Source of the DNA: Candidatus Aminicenantes bacterium
GTDB taxonomy: Bacteria; Acidobacteriota; Aminicenantia; Aminicenantales; Aminicenantaceae
Direction: 5' to 3'
Length of the DNA: 64,000 nt
Assembly: GCA_046483285.1 (NCBI GenBank)
Contig: JAWODN010000055.1
Coordinates: 36,530 to 100,529 of the forward strand
In this document: piece by piece, positions 1 to 64,000 of the stretch
Layout of the letters: every line of letters begins with the position of its first letter
How positions within the stretch are numbered: the first letter of the stretch is position 1
The notes under the pieces: model-generated
Databases searched by the model: none
Told to the model about the DNA's origin: nothing
Seen by the model: the letters and a program-made list of their open reading frames with translations, nothing else
Made by a program: the position numbers and the translations under genes

Positions 1-290
1 GAGGGAGTTTTCTGAAAGATTTCCGCAGCCATGGCCACCGGAATTTTTTCGATCAGCTCAGCCGCGTCTTCTGAATCGAGCTCAGCGATGACTTCGGCTG
101 TTTTTTGGGCATCATTTTCGAAAAGGATATGGACGAGGGTTAATCTTTCTCTGATCACCAGGTGATTGACCACGGCGGCGATATCCGAGGGGTGAAGTCT
201 CTTGATAAGATTCCAAAGACGGCTGCGGGCACCGATGTTGATAAACTTGCGGGCTGAATTGATGACGAGTCGAAGCGATTCTACTTTCAT
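1..290 (-). CDS. mgtE: Mg2+ transporter MgtE, N-terminal part (gene continues beyond window start)
   Basis: Reverse strand from ATG at 288-290 translates as MKVESLRLVINSARKFINIGARSRLWNLIKRLHPSDIAAVVNHLV...AELDSEDAAELIEKIPVAMAAEIFQ, which is typical of the MgtE_N domain. The frame stays open to the window edge. It is absent from the ORF track because it is partial. Confidence 0.5.
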   Translation of the reverse strand, partial: MKVESLRLVINSARKFINIGARSRLWNLIKRLHPSDIAAVVNHLVIRERLTLVHILFENDAQKTAEVIAELDSEDAAELIEKIPVAMAAEIFQKTP

Positions 291-338
291 GGCTGTTTCC
301 GCTTAAAATTTAACATAAATGAATTTCCGTGTAAAACA

Positions 339-521
339 GGTTAGCGGCGGGGGTCTTCCTCTTTATCCGGTATCAGGAAGAAATTCGGCAACAAAATCCC
401 GGCACAGCTTCCCCCTCCGTCCTTTTCCCCTCCGGGTGTGGGGGGGGGAGGCGCACAGCAGCCGGAAACCCAGGGCCATGAACGGCGTTAAAAGCCGGAG
501 GGGAGCCACAAGCCGCTAACC
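339..521 (-). promoter_or_regulatory. Candidate structured 5' leader (possibly M-box-like) upstream of mgtE
   Basis: On the mgtE strand, GGTTAGCGGC (complement of 512-521) pairs perfectly with GCCGCTAACC (complement of 339-348). This would enclose about 165 nt containing GGCUCC, GCUGCUG and a C9 tract. The element sits about 50 nt upstream of the mgtE ATG and overlaps the stop codon of the response-regulator gene. Confidence 0.25.
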
Positions 522-1877
522 GAGAAATTGAATTCCCAGGCGTTTGATATCGGATTCCAGCTCATTTGTGGTGATTTTTAAATCTGTTGCTGTTTTCGAC
601 AGGTCCCAATTGTTTTCAACCAGGGTTTTGTGAATATATTCCCGCTCAAAATTATCGCGGACTGATTTAAGGGAAGGTCCGGCATTGAAACCGGGAAGAA
701 ATTGGGATTCTCGGGGCTCAACAAGCAAATAGAGATGCGAGGTGTTGATCTCGGGTTCTTTGATCATGATGACGAACCGCTCGATGACATTACTGAGCTC
801 GCTGACATTGCCGGGCCAGGAATAATTAATAAAAGCTTGCATCGCTTCACTGGTCATCGTTTTTTGCTTTTTCCCTGATTCCATGGAGTAGAATTCAAGA
901 AAATATTCAATAAGAAGAGGAATGTCTTCTTTCCGTTCCCGGAGAGGGGGTATAGTGATGGGAATGACACTCAGTTTATAAAACAAATCCTGCCGGAAAG
1001 TTCCTTTTATGGTCATTTCACGTAGATTTTTACTGGTGGAGGCGATAACCCGGCAATCAGTCAGAATCGGTTTTTCCGATCCCCGGGGGGTGAATTCGCC
1101 TTCTTCAATAATCCGGACAAGTTTTGCCTGGGTTTTAGGACTCATTTCTCCGATTTCATCCAGAAAGAGAGTGCCTTTGTCAGCCAGAAGCAGTTTCCCT
1201 TTTTTATTTTTTGCAGCATAGGCCGAATCATTGACGGTGTATCCGAATAATTCATCTTCAAGCAAATCATCCGGAATAGCGGCGGCATTGATTTGGATGA
1301 AGCGTTTGTTTTTTCTTTGGCTTTTTTGATGGATGAGGCGTGAGACCAGTTCTTTTCCTGTGCCGTTTTCTCCCTGAATAAGCACACGGCCGTTGGTGGG
1401 GGCGGCGGTTTTGATTTGGGTTCTGATTTTTTTTATGGTGGGGCTTTGACCGATAAAATTAAGCCGGCTTCTCATTTTTTCCCGCAATAAAATATTTTCT
1501 TCTTCCAAGGTTTTTTGTTTGAGGGCGTTTTTGGCGGTTAAAACCACTTTTTCCAGGGAAAGCGGTTTTTCCAGGAAATTGAACGCCCCCATTTTAGTGG
1601 ATTTAACGGCCGCTTCCACCGAACCGTGTCCCGTGATCATCACCACCTGGACATTTTCTTCAACCTGCTTTATTTTCTCCAAGACATCGATTCCGTTCAT
1701 TTCCGGGAGCCAAATATCCAGAAAAACCAAATCAAAATTTTCACTTTCAATAAGATTGAGTCCGCTTTCCCCAGTTTCAGCGGTTTTAACCTCGTATCCT
1801 TCGTCTTCCAATATTCCTTTAAGCGAAAAGCGGATTCCGGATTCGTCGTCGATAACGAGTATCTTTTCTTTGCTCAT
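516..1877 (-). CDS. Sigma-54-dependent response regulator (NtrC/NtrX family): receiver, AAA+ and HTH domains
   Basis: N-terminal receiver domain (LVIDDE...DLVFLDIWLPEMNG). Walker A motif GENGTGKE, GAFTGA-like region and ESELFGY. C-terminal Fis-type HTH. Overlaps the upstream kinase gene by 4 nt. Confidence 0.8.
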   Translation of the reverse strand: MSKEKILVIDDESGIRFSLKGILEDEGYEVKTAETGESGLNLIESENFDLVFLDIWLPEMNGIDVLEKIKQVEENVQVVMITGHGSVEAAVKSTKMGAFNFLEKPLSLEKVVLTAKNALKQKTLEEENILLREKMRSRLNFIGQSPTIKKIRTQIKTAAPTNGRVLIQGENGTGKELVSRLIHQKSQRKNKRFIQINAAAIPDDLLEDELFGYTVNDSAYAAKNKKGKLLLADKGTLFLDEIGEMSPKTQAKLVRIIEEGEFTPRGSEKPILTDCRVIASTSKNLREMTIKGTFRQDLFYKLSVIPITIPPLRERKEDIPLLIEYFLEFYSMESGKKQKTMTSEAMQAFINYSWPGNVSELSNVIERFVIMIKEPEINTSHLYLLVEPRESQFLPGFNAGPSLKSVRDNFEREYIHKTLVENNWDLSKTATDLKITTNELESDIKRLGIQFLG

Positions 1878-4036
1878 ACCGGCACCTGAATGACGAAAGT
1901 CGCTCCCATGGGTTTGTGATCCTTGATTTCTATAATGCCGTTATGCTCGCTGATAACCTGGTTGACTATGGCTAAACCCAAACCGGTTCCTTTCTTTTTA
2001 GTTGAAAAATGGGGCAGAAAAAGTCTCTGCTTGTCTTTTTCCGGGACTCCGGGTCCCGTGTCTGATATTTCTATCCGCACATTTTCTTGCTGGGGGATAT
2101 ATTGAGTGCGGATGTTTACGGTTCCTTTTTTATTCATGGCGTCGATGGCGTTGTCGATGATATTTGTCAAAGCGCGGTGCATTTGCCCCGGGTCGCATTT
2201 GATGGTTTCAGGTAAAGTGGTGTCGAATTGAAGCTCGAATTTAATTTCTGAAAAGATCCCTTCAAAAGGAGTGATGGCTTGCTTGATAACCCGGTGAATG
2301 TCCGTCTGCTGGGGACGGATTTTAGGCATCCGGGCAAAATTGGAAAATTCATCTATGAGATTCTTGATGGTTCCGGCTTCCTGAATGATGGCCCGGGTTC
2401 CTTCTATCACTGCCGGATCAGGGTGGGAATTTTGATTGATTCGTTTATTGATCCGTTCTGCGGAAAGTTGAATAGGAGTGAGAGGATTTTTAATCTCATG
2501 GGCGACCCGCTGGGCGACTTCCTTCCAAGCCGCGATTTTCTGGGCTTTGATCAACTGGGTTAAGTTGTCAAGCACGACGATCAAACCGGACGGGTGTTTG
2601 CTGTTGGGCTGGAAAGGAGTGATGGTCATGGCCAGGGTATAACTGTGATGGTCGAATTGGATTTTGATTTCGCGGTCGGAAAGCGGGAAGCGGCTGTTCA
2701 AGGCTTTTTCAATATTATGGACTATTTCCTGATAGCGGGGCGCTTTGAGCACGTCCAGATAACTGCGATTCACGGGATTTATTTGATCCAATCCCAGCAT
2801 CTCTCTGGCAGTGGGGTTCATAGTGGTGACGATGTTCTGGGAGTTGATGGTGATGACACCCGTGGTGATGTTGTTCAATACGGTTTCAATATAATGTTTT
2901 CTGGCTTCCAATTCGGAGGTTTTTTGGTCGATATTTTGGCGGCTCTCTTGAAGGTCGGAAATCATCTGGTTGAAAGATTCAATGAGGAGACCCAATTCAT
3001 CCGAGGCCGGATCTTCAACCCTGACATTTAAATTTCCGCGTGAAACTTCCCTGGTTGCGTGGGCCAGCTTTTCAATAGGGACGGTGATGCTTTTTGCCAG
3101 GTGAAAACCAATCCAGCTGGCGGCGAAGACGATCAGCAGAGTGATGAAAGCGAGCGTCATCAGGTAAAATGTATTCACCGGGTTTTTTTGGATTTTCAGC
3201 TGCTGGTAGCGGTTGACATAGGCAGTGATATTGTTGATTTTTCGGGAATAATTCTGGGGAAGGAATTTACCGGAAACCACCAGAAGATTTCCTTTTTCCG
3301 GCAGGGAAAAGGAAATCCCCCGGCGGATCATCTCGCCGGTTCCCATGGAATCAGTTGTGCTGAAAACTTCACCCAAATGCGCTCTTTTAACATAATTCCG
3401 GTTCATATTCCGGTAGTATTGAAGGGGGAGGTCAGGATTCATCAGAGAAAAAAGTTCTTCCTCATCCAGAAATATGCTGATTTCATCCAGCTGGTATTCT
3501 TTAAGCTTGCCGCGGATAAAGTCAATTAATGGTCCTCTTTCATTGGGATCAGCCAGCTCTTGGGCTTGAATGGTCCGGCTCAGCTGGCGGGCGTAATGGA
3601 GAGTGATATCCTCGCTGTTTTTATAGAATCCGTCGGTAAGACTTTTGGTGTCGGCCAGAATTCTGTCTATAGGGGTCTTAAACCACTGTTCGATATTCCG
3701 GCTGATCAAATCACTGGCGAAGACATAGAGAAGAAGAGTGGGAATCAGGGAAAGGGAAATGAAAAACAGCAGGAGTTTGGTTTTGAACTTGGAACCCACC
3801 ACTTTGTGTTTTCTTTCCAAGTACAGTTTGACAAGGTTGCGGCCCAAAACGAAAAGAAGAATCAAAAACAGCAGCAACACAATAATCTGAAGGGAGGACA
3901 GCAGGATATTCATGACCGAAGTGGGGGAAATTTGGCGGGTTTGCCGGATGATGGATTCGATGGCGAAAAAAAGAACAATGAGTAAAAGAATTATGGTCCC
4001 GATAACCCGGGATCCTTTTTTCTTGGATTCGTTCAT
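1874..4036 (-). CDS. Sensor histidine kinase, NtrY-like (4 TM, HAMP, PAS, HisKA, HATPase)
   Basis: Four N-terminal hydrophobic segments. H-box HEIKNPLTPI. HATPase region with NIIDNAIDAM and GTGLGLAIV motifs. The 4-nt overlap with the regulator gene suggests translational coupling. Confidence 0.75.
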   Translation of the reverse strand: MNESKKKGSRVIGTIILLLIVLFFAIESIIRQTRQISPTSVMNILLSSLQIIVLLLFLILLFVLGRNLVKLYLERKHKVVGSKFKTKLLLFFISLSLIPTLLLYVFASDLISRNIEQWFKTPIDRILADTKSLTDGFYKNSEDITLHYARQLSRTIQAQELADPNERGPLIDFIRGKLKEYQLDEISIFLDEEELFSLMNPDLPLQYYRNMNRNYVKRAHLGEVFSTTDSMGTGEMIRRGISFSLPEKGNLLVVSGKFLPQNYSRKINNITAYVNRYQQLKIQKNPVNTFYLMTLAFITLLIVFAASWIGFHLAKSITVPIEKLAHATREVSRGNLNVRVEDPASDELGLLIESFNQMISDLQESRQNIDQKTSELEARKHYIETVLNNITTGVITINSQNIVTTMNPTAREMLGLDQINPVNRSYLDVLKAPRYQEIVHNIEKALNSRFPLSDREIKIQFDHHSYTLAMTITPFQPNSKHPSGLIVVLDNLTQLIKAQKIAAWKEVAQRVAHEIKNPLTPIQLSAERINKRINQNSHPDPAVIEGTRAIIQEAGTIKNLIDEFSNFARMPKIRPQQTDIHRVIKQAITPFEGIFSEIKFELQFDTTLPETIKCDPGQMHRALTNIIDNAIDAMNKKGTVNIRTQYIPQQENVRIEISDTGPGVPEKDKQRLFLPHFSTKKKGTGLGLAIVNQVISEHNGIIEIKDHKPMGATFVIQVPV

Positions 4037-4065
4037 GGTATCTGCATCTGTTTTATTAAATTCGC

Positions 4066-4115
4066 TTAGCCTGACCTATTCATAAAAAAACGGCCAGCCC
4101 GGCCCGTTCATCATC
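4066..4115 (-). repeat. Mosaic-repeat terminal piece (CCTGACCTATTCAT-A7 then CGGCCAGCCCGGCCCGTTCATCA), facing the kinase start
   Basis: Reverse complement of the T7-ATGAATAGGTCAGG motif seen before other start codons. Lies 30 nt upstream of the kinase ATG on the minus strand. Confidence 0.7.
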
Positions 4116-4147
4116 CAGGTTATCATTCAGACAAGTGAAATATGGGT

Positions 4148-4912
4148 TTATTTCCTGTTTTGTATAAAGTCCTTCCAGTTATCCGGGGTCATGCGGATGT
4201 TGTTGACTACTTCTCCGGATTTCCCCAGCCGCCTGCCCGGCTGGCCGTTTATGGAATAAACCATTCCGCCGGCATTACCCGTGTTGATAACCAAACGGCT
4301 GGAAGCAAAAACCGCCGTTTTTTTCCCAGCCGTCTGCAGTCCATCCAGAACCAGTTTGCCGTCGGCGTAAACACGGAGCCAGGTTAATTCTTCAAAAAGG
4401 ATATCCAGGTGAATGCGTTCCGTTTCAATCAGGGCCAGAAAATCAGGCGGATGGGGGGGCGGGATTGCTGTCCGTGAGAAAATGACAACGTGTTCATTTT
4501 CCCGGGGGATCAACCGGTCCTTGAAAATAAAAAAAACAATCAGAAACACAGCCAATACGAAAATGATCCAGGCGGCGGATTGAATGCGGCTGCGGTTTTT
4601 GGTGTCGTCTGCTTCGGAGGAATGTGAGTTTTCCTCCGTTTCTTCTTCCTCTTTTTTCCTGCGGAGGGTTTCGTAATAAATATTGAGAATTTTATCAGCT
4701 TCAAGGCCGATATAATCGGCGTAGGTCCGGATAATTCCTTTAGTGAAAAATTCCCCGGGAAGGAAATCCATCTGGTCATTTTCGAGAGCCCGCAGAAATC
4801 TCATGTTGATTTTGGTCGAATCCGCGATTTCTTTAAGTGAAATGCCTCTCAATTCGCGCTCTCTTTTGAGTTCTTGCCCTGCTGTCGCCATCACGCTGGA
4901 ATTGTAAGTCAA
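4148..4912 (-). CDS. rodZ: RodZ-like cytoskeleton protein (XRE-type HTH, single TM, C-terminal domain)
   Basis: HTH LRGISLKEIADSTKINMRFLRALEND. Basic, glutamate-rich linker. TM segment WIIFVLAVFLIVFFIF. C-terminal beta-rich domain. Confidence 0.55.
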   Translation of the reverse strand: MTYNSSVMATAGQELKRERELRGISLKEIADSTKINMRFLRALENDQMDFLPGEFFTKGIIRTYADYIGLEADKILNIYYETLRRKKEEEETEENSHSSEADDTKNRSRIQSAAWIIFVLAVFLIVFFIFKDRLIPRENEHVVIFSRTAIPPPHPPDFLALIETERIHLDILFEELTWLRVYADGKLVLDGLQTAGKKTAVFASSRLVINTGNAGGMVYSINGQPGRRLGKSGEVVNNIRMTPDNWKDFIQNRK

Positions 4913-4978
4913 GTCCCCAATGTTGTCAATTGCGCCCCGGAAGTGAAAGCATCTCTGATGCCGTGAAACAAAAAGGCT

Positions 4979-5872
4979 TCAGGTCTTCAGAAATTTTGAT
5001 AAAGAGGAAAGGCTTCCCAAAAATCCTATCCCGCCCCCCACCAGTAAAATCAAGCAGGCTTGAACGAGCGTCAGATGGCGGAATTTAATGAATTCGGAAA
5101 GGGCGCCGAGAGAAGTGCCCAGGTAAACCGGAAATATTTGGATCAACAGAAAAAGGGCCAACAAGGATAATATGCCTCCCAATGCCCCTATCATTATCCC
5201 TTCCATCAAAAAGGGCACCCGGATGAACATGTTGGATGCGCCGGTCAAACGGAGAATCTCGATTTCATCTTTCCGGGCTAAGACGTTCAGCCTGATGACA
5301 TTGGAAATGATAAAAAAAGAAGCCATAACCAATATGCCCCCTAGAAACAAACCTACGGCGCGGGTCAGCTTTCCGAAAGATTGAACTTTTTCCACCCAGT
5401 CGCGATGAAATTGCACCTCATCTATACCTGGAAAAGACTGAAGATGGCGCAGAAAGCCTAATGTGGATTCCGCACCGATGAATTCATCTTTAATAACGGC
5501 TTCAAAAGCAGGAGGAAAGGGATTGTCTTCCAGACTGTCAATGATATCTTGAAGTTCCGGAAATTTTTCCTTGAATTGATTCATGGCCTGGGTTTTACCG
5601 ATGAAACGGACGGTTTCTATTTTTTCGCTGTTTTCCAAGAGGGTGCGGATCGAATTGATTTCCTCCCGGGAAGAGTCCTGTTTCAAAAAAATAACCGCCG
5701 CCATGTCTTGTGACACCTGTTCCGCCAGATATTGAAAATTATTGGAAAGAGATAAAAAAACACCCAGAATGAGAAAGGACAGGGAAATGATGGTGATGGA
5801 AAATATATTCCTGACCCTGAATTGCCAAATGTTATTCAGGGTTTCTCTGATAAAGTATTTTAAAAATTGAAT
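4979..5872 (-). CDS. ftsX: Cell division permease FtsX, with the start extended upstream of the ORF-track start
   Basis: C-terminal FtsX TM bundle. The same frame stays open upstream of 5716 as far as a TAA at 5906-5908. That stretch encodes the canonical FtsX N-terminus ([39 protein letters not shown]). There is no in-frame ATG, GTG or TTG in it, so the start is non-canonical or the region carries a sequencing error. Confidence 0.65.
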
Positions 5873-5874
5873 GA

Positions 5875-6585
5875 TCAGAGTATTTCCTTTCTCAGAAGTT
5901 TGCCTTTATACAAAAACAGAATTTTTTCCCCGAAATTCCTGATCAGTTCCCGGTCGTGGGTGCATATAACCACCGTCGCGCCGTTCCGGTTGATTTCTTT
6001 GAACAGGCTCATGATTTCGAAAGCCAATTCCGTATCCAGGTTGCCGGTTGGTTCATCAGCCAGGATGATTTTGGGGTGGTTGACCACGGCCCGGGCTATG
6101 GCCACACGCTGCTGTTCGCCATAGGAGAGCTGAAACGGATAGTCCCACATTTTGTGCTGCAAATTGACCATCCGCAGCGCATTGAACACCCGCCTGCGGA
6201 TTTCTTTTCGGGGGATTCCTAAAATCTGCAGCACCACCGCCACGTTTTCAAAGACTTTTTTATGGAAAATCAGCCGAAAATCCTGGAACACGATTCCAAT
6301 AATTCTCCGCAAGGCATAAATTTTATAATCCGGAATGCGGAGAATGTTTCTCTGGTCTATGATGATTTGTCCCTGGGTCGGCAGGAGCTGCCGGAAAAGA
6401 ATTTTCAAGAGGGTGGTTTTTCCGGAGCCGCTGGGTCCGGTGACGAAACAAAAGTCGCCTTTTTCAATTTTAAAGGTCACATCGGATAAAGCCCATTTGG
6501 GTTTTTGGTACTGTTTCCACAGATGATAGACTTCAATCATTATTCTCTTGCCTGGCTTCTGTTTCCTTTCAGCAGGAATTTTCAT
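5875..6585 (-). CDS. ftsE: Cell division ATP-binding protein FtsE
   Basis: Walker [13 protein letters not shown] signature [14 protein letters not shown], Walker [12 protein letters not shown]. Abuts ftsX. Confidence 0.85.
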
Positions 6586-6680
6586 TATAGCTTTCCAAAG
6601 CTCTCATGAAAAGCCTGATGGCATATCTTTCTTTTTCCAGCCTTGCTTTTGCCTGAGGTTTTTATTATTATGCAGGTGCT

Positions 6681-7049
6681 ATGAACATGAAAGCGGTTTC
6701 CGCAGTGGCGGCGGGTTGGTTTGTCCCCGGTTTGGGACACATTTTGGCTGGAAAATATAAGCGAGCCGCGGTCTTTTTTTTGTGCATCACAGCGATGGCG
6801 GCTATGGGGCTATATATGGGGGGGAAAATCTATTCTTTTCAAACCGAGAATCCCTTAACCATGCTTGCTTTTTTTGCCGACCTCGGATACGGAATTCTTT
6901 ACTTTTTTTCAAAGCTAATGTCTTTCGGAGCCGGACAGTTGGATAAAACCACCTTTGAATTCGGCACCACTTATATCGCAGGAGCCGGGCTTCTCAATTA
7001 TCTGGTCGCATTAGATGCTTTTGATATCATCGCCGGGAAAAAACCATGA
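6681..7049 (+). CDS. Small polytopic membrane protein, hypothetical
   Basis: 122 aa with three or four hydrophobic helices (GWFVPGLGHILAGKYKRAAVFFLCITAMAAMGLY...). Confidence 0.45.
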   Translation: MNMKAVSAVAAGWFVPGLGHILAGKYKRAAVFFLCITAMAAMGLYMGGKIYSFQTENPLTMLAFFADLGYGILYFFSKLMSFGAGQLDKTTFEFGTTYIAGAGLLNYLVALDAFDIIAGKKP

Positions 7050-7222
7050 TTTTTCAAAGTCATCTTTTCACTATGATCCTCTATGCCGCTTTAGTTTCCA
7101 TTGTCCTGGCTCTGATCCGGAGAAACGGGAAAAGAGAAAGGATACGCTACGCCGTTTTTCTGTTCCTTATTATGACCGCAGGCGCTATACTATTCGGTTG
7201 GTTTATGTATTTGTTTATTTAA
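7046..7222 (+). CDS. Unlisted 58-aa two-TM membrane protein, start-stop coupled (ATGA) to the preceding ORF
   Basis: The ATG at 7046 overlaps the TGA of the upstream ORF. It translates as MIFQSHLFTMILYAALVSIVLALIRRNGKRERIRYAVFLFLIMTAGAILFGWFMYLFI. It is below the ORF-track size cutoff. Confidence 0.35.
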   Translation: MIFQSHLFTMILYAALVSIVLALIRRNGKRERIRYAVFLFLIMTAGAILFGWFMYLFI

Positions 7223-7258
7223 CCTGAACGATGACAATCACTTCTGAACGGCAGTTAT

Positions 7259-7312
7259 GGATGAGGGAGGAAGGCGGCCTGTCACGGGATGTCTCCCGTC
7301 CCTCCTTCTTTC
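7259..7312 (+). terminator. GC-rich dyad (GAGGGAGGAAGG...CCGTCCCTCCTTCTTTC), terminator-like, containing a G-module-like sequence
   Basis: Inverted repeat GGGAGG/CCTCCC around an inner ACGGGA/TCCCGT hairpin, followed by a T-rich run. Lies downstream of the small membrane gene and upstream of the GDH -10 TATAAT at about 7336. Confidence 0.3.
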
Positions 7313-7400
7313 ACTCATCCCCCTGGGGGCTCTTTCGCATTATAATAATATTTTTTAATATCCAGGCTTTCATCCGCCTGGGAAAAAAAAGGAGAACGCA

Positions 7401-10289
7401 ATGAAAAGCCTGCAAGAAATTGCCGAACAATCCTCATTAAGTTTGCAAGATTTAAAGGAAATCGAAGATATCATCCTCAGCCACGAACATTTTTCTCAGA
7501 AATCGGTGAGGAAAGAGATGGAGTGGTTTTTTACGCAGTTGGGAATGCCGGATTATTATTTTCAAACCACGCCTTTAAAAACCATCGCCATGCACATAGA
7601 GGCGGTCAAATCCAGCGAGGTGATGGCCTCTGTCAGCGCGGATAAAGACCTTATTATTGACATGCGCACGGAGTCGGAAGACGAAGCCATTTACCTGGTG
7701 GATGATGAGCATGACCACGCCTTGGAGGTGGAAAGGCGGATTGAGCAGAAATATCCTAATTTCCGCATCCATTCCTACCGGACTTCGGGCAAGGCTCTGG
7801 GACGCGAGCATTTGCGGATATACCTTGTGTACCGCCCCCAGATCGATATGAGCCGGCTATCACCCGAGGAAACCGACCTGAATAAAATCGCATGCCGGCG
7901 TTTTTTAGATACCGCAACCCCTGAGGCCAAGGAAAGATATGACAGGGTTTTGAAAAAGACGGTGGGGTGGGAAACCCCTTTGATAGAGGTCAGCCATAAA
8001 GAGGAAACCAATGAACTCAGAATCATCATCGTCACACCCAGAGATTCCAGCTCCCGGTTCTTTTCCAATGTCTCCGATGTGCTCAACTCGCAGGGACTGG
8101 TTTCAAACCGGAAGTATACCGAGCAGTTTCTTAATGGAAAGACGGTTTATGCCATTTATACTAAAAATATCGAAGATGAACACAAAGTCAAGGATTTGAT
8201 CGCTGACCTCAGCCTGCTTTATGTCATACCTCAAAGTCCCCTTTCCGATTTGTTCCGGGAGGGAAAACTGACGGCGCAAGAGACGGTCTTCGGGGTATCC
8301 GCCTGGAGTTTTGCTTATCAATTTCTCAGTGGATACAATGAGGAATACGTGAAGCTGGCTGAAGTGCTGAAGGATTCCCCGGAAATGCTGGGAATTCTCC
8401 GCAATCTTAAAACCAAACTGGTAAAGGACACTTATACTGAATCTGCGGTCTGGAACAGTCTGGTCCAAAACTATTTATTCCTCAAAAGATTATTTTTTGT
8501 TTTTGAAAAAAAATTTTGTCCCCACCATGAAGATCACGATATTCAAAAAGAAATGGAAGAATTGGAAAAAGAACTGAAGCGCCTGCCCGTCGATTTAGAA
8601 AAGAACATTTTTAAGGCGATAATCCAATTCATCAAAGTCACTCAGAGAACCAATTTCTACAAGTGCGAAAAGACATCGATTTCTTTTATGTTTGAGCCCT
8701 CATTTTTAAATGAAGTGGATTATCCGGAGAAACCGTACCAGATCTTTCATGTTTTGGGGATAGAATTTCGGGGCTTCCACATCCGTTTCAGGGATGTCGC
8801 CCGGGGAGGAATCCGCTTGGTCAGATCCAATGATTATCAATCTTTCATCAACAATTCGGATTTTATTTTTGATGAAAATTACAATCTGGCCTTGACCCAA
8901 CAAAAAAAGAATAAAGATATTCCTGAAGGAGGCTCAAAAGGAACCATCCTTCTGCGCTGGGGCTATCAGGATAAAGGCGAGATGGCCTTTAAAAAGTATA
9001 TCAACGGCCTTTTGGACCTTCTTCTCCCGAAGGAACAGATCCTCGATCACTATGGAAAAGAAGTGATTTTGTTTCTGGGACCGGATGAAGGAACCGCTGA
9101 ATTGATGGAATGGGCGTCCCTGCGGGCCCGCAAACTGGGATACCCTTACTGGAAAGGCTTTTCCACTGGAAAACCGGTGAGGAGAGGAGGCATCCCTCAT
9201 GACCTGTACGGCATGACCACCAATTCGGTTCATCAATATGTGCTGAAATCTTTGGAAAAGCTGGGATTGAAAGAAGAAGACGTAACCAAAGTCATGACCG
9301 GAGGTCCTGACGGCGATCTGGGAAGCAATGAGATTTTGATTTCCAAGGATAAGATTTTGGCTATTGTGGATGGGTCGGGAGTGCTTTATGATCCGGAAGG
9401 CATCAACCGCAAGGAACTGACCCGGCTGGCCGGTGAAAGAATAATGGTGGAAAATTTCAATAAAGAGCTTATATCCGAAAACGGATTTCTCGTCACCATT
9501 GAAGAAAAAGACGTGGTTCTCCCCGGAGGAGAAAAAGTGGAGAGCGGGATGGAATTCCGCAACTTTTTCCACCTGAATCCCAAGTTCCAGGCTGATCTTT
9601 TTGTCCCTTGCGGAGGGCGGCCCGCCTCCATCAATATCAACAATTGGAATAAGTTTATTGACAAAGAAGGGCATCCGCGTTTTAAAATGATTTCTGAAGG
9701 CGCCAATTTGTTTATCACTCAGGAAGCCCGGCTGCGTCTGGAAGAAAATGGGATCATTGTTTTTAAAGATGCTTCTGCCAATAAAGGGGGCGTCACCTCT
9801 TCTTCTATGGAAGTTTTTGCCAGCCTGGCTTTGAGTGATGAGGAGTATGAACAATACATGATGGTTAAGAACGGGAATATCCCTGAGTTCCGGCGGCGCT
9901 ATGTTGAAGAAATTATCGAACTGATCCGCGACAATGCCCGGCTTGAATTCGAGGTCATCGAAAAAGAAAGAGAAAAGAAATCCACGCCAAGGGTGGTGTT
10001 GACGGATTTAGTGAGCCAGAAAATCAACCAGGTGACGGACGCCGTCTACGCATCTGATTTGCATAAAGACAAGAAGTTGTTTGAAAATGCTGTCAAGGGC
10101 TGCTGCCCATCGGTTTTAATGGAGACGGTGGATTTTGATCAAGTTTTAAAGCGGGTTCCGGATGCCTATCTCAGGGCGGCTTTTGCTTCCCGCCTGGCCA
10201 GCCGGTATGTGTATTCTCTCGGCCTGAATGCCAATGAAATCGACTTTCATAAATATATCGACTTTACCCGCCGCGGAGAGATTCAATAG
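7401..10289 (+). CDS. Large NAD-specific glutamate dehydrogenase, L_115 class (about 110 kDa)
   Basis: The central region has the Glu/Leu/Phe/Val-dehydrogenase hallmarks: K-rich catalytic glycine motif DIPEGGSKGTILL, dinucleotide fold GGPDGDLGSNE and ISEGANLFIT. The 962-aa length matches the L_115 subclass. Confidence 0.6.
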   Translation: MKSLQEIAEQSSLSLQDLKEIEDIILSHEHFSQKSVRKEMEWFFTQLGMPDYYFQTTPLKTIAMHIEAVKSSEVMASVSADKDLIIDMRTESEDEAIYLVDDEHDHALEVERRIEQKYPNFRIHSYRTSGKALGREHLRIYLVYRPQIDMSRLSPEETDLNKIACRRFLDTATPEAKERYDRVLKKTVGWETPLIEVSHKEETNELRIIIVTPRDSSSRFFSNVSDVLNSQGLVSNRKYTEQFLNGKTVYAIYTKNIEDEHKVKDLIADLSLLYVIPQSPLSDLFREGKLTAQETVFGVSAWSFAYQFLSGYNEEYVKLAEVLKDSPEMLGILRNLKTKLVKDTYTESAVWNSLVQNYLFLKRLFFVFEKKFCPHHEDHDIQKEMEELEKELKRLPVDLEKNIFKAIIQFIKVTQRTNFYKCEKTSISFMFEPSFLNEVDYPEKPYQIFHVLGIEFRGFHIRFRDVARGGIRLVRSNDYQSFINNSDFIFDENYNLALTQQKKNKDIPEGGSKGTILLRWGYQDKGEMAFKKYINGLLDLLLPKEQILDHYGKEVILFLGPDEGTAELMEWASLRARKLGYPYWKGFSTGKPVRRGGIPHDLYGMTTNSVHQYVLKSLEKLGLKEEDVTKVMTGGPDGDLGSNEILISKDKILAIVDGSGVLYDPEGINRKELTRLAGERIMVENFNKELISENGFLVTIEEKDVVLPGGEKVESGMEFRNFFHLNPKFQADLFVPCGGRPASININNWNKFIDKEGHPRFKMISEGANLFITQEARLRLEENGIIVFKDASANKGGVTSSSMEVFASLALSDEEYEQYMMVKNGNIPEFRRRYVEEIIELIRDNARLEFEVIEKEREKKSTPRVVLTDLVSQKINQVTDAVYASDLHKDKKLFENAVKGCCPSVLMETVDFDQVLKRVPDAYLRAAFASRLASRYVYSLGLNANEIDFHKYIDFTRRGEIQ

Positions 10290-10295
10290 ACCGGC

Positions 10296-10368
10296 GCGAT
10301 GAATGATCCGGCAGATGTGGTGAGATCCGGCCCGCCCGCAAGGACGTTTTTTTATGAATAAGCCAGGC
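10296..10368 (+). repeat. Mosaic-repeat fragment (G-like GATGTGGTGAGATCCGGCCCGCCCG, then T7-ATGAATAAGCCAGG), facing the desulforedoxin start
   Basis: Shares GATGCGGTGAGATCCGGCCCG with 15225-15240 and 56622-56645. Ends in the T7-ATGAATA box 33 nt before the start at 10401. Confidence 0.7.
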
Positions 10369-10400
10369 GAAGTAATGTTTCAATTAATAAGGAGGGAAAC

Positions 10401-10520
10401 ATGGCTGAACAGGATAAGATTTATGTGTGCTCGGTTTGCGGGCAGCAAGTTAAGGTGGTTAAGTCAGGTATGGGGACACTTGTCTGCTGCAATCAGCCCA
10501 TGACAGTCAAAAAAGATTAA
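10401..10520 (+). CDS. Desulforedoxin (39 aa, Cys4 iron centre)
   Basis: MAEQDKIYVCSVCGQQVKVVKSGMGTLVCCNQPMTVKKD. The C-x2-C...CC spacing is identical to D. gigas desulforedoxin ([36 protein letters not shown]). The RBS GGAGGG sits 7 nt upstream. Not in the ORF track because it is under 60 aa. Confidence 0.75.
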   Translation: MAEQDKIYVCSVCGQQVKVVKSGMGTLVCCNQPMTVKKD

Positions 10521-10537
10521 CCACGAGAGGAGAACAA

Positions 10538-10990
10538 ATGAATTTTTCCAATTTTCGGGATGTTATTGATTTTGCTATCAAAAGGGAGGAAGAGGCTATA
10601 GAGTCATATGGAGATATGCTGGAGCAAACCCGCATGCCGGGGCTGAAAGAACTGCTTTCTGAACTTCGCGAAGAAGAAAAAAAGCATAAAAAGCTTCTTC
10701 AGAATATCAGTTCGGAAAAAATAGAAACTTTGAAAATTAAAGATGTCACGGATCTGAAAATCAGTGATTACCTGGTGGAAGAGCCCACCGGCCAGGATAT
10801 GAATTTTCAGGATTTGCTGATTTATGCGGCCAAGAAGGAAAAAAAAGCGGCTGATCTTTATTCTCAATTGTCTGAACGTTCAGAAGATCCGGAGCTGAAA
10901 AAATTATTTGATTTTTTAGTCCAGCAGGAAAAATCACATAAGTTGAAAATAGAAAAAGAGTATGACGACCACGTCCTGGAATGGGATTGA
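10538..10990 (+). CDS. Rubrerythrin-like ferritin-fold diiron protein without a rubredoxin domain
   Basis: Four-helix-bundle E...ExxH pattern (EEEAIESYGDM, EEEKKHKKL, AAKKEKKAADLY, QQEKSHKLK). Begins 18 nt after desulforedoxin. Confidence 0.55.
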   Translation: MNFSNFRDVIDFAIKREEEAIESYGDMLEQTRMPGLKELLSELREEEKKHKKLLQNISSEKIETLKIKDVTDLKISDYLVEEPTGQDMNFQDLLIYAAKKEKKAADLYSQLSERSEDPELKKLFDFLVQQEKSHKLKIEKEYDDHVLEWD

Positions 10991-11043
10991 TTCCTGTGTC
11001 AGTTGGAATAAAAGATTAAGCGCATTCTTAAGCTGAATAACAC

Positions 11044-11275
11044 ACGGGCCGGGATTGCCGCAGACGGCGACAATTCTTTAATCCAATGTCATTCCGAGGT
11101 GCGATGCGGCGAGGGATTTCTGGCGGCCTCGTCTGGGCGGCGGGTCCCGCCTTCACGAGGCAGGAAGGGATTGCCACGGCTTGCTGGCGCAAGCCTCGCA
11201 ATGACAAGGGGTGTGTCAGGAAGGAATTGCCGCAAAGAAACGATTTTCTGGGGTATAAGTCAGGCATATAAGGTT
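11044..11275 (+). repeat. Mosaic repeat (modules B, C-variant and pre-start motif), facing the porin gene
   Basis: CACGGGCCGGGATTGCCGCAGACGGCGACAATTCTTTAAT (B), then ...CACGAGGCAGGAAGGGATTGCCACGGCTTGCTGGCGCAAGCCTCGCAATGACAAGGGG (C, 3' half identical to 15400-15458 and 56190-56248), then GGGTATAAGTCAGGCATATAAGG before the ATG at 11280. ORFs 11028-11267(-) and 11086-11271(+) lie inside it and are spurious. Confidence 0.8.
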
Positions 11276-11279
11276 TGAG

Positions 11280-12296
11280 ATGAGAAAACTATTGCTTCCG
11301 GTGGTCATGGCTGTGTTCTTGATAAGCGGGGGAGGCAAAATTTCCGCGCAGACAAAAATATCCGGATTCATAGCTCTTGATTACGTGAAAAGCCGCACTT
11401 CCAGTTTTACGGAGGGGTCGTTTTCCAATGGACAGACAGGATTGGTTTTTTCCGGGATTGTGACTGAAAATGTCAATTGGCTGTCAGAAATCAGGGCGGC
11501 GGCGGATAAAGAATTTTCTTTACAGCAAGCATGGATCCAGCTGGCGGCTTCTTCTTTAATCCGCCCCAAAATCGGATTATATCTGGTTCCGTTCGGATCT
11601 TATAATCAGACTAACCGGCCTCATCAGACGGCACTTGTCGATTTTCCTTTGCCCGTGAAGTATCTTTATCCCCGGGATTGGCGGGATCTCGGCTTAGTGC
11701 TGGAGGGCCGGCTTTTCGGCTTGAATTATTCCGCCTATACGGGAAACGGGACTCGCGAAGCTGAATATTTAACCGGGGGCCAGCAGTTTGAGGATCAAAA
11801 TTCCAACAAAAGCGTGGGGTTTCGTTTGAATATTCCTTTGGACTCGAGGCTGAATGTTTCCTACTCTTTCTACCGGGAGAAATATGACCAGGATCATTCC
11901 AGGATCCTGGCCATGCATGCGGTGAGCGGGGGCTGGAGAACCGAAGGATTTCAAATCACAGGGGAATATTACCGGACGGATATGGACAATCCCGGGGATT
12001 TTGACTCCGGAAAAGCCGAGGGATATTATGTTCAGTTGAAAGTGAATCTGGGGGGATTCAGACCGGTGGGGAGCTACCAGAGCCTGGTCTATACCGATCC
12101 TTTTCATGGTCCGGGCTTCACAAGCCCGGGTCATGCCGGGGCCGGGATTGATATCAACAGGTCGCGGTGGACTTTGGGGATAAATGCTGTTTTATCAGAG
12201 AAAGTGATTTTAAAACTGGAATATCAATTTGACGAAGATGAATCTCAGGCCGAAGAGGGCCGGGTTCTTCTTTTGCAGGCGGCTTTGAGTTTTTGA
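11280..12296 (+). CDS. Outer-membrane beta-barrel protein (porin-like), signal peptide, C-terminal Phe
   Basis: Signal peptide MRKLLLPVVMAVFLISGGGKISAQ. Alternating amphipathic beta-strand pattern. Terminal ...AALSF. Confidence 0.5.
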   Translation: MRKLLLPVVMAVFLISGGGKISAQTKISGFIALDYVKSRTSSFTEGSFSNGQTGLVFSGIVTENVNWLSEIRAAADKEFSLQQAWIQLAASSLIRPKIGLYLVPFGSYNQTNRPHQTALVDFPLPVKYLYPRDWRDLGLVLEGRLFGLNYSAYTGNGTREAEYLTGGQQFEDQNSNKSVGFRLNIPLDSRLNVSYSFYREKYDQDHSRILAMHAVSGGWRTEGFQITGEYYRTDMDNPGDFDSGKAEGYYVQLKVNLGGFRPVGSYQSLVYTDPFHGPGFTSPGHAGAGIDINRSRWTLGINAVLSEKVILKLEYQFDEDESQAEEGRVLLLQAALSF

Positions 12297-12322
12297 GCCA
12301 AAGAAAAAAAGAGAGAACAGAA

Positions 12323-13654
12323 ATGGCGAACACAGCGATTGTCGGAATGCAATGGGGCGATGAAGGCAAAGGCAAGGTCACGGACTTGTTGACTCCGGGA
12401 TTTGAGATTGTCGCCCGTTATCAAGGCGGAAATAACGCGGGGCATACGGTTTTTATCAACGGAAAGAAAATTGTTCTGCATCTTATTCCCTCAGGTATCC
12501 TTCACCAGGATAAGTTGTGTCTCATCGGAAACGGAGTGGTGGTGGATCCCCAAGCGTTTTTTCAGGAATTGGAAGAGCTGAAAAGCAATGGAATTGAGAA
12601 CGAAAAAAATATCATGATAAGCCGGTGCGCCCATCTCATTTTACCCTATCATTCCCGCATTGAAGCCGCTTTGGAAACCCACCGGGACCGCCCCATCGGC
12701 ACCACCTGCCGGGGCATCGGGCCGGCTTATGTGGATAAATTCGGCCGTCAGGGGATAAGGGCCGGAGATATTTTCCATCATTCGGAATTGAAAAAGAAAA
12801 TCAGCCGCAATGTCACGGAAAAAAACGTCATCCTCGAACATTACGGGCTTCCTCAAATCAATGAAAACGAGGTCTTTGATCAATTCATGGAGTGCGCTGA
12901 AAAACTGAAACCCTATGTTCAGGATGTGTCCCTGGTTTTAAACCGGGAGATTGGAAGAGGGCGGACGGTTTTACTGGAAGGCGCCCAGGGAACTTTGCTG
13001 GATATAGACCACGGGACCTATCCTTATGTCACCTCATCCAATTCCAGTGCCGGGGGGATTTGTTCCGGCTTGGGAATCGGGCCGGATCAAGTCAATCAAG
13101 TCCTGGGTGTCGCCAAGGCCTACACCACACGGGTGGGAGAAGGCCCCTTTCCCACGGAAATCAGCGGGGAAAAAGGCACATATATATTGGAAAAAGGCCG
13201 TGAATTCGGAGCCACCACCGGAAGGCCCCGCAGGTGCGGTTGGCTGGACCTGGTGGCTCTGAAATATGCCGTGAGGATAAACGGCGTCCGGCATATCGCT
13301 CTGACAAAGCCGGATGTGCTGGACGGACTTCCTGAAATCAAAATATGCCAAGCTTATGACTATAAAGGAGAGAAAATCTCGGAATTTCCCCTGGAAACGC
13401 ACGTTTTAGAACATGTCAAACCTGTTTACAGCTCCGTGAAGGGATGGGAACAGCCGGTCCGGGGTTTAAGGGATTTTCAGAGTCTTCCTGCGGGATTCAG
13501 GGATTATATCGCTTTAATTGAGGATTTTATCGGCGCCGGAGTCACGCTTGTTTCTACGGGAGCTGAGCGGAATGATACCATTATCCTGGAAGAAATGGGA
13601 GAATTCATGAATCTTAAAGCCGTTCATGCTCATCTTGAAAAACAGCCCCAATGA
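12323..13654 (+). CDS. purA: Adenylosuccinate synthetase
   Basis: QWGDEGKGK P-loop, GNNAGHT, TTCRGIGPAY, GTTGRPRRCGW. Start taken at MANTAIVG; the ORF track begins 30 nt earlier. Confidence 0.9.
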   Translation: MANTAIVGMQWGDEGKGKVTDLLTPGFEIVARYQGGNNAGHTVFINGKKIVLHLIPSGILHQDKLCLIGNGVVVDPQAFFQELEELKSNGIENEKNIMISRCAHLILPYHSRIEAALETHRDRPIGTTCRGIGPAYVDKFGRQGIRAGDIFHHSELKKKISRNVTEKNVILEHYGLPQINENEVFDQFMECAEKLKPYVQDVSLVLNREIGRGRTVLLEGAQGTLLDIDHGTYPYVTSSNSSAGGICSGLGIGPDQVNQVLGVAKAYTTRVGEGPFPTEISGEKGTYILEKGREFGATTGRPRRCGWLDLVALKYAVRINGVRHIALTKPDVLDGLPEIKICQAYDYKGEKISEFPLETHVLEHVKPVYSSVKGWEQPVRGLRDFQSLPAGFRDYIALIEDFIGAGVTLVSTGAERNDTIILEEMGEFMNLKAVHAHLEKQPQ

Positions 13655-14796
13655 TGTCAGCCTCTCTTCAATGGATTGAAATCGACGCGCAGGCCTTGCG
13701 CTTTAATATCCGCCAATTCCGGTCCCTGATCGGCGCCGCACGCAAACTTTTGGTGGTGGTGAAGTCCAATGCCTATGGACACGGTATCCTTCCGGTTTCC
13801 CGTATCGTTTTGGACGAGGGTGCTGATTGGCTGGGAGTCAATGACTTGGAGGAAGGATTGCTCCTGCGCCGGAATGGGTTCACCTGTCCTATTTTGGTGG
13901 TGGGGTATGTTCCTCTGCCGGACCTGAAAACAGCAGTCGACTCCGATCTCCGTTTAACTGTTTATAATATGGAAACCGTCGACCGGTTATCCGAAGTCTG
14001 CCGGGGCCTTAACCGAAGGGCCCGGGTGCATCTCAAAGTGGAGACCGGGACCCACCGGCAGGGCATCAGAGAGCATGAGGTTTTTGATTTTGTCCGAAAG
14101 ATCCGCAATCTTCCGGGGCTGGTCCTGGAAGGCCTCTCGTCGCATTTCGCCAATATCGAAGACACCACCGACCCTGCGTATGCCGAATTTCAATTGGGAA
14201 ATTTCCAGCGCATCGGCCGCCGCTTGAAAGAGCATGGCTATGAAATTCCGTTGAAACATTTCACTTGTTCGGCCGCGGCTATTCTTTTTCCGGAAACTTA
14301 TTTTGATATGGTCCGGGTGGGAATCGGGGCCTATGGTCTTTGGCCGTCACGGGAGGTGTATGTGTCCAATCTTCTCCGCCGTCAAGAACCGGTCCGGTTA
14401 AGGCCGGTTTTATCCTGGAAATCCAAAGTCGTCCAGGTCAAGCATGTTCCTAAAGATGCGTTTGTCGGGTACGGCTGCACCTATAAAACCACCCGGGAGA
14501 CGCGCCTGGCGGTTTTACCGGTGGGATACAGAGACGGTTACGGCCGGGCTTTATCCGGCCGGTCTTATGTGCTGATTAACGGCCGGCGGGCGCCGGTGCG
14601 GGGGAGAATCTGCATGAATTTTATGATGGCGGATATATCGGATATTGAAGGAGTCCGCCTGGAGGATGAAGCCGTTCTGGTCGGCGGGAGCCGGAATGAA
14701 AAGATCACCGTGGATTCGCTGGCAGATTTGATGGAAACCATCAATTATGAGTTTGTAGCCCGGATTCATCCCGGGATACCCCGGGTATTGATTTGA
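13651..14796 (+). CDS. alr: Alanine racemase
   Basis: PLP-binding site VVKSNAYGHG and C-terminal catalytic Tyr region. ATGA overlap with purA. Confidence 0.85.
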   Translation: MMSASLQWIEIDAQALRFNIRQFRSLIGAARKLLVVVKSNAYGHGILPVSRIVLDEGADWLGVNDLEEGLLLRRNGFTCPILVVGYVPLPDLKTAVDSDLRLTVYNMETVDRLSEVCRGLNRRARVHLKVETGTHRQGIREHEVFDFVRKIRNLPGLVLEGLSSHFANIEDTTDPAYAEFQLGNFQRIGRRLKEHGYEIPLKHFTCSAAAILFPETYFDMVRVGIGAYGLWPSREVYVSNLLRRQEPVRLRPVLSWKSKVVQVKHVPKDAFVGYGCTYKTTRETRLAVLPVGYRDGYGRALSGRSYVLINGRRAPVRGRICMNFMMADISDIEGVRLEDEAVLVGGSRNEKITVDSLADLMETINYEFVARIHPGIPRVLI

Positions 14797-14933
14797 GTAA
14801 TGTCTACTAAAACTATAGGAAAATTGACTCATTTCCAGGGAAATGATATGCTTAAAACTCAGATTTTCGATGCTTCAAAAGTACCGGAAGCTGATCTGTA
14901 ATCAACATAAATTTATTTGAATTTAAAGGAGTC

Positions 14934-15158
14934 ATGAAAATGAAAGAAAAAGTTCAAGCTGTATTGGATAAAATCCGGCCTTCTCTGAAAGCGGACGGAG
15001 GCGACGTGGAATTCGTGGGGATGGAAGACGGAGTGGTGAAGGTGAAATTGACCGGAGCCTGCGCTGGTTGCCCCATGTCCCAGATGACTTTAAAGATGGG
15101 AATTGAGAAATTACTGAAAAAGGAAATTCCGGAAGTCAAGGAAGTGGTGTCTGTCTGA
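14934..15158 (+). CDS. NifU-like Fe-S cluster scaffold domain protein (Nfu)
   Basis: 74 aa with the C-A-G-C-P motif (LTGACAGCPMS) of the NifU C-terminal domain. Confidence 0.7.
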   Translation: MKMKEKVQAVLDKIRPSLKADGGDVEFVGMEDGVVKVKLTGACAGCPMSQMTLKMGIEKLLKKEIPEVKEVVSV

Positions 15159-15171
15159 GTATTTCTGGCTC

Positions 15172-15633
15172 TGCAGCCATGGGAGCGGGAGATGGATCGC
15201 CGCCCCCATGGCCGCAAGATGCGGTGAGATCCGGCCCGGATGAATTATTTTTTTATGAGTTCATTATGAGTATAATACACCGTGAAGGATGAAAATGATT
15301 CCAATGTCATTCCCGGAGCGGAGCACTTTTGAGTCTGTCATTCCGAGACACGCAGTGCCTCGGAATCCCTGACTGCTTCGTATGAGCGGTGGGTTCCGCT
15401 TTCACGAGGCAGGAAGAGATTGCCACGGCTTGCTGGCGCAAGCTTCGCGATGACAAGGGGCATGTCGTCCCGGGGAGCGGAGCAGCGGGAATCTTAGAGT
15501 GCCTCGGCTAATGATTCGGAACCGGCTCATCAGACGAAGCCGAATAAGATCCTTACGGCCTGCTTCGCAGGCCTCAGGATGACAGCGGAGCTGTCATTTT
15601 CTAAGGTATAGGTCAGGATAAGGTATAGGCGAA
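15172..15633 (+). repeat. Mosaic repeat, modules H/G-F-C-D, facing nadA
   Basis: H/G is CCATGGGAGCGGGAGATGGATCGCCGCCCCCATGG...GATGCGGTGAGATCCGGCCCGG. F (15247-15336) is T7-ATGAGTTCAT, TATAAT at 15271, then ACACCGTGAAGGATGAAAATGATTCCAATGTCATTCCCGGAGCGGAGC. C is 15337-15462. D is 15463-15633 and ends in CTAAGGTATAGGTCAGGATAAGGTATAGGCGAA before the ATG. About 95% identical to 56034-56400. Confidence 0.85.
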
Positions 15634-16548
15634 ATGAAAAACACCGGGAATAAAAAAATTTACCAAGAGATTGAAAGTTTAAAGAAAGAGCATGACGCGG
15701 TTGTCATTGCGCATAATTACCAGATCGGTGAAGTGCAGGAAGCTTCGGATTTTGTGGGTGATTCACTGGGTTTGAGTATCGAAGCTTCCCGGCGTGAGGA
15801 GCAGGTCATTGTTTTTTGCGGGGTCCATTTCATGGCGGAAACGGCCGCGATTCTGGCCCCGGAAAAGACCGTGATCATTCCGGAGCCGAAAGCCGGCTGC
15901 CCCATGGCGGATATGATCACCGCGGATCAGATGAGGCGGTGGAAGGCCGAGCATCCTGGAGCCGTGGCGGTCTGTTATGTCAACAGCACGGCGGACGTCA
16001 AAGCGGAATGCGACATATGCTGCACTTCTTCCAATGCTGTTGCCGTGGTGGAGGCGGTGGAAGGGGAAACCATCTTATTTGCACCGGATAAAAATTTAGC
16101 CTCCTGGGTAAGCCGTCATACCTTCAAAAAAATTATTCCCTGGGAAGGGTGCTGCTATGTTCATGACCAAATTCATCTGCAGGATGTTTTGAAAAAAAAA
16201 CAGGAGCATCCGGATGCGGAAGTATGGGTTCATCCTGAGTGTCCGCCCGCGGTGATTGACACCGCCGATAAGGTTTTATCCACCGGGGGCATGGTGAGAG
16301 AAGCCGGCAGAACCGCTTCGCCCGCTGTCATTATCGGCACTGAATCCGGAATGATATATCGTTTGGAAAAAGAAAATTCCGCCGTTAAATTTTTTCCTGC
16401 CAGGGACCAGGCGATATGTGTCAACATGAAAAAGAATAATCTGACAAAACTTCACCGGGCCCTCAAAAATTCAGGCCCGGTGGTCAAGGTTCCCGGCGAT
16501 ATCGCAGCCCGTGCCCGCCAGGCCATCCAAAAAATGATCGCCGTATGA
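15634..16548 (+). CDS. nadA: Quinolinate synthase A
   Basis: AHNYQ, FCGVHFMAET and three conserved Cys regions. Length 304 aa. Confidence 0.85.
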   Translation: MKNTGNKKIYQEIESLKKEHDAVVIAHNYQIGEVQEASDFVGDSLGLSIEASRREEQVIVFCGVHFMAETAAILAPEKTVIIPEPKAGCPMADMITADQMRRWKAEHPGAVAVCYVNSTADVKAECDICCTSSNAVAVVEAVEGETILFAPDKNLASWVSRHTFKKIIPWEGCCYVHDQIHLQDVLKKKQEHPDAEVWVHPECPPAVIDTADKVLSTGGMVREAGRTASPAVIIGTESGMIYRLEKENSAVKFFPARDQAICVNMKKNNLTKLHRALKNSGPVVKVPGDIAARARQAIQKMIAV

Positions 16549-16715
16549 ATTCATTATGTATAACCTGACCTATTCATAAAAAAATTGCGATGTTTTTGTA
16601 ATCTCTTTCTTATCCGCGATAAGCATGGTTTTTAGTGATGCGCCTCGCATGTGCGGCAATCCCGGCCCGTGAATAATTCAGGTATAATACACCGTGAACC
16701 AGGAATTCTAATCTG
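16546..16715. repeat. Mosaic repeat (ATGAATTCAT box overlapping the nadA stop, module A inverted, B-start inverted, F-like GGTATAATACACCGTGAACC)
   Basis: ATGAATTCAT at 16545-16554. CCTGACCTATTCAT-A7-TTGCGATGTTTTTGTAATC at 16564-16600. GCGGCAATCCCGGCCCGTGAATAATTCAGGTATAATACACCGTGAACC at 16651-16700. Confidence 0.8.
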
Positions 16716-16805
16716 TGCCATGAGCGAATCCAGGCTGTCTCAGGTGCAAGCTGCGGGGCTTGAAGCCGTGGTGCTTTATGAACAAGGATAAAAACGGGGG
16801 CGGCT

Positions 16806-17489
16806 TTGACTGATCCATCCGGGGATGCCGTGGAAAAGGCCGTGCCGTCAAAAGAAGAGAGAATTAAAGAAACCATAGATATATTACAAACAAAATATCC
16901 ACGCAGCCGGACGGCCCTGAATTATGAAAATCCATTGCAGATATTAGTGGCGACGATCTTATCAGCCCAGTCAACGGATAAAAAAGTCAATGAAATAACA
17001 CCTGTTCTGTTTAAAAAATATCCAACGGCCGAACGGCTGGCGGAAGCATCCCCCGAAGAGGTGGAGGACATTATCCGTCCCACAGGATTTTTCCGGAATA
17101 AAACCAAAAGTATTTTAGGATCCGCATGCAGAATAAGGGACCGGTATGAAGGCGAAGTCCCTTCAACCATGGAGGAGCTTTTGACCCTTCCCGGGGTGGC
17201 GCGGAAAACCGCTAATATCGTTCTCTCCAGTGCGTTTCACAAAGCCTCGGGAATAGCTGTGGACACTCATGTCATGCGGCTGTCCCGGAGGCTGGGGTTT
17301 ACCCGGGGAAAAAACCCGGATAAGATTGAGAAAGACCTGATGGTTCTTGTCCCGCGGAAAAATTGGCTTCATTTCAATTTCATGCTGGTGAATTTCGGAC
17401 GGGATATCTGCCAGGCCCGCCGTCCCCGCTGCGGAGCCTGTCCGCTGAGTCATCTCTGTCCTTCAAGATTACCGGATGAGCACAAATAG
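16806..17489 (+). CDS. nth: Endonuclease III (DNA glycosylase/AP lyase), [4Fe-4S]
   Basis: HhH-GPD motif LPGVARKTANIVL, catalytic Lys/Asp and C-x6-C-x2-C-x5-C at the C-terminus. The track shows a TTG start. Confidence 0.85.
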   Translation: MTDPSGDAVEKAVPSKEERIKETIDILQTKYPRSRTALNYENPLQILVATILSAQSTDKKVNEITPVLFKKYPTAERLAEASPEEVEDIIRPTGFFRNKTKSILGSACRIRDRYEGEVPSTMEELLTLPGVARKTANIVLSSAFHKASGIAVDTHVMRLSRRLGFTRGKNPDKIEKDLMVLVPRKNWLHFNFMLVNFGRDICQARRPRCGACPLSHLCPSRLPDEHK

Positions 17490-17528
17490 AATTCAAGGTT
17501 TCCGGATTTAATTTGAATTACACCATGT

Positions 17529-17548
17529 TATGAATTATTCTATTCATA
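17529..17548. promoter_or_regulatory. Palindromic operator-like site TATGAATtattcTATTCATA upstream of the radical-SAM/archease/rtcB operon
   Basis: Inverted ATGAAT/ATTCAT half-sites 14-33 nt upstream of the TTG start at 17562. The same half-site forms the ATGAATTCAT boxes of the mosaic repeats. Confidence 0.3.
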
Positions 17549-17561
17549 GAGGGAATTTCAT

Positions 17562-18596
17562 TTGGAATCCAAAATAAAGAACACTCTTAAAGAGGCCTTC
17601 CTTTACCGGAGAAAAGAGGACCATATAGTTGACTGTCATCTTTGCCACCACCGGTGCCGGATTCAGCCTTCCGAATTTGGTTTTTGCGGGGTCCGGGAAA
17701 ACCGGTCCGGAAAGCTGGTGACCCATGTTTACGGCAATCCCATCGCTCTTCATGTGGACCCCATTGAGAAAAAACCTTTGTATCATTTCCTGCCGGGATC
17801 CCGCTCTTATTCCATCGCCACCATCGGGTGCAATTTTCATTGTGCTTTCTGTCAGAATTGGCAGATATCCCAGGCGAATAAAAAAGACGGCCCGTTTTTT
17901 TCAGAGAAAATGCTAATGCCGCAAGACATTGTCAGAGAAGCGAAAAAAAGCGGATGCCGGAGTATAAGTTACACCTACACGGAACCGACGGTTTTTTTTG
18001 AATATGCTTATGATACAGCCGTTCTGGCCAAAAAAGAAAACATGGCCAATGTTTTTGTCACCAATGGCTATATGACCCCGGAGGCCCTGGAAAAAATCAA
18101 GCCTCATTTGGACGCTTGCAATGTGGATTTGAAATCTTTCCGGGATGAATTCTACCGGACTGTCTGCAAGGCCCGCCTGAAACCCGTTCTGGACTCCATC
18201 CGGTTGATGAAGGAAATGGAAATTTGGGTTGAGGCGACCACTCTGGTGGTTCCGGGACAAAATGATTCGGTGGAAGAGCTGGAGCGGATCGCGCGTTTCC
18301 TTGTGGAGGTGGATCCGGATATTCCCTGGCATCTCAGCCGGTTTCATCCGGATTATGAATGTCAAGACGCCGCTCCGACTCCGGTTGAGGTTTTGCGGAA
18401 AGCGGCCCGGATCGGCCGCGAGGCCGGCCTGAAATTTATATATATAGGAAATGTTCTTGGGGAATCCATGGACACGGCCTGTCCCAACTGCGGAAAAACA
18501 GTGTTGAGCCGCGCGGGATTTTCTCTGCAGGAAAACCGCATCCACGGCGGGCAATGCGGTTATTGCGCACATCCTGTGGCCGGTGTGTTTGAATGA
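17562..18596 (+). CDS. Radical SAM enzyme, AmmeMemoRadiSam-system type (PFL-activase-like) with extra Cys clusters
   Basis: CxxxCxxC motif GCNFHCAFCQN. N-terminal CHLCHHRC...FGFCGV cluster. C-terminal CPNCG...GGQCGYC cluster. RBS AGAGGG before the TTG start. Confidence 0.55.
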   Translation: MESKIKNTLKEAFLYRRKEDHIVDCHLCHHRCRIQPSEFGFCGVRENRSGKLVTHVYGNPIALHVDPIEKKPLYHFLPGSRSYSIATIGCNFHCAFCQNWQISQANKKDGPFFSEKMLMPQDIVREAKKSGCRSISYTYTEPTVFFEYAYDTAVLAKKENMANVFVTNGYMTPEALEKIKPHLDACNVDLKSFRDEFYRTVCKARLKPVLDSIRLMKEMEIWVEATTLVVPGQNDSVEELERIARFLVEVDPDIPWHLSRFHPDYECQDAAPTPVEVLRKAARIGREAGLKFIYIGNVLGESMDTACPNCGKTVLSRAGFSLQENRIHGGQCGYCAHPVAGVFE

Positions 18597-19029
18597 GAGG
18601 GGCCGGGCCGTGAGATACAAATTTCTCAGCCATACCGGAGACGCCGAGTTTCAGGCTTACGGAGAAACTCTGGAAGAAGCTTTCCAAAACGCCGCGGCGG
18701 CTCTGGCCTCTTTGATGTGGGAACCGGACCTGATTGAGAATAAAGACGAAAAAACCGTGAAAATTTCCGGCAGAGACCGGGAACAGCTCTTGGTGGCTTT
18801 TCTGGAAGAAGTCATTTTTTTATGGGAAAGCCAACAGTTCATGCTGAGCGGATGCCGACGGCTTTCCATAAAAAAAAGTGCCGGCGGATATCGATTGAAG
18901 GCGGTATTGTCAGGAGACACCCGGCCTGAACGTTATGAGGTCAGCGGGGATGTCAAAGCGGTGACCTATCATGATATGGAGATCAAACAAAACAATCGCT
19001 GGACTGTGCAGGTGGTGGTGGATGTCTGA
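18583..19029 (+). CDS. Archease (RtcB ligase cofactor)
   Basis: YKFLSHTGDAEFQAYGETLEEAFQNAAAALASLM matches the archease N-terminal signature (F-x-HTAD-x-F-AYG-x-LEEAF). Overlaps the upstream gene by 14 nt. Confidence 0.7.
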   Translation: MCLNERGRAVRYKFLSHTGDAEFQAYGETLEEAFQNAAAALASLMWEPDLIENKDEKTVKISGRDREQLLVAFLEEVIFLWESQQFMLSGCRRLSIKKSAGGYRLKAVLSGDTRPERYEVSGDVKAVTYHDMEIKQNNRWTVQVVVDV

Positions 19030-19054
19030 AACCTGATCTTCCAAGGAGGAGGAA

Positions 19055-20482
19055 ATGGAAATCAAATTGAACCGGAAAGAAAAATATATATGGGAAATTC
19101 CGCAGGAGGGAGACATGCGGGTGCCCGCCGTTATATATGCTTCGGATGAATTGATGCAGGCCGCTGAAAAAGATTTAACTTTAAAGCAGATTCGAAACGT
19201 CGCCTGTCTTCCCGGGATCCAAACCGCGGCTTATGCCATGCCTGATGCCCATCAAGGATATGGGTTTCCCATAGGCGGGGTTGCGGCTTTCGACTTGGAA
19301 GACGGAATCATTTCTCCGGGCGGTGTGGGTTATGATATCAACTGCGGGGTGAGACTGCTTCGCACCGGTTTTTCCTCCCAAGACATAAAATCCAAGAAAC
19401 GGGAATTGATTGATGCCGTCTATGAGGAAGTGCCGGCTGGACTGGGGAAAGGCGGAGTCACCCGGTTGAAGCCCCATCAGCTCAAGGATGTTTGCCGCTG
19501 CGGGGCGGAATGGGCGGTCCGGAACGGGTATGGAACCGAGGACGATTTAGACCGCACCGAGGAAAACGGCCGCTTGAGTCAAGCCGATCCGGAGGAGGTT
19601 TCTTCCCGTGCTGTGGAAAGGGGGATCCCCCAGCTGGGAACCTTGGGGTCCGGAAATCATTTTATCGAGATTCAGCGGGTGGGAAAAATTTACGACCAAA
19701 AAACCGCCCGGGCTTTTGGAATTGAATCCGAAGACCAGGCCATGGTTATGATCCACTGCGGGAGCCGGGGGCTGGGCCACCAGATTGCTTCGGATTATAT
19801 CCGTGCCATGGAGAACACATTCGGGACCAAGGGCCTTCCGGACCGGCAGCTGGTGAATGCCCCCCTCCGTTCGGAGTTGGGCCAAAAGTACTATAAAGCC
19901 ATGAGCGCGGCGGTTAATTTCGCGTTTGCCAACCGTCAGATGATCGCCCACTGGATCCGGGAGGTTTTCCGGAAAGTTCTGGGGGACTCCAAAGGCATGG
20001 ATCAAGTTTACGACGTTTGTCACAATGTCGCCAAGTATGAAACTCATAAGATCGAAGGGAAAACAAGAAAAGTCTGTGTTCACCGTAAAGGAGCCACCCG
20101 CAGCTTCGGGCCCGGCCGGAGAGAAATCCCAAGTGCCTACCGGGATGTGGGCCAGCCGGTATTCATTCCCGGCAGTATGGGGACTTCGTCTTACGTGCTG
20201 GCCGGAACGCCGCAGGCCGAAAAAATCAGTTTCGGTTCCACCGCTCATGGATCCGGGCGGGTGATGTCACGGAGTCACGCCCGCAAAAAATTCCGCGGGG
20301 AAAAAATAAAAAAAGAATTGGAAGATAAAGGAATAGAATTGAAATCCAGCGGTATGAAAGGGGTGGCGGAAGAGGCTTCCGGAGTTTATAAGGACGTCAA
20401 AGAAGTGGTTAAAGTTTCCCACGAACTGGGAATCGGCCGGATCGTCGCCGAGCTGGAGCCGTTGAGCGTAATGAAAGGCTGA
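19055..20482 (+). CDS. rtcB: RNA-splicing ligase RtcB (3'-phosphate/5'-OH RNA ligase)
   Basis: PDAHQGYGFPIGG, GYDINCG, LGSGNHFIEIQ, HCGSRGLGHQ and HGSGR metal-binding and GMP-histidine motifs. Length 475 aa. Confidence 0.9.
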   Translation: MEIKLNRKEKYIWEIPQEGDMRVPAVIYASDELMQAAEKDLTLKQIRNVACLPGIQTAAYAMPDAHQGYGFPIGGVAAFDLEDGIISPGGVGYDINCGVRLLRTGFSSQDIKSKKRELIDAVYEEVPAGLGKGGVTRLKPHQLKDVCRCGAEWAVRNGYGTEDDLDRTEENGRLSQADPEEVSSRAVERGIPQLGTLGSGNHFIEIQRVGKIYDQKTARAFGIESEDQAMVMIHCGSRGLGHQIASDYIRAMENTFGTKGLPDRQLVNAPLRSELGQKYYKAMSAAVNFAFANRQMIAHWIREVFRKVLGDSKGMDQVYDVCHNVAKYETHKIEGKTRKVCVHRKGATRSFGPGRREIPSAYRDVGQPVFIPGSMGTSSYVLAGTPQAEKISFGSTAHGSGRVMSRSHARKKFRGEKIKKELEDKGIELKSSGMKGVAEEASGVYKDVKEVVKVSHELGIGRIVAELEPLSVMKG

Positions 20483-20505
20483 ATTGTTTTTTCCGCGGTG
20501 AGCTT

Positions 20506-21894
20506 ATGACCCAGTCAGCCCTGAAAAAGATTCTTTTGTGGACAGGCCTGTCGGCCGGGGTTTTTCTGCTGGTTGTTCCTCCTCCCGAAGGCTTGACCGC
20601 CGCCGGCACCCGGTGTCTGGGTGTGGCGGTGATATGTTTCAGCCTGTGGGTGCTGCAGACCATTCCCCTGGCGGCCACCAGTTTGCTGGCCATCATTCTG
20701 CTTCCGGTTTTTAACATTCTGGGCCGGGCTGAGGTTTTTTCTTATTTCGGCAACAGCGCGGTTTTCTTTTTGCTGGGGGTTTTCATTCTTTCCGGGGCGA
20801 TCATCCACACCGGTTTGTCCAAGCGGCTGGCGTTTTGGTTCATAAACCGGTTCGGACGCAGCCCCCTGGGTCTTTTATTCGGTGTGACCGCCACATCTTC
20901 TCTGTTTGCGCTTTTTATGCCCGAGCATGCCGTGGCGGCCATGATGTTTCCGGTGGTGCTGGAGCTGGCCGCCGTTCTCCGCCTGGAAAAGGGACGGAGC
21001 CCTTTGGGAAAATCCTTGTTTTTGGCTTTGGCTTGGGGGGCGGTGGTGGGAGGAATCGGGACTTATTTGGGGGGGGCGCGGGTGCCTCTGGCGGTGGAAT
21101 TTTTGAGGGAGACCTATTCTCGGAGAATAGATTTTCTCGCCTGGGCCGCCGCCGCCACACCTATAGCTCTGGTTTTGACCGGAGTGGTTTTTCTGGCTCT
21201 GGCAAAACGTTTCCCTTCTGAAATCAGGGATGTCTCCGGAGCCAAAATCTTCCTGACCAGCGAGTTGAAACGGATGGGGCGGATTTCCGGGAATGAATTG
21301 AAGACCGCGTGTCTGGTGGGACTGGCTGTGCTGGGATGGATTGCGGGAGGGCATCAGATAGGCTTGGCTGTTATTTCGATTGCCGCAGCGGTATCAGTTT
21401 TTATATTGAGGATAGCCAATTGGCATGATGTCTCGGATTACATCAATTGGGGGGTCATCGTCATGTACGGCGGGGCCATAGCTTTGGGTAAAGCTCTTCA
21501 TGAGACTCAGGCCGTGGAATGGGTGGTTCTCCGGGTGATTGGAGGGGCGGAGGTGTCTCCTTGGGTTTTACTGGTGACTTTGGCCATTCTGGCCACCCTG
21601 ACCACGGAAGCCATATCCAATGCCGCGGCGGTGGTGATTCTGGTTCCCATATCCTTTGGATTTGCGGCACAAACCGGAATTCCGCCGGAAATTTTCGTCC
21701 TGGTGGTGACGGTTCCGGCCGGACTGGCCTTCTGCCTGCCGGTGGGAACTCCGCCCAATGCCATAGCCTTATCTTCCGGTTACTACAGTTTAAGGGATTC
21801 TTTAGGTTTGGGAATAGTGGTGAAATCCATTGCCATGGTTGTTTTTTTCATCATGGCCAGATTGATTTGGCCGCTGTTAAACTTCAGTGTGTAG
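20506..21894 (+). CDS. DASS/SLC13-family anion transporter (likely Na+:sulfate or dicarboxylate symporter)
   Basis: 462 aa with about 12 TM segments and an internal duplicated hairpin pattern. Sits immediately upstream of an APS-kinase-like gene. Confidence 0.55.
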   Translation: MTQSALKKILLWTGLSAGVFLLVVPPPEGLTAAGTRCLGVAVICFSLWVLQTIPLAATSLLAIILLPVFNILGRAEVFSYFGNSAVFFLLGVFILSGAIIHTGLSKRLAFWFINRFGRSPLGLLFGVTATSSLFALFMPEHAVAAMMFPVVLELAAVLRLEKGRSPLGKSLFLALAWGAVVGGIGTYLGGARVPLAVEFLRETYSRRIDFLAWAAAATPIALVLTGVVFLALAKRFPSEIRDVSGAKIFLTSELKRMGRISGNELKTACLVGLAVLGWIAGGHQIGLAVISIAAAVSVFILRIANWHDVSDYINWGVIVMYGGAIALGKALHETQAVEWVVLRVIGGAEVSPWVLLVTLAILATLTTEAISNAAAVVILVPISFGFAAQTGIPPEIFVLVVTVPAGLAFCLPVGTPPNAIALSSGYYSLRDSLGLGIVVKSIAMVVFFIMARLIWPLLNFSV

Positions 21895-21906
21895 GGAGAA
21901 GAAAAA

Positions 21907-22512
21907 GTGGAAAAAAAAGGCTTCACGGTCTGGTTCACGGGGCTGCCTTTTTCAGGAAAAAAGCAGCTGGCCGGGATGCTTTCTGCAAAGCTGGAAAGCC
22001 TCGGGTTTAAAACCGAGGTCTTGGACAGCGGCAAGATAAGACGGGAATACAGCCGGGAGCTGGGATATTCCAAGGAGGAGGTTTACCGGAATATCAAACG
22101 GCTGTGTTTCGAATGCCGGATGCTGACTGAAAATAACGTGGTCGCCATCGCCGTCACCGTTTCTCCTTATAAAGAACTGCGGGATGAATGCCGCAGGAAA
22201 ATCCAGCGGTATATAGAGGTTTTTTGTGATGCCCCGATTTCGTTTTTGAAAAGCCGGGACACCGCAGGTCTTTTCGAGAAAGCGGAAAAGGGCCTGATTC
22301 GGGATGTCGCCGGAATTTCCGCCCCTTTTGAGCCCCCTGATAAACCCGAGACCCTTTATCAACCGGATCGCGAGTCGCCGGAACAGGGGCTGAACAAGAT
22401 CATCGCCACCCTGGAGGTGCTGGGGTATATTGCAAAACAGAAGCGGCGTGTTTTGACCGAGGAAGAAGAGAAGATGATCCGGCAAAGGCTTAAAGATCTG
22501 GGTTATATATAG
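21907..22512 (+). CDS. Adenylylsulfate (APS) kinase-like protein with degenerate P-loop and DGDN motifs
   Basis: The fold aligns with CysC over its whole length (ENIKR, TVSP, IEVFCDAPISFLKSRD, ISAPFEPPDKPE). Walker A reads GLPFSGKKQ, where Lys replaces the Ser/Thr. The DGDN motif reads DSGK. Confidence 0.55.
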   Translation: MEKKGFTVWFTGLPFSGKKQLAGMLSAKLESLGFKTEVLDSGKIRREYSRELGYSKEEVYRNIKRLCFECRMLTENNVVAIAVTVSPYKELRDECRRKIQRYIEVFCDAPISFLKSRDTAGLFEKAEKGLIRDVAGISAPFEPPDKPETLYQPDRESPEQGLNKIIATLEVLGYIAKQKRRVLTEEEEKMIRQRLKDLGYI

Positions 22513-22534
22513 CCCGAACGGACCGTCTTTTTCA

Positions 22535-24055
22535 TTGACAAATCCAATCCGGGTTTATATTGTTGATGTCATCATGAAAGTCATATTGGCCGGTTATAAT
22601 ATTGACAGTGATGTGATCCGTTCCCTCAAGGAGACATGCCCTGAACGGAATGATGTCACTCCGGAAACGTTATCTGCTTCTTATGCCCGAATTTCCCGGG
22701 ATCCCCGTTCCGTGGAAAAGCTCCGGGCGGATGCCCGGCGGCAAGTCGACCGGGCCAGGAAATCCAACCGCACCATCATTTTTGAAATGGGTCATCATTC
22801 GGTCGCGGAGCATGCGGTTTTTAATTTTGATATTATCGGGGTCAGCCGCATGGCGATTGAGGATATCGAGCATTTCAGGCTGTGTTCTTTTACGGAAAAA
22901 TCACAACGCTATATTAAATTAGGGGATGACTATGTGATTCCCGGGGAAATCAAGAAAGCGGGATTGACGGATTTATTTCAGGTAATCATAAAGGACCAAT
23001 TCAGGGTCTATAAGCATTTATTCCGGAAGCTTCGGCCCTATTTTTTTGAAAAGTATCCCCGGATGGCTGAAAACCAAAAAAAACGCACCGTTCTGGAAGG
23101 CTGGGCAAAAGAAGACGCTCGTTATGTGGTCAGTCTGGCCACCCAAGGGCAATTGGGAATGACCTTGAATGCCCGGAATTTAGAATTAATGATCCGCAGA
23201 TTCGCTTCCGCAAAAAAAGATGAAATCAGGGAATTGAACCGGCGGATTTACTCCGCGGTGGAAAAAATCGCTCCGTCCATCATCCTGTTCACGGAAGCCA
23301 ATGATTTTGATTCCCTGACCTGCCCGGAATTGGAATCGCTTACTGAACGCGTTCCTGCTTCTATCAGCGGCGATTCATCCGGACCGGTCAAATTGGTGGA
23401 ATTCACTTCCGGAGGTGATACCTGTCTCGCGGCCGCTTTGCTTCACTCCGTTTCCGCTGTTTCTTATGAAGATTGCAAAACGTATGCCCGGAAAATGAAT
23501 TCCGCGCAGCTGGAGAGTCTGATTAAGACCGCGGTGCGTCATATGCAGTTTTTTGATTCCCCCATGCGTGAATTTGAATATCCGGACTTGACTTTTGAAT
23601 TGCTTGTCTCAGCTTCCTGCTTCGCCCAATTGAAGCGTCACCGGATGGCCACTCTGACGGTTCAGGATTACCAACCTGAACTGGGGGTGACCGTTCCGCC
23701 TTCCATTGAGGCGTCGGCGGAAAGGGATTCTTTTTACGGATTGATGGAAAGAACGAACAGGGCTTATAAAAAAATCAAGGAAAAGACGGCAGTGGGAGCT
23801 GATTATATTTTGACCAATGCGCATAGGCGAAGGGTTCTCATGAAAATCAATGCCCGTGAGCTTTATCACATTTCCCGGCTGCGTGAAGATGGAACCGCTC
23901 AGTGGGAGATAAGAAGGATTGCCGCTGAAATGAGCCGGCAGGCCCGGGAAAGAATGCCTTTAACCTTTCTGCTTCTCGGAGGCAAAGACGATTATGCCGG
24001 AATCTATCAAAAAGTTTTTGGTCATCCCCCGGACATTTTGCCGCCGGATTTATAA
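22535..24055 (+). CDS. thyX: FAD-dependent thymidylate synthase ThyX, tandem-duplicated (two Thy1 domains in one 506-aa chain)
   Basis: Domain 1: GHHSVAEHAVFNF...IEHFRLCSFTEKSQRYIKL...ARYVVSLATQGQLGMTLNARNL. Domain 2: FEYPDLTFELLVSASCFAQLKRHRMATLTVQDYQP...NARELYHISRLREDGTAQWEIRRIA. Both align with single-domain ThyX (FEHIVFTF...RHRIASYNELSGRY...NARSL...AQWEI). Confidence 0.65.
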   Translation: MTNPIRVYIVDVIMKVILAGYNIDSDVIRSLKETCPERNDVTPETLSASYARISRDPRSVEKLRADARRQVDRARKSNRTIIFEMGHHSVAEHAVFNFDIIGVSRMAIEDIEHFRLCSFTEKSQRYIKLGDDYVIPGEIKKAGLTDLFQVIIKDQFRVYKHLFRKLRPYFFEKYPRMAENQKKRTVLEGWAKEDARYVVSLATQGQLGMTLNARNLELMIRRFASAKKDEIRELNRRIYSAVEKIAPSIILFTEANDFDSLTCPELESLTERVPASISGDSSGPVKLVEFTSGGDTCLAAALLHSVSAVSYEDCKTYARKMNSAQLESLIKTAVRHMQFFDSPMREFEYPDLTFELLVSASCFAQLKRHRMATLTVQDYQPELGVTVPPSIEASAERDSFYGLMERTNRAYKKIKEKTAVGADYILTNAHRRRVLMKINARELYHISRLREDGTAQWEIRRIAAEMSRQARERMPLTFLLLGGKDDYAGIYQKVFGHPPDILPPDL

Positions 24056-24100
24056 TCATCCATACCCGCACAACGCTGAAACCAGGGAATAAGGAGGGGA

Positions 24101-24721
24101 TTATCTCTTTTCGCTTTTCATCCAGTTTTCCGGATGGATGATCACCTGCAGCATGGGACGGCTTTCCGAAGGCCGGGGGTTGAGCCCGGTCAAACTGGAC
24201 GTTTTGTCGGAAACGTGCCATCCCATCATGATGCGGGAAGAGGCGCTGATTTTCCCGCGGATAAAAAACGAACCCGGAGGAAGTTCCCGGTGTGTTTCGG
24301 CAAATGACACCGATAGAATGGGAATGGATAGGTATTTTTCCAGCTTGCGGCTTAAGAGGACCACGTCTTTAAGCGCCTGGGGGTTTTTCCCGGGAAGATG
24401 CAGTCCCACCTCATGCTTGAAATTCCGGATGGCTTGAATTGAATTTCTGACTTGCTGCCTTTCAGGATGAATTTCAGGAGAAACGGGATTGAAATGGTAG
24501 GTGGCGCGGATATCCAAAGAATGTTCAAGTTCCGCCATTCGCACAGCCGTGTCGAGACACCTGCTGACATCATGCCGGATGATAAACTTGGATCGGTGTA
24601 TTTGACTGAGGATTTGAGGAATCTCTGAGACCAGATAATGAGAATCAAAATATCTTTTCAGTTTTAGCAGCAAATCCCCAAATTCTTTTTCCTGGAAACA
24701 TCCGCCGGTCTCCGATATCAT
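24101..24721 (-). CDS. Hypothetical protein, possibly a polysaccharide-deacetylase-fold hydrolase
   Basis: 206 aa. IRHDVS, GLHLPG and IIHPENW segments weakly resemble NodB-type motifs. Low confidence. Confidence 0.35.
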   Translation of the reverse strand: MISETGGCFQEKEFGDLLLKLKRYFDSHYLVSEIPQILSQIHRSKFIIRHDVSRCLDTAVRMAELEHSLDIRATYHFNPVSPEIHPERQQVRNSIQAIRNFKHEVGLHLPGKNPQALKDVVLLSRKLEKYLSIPILSVSFAETHRELPPGSFFIRGKISASSRIMMGWHVSDKTSSLTGLNPRPSESRPMLQVIIHPENWMKSEKR

Positions 24722-24852
24722 ATCCGCCTTCCTTTGCCCGGATTACGAGTATGAAGCTTTCATGAAAAATGACCACAAAAGAGGCTTCGCATCCGGGGAA
24801 ACCTCGGTCCGCTCATCATCCAGACTGGATATTTGTCGCCGGCCTCCGGGCT

Positions 24853-26142
24853 TTATGATTTGCATATTTTATAAAACCGCTTTTTGCCGATTTTCAATAT
24901 ACCGTCGTCTTTTCCTGATAAAGTCACCATGGTGTCGATATTCCGGATGCGCTCATGGTTTAAATAAACTCCGCCTTGCTGGACGGTTCGTTTGGCTTCT
25001 TTCCTTGAAGGCATCAGCTTGTGTTCGAATAACAAGTCGATAATATTGATCCGGTCCTGTTCCACCTTTATTGCCGGCATATCGGAAGGATCTTTCCCCT
25101 GCTTGAAGACTTTTTCGAATTCCCCGGCGGCCTGTTCAGCCGTCTTTTTCCCCCAGAAATCAGCCGTGATCATCCGTGCCAGCCGGGCTTTAATATCCCG
25201 GGGATTGGCCTCTTGTTTTTCCACCTGTCTTTGCAGCTCCCGGATTTCCCGGACAGAGACATCGGTGAGAAGTTCATAGTAGCGGAACATCAATTCATCG
25301 GAAACAGACATGATTTTGCCGAATATTTGATCCGGAGGTTCGGTTATTCCGACATAGTTTCCCAAAGACTTGCTCATTTTTTCCGCTCCGTCCAGTCCTT
25401 CCAGCAGGGGCATGGTGAGCACGATTTGGGGCTCCTGGCCGTATTCCCTCTGAAAATCCCGTCCCACCAGCAGGTTGAATTTTTGATCGGTTCCCCCTAA
25501 TTCAACGTCAGCCTGGAGCGCGACGGAATCGTAGGCCTGCATCAAGGGATATAAAATTTCATGGACGGATATCGGCTGCTTGGCCTGCATCCGGTTGGCG
25601 AAGTCGTCCCTTTCCAAAATCCGGGCCACCGTATACTTGGCGGTCAGCTTGACCACATCGAAAGAGGATAATTTTCCCAGCCAGCGGGAGTTGAAGTCAA
25701 TGATGGTTTTTGCCGGGTCCAGAATCTTAAAAACCTGATCTTTATATGTGTCCGCGTTCTTTTCTATTTCTTTCCTGGTCATCGGTGGACGGGTTTTCGA
25801 GCGGCCGGAGGGATCGCCGATCAATCCGGTGAAATCTCCAATCAAAAAAATAACATTATGACCCAAATCCTGGAAATGTTTCATTTTACGCAGCAAGACG
25901 GTGTGTCCGAGATGAATGTCCGGAGCCGTGGGATCGAATCCCGCCTTAACCCGCAGGGGCTGGTTTTTTTCGAGAGAACGTTCAAGTTTCGCTTTAAGCT
26001 CCCCTTCCTGAATGATTTCCATGCTGCCTTTCTGGATGTGCTCAAATTGTTGCTCAACGTCTTTTTTCAATGTCATTTTTATATCCTGTCGCTCTTGGCC
26101 GCATTTTAAATCCAGAGATGACCGGGGCTTCTGTTGCGGCAA
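24853..26142 (-). CDS. tyrS: Tyrosyl-tRNA synthetase
   Basis: HIGH motif (PDIHLGH), KMSKS (KMSKSLGN) and a C-terminal S4 domain. The true start is probably the internal MTLKKD at about 26076. Confidence 0.9.
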
Positions 26143-26264
26143 TGGTGTTTCATTGTATTTTATTCTGTTCGCTTATTCCAGTCCAATCTGACATTAAACA
26201 GGCCGGCACCCAGGATATGAGTTTTTGGCCGCTGATGTGCCGGGGTGCGATGCTCCGGGACGGA

Positions 26265-26906
26265 TCAGTCTAAAATAAAGACTCTCCGGCCGCGGATTTC
26301 CAGCCGGCCTTCAAAATAATGCTGAACGGCTTCGGGATAAATACGGTGCTCTTCAGCCAAAATTCTCCGGGAGAGAGTTTCTTCGGTGTCTTCCTGATAA
26401 ACCGGAACCACTGCCTGGAGGATAATGGGACCCATATCCACGTCCGGAACCACAAAGTGAACGGTGGCGCCTGAATATTTGACTCCCCATTCCAGAGCCT
26501 TTTTCTGCACATGAAGGCCGGGAAAAGCAGGCAGAAGAGCGGGATGAATGTTCATGATGCGGTTTTGAAATTTCCGGCAGAATCCGGGGGTGAGAATGCG
26601 CATATAGCCTGCAAGGCATATCAAATCGATGCGGCGTTTATCAATTTCAGCTGCGGCGGCTTCATCAAAAGCTTCCCTGGTTTCAAATTGTTTGGGATTT
26701 AAAAAAACGGTGTCCAGATTGAATTCCTGGGCCCGGATAATTCCGGAGGGGTCTTTTTTGTTGCTGAGCACCAGGGAGATATCGGCGTTGATTTGACCTC
26801 TTTGCACAGCCCGGTGAATTGCCAGAAAATTTGATCCCCTTCCGGACAGTAAAACGCCGATTTTTCCTTTTTTCTTCGGGCTTCTGAAAAACGTATTATC
26901 CGTCAT
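26265..26906 (-). CDS. purN: Phosphoribosylglycinamide formyltransferase
   Basis: IGVLLSGRGSNFLAI, the N-x-HPALLP motif (NIHPALLP) and a folate-binding region. Confidence 0.85.
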   Translation of the reverse strand: MTDNTFFRSPKKKGKIGVLLSGRGSNFLAIHRAVQRGQINADISLVLSNKKDPSGIIRAQEFNLDTVFLNPKQFETREAFDEAAAAEIDKRRIDLICLAGYMRILTPGFCRKFQNRIMNIHPALLPAFPGLHVQKKALEWGVKYSGATVHFVVPDVDMGPIILQAVVPVYQEDTEETLSRRILAEEHRIYPEAVQHYFEGRLEIRGRRVFILD

Positions 26907-26950
26907 TTTTACACCTCTCTTATACCTGAGCTATTCTGCCATATTGCTTG

Positions 26951-27550
26951 GCCTGACCTATTCATAAAAAAATTGCGATGTTTTTGCAATCCCTTTTTTA
27001 TCAGCGATAAGCATGGTTTTTAATGAAAGATCAAATAGAACGTTTTTCATTTTTCAATTGTTATTTTAATCGCAATTTTTTTACCCTTCGGGCGGGCATG
27101 CCACTTTGTCATTGCGAGGCTTGCGCCAGCAAGCCGTGGCAATCCGTTTCTGCCTCGTGAAAGCGGAACCCACCGCCCATACGAGGCAGTCAGGGATCCC
27201 TGGTCGCTTCGCTCCCCGGGGCGACATTGAATTAAAGAATTGTCGTCGTCTGCGGCAATCTCGGCCCGTGAATAGGTCAGGTTAGAAAATCGTTTCTTTG
27301 TGCCCATGGGGGCGGGATGATGGATAAGCCGGCCCGTATGAAGGCTGAGCGGGCAGGGTTCCTCTCCGCAGGAGAGGAGAGCGAAGCCGGAATCGGAGCG
27401 GATGTCCTCGCTGGGGACATCCGCGTGGCGGCGATCCATCTCCCGCTCCCATGGGCACAGTTCAAAAGTGATTGTCATGGTACACGGTGTATTATACTCA
27501 TGATGAATTCATAAAAAAATTAACCGGCAATCCAGGCCCGCTGGATGCCA
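26951..27550 (-). repeat. Mosaic repeat in minus orientation, modules F-H-B-C-E/A, facing the purN start
   Basis: Read on the minus strand: F (27519-27455, with the ATGAATTCAT box at 27503-27512 and TATAAT), the H nested palindrome (27462-27298), B (27292-27230), C-variant (27228-27095), then the E end and A (27092-26952: GCCCGAAGGGTAAAAAAATTGCGATTAAAA...GATTGCAAAAACATCGCAAT-T7-ATGAATAGGTCAGG) 45 nt upstream of the purN ATG. ORFs 27047-27478(-) and 27317-27514(+) inside it are spurious. Confidence 0.85.
27298..27462. repeat. Nested-palindrome element (H): 35-bp terminal inverted repeats TGCCCATGGGrGCGGGAkGATGGAT...GCCGGCC around two internal perfect palindromes
   Basis: 27301-27335 is the reverse complement of 27427-27462. 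Inside are CCTCTCCGCAGGAGAGG and GGATGTCCtcgctgGGGACATCC. A single-copy relative lies at 15178-15216. Confidence 0.75.
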
Positions 27551-27617
27551 AGTCAGGCTTAAGCATCACATATTATAATAAAAAAAGATATAATTGTCAC
27601 CAAAAACAACATTTATG

Positions 27618-27645
27618 TTGACAAACATCATTTTTTCACTACAAT
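27618..27645 (+). promoter_or_regulatory. Near-consensus sigma-70 promoter for glnA (TTGACA, 16 nt, TACAAT)
   Basis: TTGACA at 27618-27623 and TACAAT at 27640-27645, with an AT-rich UP-like region upstream. A GGGGCCGGAAAGGCCC hairpin at 27667-27684 lies in the leader before the ATG at 27698. Confidence 0.45.
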
Positions 27646-27697
27646 CAATACAAAATGAATGAGGAAGGGGCCGGAAAGGCCCGAAAGGGAAACAGCC

Positions 27698-29092
27698 ATG
27701 GAAAAATCTTTGAAAAAATTCGGGTATTCCTCTCCGGAAGATGTTTTAAAAACCGTTCTTGATCCGGAAAACCGCATCGCTTTCATCCGGGTTATTTTCC
27801 CGGACATTCTCGGCCGTCATATGGATTTTTCCATTCCCAGCCATGAACTGGGAAAGGCTTTTGAAGACGGCAAAGGCTTCGACGGCTCATCAGTGGAAGG
27901 CTTCGTGCGGATTGAGGAAAGCGATCTGGTCATTAAACCGGATGCTTCCACTTTTCGCATTCTGCCCTGGGTATATCAAGGATTTTATGAAAAAATCCAG
28001 TGGAGAGAGGCCGTCATGTTTGGGGATGTTTTAACCTCGGACGGGAAACCTTATGAGGGAGACACCCGGTACGTTTTAAAAAGGAATATCAATCAGGTCA
28101 AGTCCGCCTTGGAGGTGGATGATTTCAAAGTCGGCCCGGAATTGGAATTTTTTCTTTTTCCGGACGAAAAAACCCCCTCTCCAATGGATGAAGGCGGATA
28201 TTTCTTCGGCGGAAAACACGGCGAAATCCGCAAGGAAATCCAGCTTCTCTTGAAAATGATGGGTATCCATTCAGAATATGACCATCATGAAGTGGCGAAC
28301 GGCCAGCATGAAATCGATCTGCGTTATCTGAGCGCATTGGAGATGGCCGATGTCTGCATGCTGTTCCGGTACATGGTGAAAAAAGTGGCCCGCATGCACG
28401 GCCTCTATGCCACCTTTATGCCCAAACCCCTTAACGGCCAAAATGGAAACGGCATGCATGTCCATCAATCTCTCTGGAAAAAAGAGAAAAATCTTTTTTT
28501 CGACAAGGGATCGCCTTATCACCTGTCCGATACCGCCCGGCGGTATATGGCGGGCCTCATGCGTCATGCCGATGATATATCGCCGGTCTTCTGCCAGTGG
28601 ATTAACTCCTATAAACGCCTGATTGAAGGATATGAAGCCCCGGTTTATGTGGCATGGGGGCAAAGGAACCGGTCAGCCTATATAAGAGTTCCCCAGTACC
28701 AGGAGGGAAAGGAACAGGCGACCCGAATCGAATTGAGGACTCCTGATCCCGCCTGCAATCTTTACTTAACCTTCGCGGTAATGCTGACAGCAGGACATAA
28801 AGGCATCGCAGAGAATGCCTCCCTTCCCGATCCGGTGGAAGAAAACATCTATGAAATGAGCCGCAACCGCCAGAAACAACTCCACATCAAAACACTCCCC
28901 TCGAATTTAAACAAAGCGCTGGATAAAATGGAAAAATGCGATTGGCTGCGGAATTGCCTGGGAAAACATGTTTTTCATAAATTCATCTCAAATAAACGGT
29001 TTGAAATCAAAGAATACACTAAACATGTCTCCCGGGAATACGACAAACAGGTTTCCGGATATGAAACAAAACGGTATCTTCCGGTACTGTGA
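27698..29092 (+). CDS. glnA: Glutamine synthetase, type I-like
   Basis: GPELEFFLF, the GMHVHQSLW ATP-binding region, NGxHxH-like and C-terminal catalytic motifs. About 464 aa from MEKSLKKF. Confidence 0.8.
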   Translation: MEKSLKKFGYSSPEDVLKTVLDPENRIAFIRVIFPDILGRHMDFSIPSHELGKAFEDGKGFDGSSVEGFVRIEESDLVIKPDASTFRILPWVYQGFYEKIQWREAVMFGDVLTSDGKPYEGDTRYVLKRNINQVKSALEVDDFKVGPELEFFLFPDEKTPSPMDEGGYFFGGKHGEIRKEIQLLLKMMGIHSEYDHHEVANGQHEIDLRYLSALEMADVCMLFRYMVKKVARMHGLYATFMPKPLNGQNGNGMHVHQSLWKKEKNLFFDKGSPYHLSDTARRYMAGLMRHADDISPVFCQWINSYKRLIEGYEAPVYVAWGQRNRSAYIRVPQYQEGKEQATRIELRTPDPACNLYLTFAVMLTAGHKGIAENASLPDPVEENIYEMSRNRQKQLHIKTLPSNLNKALDKMEKCDWLRNCLGKHVFHKFISNKRFEIKEYTKHVSREYDKQVSGYETKRYLPVL

Positions 29093-29192
29093 AAGCAAAT
29101 CCTCTCCCTTTCCAAGGCGAATCCCTTTACCGCATCCGGAAGGTATGTTATAAAAGAGCTCAGGATTATTTCCCTGACCAGATAATAATAAA

Positions 29193-29870
29193 ATGGATAT
29201 TTTTTCAATTGTCATCAGTTTGTTTGTCATCTTATTCGCGATAACAGTGCATGAAGCCGCCCACGGCTGGGCGGCTTACAAATTAGGGGATCCCACTGCG
29301 CATATCATGGGAAGGGTGAGTCTGAATCCGGTGGTCCATATTGATCCCGTCGGAACCGTACTCCTCCCTCTCATGCTGGTTTTGATGGGAGCGCCTCCTT
29401 TCGGCTGGGCCAAGCCCGTCCCGGTCAATCCCGTGAATCTTAGAAACCCCAAACGTGATAATCTTTTGGTATCAGCCGCCGGGCCGTTATCCAATGTGTC
29501 GGTGGCTTTGGTTTCTTTAGTTCTCCTTTTAATAATAAAATCCTTCAATCCGGGGGTGGATCAATTTCTCCGGTCTTTTTTGACCGGAAGAGGAATGGCT
29601 CCGGGATTCCATTTTCTGGAAGGGTTTTCCCTGATTCTTTTTTATGCTGTTTTCTTGAATCTCCTGCTGGCCGTCTTTAACATGATTCCCGTTCCCCCTC
29701 TGGATGGCAGCGGAGTGCTGATGGGAGTTCTATCCGATGAAGCCGCTCGAAAATACGATCAAATCCGGCCTTTCGGATTCATCATCATTATCGGGCTGGT
29801 TTACCTGGGATTTCTGCGCTTGATTCTCCGGCCTATTCAGATTCTTTTATATACCATCATCTTTTTTTAG
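29193..29870 (+). CDS. Site-2 protease family (M50) membrane zinc metalloprotease
   Basis: HEAAHG zinc site in TM1 (HEAAHGWAAY), the downstream LDG motif and several TM helices. Confidence 0.7.
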   Translation: MDIFSIVISLFVILFAITVHEAAHGWAAYKLGDPTAHIMGRVSLNPVVHIDPVGTVLLPLMLVLMGAPPFGWAKPVPVNPVNLRNPKRDNLLVSAAGPLSNVSVALVSLVLLLIIKSFNPGVDQFLRSFLTGRGMAPGFHFLEGFSLILFYAVFLNLLLAVFNMIPVPPLDGSGVLMGVLSDEAARKYDQIRPFGFIIIIGLVYLGFLRLILRPIQILLYTIIFF

Positions 29871-29931
29871 AGGAGACAGTTGACAACGGACAGCGGGCGT
29901 TCCGCGATTTCATGAAATGAGATCAGGTTAA

Positions 29932-30645
29932 ATGGAAAAGACATACCAGGTCAATTTGAAAATTTTTCAAGGCCCCATGGACCTGCTGTTGTTCTTAATA
30001 AGAAAGAAAAAAATTGACATTCATAATATTCCCATAGCCGTCATCACACGGGAATACCTTCAGTACTTAGAGAAAAAGGATCAAATAAACCTGGAGAGAG
30101 AATCTGAATTCCTCCTCATTGCCGCTCTTCTCATCCACATCAAATCCCAAATGCTCCTTCCCCGGGAAACAGAACCGGAAGCCGAGGATCCCCGCCGCAC
30201 ACTGGTCGACCGGCTGCTTGATTATCAAAACATAAAAGCCGCTTGTTCCATTTTGAGGGATAAAGAAGGAGAGGAACTCAAAAAATGGAAACGCTTCCAG
30301 CCGCCCGCTGTGGCTCCGGAGGAGCTGGAATTTTTAGAGGTCTCTCTTTTTGATCTGGCCGAAATCTTTTTTAAGTTAATGAAAAAAAAGGAAAAAGAGC
30401 CAGTCCGAATCATCCGGGGCCGCAGCCTGTCGGCAAAAGAAAAAACCCTGGAAATCATGAATATTCTGCGGGAGAAATCCTTTTTGGATTTCCATGAATA
30501 CTTCAACCGCCAGGAAACCCTCGAAGAAGCGTTGCTGGCGTTTTTTTGCCTGCTGGAAATGATTAAAAAAAAGACGGCGGCGGCTGTTCAAGACAATCTT
30601 TTTCATACCATAAAAGTTTGGGAGGGAGGAAAAACCGCCGCATGA
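29932..30645 (+). CDS. scpA: Segregation and condensation protein A (kleisin)
   Basis: N-terminal FQGPMDLLLFLIRKKKIDIHNIPIAVITREYLQYL and a C-terminal winged helix. Confidence 0.8.
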   Translation: MEKTYQVNLKIFQGPMDLLLFLIRKKKIDIHNIPIAVITREYLQYLEKKDQINLERESEFLLIAALLIHIKSQMLLPRETEPEAEDPRRTLVDRLLDYQNIKAACSILRDKEGEELKKWKRFQPPAVAPEELEFLEVSLFDLAEIFFKLMKKKEKEPVRIIRGRSLSAKEKTLEIMNILREKSFLDFHEYFNRQETLEEALLAFFCLLEMIKKKTAAAVQDNLFHTIKVWEGGKTAA

Positions 30646-31208
30646 ATAAGGCTCAACTTAAGGATATAATCGAATCTTTGCTGCTGGTTTCCAGCGAGCC
30701 TCTTCCCCTTTCTTCATTAAAAGGCATTTTACATGAATTCACAGAAGAAGACATCCGCGCCGCACTGAAAGAACTTCAAAACCATTATTCGGCCGCCGGA
30801 AAGGGCATTCAAATAAGCCAGGCTTCCGGAGGATATTTTTTCTCCACCAACCCCGGTTTTGATGAATATGTGAAAAGGCTCTTACGGGACGAAAAAAAAT
30901 CCCGGCTTTCCCGCGCCTCACTGGAAACCCTTTCCATCGTGGCCTACCACCAGCCCATAACCCAGGCCGAAATATCCGCTATCCGGGGTGTGGATGCCTC
31001 CAGCTCCTTGAGAACCCTTCTGCACACGAAACTGGTTAAAATCGTCGGCCGGAAAAAAAGCCCGGGAAATCCCTTGATTTACCGCACAACCAAAAGATTC
31101 CTGATTTATTTCGGCCTGGACAGCCTGGATGATCTCCCCACCCAAGAGGAAATAGAAAAAATCATTGAACAAAACGGCGCCAATGAATATAAAAACAATA
31201 AACTTTAG
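30642..31208 (+). CDS. scpB: Segregation and condensation protein B
   Basis: IESLLLVSSEPL..., YHQPITQAEISAIRGV and a tandem winged helix. The ATG at 30642 overlaps the end of scpA. Confidence 0.8.
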   Translation: MNKAQLKDIIESLLLVSSEPLPLSSLKGILHEFTEEDIRAALKELQNHYSAAGKGIQISQASGGYFFSTNPGFDEYVKRLLRDEKKSRLSRASLETLSIVAYHQPITQAEISAIRGVDASSSLRTLLHTKLVKIVGRKKSPGNPLIYRTTKRFLIYFGLDSLDDLPTQEEIEKIIEQNGANEYKNNKL

Positions 31209-31238
31209 GCTAAGTCAATATTTCACCTATATTTAGGA

Positions 31239-31267
31239 TTGACAAAAACCGCATTCTCCTATAGTAT
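31239..31267 (+). promoter_or_regulatory. Candidate sigma-70 promoter for ispH-rpsA (AGGATTGACAAAA -35, TATAGT/TAGTAT -10)
   Basis: TTGACA at 31239-31244, with -10 candidates 15-17 nt downstream. The same AGGATTGACAAAA string recurs at 56826-56838 in the repeat block upstream of the DUF4388 gene. Confidence 0.35.
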
Positions 31268-31390
31268 GTTTCATCAACCTGAGTCATTCACAATTTGAGG
31301 CCGCCGGCGAATCCAAACGCGGCACAGAAGCTGATTCACCAGGCATTCATTGCTGTGCTTCACAGCCTTAAAACGGCATTTTTTCCTCGG

Positions 31391-32293
31391 ATGATCAGGC
31401 CGATAAAGATAATGAGCATACAAACGGCAAAAAATTCCGGATTGTGCTTCGGGGTGAAACGGGCCCTCAAGATAGCGCGTAAAACCCTGGAGCCGAAGAG
31501 CGGTCCGGTTTATTCCTTGGGTGAATTGATTCATAACCCCCAAGTCATAGCCGATCTGAAAAGACAAGGAATCAGCCCGGTTGAAAATCCCGGTGAAATC
31601 CGCAACAGCACGGTTATCGTTCGAAGCCACGGAGTGGGGCCGGAAATTTACCGTCTTTTGAGACGCAATGGGAACCATATTATCGACGCCACCTGTCCCA
31701 TGGTTAAAAAAATTCAGGACCTGGTGCGATCCCTCTCGGAAGAAGGGAATGAAATCGTTATTTTCGGCGGTTCCTCTCACCCTGAAACCAGGGCTTTGAA
31801 AGGCTACAGCCGGGGAAGCGCTGTTATCATTGAAAATGAAACCCAGGCGGCCCGGCTGTCCCAGAGAAAAAAACGGGCTATATTAGCTCAATCCACTCAG
31901 GACATAACCATGTTCAAGAAGATCGTCGCCGTTATTCTGGAAAAAACCAGAGAACTTAAAGTTTATAACACAATTTGCCCGTCAACCCTTATTCGCCAGA
32001 GATCCACATGCGAATTGGCTTCTCAGGTGGATGTTCTTTTTGTCATCGGAGGAAAAAACAGCTCCAACACAACCAAGCTTTACTCTCTTGCCAGGAAAAT
32101 CCTTCCGCGGACTTTTTTCATTGAAAGCGCCGACCGGATTTCGCTTGAGATGATAAAGGGGGCCGGAAAAATCGGGCTGACCGGAGGAGCCTCCACTCCT
32201 CCTGAAGCTATTCAAGAAGCCGAGAAAAAAATCAAATCCATTTCCAAATATCAAATCGATAGGGAGAAAATATCCAATGTCAGAGCTAACTAA
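31391..32293 (+). CDS. ispH: 4-hydroxy-3-methylbut-2-enyl diphosphate reductase (IspH/LytB)
   Basis: SGLCFGVKRA (Cys1), IIDATCPMV (Cys2) and the NTxKL region. The start is MIRPIK (31391) or MSIQ (31412). The ORF track begins earlier inside the leader. Confidence 0.85.
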   Translation: MIRPIKIMSIQTAKNSGLCFGVKRALKIARKTLEPKSGPVYSLGELIHNPQVIADLKRQGISPVENPGEIRNSTVIVRSHGVGPEIYRLLRRNGNHIIDATCPMVKKIQDLVRSLSEEGNEIVIFGGSSHPETRALKGYSRGSAVIIENETQAARLSQRKKRAILAQSTQDITMFKKIVAVILEKTRELKVYNTICPSTLIRQRSTCELASQVDVLFVIGGKNSSNTTKLYSLARKILPRTFFIESADRISLEMIKGAGKIGLTGGASTPPEAIQEAEKKIKSISKYQIDREKISNVRAN

Positions 32294-34025
32294 AACTCAA
32301 AAAAAAGATCAAAACCTCTCATCCAAGGACTATGAAGAGCTTCTGGATAAATACCAATTCAAAGCCACGGAACTGACTCCCGGTAAATTGGTCAAGGGAA
32401 CGGTTATCCGGGTGAAACCCTCTTTCGTTATCGTCGATATCGGGTCCAAGTCCGAAGGTATTATTCCGGCGGAAGACTTTCCGGATTCCGATGAAATGAA
32501 ACAGCTGAATCCAGGAGATGAAATCGAAGCCGTTCTGGAAAAAAACAAACCCCGGGAAGGATATCTTCAGCTTTCCGTCCGGCAGGCCCGTGCGGTCAAG
32601 GCTCTAAACAATCTAGAGAAAGCGTATGCTCACAATAATTGGATCATCGGCAAAGTGACCGATAAAGTGAAAAACGGCTATTCAGTCAATGTCGGCATCA
32701 ATACCTTTCTTCCTGATTCCCATGCGGATATAAGACCGGTTAAAGATCCTCAGCAGTTTATCGGCAAGCGTTTCAAATTCAAGGTCATTAAATTCGACCG
32801 GCGCAGCGAAAACGCGGTCTTATCCAGAAAACTGCTGCTTCAGGATGAAAAAGAAAACAGGAAAAAACAGGTGTTCAGCCAGTTGGAACGGGGAAAAAGT
32901 TTCACAGGAACCGTCAAATCCCTCACCAACTTCGGCGCATTCGTCGACTTGGGAGGAGTGGAAGGGCTCCTCCACATCTCCGACATGTCTTGGGGGAAAG
33001 TGGGGCGCACTTCAGATTTATTCAAGCCCGGCGATAAGATCGAAGTGGTTATTTTGAATTACGACGAAAAGAACGAAAAAATCTCTCTTGGATACAAGCA
33101 GCTCACTCAGGATCCCTGGGAAAATATAGAAGAAAAATACATGTCCGGCCAGAAAATAACCGGAAAAGTGGTTAATTTAACCGATTTCGGAGCTTTTATA
33201 GAGCTTGAACCCGGTGTGGAAGGCTTAGTTCATGTTTCCGATCTGACATGGTCTCGAAAGATGGTCCATCCTAAAAAGATCCTCGAACCGGGGGAAAAAG
33301 TGACAGTGAGTATCCTGGATATAAATCCGGAGGACAAGCGCATCTCCCTGGGACTCAAACAAGTGGAGCCTCATCCGCTGGAAACCCTGGATGAAAAACA
33401 TAAACCCGGCGACCGGGTTAAAGGCAAAATCACCAATGTGACTGCTTTCGGCGCGTTTATGGAAGTCGAAAAAGGAGTTGAGGGACTCATTCATATATCC
33501 GATCTGAGCTGGAAAAAAATAAAACATCCTTCCGAAGTGGTTAAAACCGGAGATGAAGTGGAAGCCGTTATATTGAATATCGATGTGGATAAAGAAAAAT
33601 TATCCTTGGGTATCAAACAGCTTGAGGGGGATATTTGGGAAGACTTCTTCTCCCGGCATAAAACCGGGGATTTGGTCAATGTCCGGATCGTCCGTACCGC
33701 TGATTTTGGTGTGTTCGTTGAAATCACCCCAGGGATTGAGGGCGTGGTCTTCCTCTCCGAACTCGATGATAAAAAAATAGAGAATCCTGCGGATGAATTT
33801 TCCGCCGGTGAAGAAAAAACCGCCAAATTGATCAAACTGGACAAAAAGGACAAAAAGATATCCCTCAGTTTCAAAAAAGCCCAAATGGAACTGCAAAAAC
33901 GTGAATATAAAAAATACATGCAAAGTCAGGATTCCCGGCATACTTTGGGAGATCTGATTAAAGATCAACTTAAAAACATCGAAACTCCTAAAACCGGCAA
34001 AAAAGAGAAGGACACGAACAAATAA
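32277..34025 (+). CDS. rpsA: 30S ribosomal protein S1 (six S1 domains)
   Basis: Six repeats of the GxVxxxxxFGAFV-type S1 motif. Overlaps ispH by 17 nt. Confidence 0.9.
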   Translation: MSELTKTQKKDQNLSSKDYEELLDKYQFKATELTPGKLVKGTVIRVKPSFVIVDIGSKSEGIIPAEDFPDSDEMKQLNPGDEIEAVLEKNKPREGYLQLSVRQARAVKALNNLEKAYAHNNWIIGKVTDKVKNGYSVNVGINTFLPDSHADIRPVKDPQQFIGKRFKFKVIKFDRRSENAVLSRKLLLQDEKENRKKQVFSQLERGKSFTGTVKSLTNFGAFVDLGGVEGLLHISDMSWGKVGRTSDLFKPGDKIEVVILNYDEKNEKISLGYKQLTQDPWENIEEKYMSGQKITGKVVNLTDFGAFIELEPGVEGLVHVSDLTWSRKMVHPKKILEPGEKVTVSILDINPEDKRISLGLKQVEPHPLETLDEKHKPGDRVKGKITNVTAFGAFMEVEKGVEGLIHISDLSWKKIKHPSEVVKTGDEVEAVILNIDVDKEKLSLGIKQLEGDIWEDFFSRHKTGDLVNVRIVRTADFGVFVEITPGIEGVVFLSELDDKKIENPADEFSAGEEKTAKLIKLDKKDKKISLSFKKAQMELQKREYKKYMQSQDSRHTLGDLIKDQLKNIETPKTGKKEKDTNK

Positions 34026-34037
34026 AGGAGGGAAAAG

Positions 34038-34313
34038 ATGATCAAAGCAGATTTAGTCAACAAATTAGCCGAAGAGATGAATATTCCCAAGCAGGAAGCG
34101 GAAGACGGAGTCAACTTTTTTTTCAAAGCCATCAAAGACGCTATCCAGCAGGGAGAAGAAATCGAACTCAGGGGTTTCGGAAGTTTCCGGTTCAGACAAA
34201 GAAACGCCCGCTCGGGACGCAATCCGCGTACAGGGGAACCGGTTCAGGTCCCTTCCAAAAAAGTGCTTTACTTCAAACCCAGCAAAATTTTGAAAAATAT
34301 GATCAATAAATAA
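34038..34313 (+). CDS. HU/IHF-family DNA-binding protein (IHF-beta-like)
   Basis: GFGSFRFRQRNARSGRNPRTGEPVQVP arm region. Length 91 aa. Confidence 0.75.
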   Translation: MIKADLVNKLAEEMNIPKQEAEDGVNFFFKAIKDAIQQGEEIELRGFGSFRFRQRNARSGRNPRTGEPVQVPSKKVLYFKPSKILKNMINK

Positions 34314-34316
34314 CAG

Positions 34317-34844
34317 ATGGAATATATTGCTGCTGTTTGGCGAGCGGATTACGTCAGGAACTCGGGTAAAATGAAAGAATGCATCTTCTGCCGGGCGCTG
34401 AAATCAAATCATGACAGGGATGCCTATATCCTTCACCGGGGCCGGTTTAATTTTATCATTCTCAACAAGTTTCCCTATTCACCGGGTCATCTGATGATCG
34501 CTCCGCTGCAGCATCTCGATTCCATAGAAAAAGCGGATAAAACGGTTTCCGATGAAATGTCGGATTTTCTGAAAATAAGCCTGAAAATCCTGCGTGATTC
34601 TTATAAACCGCACGGTTTCAATACAGGTATGAATTTAGGTCAAAGTGCGGGTGCGGGGGTTGCCGGTCACTATCATCTTCATATCATTCCAAGATGGACA
34701 GGTGATTCCAATTTCATGCCGATTATAGGAAAAACCCGGGTGACTATCGAAGACTTGGATACGTCTTTCCAAAGGCTGGCTCCATTATTTCAAAAAATCC
34801 GGAAGAACCAGAATATACCGGGAAAACAATTCAAATCATCGTGA
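34317..34844 (+). CDS. HIT-family nucleotide hydrolase/transferase
   Basis: Histidine triad HYHLHIIPR and a C-x2-C zinc motif (ECIFCRA). Confidence 0.7.
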   Translation: MEYIAAVWRADYVRNSGKMKECIFCRALKSNHDRDAYILHRGRFNFIILNKFPYSPGHLMIAPLQHLDSIEKADKTVSDEMSDFLKISLKILRDSYKPHGFNTGMNLGQSAGAGVAGHYHLHIIPRWTGDSNFMPIIGKTRVTIEDLDTSFQRLAPLFQKIRKNQNIPGKQFKSS

Positions 34845-34845
34845 G

Positions 34846-36003
34846 GTGAAAATGAATTTCCAGCTGACTGAAGAGCAAAACATGCTTCGGGAAATGGTTC
34901 GTGAATTCGCTGAAAATGAAATCCGCCCCCAAGCACGGATTCTGGAAGAAAGCCGGACTTTTCCGGAAGAACTGCTCAAGAAGATGGCTGATTTAGGAAT
35001 TCTGGGAATGACGGTCCCTTCAGAATATGAAGGGTATCAAGTCGACACCCTTTCCGTGGCTTTGGCTTTAGAAGAAATAAGCCGGGCCCTGCCTTCTCTT
35101 GCGGTTATTCTTTCCGTTCATACCAGTTTGTTTTGTTATTCCATAAACAACTTCGGAACCGAGTTTCAAAAAAAACGTTATCTTCCGGCTGCTGCCCGGG
35201 GTGATATTATCGGAGCTTTCAGTTTAACCGAACCTGAAGCGGGCTCTGATGCGGCCAACCTTAAGTCCGTCGCCCGGAAAAAGGGAGACCGCTATGTTCT
35301 CAATGGAACCAAAGCCTGGGTCACCAGCGGAAAAACCGCCGGGGCTGTTATCATTTTCACCCAAACCGAAACCGTTAAGGACAAAAAAATCAGCGCGTTC
35401 ATCGTGGATAAAGATTCATCCGGTTTTCAGGTTTCAAAAATAGAAGACAAAATGGGCCTGAATTCTTCTTTAACCGCAGAGATCACTTTGGAAGACTGCG
35501 AAGTCCCTGAAGAAAACCGGCTGGGACAAGAAGGAGAGGGACTTCATATCGCTCTTCATGGTCTGGATTTGTCCCGTATCGGCATCGCAGCTCAATCCGT
35601 TGGACTGGCCCAGCGATCCCTTGAAGAAGCTGTGGAATACGCCCGGCAAAGGAAGGCCTTTGGAAAAAACATCTCTCAATTCCAGGCCGTCCAATTTATG
35701 CTCGCGGATATCGCCGTATTGGCGGAAGCGGCACGGCTTCTCACTCACCGGGCCGCTTGCCGGTTTGATAAAGGCCTTCCCTATGCTCAAGAGTCCGCCA
35801 TGGCCAAGCTTTTTGCTTCCGAAGCCGCTAATAAAATCGCATACAAGGCTTTGCAGGTTCACGGAGGATATGGGTATTCCAAAGAATTCTTTATCGAACA
35901 GCTCTACCGGGATGCGAGAGTACTTCCAATTTACGAGGGCACATCCGAAATACAAAGAGTCATCATCTCCCGGCATCTTTTGAATGAAGGCCCCTCGCAA
36001 TGA
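34846..36003 (+). CDS. Acyl-CoA dehydrogenase (short/medium-chain type)
   Basis: FAD/CoA motifs GAFSLTEPEAGSDA and YEGTSEIQR, with the catalytic Glu near the C-terminus. Length 385 aa. Confidence 0.85.
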   Translation: MKMNFQLTEEQNMLREMVREFAENEIRPQARILEESRTFPEELLKKMADLGILGMTVPSEYEGYQVDTLSVALALEEISRALPSLAVILSVHTSLFCYSINNFGTEFQKKRYLPAAARGDIIGAFSLTEPEAGSDAANLKSVARKKGDRYVLNGTKAWVTSGKTAGAVIIFTQTETVKDKKISAFIVDKDSSGFQVSKIEDKMGLNSSLTAEITLEDCEVPEENRLGQEGEGLHIALHGLDLSRIGIAAQSVGLAQRSLEEAVEYARQRKAFGKNISQFQAVQFMLADIAVLAEAARLLTHRAACRFDKGLPYAQESAMAKLFASEAANKIAYKALQVHGGYGYSKEFFIEQLYRDARVLPIYEGTSEIQRVIISRHLLNEGPSQ

Positions 36004-36037
36004 ATCCGGTGGTTTCTTTCGCTGTTTAATCCAGCCT

Positions 36038-36640
36038 GGATGAGGAACGGGAGGGAGCGGCCGGAGATGCGGGGCGTTATCCGCCGACTGCACTCTTTGC
36101 AACGAGAGACCGGTTTTCTAAGTTGTAAGTTATACAGACTGAATGAAGAGCGGGCGGGAGCCGCCGGAAAGGGGAGTGCTGTTTATCGCCATTTTTTTAT
36201 GGATTCAGGATGTGTATAATAGATTTTCTAACCTGAATTATTCACGGGTCGAGATTGCCGCAGACGACGACAATTCTTTAATTCAATGTCGTCCCGAGGA
36301 GCGGAGCGACGAGGGATCTGTGAGTGCTTTCGTCAGGCCATATTGATAACGGGTTGCCAATTCGAAGCAGTCCGGGATCCTTCGCTCCGCTCAGGATGAC
36401 ATTAAATTAATGAAAGGTCGTCACTTCACTGCGAATGCCCTGCAACAAAGCAGATGCGGTGAGAGTCGGCCCGCCCGAAGGGTAAAAAAATTGCGATTAA
36501 AATAAAAATATGAAAATGAAAAACTTTCCATTTGAACTTTCAATAAAAATCATGTTAATCGCTGATAAAAAAGGGATTGCAAAAACATCGCAATTTTTTT
36601 ATGAATAATTCAGGCTAAGGTATAAGTCAGGATAGGTTAA
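36038..36640 (+). repeat. Mosaic repeat, modules G-G-F(degenerate)-B-E plus pre-start motif, facing ppiD
   Basis: Two G copies (36038-36075 and 36118-36190). T7-ATGGATTCAGGATGTGTATAAT at 36193-36220. B at 36235-36300. The BE element 36235-36613 is about 95% identical to 56405-56789. Ends in AGGCTAAGGTATAAGTCAGGATAGGTTAAG at 36611-36640. ORF 36143-36346 inside it is spurious. Confidence 0.85.
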
Positions 36641-36672
36641 GTTGAATAAAATCAGTAATATGAGGTGCACCC

Positions 36673-38601
36673 ATGCTTAAATCAATGCGGAAAAATCTGA
36701 AATCATTATCTCCGGCTCTATGGTTCGTCATCGTCGCTTTTATCATTTCCATCTTCGCGGTTTGGGGCGGCGCAGGCCGGCTGGGGGAATCGCGCGCGGA
36801 AGACACTCTCATTAAAGTCGGAAATAAAAAAATCTCTACTGGAGAGTATATTGAGACTCTTCGGATGCAGCTGCAAAACATGCAGGAGCAATTCCAAGAA
36901 CTCAATGCCGAATTCATCCAGCAAATGAATATTCCCCAGCAAGTGCAGGAGCAATTAATTCAAAAGGCCGTCTTGCTTGAAGTGGCGGACCGCATGGGCC
37001 TGCGTGTCATAGATGAAGAGATAAGAGATCAAATCATGAATCTCCCGGTTTTTCAACGGGAAGGCCAATTCGTCGGATATGATGAATATGAAAGAATTTT
37101 GAAATGGAACCGGATCCCCCTGGCCACATTTGAAGAAGGGCTCCGGGAGGATGTGCTGGCCCAAAAAACCGTCGACCTGATAACCGCGGGAATCACCGTA
37201 ACCGAAGATGAACTCTGGGAATATTATAAAAATAACAATGAAAGCGCCAAACTCGAATATCTGATCATCGATTCGGCTGAAATGGAATTGGAGATGGAAC
37301 CTTCAGATGAAGACCTGAAGGAATATTATCTCAGCCACCGTGAAAAGTACATTCTGCCCCCCATGCGGGAAGGCGATTATATTTTTCTGAGTTTCCAGGA
37401 CTTGAAAGAAACCATGGAAATCGAGGAAAGCCGTATTGAAGATTATTATGAAGCCAACCAAAGCCGCTTTTCCGAACCCGAGGAAATCACCGTCAGCCGG
37501 ATTTTCATTTCTTCGGAAAAAAATGAATCCCCTCAAGAAAGCATTCATAGCCTTATTGAAGAACTGGAAGCAGGCGCTGACTTCGGGAAACTGGCAGCCC
37601 GATATTCCGATGACGACAAAGCAGAAGAACAGGGGAACTGGGGACAAATGGAATGGAAGCGGCTGACGCCCCAAGAACAGGAGATCATTCAATCACTGGA
37701 GGAAGGCGCCTTTTCCGAACCCCTGGAACTTGAAGATGGTTATTCCATTCTCAAAGTGACCGAAAAAATCCCCGCCAAACAACTTTCCCTGGACGAAGTC
37801 CGGGACAGGATAATCAGTATTCTGAAAGACCAGAAAGCCAGAGAATACGCCGAAGAAACCATGGCCCGCCTTCAAAAAGAAGCGGAGAAGGAAAACAGCC
37901 TGGATGTCGCAGCTCAAAAGTCAGGCTATAAAATCAAAAGCACCGGTCTCATTAAGGAAGAAGACAGCCTGGATGATATCGACCCGGCCGGAAACATCAG
38001 CCGTTCTCTTTTTATGCTGGAAGACGCAGGGGATATTTCCCCAGTTATTCAGACAATGAGGGGAATGTCTGTGATCCAGCTCAACAAGATAGAAACCTCC
38101 CGCCCCGCCGAGTTCGAAGAAATCAAAGAAGAGGTTCAAAAGGATTGGCTGCTCCAGCAGAAAAAACAGCGGGCCCTGGAAAAAGCCCTCTCCATACAAG
38201 AAGAATATAAAAACAAAGAATTGGAAACAGCATCAAAACAACATGACCTGGAATACCAGACAGCCGAAGAGCATATGCGGGGGCAATACCTCAGCACCAT
38301 CGGAGATGATCCGGAAGTGGATGCGGCCGCCTTCTCCCTGCCTTTACAAGAACTCAGTCAGCCGATTGAAATGAATGACGGATATGTGCTTCTTCGCGTT
38401 CTGGACAGGACCGAAGTGACGGAAAAAGATTTTGAACAAAACAGGGAAGAAGTCCGGGAAAACTTACTGAATACCAAGACCAACAAATTCTTTCATTCCT
38501 TTTATATTCAGCAGCGGGAACAGCTTGAGGTTAAGCCCAATTTCAACCTTATCAGCCGCATCAATTCGGAAATCCTGGCACGCTACAGCACGGAACAATG
38601 A
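36673..38601 (+). CDS. ppiD: Periplasmic chaperone/peptidyl-prolyl isomerase PpiD-like (N-terminal TM anchor, SurA-like and parvulin domains)
   Basis: N-terminal TM helix WFVIVAFIISIFAVWG. SurA_N-like region. Two parvulin-like PPIase segments (ISRIFISS..., ...GYVLLRVLD). Confidence 0.65.
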   Translation: MLKSMRKNLKSLSPALWFVIVAFIISIFAVWGGAGRLGESRAEDTLIKVGNKKISTGEYIETLRMQLQNMQEQFQELNAEFIQQMNIPQQVQEQLIQKAVLLEVADRMGLRVIDEEIRDQIMNLPVFQREGQFVGYDEYERILKWNRIPLATFEEGLREDVLAQKTVDLITAGITVTEDELWEYYKNNNESAKLEYLIIDSAEMELEMEPSDEDLKEYYLSHREKYILPPMREGDYIFLSFQDLKETMEIEESRIEDYYEANQSRFSEPEEITVSRIFISSEKNESPQESIHSLIEELEAGADFGKLAARYSDDDKAEEQGNWGQMEWKRLTPQEQEIIQSLEEGAFSEPLELEDGYSILKVTEKIPAKQLSLDEVRDRIISILKDQKAREYAEETMARLQKEAEKENSLDVAAQKSGYKIKSTGLIKEEDSLDDIDPAGNISRSLFMLEDAGDISPVIQTMRGMSVIQLNKIETSRPAEFEEIKEEVQKDWLLQQKKQRALEKALSIQEEYKNKELETASKQHDLEYQTAEEHMRGQYLSTIGDDPEVDAAAFSLPLQELSQPIEMNDGYVLLRVLDRTEVTEKDFEQNREEVRENLLNTKTNKFFHSFYIQQREQLEVKPNFNLISRINSEILARYSTEQ

Positions 38602-38643
38602 TTCTCATTATAAAAGATGAACGGATAAGCTGAGGCAGGATGG

Positions 38644-39408
38644 TCAGGACTGATATTTCTCCCTGATCGCCTCCAATAACATATCACGAACCCTGTCCTC
38701 CATGGCCTGTCTGAATGAGGCAATAGTCTTGGCGGGAACAGCAGACATATGTTTTTTGATGGTCATCGGAGCCCCGACTTTGACTTGGATGGTGCACGGG
38801 ACAAAGACCGGCCAGTGGGTTCCGAACATGGCTACGGGAGTAACAGGGACTTCCAGCCCCTCCTGCATAAGATTATAACAGATCACGGCAGGCCCCCGCT
38901 TGAAAGCAATCATATAAGGATTGGAAGAAGGGGTTTTTAATTTCCCCCAGCCCTGCAAAAGGACAACCACACGGTTTTCACGCAAACGGTCTTCACAATA
39001 TCCGATTGCAGATTTCTTTTTGCTGTATATATCAACCGGAACGGTGCCGATTCTTGAAATATTCCGGGAGATATAATCCACTAAAGGCGCTTTCCACGGC
39101 TTCAACAGAAGATCTAGAAATAATCCAAATTCTTTCAGATTGTAATTGAAGTAATTCCGGATTAAGGAATTGAAATCTTTTCTATTAAAAATCATCCGGT
39201 TTGCGGTGAAAAAAAGAAACCGGGGTGTTATTTTAAACAGCACCGCGATGTCCTTGAAACTGCCCACATGATTCCCCACCATGATATTCGGTCCGGATTT
39301 CACAAAATGATCTTCTCCGGAAACAACAACTTTTTTGCCTAACAAAGAAATTCGCCGCAGCCGATCAATAACCGGCTGCAGCCTCATCAGTTCTTTTTCA
39401 TAATCCAT
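38644..39408 (-). CDS. 1-acyl-sn-glycerol-3-phosphate acyltransferase family (PlsC-like)
   Basis: HxxxxD acyltransferase motif (GNHVGSFKD) and FPEGT-like downstream blocks. Confidence 0.65.
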   Translation of the reverse strand: MDYEKELMRLQPVIDRLRRISLLGKKVVVSGEDHFVKSGPNIMVGNHVGSFKDIAVLFKITPRFLFFTANRMIFNRKDFNSLIRNYFNYNLKEFGLFLDLLLKPWKAPLVDYISRNISRIGTVPVDIYSKKKSAIGYCEDRLRENRVVVLLQGWGKLKTPSSNPYMIAFKRGPAVICYNLMQEGLEVPVTPVAMFGTHWPVFVPCTIQVKVGAPMTIKKHMSAVPAKTIASFRQAMEDRVRDMLLEAIREKYQS

Positions 39409-39657
39409 TTTACTTGTTATGGATTATTAAAAACGTTTCTTTTGGTCTTGTCAAAACATAATTTATCCCGGGCTTTTCTGTCCTGACCCGTGAAAACGGG
39501 CATGGAAACGGACGATGGATCACCGCAGCACGGATTCCCGAACGGGAAAAAACCCCGCAAAGAGGGATGGGCTTTCTTCTTGAAACAGATCACAAACAAT
39601 GCTAACCTGATTTTCCACCCCGGCGGATAAGCCAGCCGGGATGTCCGCAAATGCGAG

Positions 39658-39692
39658 GCATGTGTGTAATACGCCACGAACCATGAAAATCG
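39658..39692 (+). repeat. F-module fragment (ATGTGTGTAATACGCCACGAACCATGAAAATCGG), promoter-like, 18 nt before the iadA RBS
   Basis: Matches ATGAGTATAAyACACCGTGAACCATGAAAATGA of F modules at 15261-15296 and 56051-56086. The minus-strand ORFs at 39417-40117 are spurious. Confidence 0.5.
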
Positions 39693-39709
39693 GAATTAAG
39701 GAGGACACC

Positions 39710-40903
39710 ATGGCCGTTCTTATACGGGGCGGGGAGGTTTTCTCTCCGGATCCCCTGGGGGTAAAAGATATCCTTATCGCCGGTTCCAAAATTCTTGCTG
39801 TCGCGGATCCGGGTGAGATCCGCATTCAGGGTTTTCCCTGCACGGTTATGGATGCCACCGGACTTGTCGTCTGCCCGGGTTTCATCGACAGCCACGTGCA
39901 CATCACAGGCGGCGGCGGTGAAGGAGGTCCGGCCACCCGGGCTCCGGAAATCAGCCTGGAAGATATCATTTCCAGCGGAGTCACCACAGTGGTCGGATGT
40001 TTGGGAACCGACGGCGTCACCCGTCATATGGAATCCCTTCTGGCAAAAGCCTTCGGCCTGGAAAAAGAAGGCGTGTCCACTTACATATTCACCGGATCCT
40101 ATGAAATCCCCGTTCAAACCCTGACCGGAAGCGTCAGGTCCGATTTGATATTGATTGAAAAAGTTATCGGAGCGGGGGAAATCGCCGTGTCAGACCACCG
40201 TTCCTCCCAGCCGGATTTCCATGAATTCGCCAGGTTGGCAGCCGAGTGCCGCGTGGGCGGCATGATCGGAGGAAAAGCCGGGATCCTTCATTGCCACATG
40301 GGTGACGGCGGCCGCCGGCTGGATATGATATTCCGCCTGCTGCAGAAAACCGAAATCCCGGCCGCCCAGATCGTTCCCACTCATGCTAACCGGAATCCCG
40401 AGCTGATGGAAGAAGCCATCGCATTTATTCACCAAGGCGGGACCATCGACTTGACCGCCGACCTTGATCCGGATCCTGCCGGGAGCCGTCAGCTCAGTGT
40501 GGCCTCCGCCATAGAACGCTGCCTGGAAAAAAATGCCGGCCTCGAACATATAACCGTGAGTTCCGACGGAAACGGAAGCCTGCCCGTCTTCAATCAAAAG
40601 GGAGACCTGACCGGGCTCACCGTCGCTTCGGAAAAAAGCCTTCTCATCAATTTCCGGTTTCTGGTCAAAAATAAAATCACGGGTCTCCCTCAAGCCCTTA
40701 AATTTTTCTCCTCCAATCCCGCCCGCTGTTATAAACTGCATGGAAAAGGGCGGATTCATGAAGGAATGGACGGAGATGTGATCATGCTGGACAAGGACCT
40801 TCAGCTCAGGCATGTTCTGGCTGGCGGCCGGGTTATGGTCGAGAACGGTTCCGTCAAAGCAAAAGGAACCTTCTCAACTTCAAAAAAGGACGCCCCATCA
40901 TGA
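39710..40903 (+). CDS. iadA: Isoaspartyl dipeptidase (amidohydrolase superfamily)
   Basis: DSHVHITGGGGEGG metal site, an HxH region and the catalytic Asp region. The start is MAVLIRGG with RBS AGGAGG; the track begins 69 nt earlier inside the repeat. Confidence 0.75.
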   Translation: MAVLIRGGEVFSPDPLGVKDILIAGSKILAVADPGEIRIQGFPCTVMDATGLVVCPGFIDSHVHITGGGGEGGPATRAPEISLEDIISSGVTTVVGCLGTDGVTRHMESLLAKAFGLEKEGVSTYIFTGSYEIPVQTLTGSVRSDLILIEKVIGAGEIAVSDHRSSQPDFHEFARLAAECRVGGMIGGKAGILHCHMGDGGRRLDMIFRLLQKTEIPAAQIVPTHANRNPELMEEAIAFIHQGGTIDLTADLDPDPAGSRQLSVASAIERCLEKNAGLEHITVSSDGNGSLPVFNQKGDLTGLTVASEKSLLINFRFLVKNKITGLPQALKFFSSNPARCYKLHGKGRIHEGMDGDVIMLDKDLQLRHVLAGGRVMVENGSVKAKGTFSTSKKDAPS

Positions 40904-42330
40904 CCGCACCTGACCGCCCCGGTTCAAAAACTCCGGCCAGACGGCCTTCGCTGGGAACCGCCCTGATACCTTTAATCTCCATGGGCCTGCTGCTGGGAGT
41001 CGGATATGGGGTCTATCAAATACGTCCCCAGGTGCTTCTGGTAGCCGCGGCTTTTCTCACCGGAATATTAGGGTTTTTCCTGAAATTCAAATGGAAGGAA
41101 ATGGAAAGAGGGATCGTGGACAGCATTCACAAGGCCATGCCCGCGATTCTGATCATGCTGTGTGTGGGCATTCTCGTCGGAGCCTGGATTGCTTCAGGAA
41201 CCATTCCCATGATTATATATTACGGGCTCAAATTGATATCCCCGAAATTTTTCCTGGTCACGGCTTGCTTTGTCTGTTCGCTGACTTCCCTGGCCACCGG
41301 AACCTCCTGGGGAACCATAGGGACCTTGGGGGTGGCCTTTATGGGCATCGCCATGGGCCTGAATATTCCCTTGGGGCCGGCGGCGGGAGCTGTGGTTGCA
41401 GGTGCCTATTTTGGTGACAAAATGTCTCCATTTTCAGATGTCACCAACCTGGCCCCCGTGGCTGCCGGGGCCAATTTGTTTGATCACATCAAACATATGA
41501 TATGGTCCGCCGTACCGGCCTGGCTTATCGGTTTGCTCATTTACTTTTTTGTGGGGCTGGGATACAGCGGCACCACTGTTGAATCCGAAGAAATGCGAAT
41601 GATCACAGCCACCATCAAAGACAACTTTCAATTCAACATTCTTCTGCTCTTGCCCATGGTGGTGGTTTTTTACTTCGCGGTTACAAAAAAACCGACCATT
41701 CCCGGCATGCTGCTGTCCTCATTCGTCGCCGGCGTCCTGGGGGTGGTCCTGCAGGGAGCTTCCGTCCAGGAAATCGCGACCGCTGTTAACACGGGATATC
41801 AAGCCGATACCGGAGTGGTTCAGGTGGATCAACTGATTTCCCAGGGCGGCATGATGAGCATGATGGAAACCCTCCTGGTCGCCTTCACCGCCTTCAGTTT
41901 CGGCGGAATCATGCAATCCACCGGAATGCTTTCCGTCATCCTGGACCGTGTGATGACTTTCGCCCGAAAAGTTTCCAGCATCGTCTTGACCACCGTCTCC
42001 GCATGTGTGATGACTGCCCTGGTCACAGGCAGTTCGTATCTTTCCATGATCATCCCGGAAGAGCTTCTGGCCCCGGTTTACCGCCGCAAAAAACTCGCAG
42101 CGAAAAACCTCTCCCGTATCGCACAAGAAAGCGGAGCCATCATCGTTCCCCTTATTCCGTGGAGCATGGCCGGAGTCTATATAACCGGGACCATAGGAGT
42201 GTCAACCTTCACTTACCTCCCTTGGGCCTTCATGAATTATATCTCTGTTCTTTTTCTTATTTTATTCGGCTTCACCGGATTCTCCATGGCTCCGAAAATC
42301 CGGGAAGATGAAACTCAAATCGGAAGTTAA
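40900..42330 (+). CDS. NhaC-family Na+/H+ antiporter-type transporter
   Basis: 476 aa, 11-12 TM segments, NhaC-family blocks (GTSWGTIGTLGVAFMGIA, FGDKMSPFSDVTNLA). ATGA overlap with iadA. Confidence 0.75.
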   Translation: MTAPDRPGSKTPARRPSLGTALIPLISMGLLLGVGYGVYQIRPQVLLVAAAFLTGILGFFLKFKWKEMERGIVDSIHKAMPAILIMLCVGILVGAWIASGTIPMIIYYGLKLISPKFFLVTACFVCSLTSLATGTSWGTIGTLGVAFMGIAMGLNIPLGPAAGAVVAGAYFGDKMSPFSDVTNLAPVAAGANLFDHIKHMIWSAVPAWLIGLLIYFFVGLGYSGTTVESEEMRMITATIKDNFQFNILLLLPMVVVFYFAVTKKPTIPGMLLSSFVAGVLGVVLQGASVQEIATAVNTGYQADTGVVQVDQLISQGGMMSMMETLLVAFTAFSFGGIMQSTGMLSVILDRVMTFARKVSSIVLTTVSACVMTALVTGSSYLSMIIPEELLAPVYRRKKLAAKNLSRIAQESGAIIVPLIPWSMAGVYITGTIGVSTFTYLPWAFMNYISVLFLILFGFTGFSMAPKIREDETQIGS

Positions 42331-42346
42331 CCGGACACCCCTCAGC

Positions 42347-42661
42347 CTATTCGGAATCCTTAAGCTTGGAAAAAACCCGGCTGAATTTATCTTCGGCTTG
42401 TTTCTTTCTTTCTCTGGTCATGGCCGCGGTGGAGGCAAGCTTGTTTTCCATTTGGGTTTTTTTTGACCGTTCCTTTTCCAATAACTCATCCAGGCTTTCT
42501 TTTATTTTCTGTGATTTTTCCGATTTGATGACATCCAGGGTATGACGCTCCACCCATATCCGGGACCGGCAGATTGGACACGTCACGCACCCCGCCGATG
42601 CTGACTTTTCATCCATTTTTTTCATAAAAAGCAATGTATCAAAAATGAAAAAGAGGGGCAA
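42347..42661 (-). CDS. Small zinc-ribbon plus coiled-coil protein, hypothetical
   Basis: CVTCPICRS...H zinc ribbon followed by a Lys/Glu-rich helix. Lies downstream of the sigma-54 activator on the same strand. Confidence 0.4.
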   Translation of the reverse strand: MPLFFIFDTLLFMKKMDEKSASAGCVTCPICRSRIWVERHTLDVIKSEKSQKIKESLDELLEKERSKKTQMENKLASTAAMTRERKKQAEDKFSRVFSKLKDSE

Positions 42662-42695
42662 GTTCTTTCAAGGGCGGGGGGAATGCCTTTCCGGG

Positions 42696-43667
42696 TCAGG
42701 AGGAGGGAATGTCGATGCGGTGCTTTTTTATCAATTTAAACAAGCCCTGCCGGCTCATTCCAATCTCCTCAGCCGTTTGAGAACGGTTATAGTTGCATTT
42801 TACCAGGGCGCGGTGGAGATAAATTTTTTCAAATTCATTTCTCGCTTTAAAAAAATCATTATGGGAAGGAATCTGCCGGTCGACCGTTTGCTGAATCCGC
42901 GATGAAAGATGATGTTTTTCTATTTCATTCTCATCGCCGGAAAAAATCAAGCATCTTTGCATTTCGTTCTGGAGTTCACGAACATTTCCCGGCCAGGAAT
43001 AAGCCGACAAAACCGCCAAGGCCCGTGGAGATATGGTGATCCCCGGCCGGCCGTTTTCCCGGCTGAACTTGGTTAAAAAATAGAGCGCCAATTCTTTAAT
43101 ATCACTGCGTCTTTCTCTCAAAGGCGGAATTTCCAAAGAGATAATTTTCAGTCTGTAGTACAGATCTTCGCGGAATCTTTCTGCTTCGATTTCATTTTCG
43201 ATACATTTATTGGTCGCGCTGATGAACCGGACATCAACATACCGCCGGCGGTTTTCGCCTATTCTCCGGATTTCTTTTTCCTGCAGCAGACGCAGCAGTT
43301 TAGCCTGAAGCCGCGGAGAAAGGTCGCCGATTTCATCTAAAAACAAAGTTCCCCCCTGGGCCTCTTCAATAAGGCCTTTTCTGTCCTGATAGGCACCGGT
43401 GAAAGCTCCCCTCATATAACCGAATAATTCACTCTCCAACAAATGCTCAGGGATGGCACCGCAATTCAAGGCCACGAAAGGACCGCTATTCCTGTGGCCG
43501 CAATGATGGATGTTTCTGGCCACAAGTTCCTTTCCGGTGCCGCTTTCTCCGCCGATAAAAACCGGGGCGTCACTGTCTTTAACCTTCTCTATAAAGGCAT
43601 TGATCTCCTTAATGGCCGAACTGAAACCGATCATCTTAAAAGAATTCGTACCGGACTCGTTCTTCAC
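42696..43667 (-). CDS. Sigma-54-dependent transcriptional activator without a receiver or sensory domain (PspF-like: AAA+ and HTH only)
   Basis: Walker A GESGTGKE, GAFTGA, ESELFGY and R-finger region. C-terminal Fis-type HTH. Only about 15 aa precede the AAA+ core. Confidence 0.8.
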   Translation of the reverse strand: MKNESGTNSFKMIGFSSAIKEINAFIEKVKDSDAPVFIGGESGTGKELVARNIHHCGHRNSGPFVALNCGAIPEHLLESELFGYMRGAFTGAYQDRKGLIEEAQGGTLFLDEIGDLSPRLQAKLLRLLQEKEIRRIGENRRRYVDVRFISATNKCIENEIEAERFREDLYYRLKIISLEIPPLRERRSDIKELALYFLTKFSRENGRPGITISPRALAVLSAYSWPGNVRELQNEMQRCLIFSGDENEIEKHHLSSRIQQTVDRQIPSHNDFFKARNEFEKIYLHRALVKCNYNRSQTAEEIGMSRQGLFKLIKKHRIDIPSS

Positions 43668-43790
43668 TCTTTCCTCCCTGGGTCATCTGCTGTCCGGCCG
43701 CCGCCGGTTCAATGCCGCATGCATTTAAAAAGGACGGCGAAATTAGATTATTTTCTCAAGAAATATTGAAATTTCGGGAAAACGGTGACT

Positions 43791-45902
43791 CTACTTGCTC
43801 AATTCTTCCACTTTTTTTGCGGCGTCGCGGTAATTCTTTTTCCAATCCATTATTTCCTGGTACAACGCCAATGATTTTTCAGTCTCACCTCTATCTTCAT
43901 GCAGAGCTGCCAATTCATATTTCAAAGCATAGTATTGTTCGGTTCCCTTCTTGACAAAATCAAGAGCTTTGCTTATCCACTTCATCGCTTCATCAAATTC
44001 TTTTTTTTGCCGGTAACAAAAACCGATGATGCTTGAACTTTCAACAAACAAATCTTCACTTTGAGCCGCCAGTTTGCATTCTTCAATAGCTTCATTCATA
44101 AGCCCCTGCTCCAAGAACGCAATTCCTAAATTATAATGGCTGTCATAATCTTTTTGGTCCACTTTCTCAACCAGAGCCTGTCGAAATTCTGAAACAATAT
44201 CCGTAAGAGCTTTCTCAATAACCGTGGTATCCCCCTTAAGCTGATAATTATAGACAGCTTTGATCGCTTCCAGTTCGTCTTTGATCCTGTCAGAAAGATC
44301 ATAAAATCGTTTGGCATCCGGTTCCTCCGCCGCTTCCGGAACAATGTCCGTTTCCGCGAAAATATCGGCGGCGGTTAATTTCTCTTCAGCCGTCTCTTGG
44401 TGTTCCCTGGGGGGAGGACTCCGTCTCGGAGGCGGCTGAGGTGTGAACGATCTGAAAATTTCCGTTTCTTTTTCGTGCGCATCCTTCACCCTTTCGGCCA
44501 CATCTTCTTCCTGACCGGCTTCAATATATTTATTTAACTCTTCGACTTTGTTTTCAATCTTGGGATGCCCCGGATATTTCGCCCGTAATTCGCTAAGCAT
44601 CCGTTTTGCGTTTTTCATCAATTTTTGTTTCAGGTAAAGATCAACTTTAGCCAAGGCTGAATCAATGACCTCCTCGGATTCATTCAGCGGGAGAGACGAT
44701 GATTCACTTTCCTCGCCGGCGTCCCCCAATTCATTTTTCAGTTCATTATGAATTCGGTAATATTGCTCATTCTCCGGAAATAAATTTAAAAGCTCGCCGG
44801 AAACGGCAAAGCATTTATCTTTGAGATCTTTCTCCTTATATAGATTCAACAGAATTTTAAGAACCATTTCCAAACAGCTTTTTTGCCCATTCCCCCTGTA
44901 AATATCCGCTAATTTTTCCATGGTCCGCAGATGTGGAACCCTGCGGGAGATAATCAAGCCCAACAAACCAATGGCCTGATCGGTTTTCCGTTTCCTTACC
45001 AGCTTATCGACCAGCGGTTCAAAAAGATTGAATGTGTCATCCAAGCGGTCTTTTTGGACATATATCTTCCCTAACTTGACTTTGGCTTCCACTTCTTTTT
45101 GATCAACCGATACGATTTTTGAAAAAATTTCTTCGGCCTTATCGATTTTCCCTTCCTCGAGATGAAAATTCCCAAAAATCGTTAAAGCCCGAGAATTTTC
45201 CGGATCTTTTTTTAAAATTTCATTTATAAGATCAAGCGATTCCTTCTTTTTGTTTTGTTTCTTATACAGGTTGATCAAATTCGTTAAAGTGCGCGAATGA
45301 TCTTCCTTAAGGCGTTTCGCTTCCTCTAAAATTTCGTCCACGCCTTTGAGGTCGTTCCGGCTCATTCTGAATTCAGCAACCTTATTCAATTCTTCAACCG
45401 CTTTATCCATTTTTTCTTCTTTTTGATATAACCGGGCCAAAACAATTCGGGATTCCATATCCCCGGGCCCTAATTTAAGAAGAGATTCATAAGCCTCAAT
45501 AGCTTTTCCGGTTTTATTCTTACCGGCCAATGTGCGCGCCGATTTTTGATATTCCACTCTGGCTTCACTGGGAAAACCCTGATCTTCATATAATTCAGCC
45601 AAGCGGAGAGAGGTTTCAAAGTCATCCGGATCCATTCTTATGACCCGTTTGAGACAAGCGATGGTCTTTGAATATAATCCTTTCTCTTCATAAATCCCCG
45701 CAATTTTTTTGAATTCAGAGACGGCTTTTTCTTTCTGGTTGGATTTGACATAGAGGTCGCCGATAATATTCCGGATGGATATGTCCTGTTCTTCTCCGGT
45801 TAAAAGCTTCTGATATTCCGTTACGGCCTCGGAAAATTTTCCCTTTTTTATGAATTTTTCAGCCTGAGATTCGATTTTTTGTCTTTCTTTTTGGCTGATC
45901 AT
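43791..45902 (-). CDS. Large TPR-repeat protein
   Basis: 703 aa with at least 12 TPR-like 34-aa repeats, a proline-rich linker (TPQPPPRRSPPPRE) and a Lys/Glu-rich composition. Confidence 0.75.
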   Translation of the reverse strand: MISQKERQKIESQAEKFIKKGKFSEAVTEYQKLLTGEEQDISIRNIIGDLYVKSNQKEKAVSEFKKIAGIYEEKGLYSKTIACLKRVIRMDPDDFETSLRLAELYEDQGFPSEARVEYQKSARTLAGKNKTGKAIEAYESLLKLGPGDMESRIVLARLYQKEEKMDKAVEELNKVAEFRMSRNDLKGVDEILEEAKRLKEDHSRTLTNLINLYKKQNKKKESLDLINEILKKDPENSRALTIFGNFHLEEGKIDKAEEIFSKIVSVDQKEVEAKVKLGKIYVQKDRLDDTFNLFEPLVDKLVRKRKTDQAIGLLGLIISRRVPHLRTMEKLADIYRGNGQKSCLEMVLKILLNLYKEKDLKDKCFAVSGELLNLFPENEQYYRIHNELKNELGDAGEESESSSLPLNESEEVIDSALAKVDLYLKQKLMKNAKRMLSELRAKYPGHPKIENKVEELNKYIEAGQEEDVAERVKDAHEKETEIFRSFTPQPPPRRSPPPREHQETAEEKLTAADIFAETDIVPEAAEEPDAKRFYDLSDRIKDELEAIKAVYNYQLKGDTTVIEKALTDIVSEFRQALVEKVDQKDYDSHYNLGIAFLEQGLMNEAIEECKLAAQSEDLFVESSSIIGFCYRQKKEFDEAMKWISKALDFVKKGTEQYYALKYELAALHEDRGETEKSLALYQEIMDWKKNYRDAAKKVEELSK

Positions 45903-45904
45903 TT

Positions 45905-45995
45905 CATTCTGACCTATACCTTAGCCTTACCTCTGTTTAAAAAAATCGATCCCTCGCGGCCATGGGTGGGGGCAATGTTCGGCCCGTTCATCACA
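45905..45995 (-). repeat. Mosaic-repeat terminal piece in minus orientation (pre-start motif, A7, H/G-like CGCGGCCATGGGTGGGGGC, GGCCCGTTCATCA), facing the TPR gene
   Basis: Reverse complement GGTAAGGCTAAGGTATAGGTCAG lies immediately 5' of the TPR ATG. It matches AGGCTAAGGTATAAGTCAGG (36611-36630) and CTAAGGTATAGGTCAGG (15601-15617). Confidence 0.7.
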
Positions 45996-46170
45996 CAGGC
46001 TAAAAACACTTTACATCATTTTTATTGATGCCGTCAACACCAGGCAGGGCACGCCGTCTCTTTTTTTTCAGGGCGGGTGAGGAGGATGATAAGGGGCAGC
46101 CGCAAGGTGATGCCGGGTTGAGGGGAAAAATGACGGGCGTCCGGAAGAAACTCAATGCCGGTGGTTTTCG

Positions 46171-46518
46171 TCAACGCGGGCGGACTTCTTTTAACCGGGC
46201 GGCTTTGCCTTTTAAATCCCGCAGATAATACAGCTTGGCACGCCTGACCCGGCCCTTCCTTTCAAATTTAATCTTCTTGATCATGGTGGAATGAAGGGGT
46301 AAAATCCTTTCCACCCCAATCCCGAAAGACACTTTTCTCACCGTGAAGGTCTCATTTATGCCGGAACTCCGCCGGGCGATAACAACTCCTTTGAAAACCT
46401 GAATTCTTTCTTTTTCCCCCTCCCTGATTAAAACATGAACGCTGACAGTATCACCCACATCAAAAGAGTCAACTTCTTTTTTCATATGTTTTTTTTCAAC
46501 AGTCTCCATGATATTCAT
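46171..46518 (-). CDS. rplS: 50S ribosomal protein L19
   Basis: GDTVSVHV...[13 protein letters not shown]...FTVRK signature. Confidence 0.9.
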
Positions 46519-47251
46519 TGGTTTTCCTCTCTTTATTTATCTTATTCAAAATATCTTTATCTTCCAGAGTCAGAAAGCTCTTTTTCAGCAATTCCGGGCG
46601 AAACCGTTTGGTCTTTTCCAACGATTTCTTCCTCCGCCAATGATCGATTTTTTTATGATCCCCTGAGAACAGCACCTCAGGGACCTTTAAGCCCCGGTAC
46701 TCACGCGGCCGGGTGTATTGCGGGTAATCCAACCTTCCGTGACTGAAGGATTCATTTTCCACAGATTCCGCTTTACCGACCACCCCGGCCACAAACCGGG
46801 AAACAGCATCAATAACAACCATGGCGGCAGGCTCCCCTCCGGTCACCACATAGTCTCCGATTGAAATTTCTTCCGTGGCTGCTTTTTCCGCCACTCTTTC
46901 ATCCACACCTTCATAGCGCCCGCAGATTAAAATAACCTGTTCCTGAGCGGCTAAATTTTCGGCCATTTTACTGCTGAAACGTTTTCCTTGAGGGGACAGC
47001 AAACAAACAGACGCCTTTTCACTCTTTTTAAGGGCATCCACGGCACGAAATATGGGTTCCGGCTTCAAAACCATTCCCGGACTGCCTCCATAAGGCCGGT
47101 CGTCCACCTGCCTGTGCTTATCCCGTGTGTAGTCCCGCAGGTCATGAATCCCCACTTGGATAAGCCCTTTTTCCAAAGCTTTCTTCAATACGCCCGCCGA
47201 AAAAAATCCCGAGAACATATCCGGGAAAATGGTAATTATATCAAACCTCAT
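46496..47251 (-). CDS. trmD: tRNA (guanine37-N1)-methyltransferase
   Basis: [13 protein letters not shown] start, [13 protein letters not shown] and the [13 protein letters not shown] knot. Confidence 0.9.
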
Positions 47252-47762
47252 TCAAATCCAAAAGCCCTTCCGGGGGGTCTATAATGATCCGCTTCCCGGG
47301 AATATCCACTTCCACGCAGATGTTTTCGCTGAAAGGAATCAAGACCTCCCGTTGATCTTGCCTTACCTGAAGCAAATCATTCCCGCCGGCCGGGATGATC
47401 CCGGTAACTTCACCGGCTTCGCTTCCCTCAACTGTTAGTACAGCGCATCCAATCAGTTGAAAGTGATAGTATTCTCCCGGTTCGGTTGGAAAAAGCACGC
47501 TTTCGGGTACCAGCACTTCCGCGCCCGCCAAAAGACCGGCCTCTTCAATAGAGTTCACTCCCTCTAATTTCAGCAGAAAGTAATCTTTTGCGGCGCGTAA
47601 AGACTCCACTCGATATTTTTCGATCGAGTTTCTTTTTTTTATAAATACTTTTGATAAAAAAAGCGGCTCAGGCGAATGGATAAAAGGATGAATTTTCAGC
47701 TCACCCTTCACCCCCCGGGCTTTAGCAATTCGCCCTATGCTGACTAAATTATCCTCTTTCAA
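47241..47762 (-). CDS. rimM: Ribosome maturation factor RimM
   Basis: N-terminal [16 protein letters not shown] and a PRC barrel at the C-terminus. Confidence 0.85.
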
Positions 47763-47985
47763 TAATTTCTAAATTGAATCTTCTCTTTAATTTCATGCCG
47801 GCGGCGCCAAGAATCACCCGGATGGCTCTTGCGGTTCTCCCCTGTTTTCCAATGACTTTACCCAAATCTTCCTGAGCAACTTTAAGTTCAAGAATTGTGG
47901 TTTGCTCTCCCTCTAATTGGGAAACCACCACTTGATCCGGACTGTCTACTAATGATTTAGCAATCATTTCTACGAGTTCTTTCAC
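47749..47985 (-). CDS. KH-domain RNA-binding protein (YlqC/UPF0109 family)
   Basis: [17 protein letters not shown] GxxG motif. Canonical position between rpsP and rimM. Confidence 0.75.
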
Positions 47986-48005
47986 TGTAACCTCCTTAAA
48001 GTCAG

Positions 48006-48260
48006 TTAATCGGTTTGCTTTTCTCTTTTAGAAAATTTATGTAAAAGAGATTGGACAGTTTGAGAAGGCTGTGCTCCTTGTTCCAGCCAATAGTTTGCTC
48101 TTTCCATATTCACTTTTATTTCCGGGGGCTCCTTCAATGGATCATAATACCCCAGGATTTCATTTGTCCGGCCTTCTCTGGGTTTACGGGAATCCATAAC
48201 GATGATTCGATAAAAAGGCCTTTTTTTTGCACCGAGTCTTTTGAGTCTGATGGCAACCAT
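48006..48260 (-). CDS. rpsP: 30S ribosomal protein S16
   Basis: [22 protein letters not shown]-terminus. Confidence 0.9.
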
Positions 48261-48413
48261 TTTGAGTCTATTTCTCCAGCATTATTAGATAAATTTTGAT
48301 AATACCGAAATTAATAAAACAAGTCAACTCTTGATGATGCGCAACCCGGGGCTGCCGCAGAGGCCCGGCTCCGGAATATTATTTTGTGTTACGCTTTTTG
48401 CGGGACCGGAGGG

Positions 48414-49739
48414 CTAATGGGGTAAAGAAGACGACATCATTTTTTTAAAGCCCGGGCTTTTCATCATTTTTTTCATTTCAAAAAACTGCTTCAGCAGTTG
48501 GTTGACTTCAGACACGGGGCGTCCGCTTCCACGGGCGATCCGGCGGCGCCGGCTTCCGTTGATAATTTTGGGATTTCTTCTCTCTTCCGGAGTCATTGAA
48601 TTAATGACCGCCTCATAATAAACCAGTTTTTTATCATCCACCGTCAGTTTGTTCATGTTCTTAAAGATGCCTCCGGCAGGCAAACCGCTCATAATTTGGG
48701 ACAAAGACCCCATTTTTTTTATCTGATTCAATTGTTTTTGAAAATCTTCCAGGGTGAATTCCTGCTTTTTTAATTTCCTGGCCAGTTCTTCCGCCTGCTT
48801 GATATCCGTTTCTTTTTCCGCTTTCTCTATCAAGCTCAACATATCTCCCATCCCCAAAATCCGGGAAGCCATGCGGTCAGGATGAAACAGCTCCAGGCGG
48901 TCAAATTTTTCTCCGGTGCCTATGAATTTCACCGGTTTCCCGGTGATATACACAATCGACAAAGCCGCTCCTCCCCTGGCGTCCGCATCCAATTTGGTCA
49001 GGATAATCGAGGTCAATCCGATTTTTTCTTCGAACCGGGCTGCGCTTTTCACCGCATCCTGCCCTGTCAAAGCATCTCCCACATAAATGATTTCATCCGG
49101 TTCCAATATCTTCCCGGCCAGTTTCAATTCCTCCATAAGTTCAGTGTCAATGTGCAAACGTCCCGCCGTATCCACAATCAAGGGATTATGCCCCTGCTCC
49201 CGGGCATACTGTTTGACTTCTCTTAACGCCTTCTGAGGAGACGCCATGTGTCTTGGGGAAAGTTTGAAAAACGGGATGGAAATGGATTGTGCGATGGTCT
49301 CCAATTGCTCCTGCGCTGCCGGCCTTTTCAGGTCAAATGAAACCAACAGGGGTTTCCGCCCCCGGTCCGATTCCATTTTCGCTAATTTTCCGCAGGTGGT
49401 GGTTTTTCCTGTTCCCTGCAGCCCGACCAGCATAAACACAGCCGGAGAGGAGGTATACTCGAGTTCTTGTTTTTCCTGTCCCAGGATGGACGTCATCTCA
49501 TCTTTGATTATCTTGATAACCTGCTGTGCCGGAGTCAAACTCTCCAGAACATGGCTGTCCAGGGCTTTTTGCTTGACCCCGGCTTCAAAACTTTTCACCA
49601 CCTGATAATTCACGTCCGCTTCCAAAAAAGCCATCCTCATCATTTTCAAGGCTTGTTCCATGTTTTTTTCCGTGATTTTGCCTTCACCACGAAGAAATTT
49701 CACTATTTTTTGGAAACGGTCTGACAGTTGATTCAGCAT
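48414..49739 (-). CDS. ffh: Signal recognition particle protein Ffh
   Basis: N domain, G domain (GLQGTGKTTTCGKLA, DTAGR, TKLDADARGG) and an M domain with a Met-rich C-terminus. Confidence 0.9.
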   Translation of the reverse strand: MLNQLSDRFQKIVKFLRGEGKITEKNMEQALKMMRMAFLEADVNYQVVKSFEAGVKQKALDSHVLESLTPAQQVIKIIKDEMTSILGQEKQELEYTSSPAVFMLVGLQGTGKTTTCGKLAKMESDRGRKPLLVSFDLKRPAAQEQLETIAQSISIPFFKLSPRHMASPQKALREVKQYAREQGHNPLIVDTAGRLHIDTELMEELKLAGKILEPDEIIYVGDALTGQDAVKSAARFEEKIGLTSIILTKLDADARGGAALSIVYITGKPVKFIGTGEKFDRLELFHPDRMASRILGMGDMLSLIEKAEKETDIKQAEELARKLKKQEFTLEDFQKQLNQIKKMGSLSQIMSGLPAGGIFKNMNKLTVDDKKLVYYEAVINSMTPEERRNPKIINGSRRRRIARGSGRPVSEVNQLLKQFFEMKKMMKSPGFKKMMSSSLPH

Positions 49740-49756
49740 GTCATTAATCCTTTCAT

Positions 49757-49780
49757 CCCGGCCCGTGAATAAATTATAGC
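49757..49780. repeat. Short repeat fragment CCCGGCCCGTGAATAAATTATA next to the ffh start
   Basis: Matches CCCGGCCCGTGAATAATTCAGGTATAAT (16660-16690). Confidence 0.35.
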
Positions 49781-49899
49781 GTATGTGAAACCCACATTCA
49801 AAATCCGCGCGAAGGACGGCACAGCTGATGAAGGGCCCCCGCCTTGACTTTTCCCGCTTTTATGTTTAAGTTAATAATCGTTTACCGAGGAGAGTCATC

Positions 49900-50367
49900 A
49901 TGAAGCCCAAAATTGATTATAAAGAAATCATTAAGCTTATAGATCTTTTGGAAGAAAAAAAACTTTACCACTTTGAGCTGGAAACGGAAGGTTTTAAAAT
50001 CCGCATCGGGCGGAATCAGCCCCAAGCTGTCATCCAGAAAGGAATCCCTGTTCATGAGACGGCTCCTCCTCCTGCCGGCGAGGCCATTCCGGAAGAGCCT
50101 TCAACGGAAGAAACGCCTGGCAATAATCTTCATTATGTCGTCTCTCCCATGGTGGGGACATTCTACCGGGCCCCGGATCCTTCTTCTGAACCTTTCATTG
50201 AAATAGGCGAACCGGTACAGCCTAATCAAACCATGTGCATTATCGAAGCCATGAAGCTGATGAATGAAATAGAAGCCGATGTTTCCGGAGTTGTGGAGGA
50301 CATCCTGGTAAAAAATGGAGAACCGGTTGAATACGGGCAGAAGCTGTTCGCCGTCAAACCCAAGTGA
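49900..50367 (+). CDS. accB: Acetyl-CoA carboxylase biotin carboxyl carrier protein
   Basis: Biotinyl-lysine motif IIEAMKLMNEIEAD and a Pro/Ala-rich linker. Confidence 0.85.
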   Translation: MKPKIDYKEIIKLIDLLEEKKLYHFELETEGFKIRIGRNQPQAVIQKGIPVHETAPPPAGEAIPEEPSTEETPGNNLHYVVSPMVGTFYRAPDPSSEPFIEIGEPVQPNQTMCIIEAMKLMNEIEADVSGVVEDILVKNGEPVEYGQKLFAVKPK

Positions 50368-50376
50368 TTCATTCCC

Positions 50377-51720
50377 ATGTTTTCGAAAATCCTGATCGCC
50401 AACCGAGGAGAAATCGCCCTTAGAATCATCAGGGCCGCCGCGGAAATGGGAATAAAGACCGTCGCGGTTTATTCCGAAGCAGACAAAGACGCCCTGCACA
50501 CCGTGATGGCGGATGAAAAAGTATGCATCGGCCCGGCGAAATCCAGCGAGAGTTATTTAAATATTCCCAATATCATTTCCACCGCCAACATAACCAAATC
50601 CGACGCCATTCATCCCGGCTATGGGTTTCTGGCGGAAAATCCCCGTTTCCCCGAGGTCTGCGGCCAGGAAGGGATCACTTTTATCGGCCCTTCGTCCTCC
50701 GTCATCCGCCTTATGGGGGATAAGAACAAAGCCAGGCAGGAAATGAAAAAAGCCAAGCTTCCGGTGATACCGGGATCAGATCAGATCATCGAAGATTTGG
50801 AAGAAGCCGCGAATCAGGCCAAAAAAATTGGCTATCCGGTTATCTTGAAGGCCGCGGCCGGGGGAGGCGGAAAAGGCATGCGGATCGTCAAGACGGAATC
50901 CAGTTTATCCGATCAATTCATTATCGCCCGCAATGAATCACATTCCGCATTCGGCAACCCGGCCCTGTATATGGAGAAATACATTCAAGAATCCCGGCAT
51001 ATTGAAATACAAGTTGTCCGGGACCACAAAGGAAACAGTCTGGCATTAGCTGAGCGGGAATGTTCGGTGCAGCGCAAGCATCAAAAAGTCATCGAAGAAT
51101 CCCCCTCCCCTTTCATTGATGATAAATTAAGGAAAAAAATGATCAAATCGGTCGAAGCCGCCGCCGATTATCTTGACTACACCAGCCTGGGAACCTTTGA
51201 ATTTTTGGTGGATAAAGAAAAAAATTTTTACTTCATGGAAGCCAACACCCGAATTCAGGTGGAGCACCCCATAACAGAATTTTTATATGGAATCGATCTG
51301 GTCAAGGAGCAAATTAAGCTGGCGGCCGGTGAGCCGTTGTCTCTTAACCGGAATATGGATTACCGGGGCCACAGTGTTGAATGCCGGATCAATGCGGAAG
51401 ATTCCCAGACCTTCATTCCTTCGCCGGGGAAAATTGATTTTTTGGTTTTTCCAGGCGGACAAGGCATCCGGGTCGATTCCGCAGCTTATCAAGGGTGGAA
51501 AATCCCTCCACATTATGATTCCCTTCTGGCCAAAATCATTGCCCATGCGCCCACCCGGGAAGAAGCCCTGAAAAAAATCGAAACCGCCCTGGAGATGACC
51601 ACGGTGGTTGGAGTCAAAACCAATATTCCGCTGCATCTGAAAATATTGGGCAATTCCCACTTCAGACATGGCGATTACCATATTCAATTCCTGGAGAAGC
51701 TCCTCGCCTCCGGGAAATAA
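50377..51720 (+). CDS. accC: Biotin carboxylase
   Basis: ATP-grasp motifs GYPVILKAAAGGGGKGMRIV and EMNTRIQVEHP-like (MEANTRIQVEHP), plus the catalytic RDCS-like region. Confidence 0.9.
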   Translation: MFSKILIANRGEIALRIIRAAAEMGIKTVAVYSEADKDALHTVMADEKVCIGPAKSSESYLNIPNIISTANITKSDAIHPGYGFLAENPRFPEVCGQEGITFIGPSSSVIRLMGDKNKARQEMKKAKLPVIPGSDQIIEDLEEAANQAKKIGYPVILKAAAGGGGKGMRIVKTESSLSDQFIIARNESHSAFGNPALYMEKYIQESRHIEIQVVRDHKGNSLALAERECSVQRKHQKVIEESPSPFIDDKLRKKMIKSVEAAADYLDYTSLGTFEFLVDKEKNFYFMEANTRIQVEHPITEFLYGIDLVKEQIKLAAGEPLSLNRNMDYRGHSVECRINAEDSQTFIPSPGKIDFLVFPGGQGIRVDSAAYQGWKIPPHYDSLLAKIIAHAPTREEALKKIETALEMTTVVGVKTNIPLHLKILGNSHFRHGDYHIQFLEKLLASGK

Positions 51721-52296
51721 CTATTCCGGGTCCAGCCGCATTTCCACCTGGAAACGACCCCCGTTGTCTTCCGTCACAAGTTCGTTAATCCCGAGAAACA
51801 ATTGACCGTCAATGGGCATTTGGATCCGGTTTTCCTCCCCGACATAAAAAAATTCAATCAGCTCGTGCCTTATTTCCTCACCGGTTTCCTCGTCTTCCTC
51901 GACCGAGAGAAGCAGAACCACCTTTCCTATCAAGGCGCCGATATTATGTTTTTGGAGAGGCTGCTGAACTGTCTTGAGATCTTTATATCCATCGGGTCCG
52001 CAGTAGGCCATTGGATTTCCCCTCTGCAAAGATATCATCCCGGAGGCGCGGACGTGCAGCACCTGATCTCTCTTGACGTCAAATCCGGTGTCGATCCAAT
52101 GCCGGTCTGCCGGCACCGCCAGGTTATATGACTTGCCGGGCATGAGACCGAGTCTTTTCACGGCCTGAGCCCCCAAGAGAAAAGCAGCGAGCCCCAACAA
52201 CAGCAAAACCGGCACAGAGATCTTTTTTAATCCCGGCCTGAAAAGGTGCGGTCCGGCTTCCGGACATATTTTTTCAGTCTCAGCGATCCGGTCCAT
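51721..52296 (-). CDS. Hypothetical membrane-anchored secreted-type protein
   Basis: 191 aa. N-terminal TM/signal anchor (ISVPVLLLLGLAAFLLGAQA) and a beta-rich domain (HWIDTGFDVKRDQVLHVRASG...AYCGPDGY). Its stop abuts the accC stop with zero intergenic bases. Confidence 0.45.
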   Translation of the reverse strand: MDRIAETEKICPEAGPHLFRPGLKKISVPVLLLLGLAAFLLGAQAVKRLGLMPGKSYNLAVPADRHWIDTGFDVKRDQVLHVRASGMISLQRGNPMAYCGPDGYKDLKTVQQPLQKHNIGALIGKVVLLLSVEEDEETGEEIRHELIEFFYVGEENRIQMPIDGQLFLGINELVTEDNGGRFQVEMRLDPE

Positions 52297-52298
52297 GG

Positions 52299-53087
52299 CT
52301 ATTCCCTTTTTCCCTGTTTCAAAACCGATATCATTTGTTCATGAACAAGGCCGTTGGTGGCTAATATTTCGCTCCCGTCATGACGAAAAGGATTCCCGGC
52401 GAAATCGGTTATTCGCCCTCCCGCTTCAGACACGATCAAAGCCCCCGCCGCCATGTCCCATGGAGCCAGTTTCATTTCCCAAAAACCATCAAACCGGCCG
52501 CATGCCGTATAACAAAGATCCAAGGCCGCCGAACCGCAGCGGCGGATCGCCTGAGCCCGAACAGCCATGCGGGCGAAATGATCAAGGTTATTGACTTCAC
52601 TCTCCCTTATGTCATAAGGAAATCCCGTGGCGATCAGACTCCGGCCCAACCGGCCTTCCTTGGAAACAGCCAGAGCTTTCCCGTTGAGGGCGGCTCCCTT
52701 TCCCTTCCGGGCGGAGAACATCTCATCCCGGGCGGGATCATACACCACTCCTGTCACGATCTCCCCTCTATGCTCCAAAGCAATGGAAATGCAAAATACC
52801 GGGAAACCGTGGGCATAATTTGTCGTTCCGTCCAGAGGATCAACCAGCCAGAGGAATTCAGATCCTTTTTCGGACGTCAGCTCTTCCTCGGCCAGAACAT
52901 CATGGGAAGGGAAAATCCGCTGAAGATGCCCGGCGATCAGGCTTTGGGATTCTTTGTCCACATCCGTAATCAGGTCCACCGCCCCTTTATATGAAATCTT
53001 TCTTTTTTTCCCCCGGCGGCGGTTCAGCAAATTTCCCGCTTTTCGGGCGGTCTCGATCGCCGCCTCCAAGGTGTCATCGCTCTTCAT
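52299..53087 (-). CDS. suhB: Inositol monophosphatase family protein (SuhB-like)
   Basis: WLVDPLDGTTNYAHG metal-binding motif and the WDMAAG C-terminal motif. Confidence 0.8.
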   Translation of the reverse strand: MKSDDTLEAAIETARKAGNLLNRRRGKKRKISYKGAVDLITDVDKESQSLIAGHLQRIFPSHDVLAEEELTSEKGSEFLWLVDPLDGTTNYAHGFPVFCISIALEHRGEIVTGVVYDPARDEMFSARKGKGAALNGKALAVSKEGRLGRSLIATGFPYDIRESEVNNLDHFARMAVRAQAIRRCGSAALDLCYTACGRFDGFWEMKLAPWDMAAGALIVSEAGGRITDFAGNPFRHDGSEILATNGLVHEQMISVLKQGKRE

Positions 53088-53139
53088 AAATCAATCTTCT
53101 CCTTCCGCGTTTCTATAAAAAGCCCATACGCCGCATTAT

Positions 53140-53192
53140 TCCTTGCCGGCATGTCATTGTCATCGCAATTTTTTTACCCTTCGGGCAAGATG
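53140..53192. repeat. E-module fragment (GTCATTGTCATCGCAATTTTTTTACCCTTCGGGC)
   Basis: Matches TTTTAATCGCAATTTTTTTACCCTTCGGGCGGGC (27064-27092) and the reverse complement of 36462-36492. Confidence 0.6.
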
Positions 53193-53322
53193 AATGAGTT
53201 TATCATCTTATCAACTCTCGCCTTTTTCAGCAACTTAAAACCTTTTACCAGTCCATCCGTAATGATAAGCTGATGGATTAATTTGGCTTAAGTATGATAA
53301 ACTCAACCTGAGAGAGGATGGA

Positions 53323-54540
53323 ATGAGCAACCCGAAAAGCAAACGCCGCAAAAGAAAAAAACCTTTGATCATAACAGCCGCCGTGGTGCTTTTAGGGTTG
53401 ATTATCTTCTTCAACCTCCAGGCTCAGAGGGAAAAAGCGGCCGCCGTCACAGTAGAAAAGGTTGAACGCCGTAATCTCATCTCGAAAATTTCCGCCAGCG
53501 GAGAAGTGAAACCCCGCAAAAGCGTAAATATCAGCGCCCATATCCCCGGCCGCATCGTTGAGATCGGTGTGGAAGAGGGAGAAGAAGTGGAAAAAGAAGA
53601 TTTTCTTTTGAAGCTGGAATCCATTCAGTATGAAGCTGACGCTGAAAGAGACCGCGCCAGAATCCAATCCCTGGAAGCTGAAAAAAACAAAGCAGAAACC
53701 TCTCTTGAAAATGATAAGGCGGTTTACCAACGCCAGCAAAAATTATATGAACAGGAACTTATATCCAGCGAACACTTGGAAGCGGCCCGCACTCAATACA
53801 AAATTTCCAAGGCCCATCATGAATCCATTCTCTTTCAAATTCAGCAGGCCCGGGCCACATTGAAAGCCACTCTTAATAATCTGGGAAAAACTGTCTATAA
53901 CGCCCCCATCGGAGGTGTCGTCACCAGCTTGAATGTGGAAGAAGGGGAAATCGCCCTGGTGGGAACCATGAACAACCCAGGGACCGTGCTCATGACCATC
54001 GCCGACCTTTCCATCATGGAAGTCGATGTCAAGGTGGATGAGACAGACGTGGTCAATGTGGAACGGGGCCAAACCGCCGAGGTGAGGGTGGATGCTTTCC
54101 CCGGCCGGGTCATCCGAGGGGACGTGACGGAAATCGGCAGCTCCGCCATCCAGAAGCTTTCCGCCGCTGAAGAATCCAGGGATTTCAAAGTCGTCATCAC
54201 CCTGGCTGATCCCCCGGATAACCTGAAACCGGGTCTTTCAGCCTCCGCCGATATTATCACGGCCGAAAAGAAAAATGTTTTGGCCGTCCCTATTTCCGCC
54301 CTGGTTCTGCGCCAGAAAGACAATGAAGCCGGGGAAGAAGAGGAGGAAGGTGTTTTCATTGTTCAAGACGAAGAAGCCCGCTTCAGAAAAGTCGAAAAAG
54401 GAATTATGGGGGAATTGAACATTGAGATCATCTCCGGATTAAAAGACGGGGAGACCGTGATTAACGGACCTTACAGCGTGTTGAGGCAGCTGAGCGAAGG
54501 CACCCGGGTTAAAACCGAAGAAAGACGACATAATCAGTGA
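53323..54540 (+). CDS. Periplasmic membrane-fusion adaptor protein (HlyD/MacA family)
   Basis: N-terminal anchor, coiled-coil hairpin (Ala/Glu-rich with heptads), then lipoyl-like and beta-barrel segments ([19 protein letters not shown]). Confidence 0.8.
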
Positions 54541-55241
54541 TGAAATCCGAAAATTCTGCGATTATAACCGCCCGCAACCTATGGAAAACATATCCCATGG
54601 GACAACAAGAAGTGAACGCTCTATGCGGAGTGGATTTGAAGGTGCAAAAGAATGAATTTCTGGCTATAATGGGGCCGTCCGGCTCCGGAAAATCAACGCT
54701 TATGAACCTCTTGGGATGCTTGGACACTCCCAGCCGCGGAGATTACTATTTAAACCAACGCTTGGTCAGCAGCATGGACGATAATGATTTAGCGTTCATC
54801 CGCAACCAGGAAATCGGATTTGTTTTTCAGGTCTTCAATCTGCTTTCCCGGGCTACGGCGTTTCATAATGTGGAACTTCCTCTTATCTATAAAGGGGAAA
54901 AAAAATGGCGGCGGGAAGAAAAGGTGAATGAAGCCCTGAAACTGGTGGAAATATATCAGCGGCGCGGACACCTCCCTTCTGAATTGTCCGGGGGCGAAAG
55001 ACAACGGGTCGCCATCGCCCGGGCCCTGGTCAATTCCCCCTCCCTGCTTCTGGCAGATGAACCGACCGGCAACCTGGACTCAAAAACAGGCAATGAAATT
55101 TTGAACTTGTTTCATAAAATCCATCAAGACGGAAACACCATTATTATGGTCACTCATGATCCCGGTATCTCCCGCCAGGCCCAGAGAATCATCCACATCA
55201 AAGACGGGAAAGTGGAAAAAGAAGAAAAAAGGGGAGGATGA
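54537..55241 (+). CDS. ABC transporter ATP-binding protein (MacB/LolD-type ATPase, no fused permease)
   Basis: Walker [15 protein letters not shown], signature [14 protein letters not shown], Walker [12 protein letters not shown]. Length 234 aa, no TM segment. Confidence 0.85.
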
Positions 55242-55242
55242 T

Positions 55243-55947
55243 ATGAATTTTTTTCAGCGGTTTTCAGGTGTGATATTCAATCCTCAGCTCACTTTCCAAT
55301 TCCTGGCTCATAAACCCGTTTGGATAGACGCCCTGGTGGCGGTGTTGATTTTTTCCGCTGTTTTTTCCTATCTGACTTTTCCTTTTTCTCAACAGGACAA
55401 CTTGCGGGCATTTGAAAACAACTTTGAGCTTAGAGAACGTGTCGGAGAGGACCGTTTCAATCAAATGATGGAATCTATGCGGAATCCATCGTCAACTCAG
55501 CGCCTCATATCTTCCACCCTGGGGCCTGTGAGCTTGGGAATCGGTTTGCTGATTTCTTCATTAGTCCTTCTCTTGCTTGGAAAAATGACATCCACGCAAG
55601 GTCATTATGTGCAGATATTTTCTGTGTATGTGCATGCCAATTTTATCGACAAAATCCTTGGCGGCGCCATCAAGCTACCTTTGATCCATACAACGGAATC
55701 AGTTGTCCAAACCACCACCAGTCTGGCCCTGTTTTTCCCGAAGCTGGAAATCATTTCCCCTGCTTTTATTGTGTTGAGCCAATTTGATCTTTTCCAAATC
55801 TGGCTTTTCGGCATTCTGGCTTACGGGCTCGCTGCGGTCCTGAAAATATCCATCAAAAAGGCTCTTTTTATTTCTTATGGGTTTTTCCTTATAAAAGCCC
55901 TTCTTTATACCGGACTGGGGCTCCTGACCCTTCAATACATTTCTTAA
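55243..55947 (+). CDS. Yip1-domain-like polytopic membrane protein (YknW-type partner)
   Basis: ATG one base after the ATPase stop. MNFFQRFSGVIFNPQLTFQFLAHKPVWIDALVAVLIFSAV...: five TM helices with the Yip1-like N-terminal pattern. The ORF track starts it 87 nt too early inside the ATPase gene. Confidence 0.5.
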   Translation: MNFFQRFSGVIFNPQLTFQFLAHKPVWIDALVAVLIFSAVFSYLTFPFSQQDNLRAFENNFELRERVGEDRFNQMMESMRNPSSTQRLISSTLGPVSLGIGLLISSLVLLLLGKMTSTQGHYVQIFSVYVHANFIDKILGGAIKLPLIHTTESVVQTTTSLALFFPKLEIISPAFIVLSQFDLFQIWLFGILAYGLAAVLKISIKKALFISYGFFLIKALLYTGLGLLTLQYIS

Positions 55948-55997
55948 TCCCCCTCCGCCATTCACCCCTCTTTGTAAAATCTGGTATACTAAGATGT

Positions 55998-56887
55998 GGA
56001 TGATGAACGGGCCGGGATGGCCGCATATCGCCATTTTTTTATGAATTCATCATGAGTATAACACACCGTGAACCATGAAAATGATCCCAATGTCATTCCC
56101 GGAACGGAGCGCTTTTGAGTCTGTCATTCCGAGGCACGCAGTGCCTCGGAATCCCTGACTGCCTCGTATGGCCGGTGGGTTCTGCTTTCACGAGGCAGGA
56201 AGGGATTGCCACGGCTTGCTGGCGCAAGCCTCGCAATGACAAAGTGGCATGTCTTCCCGGAGAGCGGATCGACAGGAATCTTAGAGTGCCTCGGCTAATG
56301 AGTCAGAACCGGCTCATCAGACGAATCCGAATAAGATCTTCACGGCCTGCTTCGCAGGCCTCAGGATGACAGCGAAGCTGTCATTTTCTAAGATATAGGT
56401 GAGGCTTGCCTGGCCTATTCACGGGCCGGGATGGCTGCAGACGACGACAATTCTTTAATTCAATGTCGTCCTGAGGAGCGGAGTGACGAGGGATCTGTGA
56501 GTGCTTTCGCCAGGCCGTATGGACAATGGGTTGCCAATTCGAAGCAGTCCGGGATCCTTCGCTCTGCTCAGGATGACATTAAATTAATGAAAGGTCGTCA
56601 CTTCACTGCGACGAGCCTCAAGCCGGAAGATGCGGTGAGATCCGGCCCGCCCGAAGGGTAAAAAAATGGCGATTAAAATAAAAATATAAAAATGAAAAAC
56701 TTTCTATTTGAACTTTCAATAAAAATCATGTTAATTGCTGATAAAAAAAGGATTGCAAAAAAATCGCAATTTTTTTATGAATAATTCAGGATAACATATG
56801 TGTGTTTTACAGAAATGATGAATATCGCAGCTAACAAAGGATTGACAAAAGTATCGCCATTTTTTTATGAATAGGTCAGGATAGGTT
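55998..56887 (+). repeat. Largest mosaic repeat block (0.9 kb), modules G-F-C-D-B-E plus extra and terminal T7-ATGAATAGGTCAGGATAGGTT, facing the DUF4388 gene
   Basis: G at 55998-56033. F at 56034-56126 (ATGAATTCAT at 56041-56050). C at 56127-56252. D at 56253-56400. B and E at 56405-56789. An AGGATTGACAAAA -35-like string at 56826-56838. Terminal motif ends at 56887, and the ATG is at 56888. ORFs 56115-56369 and 56431-56661 inside it are spurious. Confidence 0.85.
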
Positions 56888-57976
56888 ATGGAAAAACTCC
56901 GGCTGCATGGAAATCTCAAACAAACACCTTTCGCTTTTCTGCTTTTCCGGATTTGGAAGTCCAAAGGCTCAGGAATTCTAAAAATACGGAATCATGGAAG
57001 GGAAAGGAGAGCCGGTTTTCTAAAAGGAAATCTGGCTCCAGGGATCCTTTCCTTTCCCGGAGATGATTTTCTTCATGATCTGGCTAAGCGAAAATTGATC
57101 ACGGAGCCGCAATTACGAAACATCCTTAAAACAGCCCGGGAAAAAGAAACTTCACCCCTCCGGTGTATTCTGCAAAAAAAATTGTTTTCTCCACTTCAAA
57201 TTTGGGATGATATGTCTAAACACATAGAGAGTCAGCTGTTTCCCGCTTTCGACTGGACGGAAGCTGAATTTTTTTTTGATACTGAATTGGAACCGACAAA
57301 CCGCACCCCTTTATTTTTCATCGAGACCCCGGCATTTATTCTGGACGGAATAAGAAAAATGTCCCACTTCCAATTGATGGCGTCGCATCTTCCTTCCCCG
57401 GAAAATAAATGCCTCTTTCTTCCATCTGAGCACACAAAATCCTTGAGATGGCATCCTTCTGAAACCTACGTTTTCCGCCTGTTACAGAAAGAGCCCTCCT
57501 TGGCTGAAATTCACCAAAACAGCGAATTAGGAATCGAGGAGACCAATAGAGTGCTTTTCGCTATGCACGCGCTGGAAATGACAGGAGATTTTCGAAAAAG
57601 CATTCAAAAACCGGGTATCAGCGGCCCGGAAATTCATCGGATATTTGAGCATTTCAACCGATGTTATATCTATATTTTTAAATTTCTTTCCAAAGAAACC
57701 GGCCCGGTGACTTTCAAAATTTTGGAAAAATGCCTGTTTGATGTCAAATCACATCTGCCGTCCGGGTTTCATAATCTGCGCTTTGAATCCAACGGCCGGA
57801 TCACTTTGGGTTCAACCCCAGCCACGCCCACCGGACTTCCCGGGGGGATGGACCGGAATGATTTCTTGAAAGGCCTCAATGAAATTTTGAACGCGGAAAT
57901 TCTCGCCGTGAAAAAAACCCTCGGCAGCGAGCACGAATCCAATCTGGTCAAAAACCTGAACGCCTTGATAACATGA
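56888..57976 (+). CDS. DUF4388-domain protein, hypothetical
   Basis: N-terminal GNLKQTPFAFLLFRIWKSKGSGILKI, typical of DUF4388. The rest has no recognisable catalytic motif. Confidence 0.45.
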   Translation: MEKLRLHGNLKQTPFAFLLFRIWKSKGSGILKIRNHGRERRAGFLKGNLAPGILSFPGDDFLHDLAKRKLITEPQLRNILKTAREKETSPLRCILQKKLFSPLQIWDDMSKHIESQLFPAFDWTEAEFFFDTELEPTNRTPLFFIETPAFILDGIRKMSHFQLMASHLPSPENKCLFLPSEHTKSLRWHPSETYVFRLLQKEPSLAEIHQNSELGIEETNRVLFAMHALEMTGDFRKSIQKPGISGPEIHRIFEHFNRCYIYIFKFLSKETGPVTFKILEKCLFDVKSHLPSGFHNLRFESNGRITLGSTPATPTGLPGGMDRNDFLKGLNEILNAEILAVKKTLGSEHESNLVKNLNALIT

Positions 57977-58048
57977 AGGCAAACCGCAAGCAAATTTTGG
58001 GAATATTGATTTTATTAACTTTATTAACCATAGGACTTCTGTTTAAAA

Positions 58049-58972
58049 TTGGCTGCTGAAAAAAGAAACCTGGTCATCATTCTCGGCCCCACCGGAGTCG
58101 GGAAAAGCGCAACCGCTGTGAAACTGGCCCGGTGCTTTTCCGGAGAAATCATCAATTGTGATTCCATGCAGGTCTATCGCGGCTTTGATATCGGCACCGA
58201 TAAGATTTCAGAGGAGAAAAAGCAAGGAATCCCTCACCATCTGCTGGACGCGGCCAGCCCGGCTTCTCAATTCACCGCGGCTGATTTCGTCCGCCTCTCT
58301 CTCAAGGCGATGAAGGAGATCCGCGGCCGGGGAAAACTTCCCATCATCACCGGAGGGACGGGGTTGTATCTGAAAGCCTTGCTGGACGGCCTGTTTCCGG
58401 AAGATAGCAAAGACCTCTCTATCAGGAATAATTTAAAAAAAGAAGCCTCATCTAAAGGCTGGGATGAGTTGTGGTCCCGGCTGCTGCAAGTCGATCCGGA
58501 ATACGCCCAAAAAATCAGCCCCAATGACAAAGTCCGGATTATCCGGGCCTTGGAAGTGCATCAGGCTACAGGTATCCCTCTCTCCCGTCATTTCCCCAAG
58601 ACCGAACCGTTTATAAAAAATGACAACCTCGTCATTATCGGATTGAAACTGGACCGCGAATCTTTATACCAACGGATAAACAACAGGGTGGAGGCCATGA
58701 TGGAAAAAGGACTGACGGCTGAAGTAAAAAACCTGATCGGCCGCGGAGTTCCGGAAAGCGCCCCCTCTTTCCGGGCTCTGGGATATAAATATATCCTGTC
58801 CTCCCTGCATGGCGAAATATCCTTGACCGAAGCCGTCCGCTTGACCAAAAGAGACACCCGCCGCTATGCCAAGCGTCAAATGACATGGTTTAAAAAAATG
58901 AGGGGAATCCATTGGTTTTCTCCTTATGATTTTCCGCTCATAAAAAAACATGTGGAAGAGAGGCTGGAATAG
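58049..58972 (+). CDS. miaA: tRNA dimethylallyltransferase
   Basis: P-loop GPTGVGKS, SMQVYRGFDIGTDK and the tRNA-binding helix region. Confidence 0.85.
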   Translation: MAAEKRNLVIILGPTGVGKSATAVKLARCFSGEIINCDSMQVYRGFDIGTDKISEEKKQGIPHHLLDAASPASQFTAADFVRLSLKAMKEIRGRGKLPIITGGTGLYLKALLDGLFPEDSKDLSIRNNLKKEASSKGWDELWSRLLQVDPEYAQKISPNDKVRIIRALEVHQATGIPLSRHFPKTEPFIKNDNLVIIGLKLDRESLYQRINNRVEAMMEKGLTAEVKNLIGRGVPESAPSFRALGYKYILSSLHGEISLTEAVRLTKRDTRRYAKRQMTWFKKMRGIHWFSPYDFPLIKKHVEERLE

Positions 58973-60235
58973 ATGGAGAAAGCATTTTTGGTTCATCTGG
59001 TCATAGACCGGCAGGGGGAAAGGGAAAGGGAAGATTCTCTCCAGGAACTCAAGGGCCTGGTTGAATCCGCCGGAGGGAAAGTAGTGGGGGAATCACATCA
59101 AAAACGGGGTTCCATTCATCCTAAATTTTTGATCGGCCCCGGAAAGGCTGAGGAAATCGCCCGTTTGAAAGACGAGACGGACGCCGATTTGGTGGTTTTC
59201 GATCATAATCTAACTCCCGGACAGCAAAGAGCCCTGGAAGACAAAATCAACAGCAAGGTCATCGATCGAACCCAGTTGATTCTGGATATCTTTGCCCAGC
59301 GGGCCCACAGCAACGAAGGCAAACTCCAAGTTGAATTGGCTCAATTGAATTATCTTCTTCCCAGATTGACTGGAAAAGGCCAGGCTCTGTCACGGTTGGG
59401 AGGAGGAATCGGAACCAGGGGGCCTGGTGAAAAAAAATTAGAAGTGGACCGGAGACGCATTCAGAAACGGATATCCAAAATCAAACAGGATCTCAAAAAA
59501 ACACAAAAGCGGCGGATGGATCAGAGGCAAAGGCACCGCCGGAGTCCCGTCCCGATCGTCTCTCTGGTGGGATACACCAACGCAGGGAAATCCACTCTGT
59601 TCAACCGTTTAACCGGAGATGACAAATTCGTTTCCAGTAAATTATTCGCAACGCTGGATCCGGTCATCCGGAGAATGAGTTTTTCCGACGGAGCCTATGT
59701 TTTTTTCACCGATACAGTCGGCTTTCTCAGAGAACTGCCTTCCGAATTGAAAACCGCTTTCCGTGCCACTTTGGAAGAAATCCACGAGGCTGACTGCATC
59801 TGCCATATCATTGATATCACATCACCTCATTACCGGGAGCATATCCATGCCGTGGAATCTATTTTAGCTGAACTGGAAGTTATGGATATTCCGGTAATAA
59901 AAGTCTTCAACAAGATAGATGCCGTCTCATCCCCTCCGGACTATTCCAAAATAAACAGACGCCTGGCCCAAGACTCCGTGTATATATCCGCCCGCAATGG
60001 AACCGGGCTGGAGCAACTGAAACAGAAAATCCGGGCGGTTGTTTTTAAGTCAAAAAATGTTTATTATCTTGAAGTGCCGAGAAAGAAAAAAAACTTAATT
60101 CATTCTTTTCCGAAATGGTCCATTGTGCTGAAAAGAGTAGAAACAGACGGGAATGTGAAAATAAAAATTCTGGCCGAGCCTAAAGACATGCTGAATTTTT
60201 TACCCTATATTCAAAAAGGAGAAACCCATTGGTGA
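58973..60235 (+). CDS. hflX: GTPase HflX
   Basis: HflX N-domain ([17 protein letters not shown]), G1 [11 protein letters not shown]3 DTVGF and G4 NKID. Confidence 0.85.
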
Positions 60236-61578
60236 GAGCAAAAAATATATTTATTGTCAGTATGGGAATGCTTTTGATCGCCGGAGCCTGCGCCCCCCGC
60301 CATGTGCCTCCGCCCACTATACACATCGGATCGCTTCCCCACGCTGAAACCGCGGAATTGTCCCTGGATGCCAGAATTCTGGTCGAAGATGCCTGGACTC
60401 TCATCCAGCAGGGCCGGGGAGAAAAAGCAATCAACCTCATTTCAAAATTGGGGCCGGATCATCCTTTTTACCTGGTGGGAATGGGCTATGCTCATTACGT
60501 GCTCGAGGACTTGCAAAAAGCGGAGGAATTTCTCACTGCCGCCGCCGCCCAGGAACCTGATCTTATTCTGGAGCATATCGGGCTGGCACAATTGTACGGG
60601 GAGACCCAGCGCGAAGACTTGGCTTTCGCCCAATACCGTGAGGTATTAAAACAAGCTCCTGACCATCCCTGGGCCCGGCCGCGGTATAATGAGATCCAGC
60701 AAAGACGGACAGAGGAAACCTTGAACGCCGCACAGGACGCCCGCGAAAGCGGTGATACGGAATCCGCGCAAGCGGCGTTTTTAAAAGCTTTATATTACTC
60801 CCCCGCCAATATCCAGGCCCATATGTCCCTGGCGGAAATCTATCTTGAGGAAGAAGAAACCGAAAAGGCCCTGGTTCATCTCAAGGCCGCACGCACGGAA
60901 AGCCCAAACGATCCCCGTATTCTCAAATCCTATGGAGAAGCCCTGTTTCAAACGGAGCAATTCAAACAAAGTTTAGAGGTCTATGAGCGAGTGGCTGACC
61001 TGCGCCCTGAAGATTCCCAGGCCGAGCAAAGGATTGAGCAATTGAAAAACCGCCTGGGGATTTTCGAGCTCCCCAGCCAATATGACAACATACCGGCCCG
61101 GGATGCTGTCAGCAAAGAGGATGTGGCGGGTTTGATTGGAGTTAATTTCGGTGCTTATCTCGAAGAAACCGGGAAAAATCCTCCCATCCTTATTGACATT
61201 TCCACTTCCTGGGCGACTGAATTCATTTTGCAGACCACGGCCCTGGGTTTGCTGGACATTTACCCCAACCACACCTTCCAGCCTGAAAAAATTGTGACCC
61301 GGGCCCAGATGGCGGAAATTCTTTTCCGCTTGGTTCGTTATTTAAAAGAGCAGGGACACACTTTTGTCCAGCAGGTATCGCCTCAAAACATCGAAATTGC
61401 GGATGTTTCTTCAGACAACTTTTACTACCACCCCATAATAATGATGATATCTTATGATTTCATGAGCCTGTCCCGGGGGCAACGGTTCCATCCCGACAGG
61501 CCGGTCACGGGAAATGAAGCCATCCGGCTCATAAACATCGTCTTATCTCAAATGGATGAAAGTCACCAACCGGGCTAA
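60229..61578 (+). CDS. Lipoprotein with TPR repeats and a C-terminal SLH-like domain
   Basis: Lipobox LLIAGAC, at least five TPR units, and an SLH-like tail ([42 protein letters not shown]). Confidence 0.55.
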
Positions 61579-61584
61579 ATATAT

Positions 61585-62166
61585 ATGGCAAGATGGAGTT
61601 CTTTTTTTACCATTCCCAATATCATCACCTTGGCCCGGATACTGCTGATTCCATTTTTTCTGTATTTTATGCTCCAAAAACAGCTTCAGACGGCCTTCAT
61701 CATCTTTTTGCTGGCTGTTGGTACGGATTTTGTCGACGGCGCCGCCGCCAGAATATTGAATCAAAAATCAAAGTGGGGAGCTTTGCTGGATCCGGCCGGG
61801 GACAAACTTCTCATGACCACTTCTTTTATTCTCCTGACCATCCCTTCCATTAGCTCTCCGAATCATCTTCCGGTTTGGCTGACAGTCGGAGTCATCAGCC
61901 GGGATATTTTCATTGTCACCGGTTCCGCCATGGTTTATCACAAAATCAGACAGACCCGTTTCCCTCCCACACTGCTGGGAAAAATGAGCACCATTATGCA
62001 GATGGTTACTCTGGTTCTGGTGCTTTATTATAACTTTCTTTCCAGGGAGATGCCGCTTCTCCAATGGGTCTATCTGCTTACCTTTACCCTGACTGTTTTT
62101 TCCGGGATCCATTACGCCGCCATAGGGGTTTCCTGGATCAAGAACGCTGGAAACAAGAGGGGATAA
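61585..62166 (+). CDS. pgsA: CDP-alcohol phosphatidyltransferase (likely phosphatidylglycerophosphate synthase)
   Basis: D-G-x2-A-R-x8-G-x3-D-x3-D motif (DGAAARILNQKSKWGALLDPAGDKL) and 4-5 TM helices. Confidence 0.65.
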   Translation: MARWSSFFTIPNIITLARILLIPFFLYFMLQKQLQTAFIIFLLAVGTDFVDGAAARILNQKSKWGALLDPAGDKLLMTTSFILLTIPSISSPNHLPVWLTVGVISRDIFIVTGSAMVYHKIRQTRFPPTLLGKMSTIMQMVTLVLVLYYNFLSREMPLLQWVYLLTFTLTVFSGIHYAAIGVSWIKNAGNKRG

Positions 62167-62187
62167 TAAGTTATTCAGTTTGACGGG

Positions 62188-63636
62188 CTATGCGGATGGG
62201 TCGATAAATCCCTTGCGGAGAGTCATCCATATAATCTGAAGGTCCAGCAGCAGCGACCAATTCTGGATATAATAAAAGTCATATTCCAGGCGTTTATCAA
62301 AATCACAGTCCTGCCGCAAGCCATGAACCTGGGCCCACCCCGTCAATCCGGAATTGACCTTATGGCGCAGCATATATTTAGGTAATTTCTCCCGGAACCG
62401 CTTGACAAACACCTCTCTTTCGGGGCGGGGGCCGACCAGGCTCATCTCCCCCTTCAAAACATTCCACAGCTGAGGGACTTCATCTATGCTGAACCGGCGC
62501 AGAAACCGGCCGATTTTGGTAATCCGGGGATCATTAGGCCGGCACATAACCGGTCCGCTCTTTTGTTCGGCTCCGCTGACCATGGTTCGAAATTTGTGCA
62601 TAATGAACTTCTTGCCGTCCAGTCCCACTCTCTCCTGGTGATATAGAACCGGCCCCTTTGAAGTGAGCTTGATAAATAAGCCGATGATTATATAGAAAGG
62701 TGAAAACAAAACCAAAACCAAGGCGGAAATTGAAATATCCATTATCCGCTTCACAAGCCGCATGGGTCCCCGCATGGGAGGTTCATCCACACTGATCACC
62801 GGAAATCCATCCAAATTTTCCAGCCGGGCTCTCAGGGTTAAAAACTGAAATAAATCCGGAATCAAGCGGACGTTGACGGCATGCTTATTCACCACCTTCA
62901 ATGTCTTGAGAATACGAGAATAATTATTTAAATCCAAAGCCACGTAAACATCGGAAATCTGATGTTCTTCAATAGCCGAATCCAATGCATCCAAAGCACC
63001 TAAAACCTTTATTCCGCCGTTGACATCAATCCACTCGCCGGGCCTGGCGTCATCATCCAGAAACCCTTTAACCTTAAACCCCAAGTCCTTGTAATTAAAT
63101 AATTTCTGAGCAACCGTCCGCCCCATCTTGCCAGCACCGACAATAAGGGCATTCTGCAGATCCAGCCCGCGGGCGTACCGGCGCTTTTTGAAATGATAAA
63201 TTTGATTGCGCAGAAACAACAAAACAAGCGGCAGCCCCACAAAATAGACACCGAGGAATCCATGCGAAATCTTGAAAGTCATTTGAAACAGAGGCGCCGG
63301 CCCTTGAGAGTATGCATAGAGGTAATTCAAAACACCCAGCACGATCAGTATTGTTAAGCCGGCATTGATCAGAATGTGCAGAAAATCATCTATCCCTGTT
63401 CTCTTCAGCCGGGTTTTATAGAAACCCTGAAAAAAAAATATCACCAAATGGGTGATCAGAAACAAGGGGAAAACCATAATATAAGGCTTTAAGGGAGGAA
63501 TGCCTTTCTCCGGACTAACCGGAACAACGTACCCGTAAAACCGGAAAAAATAAGCATAAAAATAAGTCAGTGTGATTCCAATGATATCTCCGGCCAGATA
63601 CCATCCAATCAGCCTTTGCCGCTGTTTTCTAAACAT
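62188..63636 (-). CDS. Undecaprenyl-phosphate sugar phosphotransferase (WbaP/exopolysaccharide priming transferase family)
   Basis: N-terminal TM bundle, a central NAD-like linker and the C-terminal bacterial sugar-transferase domain (SLVGPRPEREVFV, DxxYxxNWS-like). Confidence 0.8.
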   Translation of the reverse strand: MFRKQRQRLIGWYLAGDIIGITLTYFYAYFFRFYGYVVPVSPEKGIPPLKPYIMVFPLFLITHLVIFFFQGFYKTRLKRTGIDDFLHILINAGLTILIVLGVLNYLYAYSQGPAPLFQMTFKISHGFLGVYFVGLPLVLLFLRNQIYHFKKRRYARGLDLQNALIVGAGKMGRTVAQKLFNYKDLGFKVKGFLDDDARPGEWIDVNGGIKVLGALDALDSAIEEHQISDVYVALDLNNYSRILKTLKVVNKHAVNVRLIPDLFQFLTLRARLENLDGFPVISVDEPPMRGPMRLVKRIMDISISALVLVLFSPFYIIIGLFIKLTSKGPVLYHQERVGLDGKKFIMHKFRTMVSGAEQKSGPVMCRPNDPRITKIGRFLRRFSIDEVPQLWNVLKGEMSLVGPRPEREVFVKRFREKLPKYMLRHKVNSGLTGWAQVHGLRQDCDFDKRLEYDFYYIQNWSLLLDLQIIWMTLRKGFIDPSA

Positions 63637-64000
63637 GTCGGTTTATGAAATCCGTCCATTTGTGCTGCATATAATCTTCGATTTTATTTTTAAAAGACTC
63701 CCGGGAAAAATTCAGCGCGTTTTCTCGCAGAAGGTTTTTATTAAAGGTCAACCGGTCAAACTTGTCAAGTGCAGCCGCTAATCCGGCCGCACCCGCCTGG
63801 TTGAATAAAACACCTGTTTTTCCGTGCTGAACCGTCTCAAGCGCCCCTCCCCGCCCTAAAGCAATCACCGGGGTGCCGCAGGCCTGGGATTCCAAAACAT
63901 TAATACCGAAATCTTCCTCCCCCGGCATGATCAACGCCCGGGCTTCCTGATAAATCCGTTTCAGTTCCTCTGAAGACACCTCTCCTGAAAAATGAATATG
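63629..64000 (-). CDS. Glycosyltransferase family 1 (GT4-like), C-terminal part only; gene continues beyond the window end
   Basis: EDFGINVLESQACGTPVIALGRGGALETV is the E-x7-E GT-B C-terminal motif. The frame is open through position 64000. Confidence 0.7.
   Translation of the reverse strand, partial: HIHFSGEVSSEELKRIYQEARALIMPGEEDFGINVLESQACGTPVIALGRGGALETVQHGKTGVLFNQAGAAGLAAALDKFDRLTFNKNLLRENALNFSRESFKNKIEDYMQHKWTDFINRHV

Follow-up and report, generated by a model that had tools for sequence, protein, structure and literature searches.

Module C, the repeated element at positions 15337-15462 of the analysed stretch of DNA (64,000 nucleotides, referred to here as the window), is best explained as one unit of a mosaic intergenic array, namely a head-to-head heterodimer of two TGTC-tagged hairpins separated by a hairpin spacer of about 50 nt. 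A probability of roughly 0.6 is given to this reading. The initial annotation had described a foldback MITE or a structured RNA of some 125 nt: a repeated element of that size is indeed found where it had been located, and its foldback character and its link with mobile repetitive DNA are retained, but neither of the two specific readings stands as worded. The genes of the window are ordinary chromosomal genes, NadA being 100% identical to an NCBI protein assigned to Candidatus Aminicenantes, and a larger block of repeats surrounds each of the four copies of Module C.

The four copies that had been claimed were all recovered in the window by repeat finding and alignment, although with shifted starts: they lie at 15337, 56123 (instead of 56127) and 11088 on the plus strand, and at 27107-27226 on the minus strand. 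When a probe of 31 nt was taken from the left end, it matched the copies at 15337 and 56123, the chance expectation being 0. The sequence originally printed for the element is a consensus, whose letters are nearest to the copy at 56123 and not to the flagged copy at 15337. The ends of this flagged copy, GTCATTCCGAGA and CTTCGCGATGAC, are complementary at 8 of 12 positions; the 11/12 complementarity attributed to the termini holds for the copies at 56123 and 11088, but the copy at 27107 reaches only 7/12. The second copy (56122..56241, plus strand) is the best preserved, with a perfect 12-bp left stem. The third (11087..11206, plus strand) carries a different left unit, GTCATTCCGAGGTGCGATGCGGCGAGGGATT, and the fourth (27107..27226, minus strand), situated within a composite element bounded by terminal inverted repeats (TIRs), carries a third type, GTCGCCCCGGGGAGCGAAGCGACCAGGGATC. 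Three types of left hairpin are accordingly distributed over the four aligned copies, and only columns 31-120, about 95 nt made up of the spacer hairpin and the right hairpin, are common to all of them. The complementary ends reported as 12-bp terminal inverted repeats do exist, but they correspond to the outward-facing ends of a pair of hairpin units that lie in opposite orientation and share the same outer frame.

The heterodimer folds as three hairpins and a terminal stem closing them, pairing between the two arms being confined to the outer 12 nt. The three hairpins are predicted in all four copies, with RNA and DNA parameters alike; they are not perfect in the flagged copy, as had been proposed, since each of them contains a mismatch or a wobble (an A.C mismatch in hairpin 1 and one G.T wobble in each of hairpins 2 and 3). 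The left hairpin unit of this copy (15336..15368, plus strand) consists of the TGTC tag, a stem ATTCCGAGACAC/GTGCCTCGGAAT with the single A.C mismatch, a GCA loop and a C-C tail, the left part of Module C reading TGTC, ATTCCGAGGCAC-GCA-GTGCCTCGGAAT and CC. The spacer, or central, hairpin (15373..15412, plus strand) has a 9-bp outer stem, CTGCTTCGT/ACGAGGCAG, around a 5-6-bp stem, AGCGG/CCGCT, and can be extended by the flanking ATCCC/GGGAT. The right hairpin unit (15418..15455, minus strand), which belongs to unit type GTCATTGCGAGGCTTGCGCCAGCAAGCCGTGGCAATC, is composed of TGTC, an ATCGC...GCAAT outer stem, an internal loop, a GGCTTGC/GCAAGCT inner stem and a C; on the opposite strand, the right part of Module C reads TGTC, ATTGC-GAG-GCTTGC-GCCA-GCAAGC-CGTG-GCAAT and CC.

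The frame of these units, that is, (T)GTC, a stem starting with AT, a variable inner hairpin and then a C, recurs throughout the arrays of the window, where 16 full units form 8 dimers and the tag, the stem and the tail could be read in each. TGTC precedes the stem in all 16 units, and the tags lie outside in all 8 dimers, whose copies are not all independent. The dimer spacers measure about 48-57 nt and are conserved within each type. The AT stem start is found in units of the GTCATT type (ATTCC/GGAAT and ATTGC/GCAAT), while those of the GTCGTC type open with G.T. The left unit has a 12-bp stem and a 3-nt loop, the right one a bipartite stem of 5 + 7 bp that is interrupted by an internal loop and closed by a loop of 4 nt; the tails are CCC, CCG, CTC or CTG, never CCA, and a C follows every stem. 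A loose scan of the window for such units gave 15 against 8.5 in shuffled sequence, and 12 of the 15 lie within arrays.

The same architecture is repeated in two further modules. Module E (15463..15584, plus strand, with a second copy at 56250-56371) adjoins Module C and is also a tags-outward dimer, both modules having a common spacer stem base, GAGTGCCTCG...CGAAGCCG. Module D (36287..36401, plus strand, with a second copy at 56464-56578) is a tags-outward near-homodimer that folds as one long hairpin. Modules C, D and E have in common the left unit, the spacer stem base (GAsTGCyTCG...CGArGCmG) and the inverted right unit. In addition, a truncated TGTC unit, GTCATTCCCGGAGCGGAGCAC, stands immediately upstream of the flagged copy (15305..15326, plus strand) and is repeated upstream of the second Module C copy at 56091-56112. 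Two other identities were considered for these sequences and rejected: the hammerhead-like CTGATGAG that Module E shows on its reverse strand, which is without a stem II/GAAA core and has no Rfam match, and an integron attC site, inspection revealing neither RYYYAAC/GTTRRRY core sites nor an integrase nearby.

The copies at 15337 and 56123 belong to a block of about 360 nt (Y module, truncated unit, Module C and Module E) that is duplicated at 91-92% identity. The other two, at 11088 and 27107, occupy a slot in a composite element with 13-bp inverted repeats, CCTGAATTATTCA...TGAATAATTCAGG, and the same slot holds Module D in both of its copies. Arrays in the window reach 940 nt. The idea of an independent element did not survive: over the four copies and the strain comparison, Module C was met only inside larger arrays and without boundaries of its own.

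The recent history of these arrays can be followed in genomes that are 97-98% identical (ANI) to the window, whose loci were chosen by an identical NifU protein; the comparison covers the copies at 15337, 56123 and 11088. Strains of a single species differ by the gain or loss of array blocks that carry Module C. At the first site, a 349-nt block (15259..15607, plus strand) with the Y module, the truncated unit, Module C and Module E is absent in L141-L145; the spacer between NifU and NadA measures 119 nt and is without 15259-15607 in five of six contigs, the sixth ending before the spacer. At the 56-kb site, whose counterpart in a sister strain (L147) was located through a homologue, the spacer upstream of the PatA_N gene is without an array of about 810 nt (56047..56859, plus strand) that includes the Y + C + E block with the second copy of Module C, a composite element in which Module D is found, and another, partial element. 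The same sister genome (locus L141) retains the copy at 11088 at about 94% identity, with 7 differences over some 110 comparable positions. More distant relatives, in which NadA is about 77% identical, have spacers of 52-70 nt at all three sites (54 nt at the 56-kb site of L148) and carry related modules at other spacers. From the presence and absence among strains, together with the short spacers of the distant relatives, it follows that the arrays are young and variable. The contigs L142 and L147 end at or beside repeats.

The borders of the polymorphic blocks do not fall at the TGTC units. The blocks start after a terminator-like motif ending in TTTTTTTATGA, which directly precedes the 349-nt block, and finish at another copy of the motif; the array of about 810 nt is bounded by two copies of CGCCATTTTTTTATGAAT. 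Since the blocks end at this T-run motif, the strain differences could stem, in place of transposition directed by the units, from recombination among copies of the motif or from a deletion that the sister strain has undergone. Moreover, two copies of the terminator-like motif are adjacent in L147, and it is therefore as possible that the sister strain has lost the block by recombination as that the present genome has gained it. Strain breakpoints lying solely in the TTTTTTTATGAATAGG motif would favour plain recombination or deletion.

These observations bear directly on the foldback MITE, that is, a deletion derivative of an insertion sequence with 12-bp terminal inverted repeats, mobilised by a DDE-type transposase. 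The size of about 125 nt, the multiple copies and the 11/12 complementary ends of two of them are what such an element would display, and a genuine miniature element of this kind is present in the same arrays: the minimal composite element (16564..16683, plus strand) is 120 nt long, has 13-bp TIRs, CCTGACCTATTCA/TGAATAATTCAGG, is flanked by a TATAA direct repeat as target-site duplication, and is absent at this site in L141. Module C itself behaves otherwise. No target-site duplication was found at any of its four borders, the left flanks ending in CT or AT and the right flanks beginning with AA; the ends of the other two copies depart from complementarity, as described above, and these ends are self-folding units that occur singly, and recombined otherwise, in other phyla. 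The strain comparison yielded no site at which Module C alone is present or absent, the changes consisting of the 349-nt and ~810-nt blocks, which exceed the element, and the left end has been swapped. No transposase is encoded in the window. The MITE reading is, on this evidence, decidedly unlikely.

A second possibility is that Module C acts as a structured non-coding RNA, transcribed alone or with the downstream gene, as a leader, a stabiliser or an sRNA. The predicted folds are strong, with z-scores of -3.5, -6.6, -1.2 and -3.5 for the sense-strand RNA of the copies, and standard pairs make up 93% of the pair cells in the Module C alignment, against 34-41% when the partners are slid. All four copies and all eight dimers are oriented like the downstream gene, and three of the four copies lie between co-directional genes. 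In the shared core, the one-sided stem changes comprise six G.U (G.T) and no A.C cells on the gene-sense strand, and the L141 ortholog adds two more G.T cells, giving 8:0, in counts that are small and come from events that are not independent. The excess spans the right unit too, although the tag of this unit reads on the opposite strand, and a single transcript accounts for this at least as well. The G.T-only pattern is compatible with a bias in mutation as well as with selection that acts on a single transcript or a single DNA strand.

The concentration of substitutions in loops that had been noted is not confirmed, since in the shared core 8 of 52 paired columns vary and 9 of 38 columns outside the pairs (Fisher p = 0.42). 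Other data point away from an RNA. Covariation over the four copies reveals changes on both sides in only three pairs, all within the non-homologous left unit. Two copies have had their left hairpin swapped, and the genes that follow the copies (nadA, a PatA_N gene, purN and an unknown gene) are not related to one another. The element is absent at two loci of the same species without loss of the genes, and its divergence from the L141 ortholog at 11088, about 6%, resembles that of the non-coding DNA on its flanks and is roughly double the genome-wide 3%. Furthermore, Rfam gave no match over the whole window at the gathering score and only chance-level matches at E <= 10 in 15150-15640, ARAGORN detected no tRNA or tmRNA, and a scan of metagenome contigs for the central hairpin returned four matches, all of them chance hits in unrelated sequence. 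A function as RNA is consequently regarded as unlikely, and the array dimer remains the preferred reading.

The right unit of this dimer is not confined to Aminicenantes. In the version at 56204, it is identical over 37 nt to a sequence of a gut MAG of Oscillospiraceae, the sole match in a scan of a genome collection; this match sits in an array of other GTCATTGCGAGG...GGCAATC units, with no mobile gene near it. Prophages of Helicobacter canis contain the right unit with about 90% identity and with compensation in the inner stem; one of these prophages has around 20 units, often as convergent pairs. The right-unit frame is also present in at least 120 viral loci of IMG/VR, which provide 126 distinct units. 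Among these units 72 different inner arms occur, and 61 of the 126 form an inner stem of at least 5 bp, compared with about 8% after shuffling; GTC is preceded by T in 107 and by C in 42 of 168 cases. Conservation of the frame, combined with compensation in the inner stems, is indicative of a hairpin recognised as a single strand and not by its sequence. Other searches were negative: the left-unit pattern gave only three chance-like matches in viral contigs, the plasmid collection contained no match, the translated frame of the element produced no candidates in protein space, and a literature search for the string GTCATTGCGAGG and its complement retrieved unrelated primers only.

As regards the enzymes that might act on these units, the 64-kb window encodes no GIY-YIG, HUH or other nuclease and no transposase. 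A GIY-YIG regular expression and tblastn were applied to the window, the H. canis prophage, the Oscillospiraceae locus and about 1 Mb of viral loci, namely those carrying GTCATTGCGAG...GGCAATC units, and found one gene (L015); this Ssn-like gene is flanked by canonical CGTCATTCCC units, not by the GTCATTGCGAG...GGCAATC type. Single-domain GIY-YIG genes of viral loci have inverted CGTCATTCCCGCGAAGGCGGGAATCCA units on both sides in five cases out of eight (L134-L137 and L139), the arrangement being imperfect in L133 and missing in L138 and L140; the two GIY-YIG genes that were tested both match PF01541.

The layout of the dimer also invites comparison with REPINs, in which a doublet of REP sequences is copied by a RAYT, a domesticated IS200-like tyrosine (HUH) transposase. 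Two inverted hairpin repeats and a spacer correspond to the REPIN layout (PMC3116915 and PMC3337134), and Module D, folding as one long hairpin, is REPIN-like. The tag is nevertheless TGTC and not GTAG, repeats of the CGTC type are reported not to flank RAYT genes (PMC3733652), and the arms of Module C pair only at the outermost nucleotides. Moreover, tblastn with consensus queries (four-helix-bundle, IS200 TnpA and RAYT), which is a weak test, detected no such ORF in the window or in the loci compared with it. Mobilisation as a REPIN by a RAYT is considered very unlikely.

Under the preferred reading, the units of the array dimer would be the recognition sites of a hairpin-specific ssDNA enzyme encoded elsewhere in the genome. 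The likeliest candidate, with roughly one chance in three, would be a small GIY-YIG nuclease of the Ssn family; the hairpins bound by the Neisseria Ssn enzyme are of the form CGTCATTCCC...GGGAATC, and the ssDNA is cut immediately upstream of them (PMC11893778). Cutting or recombination at the units may shuffle spacers and left and right units between arrays, and such shuffling could generate the three left-unit variants and the alternative use of Modules C, D and E in one slot. The probable role of Module C itself is that of a spacer or cargo, comparable to an RS element, without a sequence-specific function of its own, and effects on neighbouring genes, such as stabilisation of transcript ends or a recombination hotspot, would be secondary and are putative. 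The stronger proposal, that the dimers are active non-autonomous partners of an Ssn-type (GIY-YIG) nuclease in Aminicenantes, is a tentative one and its truth is doubtful.

With the array dimer as the preferred reading, mosaic REP arrays of the NIME type are extended to an uncultured phylum, and a case of presence and absence within one species becomes available, which can be used to ask how hairpin repeats of the CGTC/NTS type spread. For annotation purposes, the arrays explain spurious small ORFs and contig breaks at these sites. Neither a new RNA nor a new kind of mobile element is revealed. If the Ssn-partner proposal were true, this would be the first population-level sign that NTS/SRM-like repeats are still moving outside Neisseria, and such repeats would also build NIME-like arrays outside that genus; the identical 37-nt unit in Oscillospiraceae would then point either to horizontal spread or to extreme constraint by a shared enzyme. 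The units to be sought beside an Ssn-like gene are those of the GTCATTCC...GGAATC or GTCATTGCGAG...GGCAATC types.

Several known systems share part of these features. The Correia (CREE), ERIC and RUP elements are likewise intergenic, foldable and about 100-150 nt long, with terminal inverted repeats, but they insert as a whole with target duplications (TA in the case of Correia), whereas Module C has no duplication and its ends are interchangeable. REPINs with their RAYTs and the BIMEs of E. coli resemble the present arrays in their inverted REP doublets with a spacer, their mosaic intergenic clusters and the presumed handling of hairpins as ssDNA; they differ in having GTAG-type tags and HUH tyrosine transposases, in place of the TGTC tag and with no RAYT seen here.

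Another of the closest known systems is the 28-nt NTS (CGTCATTCCCGCGMAVGCGGGAATCYRG), to which SsnA, a small GIY-YIG nuclease, binds in the form of ssDNA, cutting it with strand specificity just upstream (Chenal et al. 2025, PMC11893778). Cleavage depends critically on the GTC of the NTS and binding on the C that follows its stem, and ssnA genes, which encode a single-domain GIY-YIG protein (cd10448), are typically bracketed by NTS-like motifs (PMC11893778). In every unit of Module C the palindrome is immediately preceded by GTC and immediately followed by C, the left unit has ATTCC...GGAAT arms, and the inverted pair around a cargo recalls the NTS-ssnA-NTS arrangement. The cargo is, on the other hand, a non-coding hairpin and not ssnA, and there is no Ssn gene in the window. 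Furthermore, none of the Module C units matches the SRM expression HGTCWYN(0-2)YYVSBRHN(0-5)WNVSBRGN(0-2)RNCYNB (PMC11893778), nor do those of H. canis and Oscillospiraceae; the expression has three matches in the window, all outside the arrays, against 0.17 in shuffles.

As for the organisation of the arrays, the nearest parallel is found in the NIME arrays, formerly described as confined to Neisseria, in which inverted dRS3 repeats (20 bp, ATTCCC-N8-GGGAAT) bracket more than 100 families of RS elements of 50-150 bp, with a content that varies between strains (PMC1797815). The present arrays are also composed of intergenic modules of about 50-150 bp, belonging to many families and bracketed by inverted hairpins of the ATTCC(C)...(G)GGAAT frame (ATTCC...GGAAT or ATTGC...GCAAT units in Module C), with other small elements nested among them; their content is strain-variable, and syntenic arrays differ between strains in repeat number and length. 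Unlike dRS3, whose exact sequence is absent, the units flanking Module C are 31-38 nt long with long or bipartite stems, and the arrays of this uncultured Aminicenantes host flank housekeeping genes and not surface-antigen genes.

At the level of the dimer, a close match is the superfamily of CGTC-tagged REPs (Di Nocera et al. 2013, PMC3733652), of which the Neisseria dRS3 is a member. In this superfamily the tag may also be TGTC or CCTC, stems of 8-9 bp start with A-T and carry a 4-5-nt loop, the short tail is mostly CCA, and most repeats form tags-outward (HH) dimers with conserved spacers of 20-100 bp, some of them with stem-loops; copy numbers across the genome are high, no transposase is associated, and RAYT genes are reported not to be flanked (PMC3733652). 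Module C agrees in its unpaired (C/T)GTC tag, A-T stem start and G.T pairs within stems, as well as in its tags-outward dimers of unlike partners, its conserved spacers with stem-loops and the lack of an adjacent transposase. It departs in its stems, of 12 or 5 + 7 bp compared with 8-9 bp in the four described families, in its loops of 3-4 nt and in its host, Aminicenantes being outside the phyla listed for the superfamily. Its tail is short and C-rich, and reads CCC, CCG or CTC in place of CCA. Because neither the SRM expression nor the 8-9-bp stem and 4-5-nt loop of the described families is matched by its units, Module C is filed outside NTS/SRM sensu stricto, as an element like the dRS3-RS-dRS3 arrangement or the CGTC-REP dimer, built from a new family of units in a new phylum.

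A miniature element with 13-bp terminal inverted repeats (CCTGA(A/C)(T/C)TATTCA / TGAATAATTCAGG) is present in several copies in the window. The minimal copy, of 120 nt (window 16564-16683), is located within a TATAAT box and flanked by a TATAA duplication, and a sister strain of the same species (locus L141) is without it at the matching site. Further copies are found at 27282-26955 (minus strand), 36231-36613, 56409-56790 and 11030-11275, the longer versions carrying an AT-rich tail together with either Module C (the hairpin dimer of about 125 nt with outward tags) or Module D (its related near-homodimer).

The 120-nt element has inserted into the Y module, a short repeat (ATGAATTCATTATGAGTATAATACACCGTGAAC) that stands at the start of two of the blocks carrying Module C and occurs at 15255-15300, 56041-56086, 16545-16563 plus 16684-16705, and 39659-39690. 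The Y module contains a perfect TATAAT and may be a portable promoter. Moreover, a terminator-like motif, formed by a GC hairpin followed by TTTTTTTATGAATAGGTCAGG, recurs at 10308-10370, 15229-15258, 56010-56046 and 56853-56880. It is found at the 3' ends of several genes, and the arrays, mosaic intergenic repeat blocks carrying Module C, D or E, start directly after its T-run. In the sister locus L147 two copies of this motif are adjacent, where the window holds approximately 810 nt of array.

Other differences between the strains have been observed as well. The NifU 3' regions (window 15176-15215 and L141 10243-10262) are distinguished by a small inversion, the inverted segment reading CATCTCCCGCTCCCATG in L141 and CATGGGAGCGGGAGATG in the window, and only the window has about 17 additional bases after CATGGGAGCGGGAGATG, giving a longer hairpin. 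Furthermore, a segment of about 75 nt upstream of glnA (window 27304-27377) shows 96% identity to L141 11322-11395, a different locus, namely the NadA / HhH-GPD spacer of the sister strain; on sequence comparison, this segment is a further module of the movable kind. For the glnA leader of the window, 360 nt long, no Rfam match was obtained.

In related strains, assembly is interrupted at or beside the array repeats: L142 (1-29) starts inside the right hairpin unit of a Module C copy, and L147 (1-489) in the gene immediately 5' of the site of the array. It is thus likely that short-read MAGs contain too few of these arrays.

Finally, units are also found outside this lineage. The right unit of Module C (window 56204-56240) is identical over 37 nt to positions 3072-3108 of L001, from an Oscillospiraceae gut MAG of a Hadza metagenome, for which the candidate explanations are horizontal transfer and a constraint imposed by an enzyme common to both. 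In addition, two viral contigs (L049 2670-2856 and L077 8305-8491) contain runs of at least five GTCATTGCGAG...GGCAATC units, separated by spacers of 11-12 nt and all in one orientation, a tandem layout which differs from the inverted pairs of the window.

Follow-up and report, generated by a model that had tools for sequence, protein, structure and literature searches.

The Correia elements (CREE) of Neisseria are intergenic, gene-adjacent MITEs (small non-autonomous transposons) which are co-transcribed with their neighbours, fold tightly and can form -10 boxes at their junctions (PMC10969869, PMC3049150). The BOX and ERIC repeats are also transcribed with neighbouring genes, on which they exert orientation-dependent effects (PMC3049150), and members of the IS1380 family, such as ISEcp1 and ISPme1, are known for strong outward promoters (PMC9330008). 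The putative mobile promoters represent a further class, being conserved sequences upstream of unrelated genes, some of which are the ends of mobile elements (Matus-Garcia et al. 2012, PMC3488235).

The repeat upstream of purN in the window analysed here, a 64,000-nt stretch of a contig from a Candidatus Aminicenantes bacterium, is a stack of MITEs of the IS1380 type. These elements are similar to Correia elements in being abundant and intergenic, in having terminal inverted repeats and a short target duplication, and in lying often immediately upstream of genes; however, Correia elements are 100-155 bp long with 26-bp repeats and a TA duplication, as compared to 13-nt repeats, a 4-bp YTAR duplication and an IS1380-type parent in the present case, and their promoters and RNase III processing are experimentally established, whereas the findings presented here derive from sequence, with orientation bias as the main feature. 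The growth of modular or palindromic repeats into longer arrays is shared with BOX (boxA-B-C) of S. pneumoniae and ERIC of enterobacteria, but the sequences and the hosts are different, BOX is without a clear target duplication of this type, and our comparison is again a purely computational one. The MITEs share with IS1380-family elements ends starting in CC and a short duplication, yet they carry no transposase, and while the outward promoters of the insertion sequences (ISs) are situated at the 3′ (right) end, it is the left end that the gene-facing end of the MITEs resembles. Putative mobile promoters are defined by position only, whereas here the mobile element is identified and its promoter function is questioned. 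The arrays do not constitute a new kind of system, as MITEs that are co-transcribed or bear promoters are already well known; the useful additions are the polarity statistics and the strand-specific fold. A literature search found no paper linking Aminicenantes to MITEs, and a search with the hairpin motifs GTCATTGCGAG and GTCATCCTGAG returned unrelated primers only.

The gap between purN (start at 26906, minus strand) and the divergent gene, assigned by Pfam to glutamine synthetase (27659, plus strand), measures 753 nt and is mostly repeat. Its segment 26924-27540(-) matches, in reverse orientation and at 72-94% identity, the arrays upstream of nadA, ppiD, the DUF4388 gene and an OMP-like gene, long collinear matches joining it to 15177-15622(+), 36172-36642(+), 55997-56887(+) and 11018-11217(+), and shorter pieces of the repeat are present at seven further intergenic sites in the window. 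The 21-mer TTTTTTTATGAATANNTCAGG has 9 matches in the window at two or fewer mismatches, where 0.01 are expected, and the window repeats are confirmed to be real, collinear and far above chance. Pfam confirmed the neighbouring NtrY-like histidine kinase, rubrerythrin, NadA, Nth, PpiD-like, amidohydrolase, TPR and DUF4388 proteins; Dx refers to a desulforedoxin-like ORF of 39 aa (10401-10520) adjoining the rubrerythrin gene. No Rfam family matched at the gathering score in the whole window, and 26900-27660 gave just one chance snoRNA match (E=0.66); a known RNA or tRNA-derived element was ruled out, as there was no Rfam or tRNA match.

The constant order of modules to which the earlier note had drawn attention is indeed shared between arrays, but it represents inheritance and cannot be counted anew for each locus, as complete composites were copied from one locus to another (15247-15617 and 56033-56404 are 91% identical, as are 36232-36623 and 56409-56799). 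The window arrays were built by nested and tandem insertion; element E1 is inserted in a CTAA inside the end of an older element, of which a remnant end persists at 36619-36631, and E3, the complete element facing purN, is collinear with 36232-36614 and 56409-56790. Measured from the start codon back to the nearest terminal-repeat-like piece, the distance is 3 nt for the TPR gene, 7 nt for the DUF4388 gene, 15 nt for the OMP-like gene, 16 nt for nadA, approximately 19 nt for iadA, 33 nt for both Dx and the histidine kinase gene and 41 nt for ppiD, while the purN start is 45 nt from E3 and 18 nt from an R-end remnant, and the measured range is accordingly 3-45 nt instead of the 0-35 nt given previously. 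The motif AAGGTATAGG occurs at 15603 and 15620 and, reversed, at 45913. The coordinates of all features are collected in Table 1.

Table 1. Repeat elements, their parts and candidate promoter sites in the window; R and L designate the T7-bearing end and the opposite end of an element.
Feature	Coordinates	Strand	Remarks
purN	26265..26906	-	Gene faced by the array; PF00551; 100% identical to a Candidatus Aminicenantes MAG protein
E3, complete 330-bp MITE facing purN	26952..27281	-	Terminal repeats with zero mismatches
E3 ends	R 26952-26972 (T7-bearing); L terminal repeat 27269-27281	-	Flanks CTAA/CCAA in element orientation
R terminal-repeat remnant CCTGAGCTATTCT	26925..26937	-	1 mismatch; lies after E3 and before the Shine-Dalgarno AGAGAGGTG of purN
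G+C-rich hairpin modules within E3	27086..27226	-	Common to the nadA, OMP and DUF4388 arrays; 82-86% matches to 56122-56262, 15336-15472 and 11087-11207
Long palindromic module, ~175 nt, distal to E3	27296..27470	-	Tip matches 15177-15204 exactly
F piece: variant R end (T7-ATGAATTCATCATGAG) then TATAATACACCGTG	27471..27540	-	TATAAT at 27496-27491
Near-consensus sigma-70-like site GTGACA-17-TATAAT, 11/12	27572..27600	-	Unique DNA; points through the array to purN
Near-consensus promoter-like site TTGACA-16-TACAAT	27618..27645	+	For the divergent glutamine synthetase gene
E1, complete 383-bp MITE facing ppiD	36232..36614	+	Perfect CTAA/CTAA target duplication
E2, complete 382-bp MITE, DUF4388 array	56409..56790	+	91% to E1
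Partial R-end copy	56813..56880	+	7 nt from the DUF4388 start; AGGTCAGGATAGG is the sole Shine-Dalgarno-like sequence there
371-bp composite (F-type) upstream of nadA	15247..15617	+	91% to 56033-56404; ends in variant TTTTCTAAGGTATAGGTCAGG
E4, complete 119-bp MITE between nadA and nth	16564..16682	-	Antisense; L end abuts TATAATACACCGTGAACC
Minimal element of 50 bp, consisting of two ends and T7; faces the histidine kinase gene	4070..4119	-	
OMP-like gene array	11018..11264	+	L-end-like start, hairpin modules, variant R end 11252-11264
Partial element upstream of the desulforedoxin-like ORF	10308..10367	+	R end 10347-10367
Degenerate R-end remnant	45906..45946	-	3 nt from the TPR gene start

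Two wider samples were used to define the elements: a genome set, in which species-representative genomes were scanned with the 21-mer (the R end), giving at least 115 loci, mostly of Aminicenantes/Acidobacteriota MAGs, and a metagenome set scanned with the opposite (L) end, CCTGRATTATTCACGAGTCGAGG, giving at least 120 loci, in which both ends of each element are defined. The units are bounded by 13-nt inverted repeats, CCTGRNYTATTCA ... TGAATARNYCAGG, with zero mismatches in E1-E4 and also in 52 and 79 elements outside the window among the matches listed. Among these matches 26 of 52 and 36 of 78 elements show a perfect direct 4-bp target duplication, of consensus YTAA/YTAG, and a further 18 and 21 agree at three of the four bases; direct flank matches outnumber inverted ones, and many are non-palindromic (CTAA, TAAA, TTAG, TCAA). 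Element sizes in the matches listed are discrete, ranging from 37 to 635 bp with a main peak at 251-255 bp and minimal forms of 37-58 bp, and the insertion sites are unrelated, the 120 matches listed falling into 119 flank clusters. The canonical form in Aminicenantes is 253 bp long, closed by A7-TGGCGAT ... ATCGCCA-T7, and its L half is a G+C-rich hairpin while its R half is A-rich; the units in the window are longer derivatives with extra hairpin modules. REP/BIME repeats are defined as being without terminal repeats and target duplication, both of which are present in these elements. The internal G+C-rich hairpins occur, within the window, only inside elements bounded by terminal repeats.

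No transposase was encountered between repeat pairs in the Aminicenantes and metagenome loci listed, and an autonomous copy at these positions was rejected, as the ORFs there are ordinary or housekeeping genes. In the Bacteroidales loci caught by the 21-mer, this sequence is the end of an insertion sequence: at one of these (L054) the end CCTGAATTATTCATAAAAAAA precedes the gene for a 428-aa transposase (NF033539, with 356 bits where the cutoff is 180; PF13701, 6e-143). Full-length IS copies of 1703 bp with both ends (L244-L247) were also recovered, one of them flanked by CTAA/CTAA. Over 21 nt the R end of the MITEs has the same sequence as the left end of these full-length IS1380-family elements, and as the same 21-mer terminates an IS encoding an IS1380 transposase, the MITEs were assigned to this family; an IS5-family parentage, guessed from the YTAR target, was replaced once the transposase-bearing element with the same end was at hand. 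Duplications of 4-5 bp are typical of IS1380-family elements, the length being 4 bp here. No matching autonomous IS was found in the ~1.6 Mb of listed Aminicenantes loci or in the window; the full-length copies come from Bacteroidales and metagenome contigs, and Caldithrix is the organism named for close homologues. The repeat had earlier been taken for a cassette 'rather than a random MITE', a contrast contradicted by the terminal repeats, the 4-bp duplications, the discrete sizes, the unrelated insertion sites and the IS1380-type end.

The elements are oriented with respect to the neighbouring genes. Within the window seven same-strand contexts are co-oriented and one is anti-oriented, and in divergent gaps the arrays face purN, iadA and the gene at 53087; the significance of the polarity comes from the wider samples and not from the window alone (p=0.07). 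Using simple gene calls outside the window (longest non-overlapping ORFs of at least 80 aa), the R end was found to face a start rather than a stop in a ratio of 85:28 in the genome set (p=7e-8; same-strand co:anti 40:14, divergent:convergent 19:6) and of 46:23 in the metagenome set (p=0.008; 25:9 and 11:13, respectively) among the matches listed. Combined, the ratio is 131:51 (p=2.7e-9), with 65:23 for same-strand contexts (p=8.5e-6), again among the matches listed, in samples that span several species and whose copies are related by descent and phylogenetically non-independent. This two- to threefold excess of starts over stops faced by the R end is confirmed as a real and reproducible property of these elements. 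The proposal that the repeats face the downstream gene on both strands was thereby borne out, in seven of eight contexts in the window and in the wider samples listed. The exception that had been pointed out at 16546-16715 was also correct, E4 being antisense between nadA and nth.

The polarity depends on distance, as element ends in the metagenome set at 40 nt or less from a start codon are R rather than L ends in a ratio of 25:6, as compared to 21:22 beyond 40 nt (Fisher p=0.007; among the matches listed). In same-strand spacers the gaps are short on both sides of the element (medians of about 25-34 nt among the matches listed), and the impression that elements end just before a start codon therefore partly reflects compact spacers. 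In divergent gaps the R end lies close to its gene, at a median of 33 nt, whereas about 100 nt separate the L end from the other gene, among the matches listed. A bias due to replication direction was rejected, as the orientation flips with gene strand within a few kb of the window (4070(-), 10347(+), 16564(-), 26952(-), 36232(+), 45906(-), 56409(+)), and an antisense-strand terminator was rejected as the cause of polarity, since just one of 43 elements among the matches listed has such a site on the antisense strand.

The sense strand of the elements carries RNA-level signals. Among the matches listed it is purine-rich (A.354, T.270, G.210, C.166), and tracts of at least five A (3.8 per element) are commoner than tracts of at least five T (1.5). 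When 61 canonical copies among the matches listed were aligned, they gave a consensus fold of 48 pairs with compensatory changes in 23 of them; in these copies 96.8% of cells form pairs as compared to 31-42% in slid controls, double-change cells number 196 as compared to 21-36, and none of 500 shuffles reaches the observed pairing values. When folded independently, the sense strand is the more stable in 60 of the 61 copies listed (-86.0 against -67.2 kcal/mol), and the energies of the consensus fold are -47.6 for sense and -23.7 for antisense. A G.U to A.C ratio of 403:24 on the sense-predicted structure alone was judged to be biased by the way in which the structure was derived, and the count was redone on the union of pairs from either strand, giving 406:155, in cells which overstate the number of independent events as the copies are related. 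The window arrays of the DUF4388, ppiD and OMP-like genes follow the rule of greater sense stability, while the purN array is an exception in that the antisense strand is the more stable for E3, which folds with its ends paired (z=-6.2), and for the distal palindrome (-112.1 vs -97.7 kcal/mol). Intrinsic terminators are absent from the sense strand of 43 elements among the matches listed, and a terminator between the upstream stop and the element is present in 2 of 25 same-strand contexts listed. The notion of a leader, contained in the earlier note, fits these strand-specific signals, and co-transcription in the sense direction is better supported than a promoter within the elements.

An exact look-up of the PurN sequence of the window yielded no record. 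At the purN locus itself, relatives whose PurN is 81-83% identical lack an element in front of purN, but their synteny differs too, and among the PurN homologue loci examined there is no clean empty orthologous site but a synteny break, the purN array coinciding with this break relative to the purL-X-purN operon of the relatives. Relatives at 98% identity (L116, L117) have an element at the same purN site, with the R-end remnant conserved in position; the internal content is different, the whole A-rich R half being missing, and the internal deletions of the purN element differ between strains.

On balance we favour, with moderate confidence, an explanation in which the arrays consist of MITEs mobilised by an IS1380-family transposase and owe their polarity to selection after insertion and not to a promoter cassette. 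Insertion itself would be unoriented, because the target is near-palindromic, and copies would survive preferentially when their sense strand reads into the downstream gene. The whole element would be transcribed, either by way of the upstream gene or from a promoter lying outside, and form a folded 5′ leader or an intercistronic spacer, with the A-rich, weakly structured R end adjoining the ribosome-binding site and the G+C-rich hairpin half kept away from it, and with the terminal AGGTCAGG occasionally replacing the Shine-Dalgarno sequence. We infer such read-through in the sense direction from sequence features; for purN, transcription would most likely start at the near-consensus promoter at 27600-27572, within a segment (27541-27658) that has no other match in the window, and run for ~660 nt through the array. 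Asymmetry between the two halves cannot be the whole reason for the polarity, because minimal elements, which have no hairpin half, also face a start in nine of ten cases among the matches listed.

A less likely competitor is that the elements are portable promoter-leader-RBS cassettes, in which an outward promoter in F or in the A/T-rich R half brings an expression signal with each insertion. The polarity and the closeness to start codons suit this reading, as does precedent, since Correia and other MITEs (PMC10969869) and the IS1380-family members ISEcp1 and ISPme1 (PMC9330008) supply promoters to their neighbours, and purN, having lost the ancestral purL-X-purN operon context, needs a new one. 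The perfect TATAAT that had been reported in F behind a T7 tract is present at 15271, 16683 and 36215 and, reversed, at 27491-27496, that is, in four of six copies, the T7 tract being a further point in favour of the cassette, while the copies at ~56057 and 39665 read TATAAC and TGTAAT. The hexamer lies at the junction between a variant element end and TATAATACACCGTGAACC, a junction that at nth also follows the opposite (L) end, and only the T-tract occupies the -35 position. Scanning with a sigma-70-like consensus, which may not capture the rules of Aminicenantes, reported nothing in the four large window arrays either at F or at the terminal module; promoter-like sites in three arrays total 4, 0 and 2, the shuffle means being 1.5, 1.1 and 1.2, and in canonical copies among the matches listed such sites are scattered, occurring on the sense strand in 9 of 31 and on the antisense strand in 15 of 31, with a shuffled mean of 0.30 per element. 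Further candidates for a cassette are TTGCAA-17-TATGAA, found in the window variants, and TTG(Y)AT-17-AATAAT, which belongs to the commonest subfamily (A) and ends ~34 nt short of the R end; the latter is weak, occurs in the consensus of that one subfamily only, is absent from the window variants and is rejected by the scan solely because its -35 scores 3/6. The candidate motifs differ between subfamilies. The cassette also fails to account for the strand-specific fold signal in the L-half hairpin, which lies upstream of any such promoter, for the random orientation of the start-adjacent ends listed beyond ~40 nt, where a promoter should still work, and for the near relatives that are without the R half at purN, and a better promoter is available outside the purN array. 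A promoter inside the elements is thus not supported, and the sigma-70 promoter previously placed in F, with no -35, a junction-derived TATAAT, a negative scan and the better site beyond the purN array, was not upheld. The associated claim that the terminal piece supplies the Shine-Dalgarno sequence holds for a minority of genes: five of nine window genes (Dx, purN, ppiD, iadA and the rubrerythrin gene behind Dx) retain a canonical Shine-Dalgarno of their own in unique sequence downstream of the repeat, whereas for nadA, DUF4388, TPR and perhaps OMP the sole purine-rich element is the repeat end AGGTCAGG or AAGGTATAGG, and the wider sample presents a similar mix among the matches listed.

Also unlikely is the idea that the elements are mobile structured 5′-leader RNAs whose sense-strand fold is under selection and which, once placed beside a ribosome-binding site, alter mRNA stability or translation, with some subfamilies possibly starting transcription; if it were true, one transposon family would have rewired the expression of hundreds of unrelated Aminicenantes genes. 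We regard as improbable that the polarity is a by-product of mutation or mechanism, such as replication- or transcription-coupled insertion or strand-biased mutation, with no effect on the gene. How IS1380 elements transpose is not known (PMC9330008), deamination with a strand bias could convert G-C to G.U pairs on one strand, and template switching can maintain palindromes without selection; against this, the orientation changes over a few kb in step with the strand of the adjoining gene, which excludes replication direction, the target is near-palindromic, the R end adjoins the nearer gene of divergent pairs among the matches listed, the bias varies with distance to the start codon, and a C-to-T bias would not yield the observed excess of A over T. 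Least credible of all, and in our view very improbable, is a role at the DNA level, as sites for nucleoid proteins or substrates for recombination, with orientation being incidental. The position of the purN array at a synteny break, the strain-to-strain differences in internal deletions and the presence of A-tracts would agree with such a role, but it predicts neither the strand-specific tolerance of G.U pairs nor the energy difference between sense and antisense, and no dependence on distance to the start codon.

Aminicenantes are uncultured and abundant sediment bacteria. The MITE family described here takes up many of the spacers between their genes, disrupts assemblies, gives rise to spurious ORFs and is a marker of at least one operon rearrangement. 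The orientation bias together with the strand-specific covarying fold provides a natural data set on the sequence that is tolerated between promoter and ribosome-binding site, and the question of expression signals in IS1380-type MITEs becomes testable. Many of the insertions among the matches listed are located exactly on a stop codon, as the target contains TAA or TAG.

In relatives at 81-83% PurN identity (the purN loci L119 and L121 3001-3642) purN occupies the third position in a purL-X-purN-tyrS operon, with a spacer of 12-13 nt. In the window genome (26265-27659) purL-X has given way to the array and to a divergently oriented glutamine synthetase gene. This replacement indicates that the purN array marks a rearrangement breakpoint. 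In strains that are 98% identical, contigs end within or at the purN array (L116 1-201, L117 1-108 and L118 1), from which it follows that the repeats fragment assemblies. The A-rich half of approximately 125 nt is absent at the same purN insertion site in these strains and an additional AGGTATAGGTCGGG piece is present in the L116 array; the internal content is subject to fast turnover.

The 21-nt R end, that of the T7-bearing, A-rich half, is also borne by full-length IS1380-family elements of approximately 1.7 kb encoding a 451-aa transposase, which are carried by Bacteroidales MAGs and many metagenomes, Caldithrix being the named source of close homologues. A single end sequence is thus common to different phyla. 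Among the matches listed for metagenome loci L123-L242, 12 of the 23 R ends located at gene 3′ ends had no gap to the stop codon, as had 5 of the 40 L ends (the opposite terminal repeat) in such positions. At the metagenome loci listed the YTAA/YTAG target is often identical with the stop codon, and target duplication then restores it.

The closing stem of the A-rich half carries compensatory changes between subfamilies (alignment A3, columns 138-141 with 263-266), its variants being TGGCGAT/ATCGCCA, TGTCGAT/ATCGACA and TGCCGAT/ATCGGCA, with TTGCGAT/ATCGCAA as the window form (26973-26979 with 27070-27075); one pair of this stem occurs as GC (32), UA (16) or CG (9) in A3. Internal G+C-rich hairpins are also present, and are presumably similar to hairpin repeats in the genomes of many unrelated bacteria; searching the literature with the sequences of these hairpins gave no match.

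Features of the repeat family and its surroundings
Feature	Location	Strand
Full-length IS1380-family element with 21-nt end	L054 141-1520	
Full-length IS1380-family element with 21-nt end	L244 396-2098	
21-nt end on IS1380-family elements, further loci	L008, L018, L040, L078, L097	
ORF within array	27047-27478	-
ORF within array	56115-56369	+
ORF within array	14954-15217	-
ORF within array	39417-39677	-
NifU-like ORF, ~73 aa	14939-15160	+
Promoter-like site	14824-14852	
Hairpins GTCATTCCGAGG...CCTCGGAATCCCTGAC	15332-15374, 56118-56160, 27106-27226, others	

Four sites in the window carry ORFs of 84-143 aa that are contained entirely or for the most part in the arrays; these are probably not genes, and could become annotated as hypothetical proteins. 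A small NifU-like ORF is located between a 381-aa gene and the nadA array, and owing to the promoter-like site upstream of it, nadA may be transcribed together with this ORF, through the array.

The two copies of an 86-nt inverted repeat (77%; 6035-6120 and 54993-55078) each fall within a coding region, one on either strand. This repeat bears no relation to the MITE family and probably represents a protein domain common to both regions.

Follow-up and report, generated by a model that had tools for sequence, protein, structure and literature searches.

A nest of non-autonomous transposable elements, with a probable IS1380-derived MITE as backbone, in the intergenic DNA of uncultured Aminicenantes

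Introduction

The Correia elements of Neisseria and the ERIC/IRU elements of enterobacteria are small repeats located between genes, transposon-like and bounded by inverted ends, of which both full-length versions and versions with internal deletions exist. Transcription often includes them together with the neighbouring genes; they fold into hairpins as RNA, and they can provide promoters or change the stability of the mRNA. Correia elements duplicate TA, and we know of no autonomous partner for either Correia or ERIC. Members of the IS1380 family are described in ISfinder by a target duplication of 4-5 bp and by ends starting with CC. The promoter of the member ISEcp1 is located at the end other than the one upstream of its transposase gene. 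References concerning the Correia elements are listed in PMC11602168. Both ISEcp1 and ISPme1 carry outward promoters driving neighbouring genes (PMC9330008), and the IS1380 transposases have served as the prokaryotic outgroup of piggyBac, the latter inserting at TTAA (PMC10813416). The CGTC/TGTC-tagged REPs (Di Nocera et al. 2013) exhibit a stem of 8-9 bp starting with AT, a loop of 4-5 and a short CCA-like tail, no dedicated transposase being known for them (PMC3733652).

The DNA analysed here, hereafter the window, is a stretch of 64,000 nucleotides from an Aminicenantes genome bin. A sequence-only reading had divided its intergenic repeats into modules, lettered B to H and completed by a terminal piece, and had taken them for one mosaic family in which modules keep their order but may be skipped. 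The repeats are indeed real, noncoding, repeated and modular, but the single family has not survived: the flagged region is in all likelihood (a probability of roughly 0.85) a nest of non-autonomous transposable elements with an IS1380-derived MITE as its backbone. The repeats belong to a known kind of element, newly found in uncultured Aminicenantes, rather than to a system of a new kind; the literature searched contained no description of a MITE derived from IS1380, nor of one from Aminicenantes.

Repeat content of the window

The self-BLAST of positions 55950-56900 against the window recovered the long copies claimed before, namely 56033-56404 versus 15247-15617 (372 bp, 91.4%), 56416-56794 versus 36239-36618 (380 bp, 91.8%), 56645-56790 versus 27097-26952 (89.7%), 56122-56242 versus 11087-11207 (84.3%) and 56148-56262 versus 27200-27086 (92.2%), together with several shorter matches. 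The proposed identity of 90-97% between copies holds for two long pairs (91-92%), the remaining ones being at 78-90%. All repeat segments are intergenic, as had been stated; their extent, given before as 4.5 kb or 7% of the window in at least 12 intergenic regions, shrinks in an all-against-all BLAST to about 2.8 kb or 4.4%, with significant similarity in nine regions only, and that of the sites 7250-7275, 39658-39692 and 45905-45930 falls below significance. The terminal motif TTTTTTTATGAATARKYCAGG occurs seven times in the window versus zero expected (100 shuffles).

No transposase gene was detected in the 64-kb window by tblastn and Pfam searches, in agreement with the reported lack of a mobile-element gene. 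Rfam gave no match to the window at the gathering score, the lone match at E≤1 (SCARNA18) being due to chance, and none to the canonical element described below; metagenome scans with the window-specific pieces ATTGCCACGGCTTGCTGGCGCAAGC and GATTGCYGCAGACGRCGACAATWC gave no match either. All the features are collected in Table 1.

Table 1 Repeat features of the window, with their boundaries and surroundings
Feature	Position	Strand	Evidence and context
Minimal 50-bp family-1 element, left-end variant and right end only	4070..4119	-	Flanks ATAA and CTAA; 33 nt before NtrY-like kinase gene (4036)
Decayed family-1 remnant	10298..10367	+	Hairpin 3' arm and right end TTTTTTTATGAATAAGCCAGG; weak profile match
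Degenerate family-1 MITE at TTAAG	11033..11264	+	Nested family-2 unit 11088-11205; 15 nt before porin-like gene (11280)
Second nest, between nifU and nadA	15177..15633	+	H-type fragment (15177-15210); MITE hairpin arm and T-run (15205-15262); module F; family-2 units 15337-15454 and 15464-15583; right-end-like piece TATAGGTCAGG (15607-15617)
Family-1 MITE with internal deletion, 119 bp	16564..16682	-	5-bp duplication TTATA; profile matches 16682-16639 (positions 1-44) and 16633-16564 (positions 184-253)
Family-1 MITE, 330 bp	26952..27281	-	Flanks CTAA and CCAA; nested chimeric family-2 unit 27108-27225; right end 45 nt before purN (26906)
Third small repeat (module H), 159 bp	27300..27458	-	Inverted ends of about 25 bp (GTGCCCATGGGAGCGGGAGATGGAT); segment 27333-27417 with at most 4 matches in related loci
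Short-MITE-plus-F junction copy (TTTTTTTATGAATTCATCATGAGTATAATACACCGTG)	27471..27540	-	84% match to 56008-56082
Family-1 MITE, 383 bp	36232..36614	+	CTAA on both flanks; nested family-2 unit 36288-36400; 5' 249 nt (36232-36480, MITE hairpin and nested unit) form a single extended hairpin, -109.6 kcal/mol, z=-6.9; right end 58 nt before SurA-like gene (36673)
Internal family-1 MITE fragment	53110..53192	-	Profile positions 105-188, E=1.3e-4; BLAST match
Short family-1 MITE remnant	55997..56046	+	Variant left end GGATGATGAACGGGCCGGGATGGCCGC then ATCGCCATTTTTTTATGAAT; right end interrupted by the following 814-bp block; 78% match to minimal element 4117-4078; weak profile match 55961-56046, E=0.0016
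814-bp block	56047..56860	+	Missing in a strain with 97% identity to the window; holds rest of module F, two family-2 hairpins, 382-bp MITE and most of a partial MITE
Family-2 unit (module C), 118 nt	56123..56240	+	Ends TGTCATTCC...GCAATGACA by paired-end search; one long hairpin, -68.4 kcal/mol; copies 11088-11205, 15337-15454 and chimeric 27108-27225
Family-2 unit (module D), 120 nt	56251..56370	+	Sequence and folding; copy 15464-15583
Family-1 MITE, 382 bp (modules B, E and one terminal piece)	56409..56790	+	End pairing; family-2 unit nested at 56465-56577; other-species profile matches 56409-56441 and 56600-56790; aligns with canonical 252-bp elements
Partial family-1 MITE, right third only	56805..56880	+	Profile positions 178-253, E=3.7e-11; motif at 56860-56880; right repeat ends 7 nt before ATG of PatA_N-domain gene (56888)

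Family 1, a MITE with short inverted ends

The series of modules B, E and terminal piece is a single element, a MITE, designated here as family 1. Its ends are 13-bp terminal inverted repeats, CCTGRMYTATTCA ... TGAATARKYCAGG, seen in 69 paired elements, columns 1-13 pairing with columns 250-262 in the alignment of 30 copies. Pairing of the ends gives a sharp mode at 251-255 bp, the canonical length (about 252 bp), found in at least 20 Aminicenantes genome bins; 30 of the 69 elements belong to the 250-259-bp class, the other sizes comprising short (37-58 bp), 146-bp and nested (330-472 bp) forms. More than 100 copies are present across these bins, a scan of genome bins having yielded more than 114 stretches, with seven right ends in the window. 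The window copies are also found, each of them split around the nested insert, by a profile constructed from 32 elements belonging to other species.

The target duplication is direct and 4 bp long, mostly TTAA or CTAA (YTAA-type sites), and sometimes 5 bp. Identical 4-bp flanks surround 33 of the 69 elements, compared with a mean of 7.4 and a maximum of 17 for shuffled flanks (2000 trials), and at most one mismatch separates the flanks in 53; a 5-bp match was seen in three of the 69, in addition to TTATA at 16564-16682. The possibility that TTAA belongs to a longer inverted repeat and is no duplication was ruled out, because non-palindromic flanks (48 elements) match as direct repeats only (17 direct matches, no inverted one). 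It should be noted that some window copies are without a clean duplication: 26952-27281 has one mismatch, and 56409-56790 lacks a clear one because its flanks differ.

The order B, E, terminal, given before as a rule of the mosaic, is seen, but it is merely the left-to-right anatomy of one element. Module G, in turn, is not one unit, since it mixes a variant left end (55998-56033, 4078-4117) with the 3' arm of the MITE hairpin; at one of its sites, positions 15211-15238 match 56622-56649, i.e. this arm, in the self-BLAST. With their inverted ends and 4-bp duplications, the B-E-terminal series and likewise the pieces composed of G and terminal piece are MITEs and not a BIME-like single family; an IS/MITE family with target-site duplications, named in the sequence-only reading as a ground for rejecting one repeat family, is thus what has been found. 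What had been described as module skipping would correspond to nesting, internal deletion and recombination, the last occurring among the many similar ends.

An autonomous partner of the IS1380 family

The locus L076 contains, at positions 2392-4011, an insertion sequence of 1620 bp; its ends are CCTGGATTATTCATAAA and TTTATGAATAATCCAGG, and it shows a duplication of TTAA. The ORF in it, of 409 amino acid residues, matches PF13701 (E=3.4e-147) and NF033539, the IS1380 family transposase (E=3.7e-114), both above the curated cut-offs, and shares 44-49% identity with plasmid genes annotated as IS1380 family transposase. This insertion sequence belongs to a genome bin different from that of the window. 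The copy and the MITE have about 17-21 bp in common at each end and nothing internally; homologous transposases adjoin the same end in two Bacteroidetes loci. The ends of family 1 start with CCTG and its duplication is 4 bp in most copies, both fitting the IS1380 family. We infer that the family-1 MITE, itself with no coding capacity, would be moved in trans by a DDE transposase of the IS1380 family. The sequence-only reading could not match the repeats to a known repeat family; their ends are those of an IS1380-family insertion sequence in a related genome. A second candidate, with ends 1500 bp apart in L107, is not an insertion sequence but two MITEs flanking an oxidoreductase gene.

Presence and absence in relatives

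The conspecific L116, 97% identical to the window, is without window positions 56047-56860 (814 bp): its positions 1-459 correspond to 55589-56046 and 463-7601 to 56861-64000, the first match stopping exactly at 56046, and the short remnant at 55997..56046 is present in L116. The intergenic region at the flagged site measures 130 bp in L116, 940 bp in the window and 54 bp, without repeat, in the syntenic L117. Concerning the relative CAZDJZ01, three of its intergenic regions measure 54, 52 and 69 bp versus 940, 289 and 476 bp in the window. The L119 orthologues of the regions containing 11033..11264 and 15177..15633 are 52 and 69 bp long, respectively, both with no repeat, and only CCTGAATAAGTCAGG is retained there at the site of 10298..10367. 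The reverse case exists as well: between alr and nifU, CAZDJZ01 contains a MITE that is missing from the window. The junction in L116 (ATGAAT-AGG-TTTTTTATGAATAGG) corresponds neither to a clean empty site nor to the product of a simple recombination; all three of L116, L117 and L119 are short-read genome bins, and assembly errors in their repeats are therefore possible.

Family 2, long hairpin units inside and beside the MITE

Modules C and D and the insert between B and E form a second family, separate from the MITE. These units are 113-125 nt long, each folding as a single long hairpin with TGTC...GACA ends (12 of 13 begin with TGTC and all 13 finish with GACA), and they are located at the apex of the internal hairpin of the MITE as well as beside it; they have been found so far only in the window's own lineage. 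Their flanks are inconsistent and give no target duplication, and no transposase was identified for them. The end hairpin of module C, TGTC-ATTCCGAGGCAC-gca-GTGCCTCGGAAT-CC, starts with AT and has a CC tail and a 12-bp stem, the other units being different. No ends were identified for module F, nor for the 372-bp F-C-D composite; some likeness of module F to a decayed left end of family 1 is seen by eye, for which the profile search gives no support.

It is with regard to family 2 that the view of the sequence-only reading retains some value: the BIME analogy applies to modules C and D only, and not to the rest of the repeats. Worked out as a rival explanation, that view would make the repeats a REP/BIME-like mosaic maintained by the host for a structural or transcript-stabilising role, its short palindromic units being arranged with linkers in a fixed order and propagated either through recombination or by a tyrosine transposase of the RAYT type. 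Modules C, D and the B-E insert are palindromic hairpins with neither duplications nor a linked transposase, they cluster and build composites, and their TGTC tag is reminiscent of the REPs tagged with CGTC/TGTC (Di Nocera et al. 2013; PMC3733652). Against this stand the framework of B, E and terminal piece, with its inverted ends, direct duplications and IS1380 partner, and the units themselves, 113-125 nt rather than 20-40 nt long. The palindromic 20-40-bp unit with a GTAG head, a trait of REP/BIME, is absent, family 1 being a transposon with inverted ends; no gene for the tyrosine transposase (RAYT) is found among those of the window, and no regular alternation of orientation with defined linkers is seen. 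We consider this explanation improbable for the region as a whole.

Orientation, conserved hairpin and possible effect on host genes

Of 59 copies of the MITE, 41 have the right end turned toward a gene start, at a median distance of about 26 nt, and 12 the left end; in the intergenic regions between tandem genes the numbers are 18 versus 4 (two-sided binomial p of about 0.004). The downstream genes are functionally unrelated (nadA, purN, SurA-like, porin-like, kinase, PatA_N). The element lies just upstream of start codons, its AT-rich right end directed toward the gene, and may have an effect on the host.

The element carries a 100-nt hairpin with 96.9% of cells paired. Compensatory changes occur in 13 of its 35 pairs, compared with 6.2 +/- 1.4 in shuffles, none of 500 reaching 13, and with at most five pairs in slid controls. 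The mean folding energy is -47.3 kcal/mol for the given strand and -31.2 kcal/mol for the reverse complement, the given strand being the more stable in all 30 copies. The covariation and the folding on one strand suggest a role as RNA, and, because the hairpin is conserved on that strand only, the MITE is probably transcribed toward the gene.

The bias in orientation and position fits an outward promoter as in ISEcp1 and ISPme1, although scans call none at the right end. A sigma-70 promoter of the form TTGCAA-17-TATGAA was considered there: the consensus scan gives it no support, TATGAA is without the final T, and other species are without TTGCAA. Within the AT-rich half, a forward promoter is predicted in 13 of 30 canonical copies and a reverse-strand one in 9 of 30. 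Two further candidates were rejected, an intrinsic terminator, as the hairpin is followed by an A-run and not a T-run and none was called in the elements, and a sigma-54 promoter in the right half, whose GG/GC spacing, read from the sequence, is wrong. Our best guess is that the downstream gene obtains its transcription and ribosome-binding signals from the right half, which would supply or carry them, and that the hairpin functions as RNA, be it in a leader or, where the upstream transcript ends, as a stabiliser or barrier. Taken together, and tentatively—we regard it as rather doubtful—the 252-bp element might be more than selfish DNA, namely a portable regulatory cassette kept by Aminicenantes before many housekeeping genes, its left half encoding a strand-specific structured RNA by which the upstream transcript is ended, protected or gated and its AT-rich right half (...AGGTCAGG) giving a transcription start and a ribosome-binding site for the gene 0-60 nt downstream; if so, transposition would rewire expression genome-wide.

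The covarying 100-nt hairpin with its strong strand asymmetry, and the uniform orientation and placement immediately before start codons, could also be read as marks of structured cis-regulatory RNAs or small RNA genes multiplied by duplication, the ends and flanks being incidental. This is very unlikely, since the identity of the direct 4-bp flanks, the ends common to a transposase-bearing element and the presence/absence pattern at orthologous sites all show transposition, the downstream genes are of unrelated function, and Rfam, the search of which matched no family, remains silent even at E up to 1; an RNA role is better regarded as something that the MITE may have in addition than as a rival to it. 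The chance that the repeats are what is left of a protein-coding gene, or of a family of such genes, after decay is negligible, as the ORFs of up to 143 aa that can be drawn through the repeats are artefacts, as supposed before, with no Pfam match for the ORF 27047-27478 and 2-9 stops in each of the six frames of the consensus element, and conservation tracks base pairing and element ends rather than a reading frame. Collapsed or chimeric repeats in a metagenome-assembled contig can be set aside with hardly any reserve, for although short-read contigs do break at repeats (L001 ends 33 nt before a gene), the element occurs with its own flanks and duplications in more than 100 places, in independent assemblies and at least 20 genome bins.

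Comparison with known systems and significance

The nest of transposable elements around the MITE accounts for the small spurious ORFs, the long "empty" stretches between genes and the broken contigs of Aminicenantes bins, and a profile of the 252-bp element would mask such elements in annotation. It offers a well-documented MITE of the IS1380/piggyBac lineage, with a TTAA-type target, many species of an uncultured group and a nested hairpin family; the orientation bias and the one-strand covarying hairpin make it a concrete case in which the possible carriage of expression signals by a transposon can be tested.

The IS1380 family, of which piggyBac is a eukaryotic relative, is matched by the short inverted ends starting with CC, the 4-5-bp duplication, the TTAA-type target and the autonomous partner with its DDE_Tnp_1_4 / NF033539 transposase. 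The MITE differs in being non-autonomous (about 252 bp), with an interior unrelated to the insertion sequence and a conserved strand-specific 100-nt hairpin, and the end that it turns toward the gene is the counterpart of the insertion-sequence end upstream of the transposase, not of the promoter end of ISEcp1. With the Correia and ERIC elements it shares the small transposon-like intergenic form with inverted ends and the existence of both full and internally deleted versions, whereas its sequence is unrelated and an autonomous partner has been found.

Concerning family 2, its units resemble REPINs/REPs and the CGTC/TGTC-tagged repeats (PMC3116915; PMC3733652) in being palindromic, without duplication and without a transposase nearby, in the terminal TGTC tag, in each half forming a hairpin and in clustering; they differ by stems far longer than 8-9 bp, by a unit of 113-125 nt and by lacking the GTAG head and a RAYT gene in the window. 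The BIMEs of E. coli likewise combine several types of intergenic repeat, with units present or absent between copies, but they consist of ordered REP units and set linkers, whereas the composites described here would have arisen by nesting, deletion and recombination.

Extent of the repeats and their setting

The gene content of the window is that of an ordinary housekeeping segment of a bacterial chromosome, the genes identified with Pfam including nadA, alr, purN, glnA, a SurA-like isomerase, ribosomal protein L19, trmD, rimM, scpAB and ispH; no tRNA genes were found in it. Its NadA protein is 100% identical to one that NCBI assigns to a Candidatus Aminicenantes genome bin. When the region 55950-56900 was compared with the window by BLAST, two long copies were recovered—372 bp at 15247-15617 (91.4% identity) and 380 bp at 36239-36618 (91.8%)—together with many shorter matches, and the terminal motif TTTTTTTATGAATARKYCAGG occurs seven times in the window with none expected, so that the recurring copies described in the sequence-only reading are largely confirmed. 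Their extent, put there at 7% of the window in at least 12 intergenic regions, proved smaller: the all-against-all BLAST of the window yielded 12 repeated segments totalling about 2.8 kb, and since one segment pair represents coding similarity of two ABC-transporter genes rather than an intergenic repeat, the repeats cover about 4.4% of the window in nine intergenic regions. An 86-bp repeat (6035-6120 and 54993-55078) lies within two ABC-transporter ATPase genes and reflects paralogous coding similarity. A separate GC-rich palindrome, GGATGAGGGAGGAAGG...CCTTCTTTCACTCATCC, intergenic at 7250-7330 before the glutamate dehydrogenase gene, showed no significant similarity to the repeat families described here.

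Family 1, a MITE of the IS1380 family

Module B begins with CCTGAATTATTCA or CCTGACCTATTCA. This sequence, the left end of the family-1 element, reads as the reverse complement of TGAATAATTCAGG or TGAATAGGTCAGG, the terminal piece that forms the right end. A scan with the terminal motif, taking one genome per species, matched more than 114 stretches; among the matches listed, these were mostly in Aminicenantes bins, to which the family-1 repeats were nearly confined. When every right end in the window and the matched loci was paired with the left end closest to it, the length distribution had a sharp mode at 251-255 bp, the other sizes being very short (37-58 bp), symmetric (146 bp) or longer (330-472 bp, including the window's copies). 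The 4-bp flanks, most commonly TTAA and CTAA, agree exactly in 33 of the 69 elements (shuffled flanks: mean 7.4, maximum 17) and match with at most one mismatch in 53. As TTAA reads the same on both strands, a separate check was made on the 48 elements whose flanks are not palindromic; they gave 17 direct-repeat matches and no inverted one, which rules out the flanks as part of the inverted repeat and identifies them as target-site duplications. The symmetric 146-bp variant, seen at four loci (L004, L071, L104 and L110), carries a right-type end at both termini. A decayed copy of such an end, CCTGAAAGGTAAAAAAATGGCGAT (alignment A2, columns 114-138), lies inside the 252-bp form, so that this form looks like a hairpin module joined to a 146-bp element.

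One end pair, 1620 bp apart in an Aminicenantes bin (L076, 2392-4011), has the ends CCTGGATTATTCATAAA and TTTATGAATAATCCAGG, TTAA on both sides, and encloses a 409-aa ORF matching Pfam DDE_Tnp_1_4 (E=3e-147) and the NCBIfam model "IS1380 family transposase" (E=4e-114). Homologous transposases adjoin the same end in two Bacteroidetes loci (45-52% identity), and identity to plasmid genes that carry the annotation IS1380 family transposase is 44-49%. The match between the MITE and this insertion sequence is limited to 17-21 bp per end, the interiors being unrelated. Taken together, this is what is usually seen for a MITE mobilised in trans. The same end, TTTTTTTATGAATAATTCAGG, is found in Bacteroidales and Geofilum genomes, adjoining an IS1380-family transposase gene in L048 (351-1514) and L035 (5-415); in L007, L051, L073, L092 and L112 the motif has the same flanking context, with no transposase in the available stretches. 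One insertion-sequence subgroup is thus present in two phyla.

Window copies and orthologous sites

A profile built from 32 canonical elements, all from other species, recovered the window's copies and divided both long ones into left (positions 1-34) and right (61-253) parts; the 382-383-bp versions of the window therefore hold an insert near position 35-60. A contig of the conspecific assembly GCA_964499255.1 (L116) is 97% identical to window 55589-64000, with the match stopping at 56046 and restarting at 56861, so that 814 bp of the flagged region are missing from it and the intergenic region measures 130 bp as against 940 bp in the window. The junction is not a clean empty site, nor does it fit recombination between the 21-bp direct repeats 56026-56046 and 56852-56872. 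Intergenic lengths in CAZDJZ01, a syntenic, more distant relative (73-79% DNA identity), are compared in the table; it should be noted that both comparison sequences are short-read bins.

Third small repeat of the window and intergenic regions compared with the relative CAZDJZ01
Feature	Window coordinates	Strand	Window	CAZDJZ01	Remarks
Module H, third small repeat	27300-27458	-	159 bp		inverted ends of ~25 bp, GTGCCCATGGGAGCGGGAGATGGAT
Yip1 to PatA_N intergenic			940 bp	54 bp	
Rubrerythrin to porin-like intergenic			289 bp	52 bp	
nifU to nadA intergenic			476 bp	69 bp	
alr to nifU intergenic			without MITE	with MITE	

Based on structure, flanks, partner and site polymorphism, family 1 is shown to be a MITE of the IS1380 family; the earlier impression that the repeats could be matched to no known family thus no longer holds.

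The reversed MITE between alr and nifU of CAZDJZ01 (contig L119, 9215-9440) has the termini TATG...CATA, not CCTG...CAGG, a symmetric change at both ends. A rare right-end variant, TGAATAAGYCAGG, precedes the same small desulforedoxin-like gene in the window (10347-10367) and in L119 (~4935-4950), where it has shrunk to 15 bp, CCTGAATAAGTCAGG; the site resembles an old insertion common to both genomes and preserved mainly at the end next to the gene. A public short-read contig with an identical PatA_N gene (L001, Logan SRR31818007, 1-33) stops 33 nt upstream, within the MITE right end, illustrating that such repeats break assemblies. The MITE is also present in bins syntenic with the window (L054, L091, the CAZDJZ01 contigs L117 and L119, and others), on which the title 'uncultured Eubacteriales' is probably wrong.

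Family-2 hairpin units and module H

Family 2 comprises modules C and D as well as the insert within B-E. Its units measure 113-125 nt and fold individually into one long hairpin (-39 to -68 kcal/mol), with TGTC at the start in 12 of 13 and GACA at the end in all 13. They have neither a consistent flank duplication nor a linked transposase and, within the DNA examined, were confined to the window and to the relatives closest to it (L049, L054 and L091). Because the nested unit occupies the apex of the hairpin of the MITE itself, the 249-nt stretch comprising both still folds into a single long hairpin (-109.6 kcal/mol, z=-6.9). In the two long window copies the insert has the same position and is 92% identical, so the composite spread after nesting. 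The copy at 27108-27225 is a chimera of two unit types and suggests that shared ends have recombined. Module H has a further fragment at 15177-15210 and a few copies in related loci.

Orientation towards genes and proposed working

Of 59 elements, 41 have their right end towards a gene start no more than 150 nt away, and 12 their left end; between tandem genes the numbers are 18 vs 4 (two-sided binomial p ~0.004). From right end to start codon the median distance is ~26 nt, with less than 20 nt in 17 of the 41. Within the canonical element, the leftmost 100 nt fold into a hairpin that clearly covaries and uses many G-U pairs: 96.9% of cells are paired, and compensatory changes affect 13 of 35 pairs (shuffles 6.2 +/- 1.4, none of 500 reaching the observed value; slid controls at most 5). 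It is far more stable on the given strand (-47.3 kcal/mol, complement -31.2) in 30 of 30 copies. A DDE transposon is not known to need an internal one-strand hairpin; the simplest reading would be that selection acts on an RNA whose transcription runs towards the gene downstream.

An IS1380-family transposase would cut or copy the elements, which would insert at YTAA sites in AT-rich DNA just ahead of genes. Forward transcription of the element, with an effect on neighbouring genes, is a less supported step on which the evidence is mixed. The IS1380 members ISEcp1 and ISPme1 possess strong outward promoters (PMC9330008), and in the window the MITE ends 7 nt before the ATG of PatA_N; a consensus scan did not call this end a promoter, and a forward promoter in the AT-rich half was predicted in only 13 of 30 canonical copies. 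Equally open is read-through from the native promoter, the hairpin acting as leader or barrier. In CAZDJZ01 (L117, 5947-6000) a TATACT box precedes the ATG of PatA_N by only 9 nt, so that a transcript starting from it would be almost leaderless; the window has kept this box (55985-55990), which there lies 900 bp from the gene.

Comparison with known elements

Among described sequences, those most similar to the family-2 units are palindromic repeats tagged CGTC/TGTC, which have no known transposase (PMC3733652). The stems of the family-2 units are longer, and they are therefore not classed as members of that group. As for family 1, neither an IS1380-derived MITE nor any repeat from Aminicenantes was found in the searchable literature, and Rfam matched no family in the window or the repeat elements. 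MITEs, nesting, internal deletion variants and effects on neighbouring genes are familiar from Correia, ERIC, RUP, Nezha and other elements; the remaining interest lies in how widely the family is spread in an uncultured lineage, in the covarying hairpin with its strand specificity and in how closely the elements sit before start codons.
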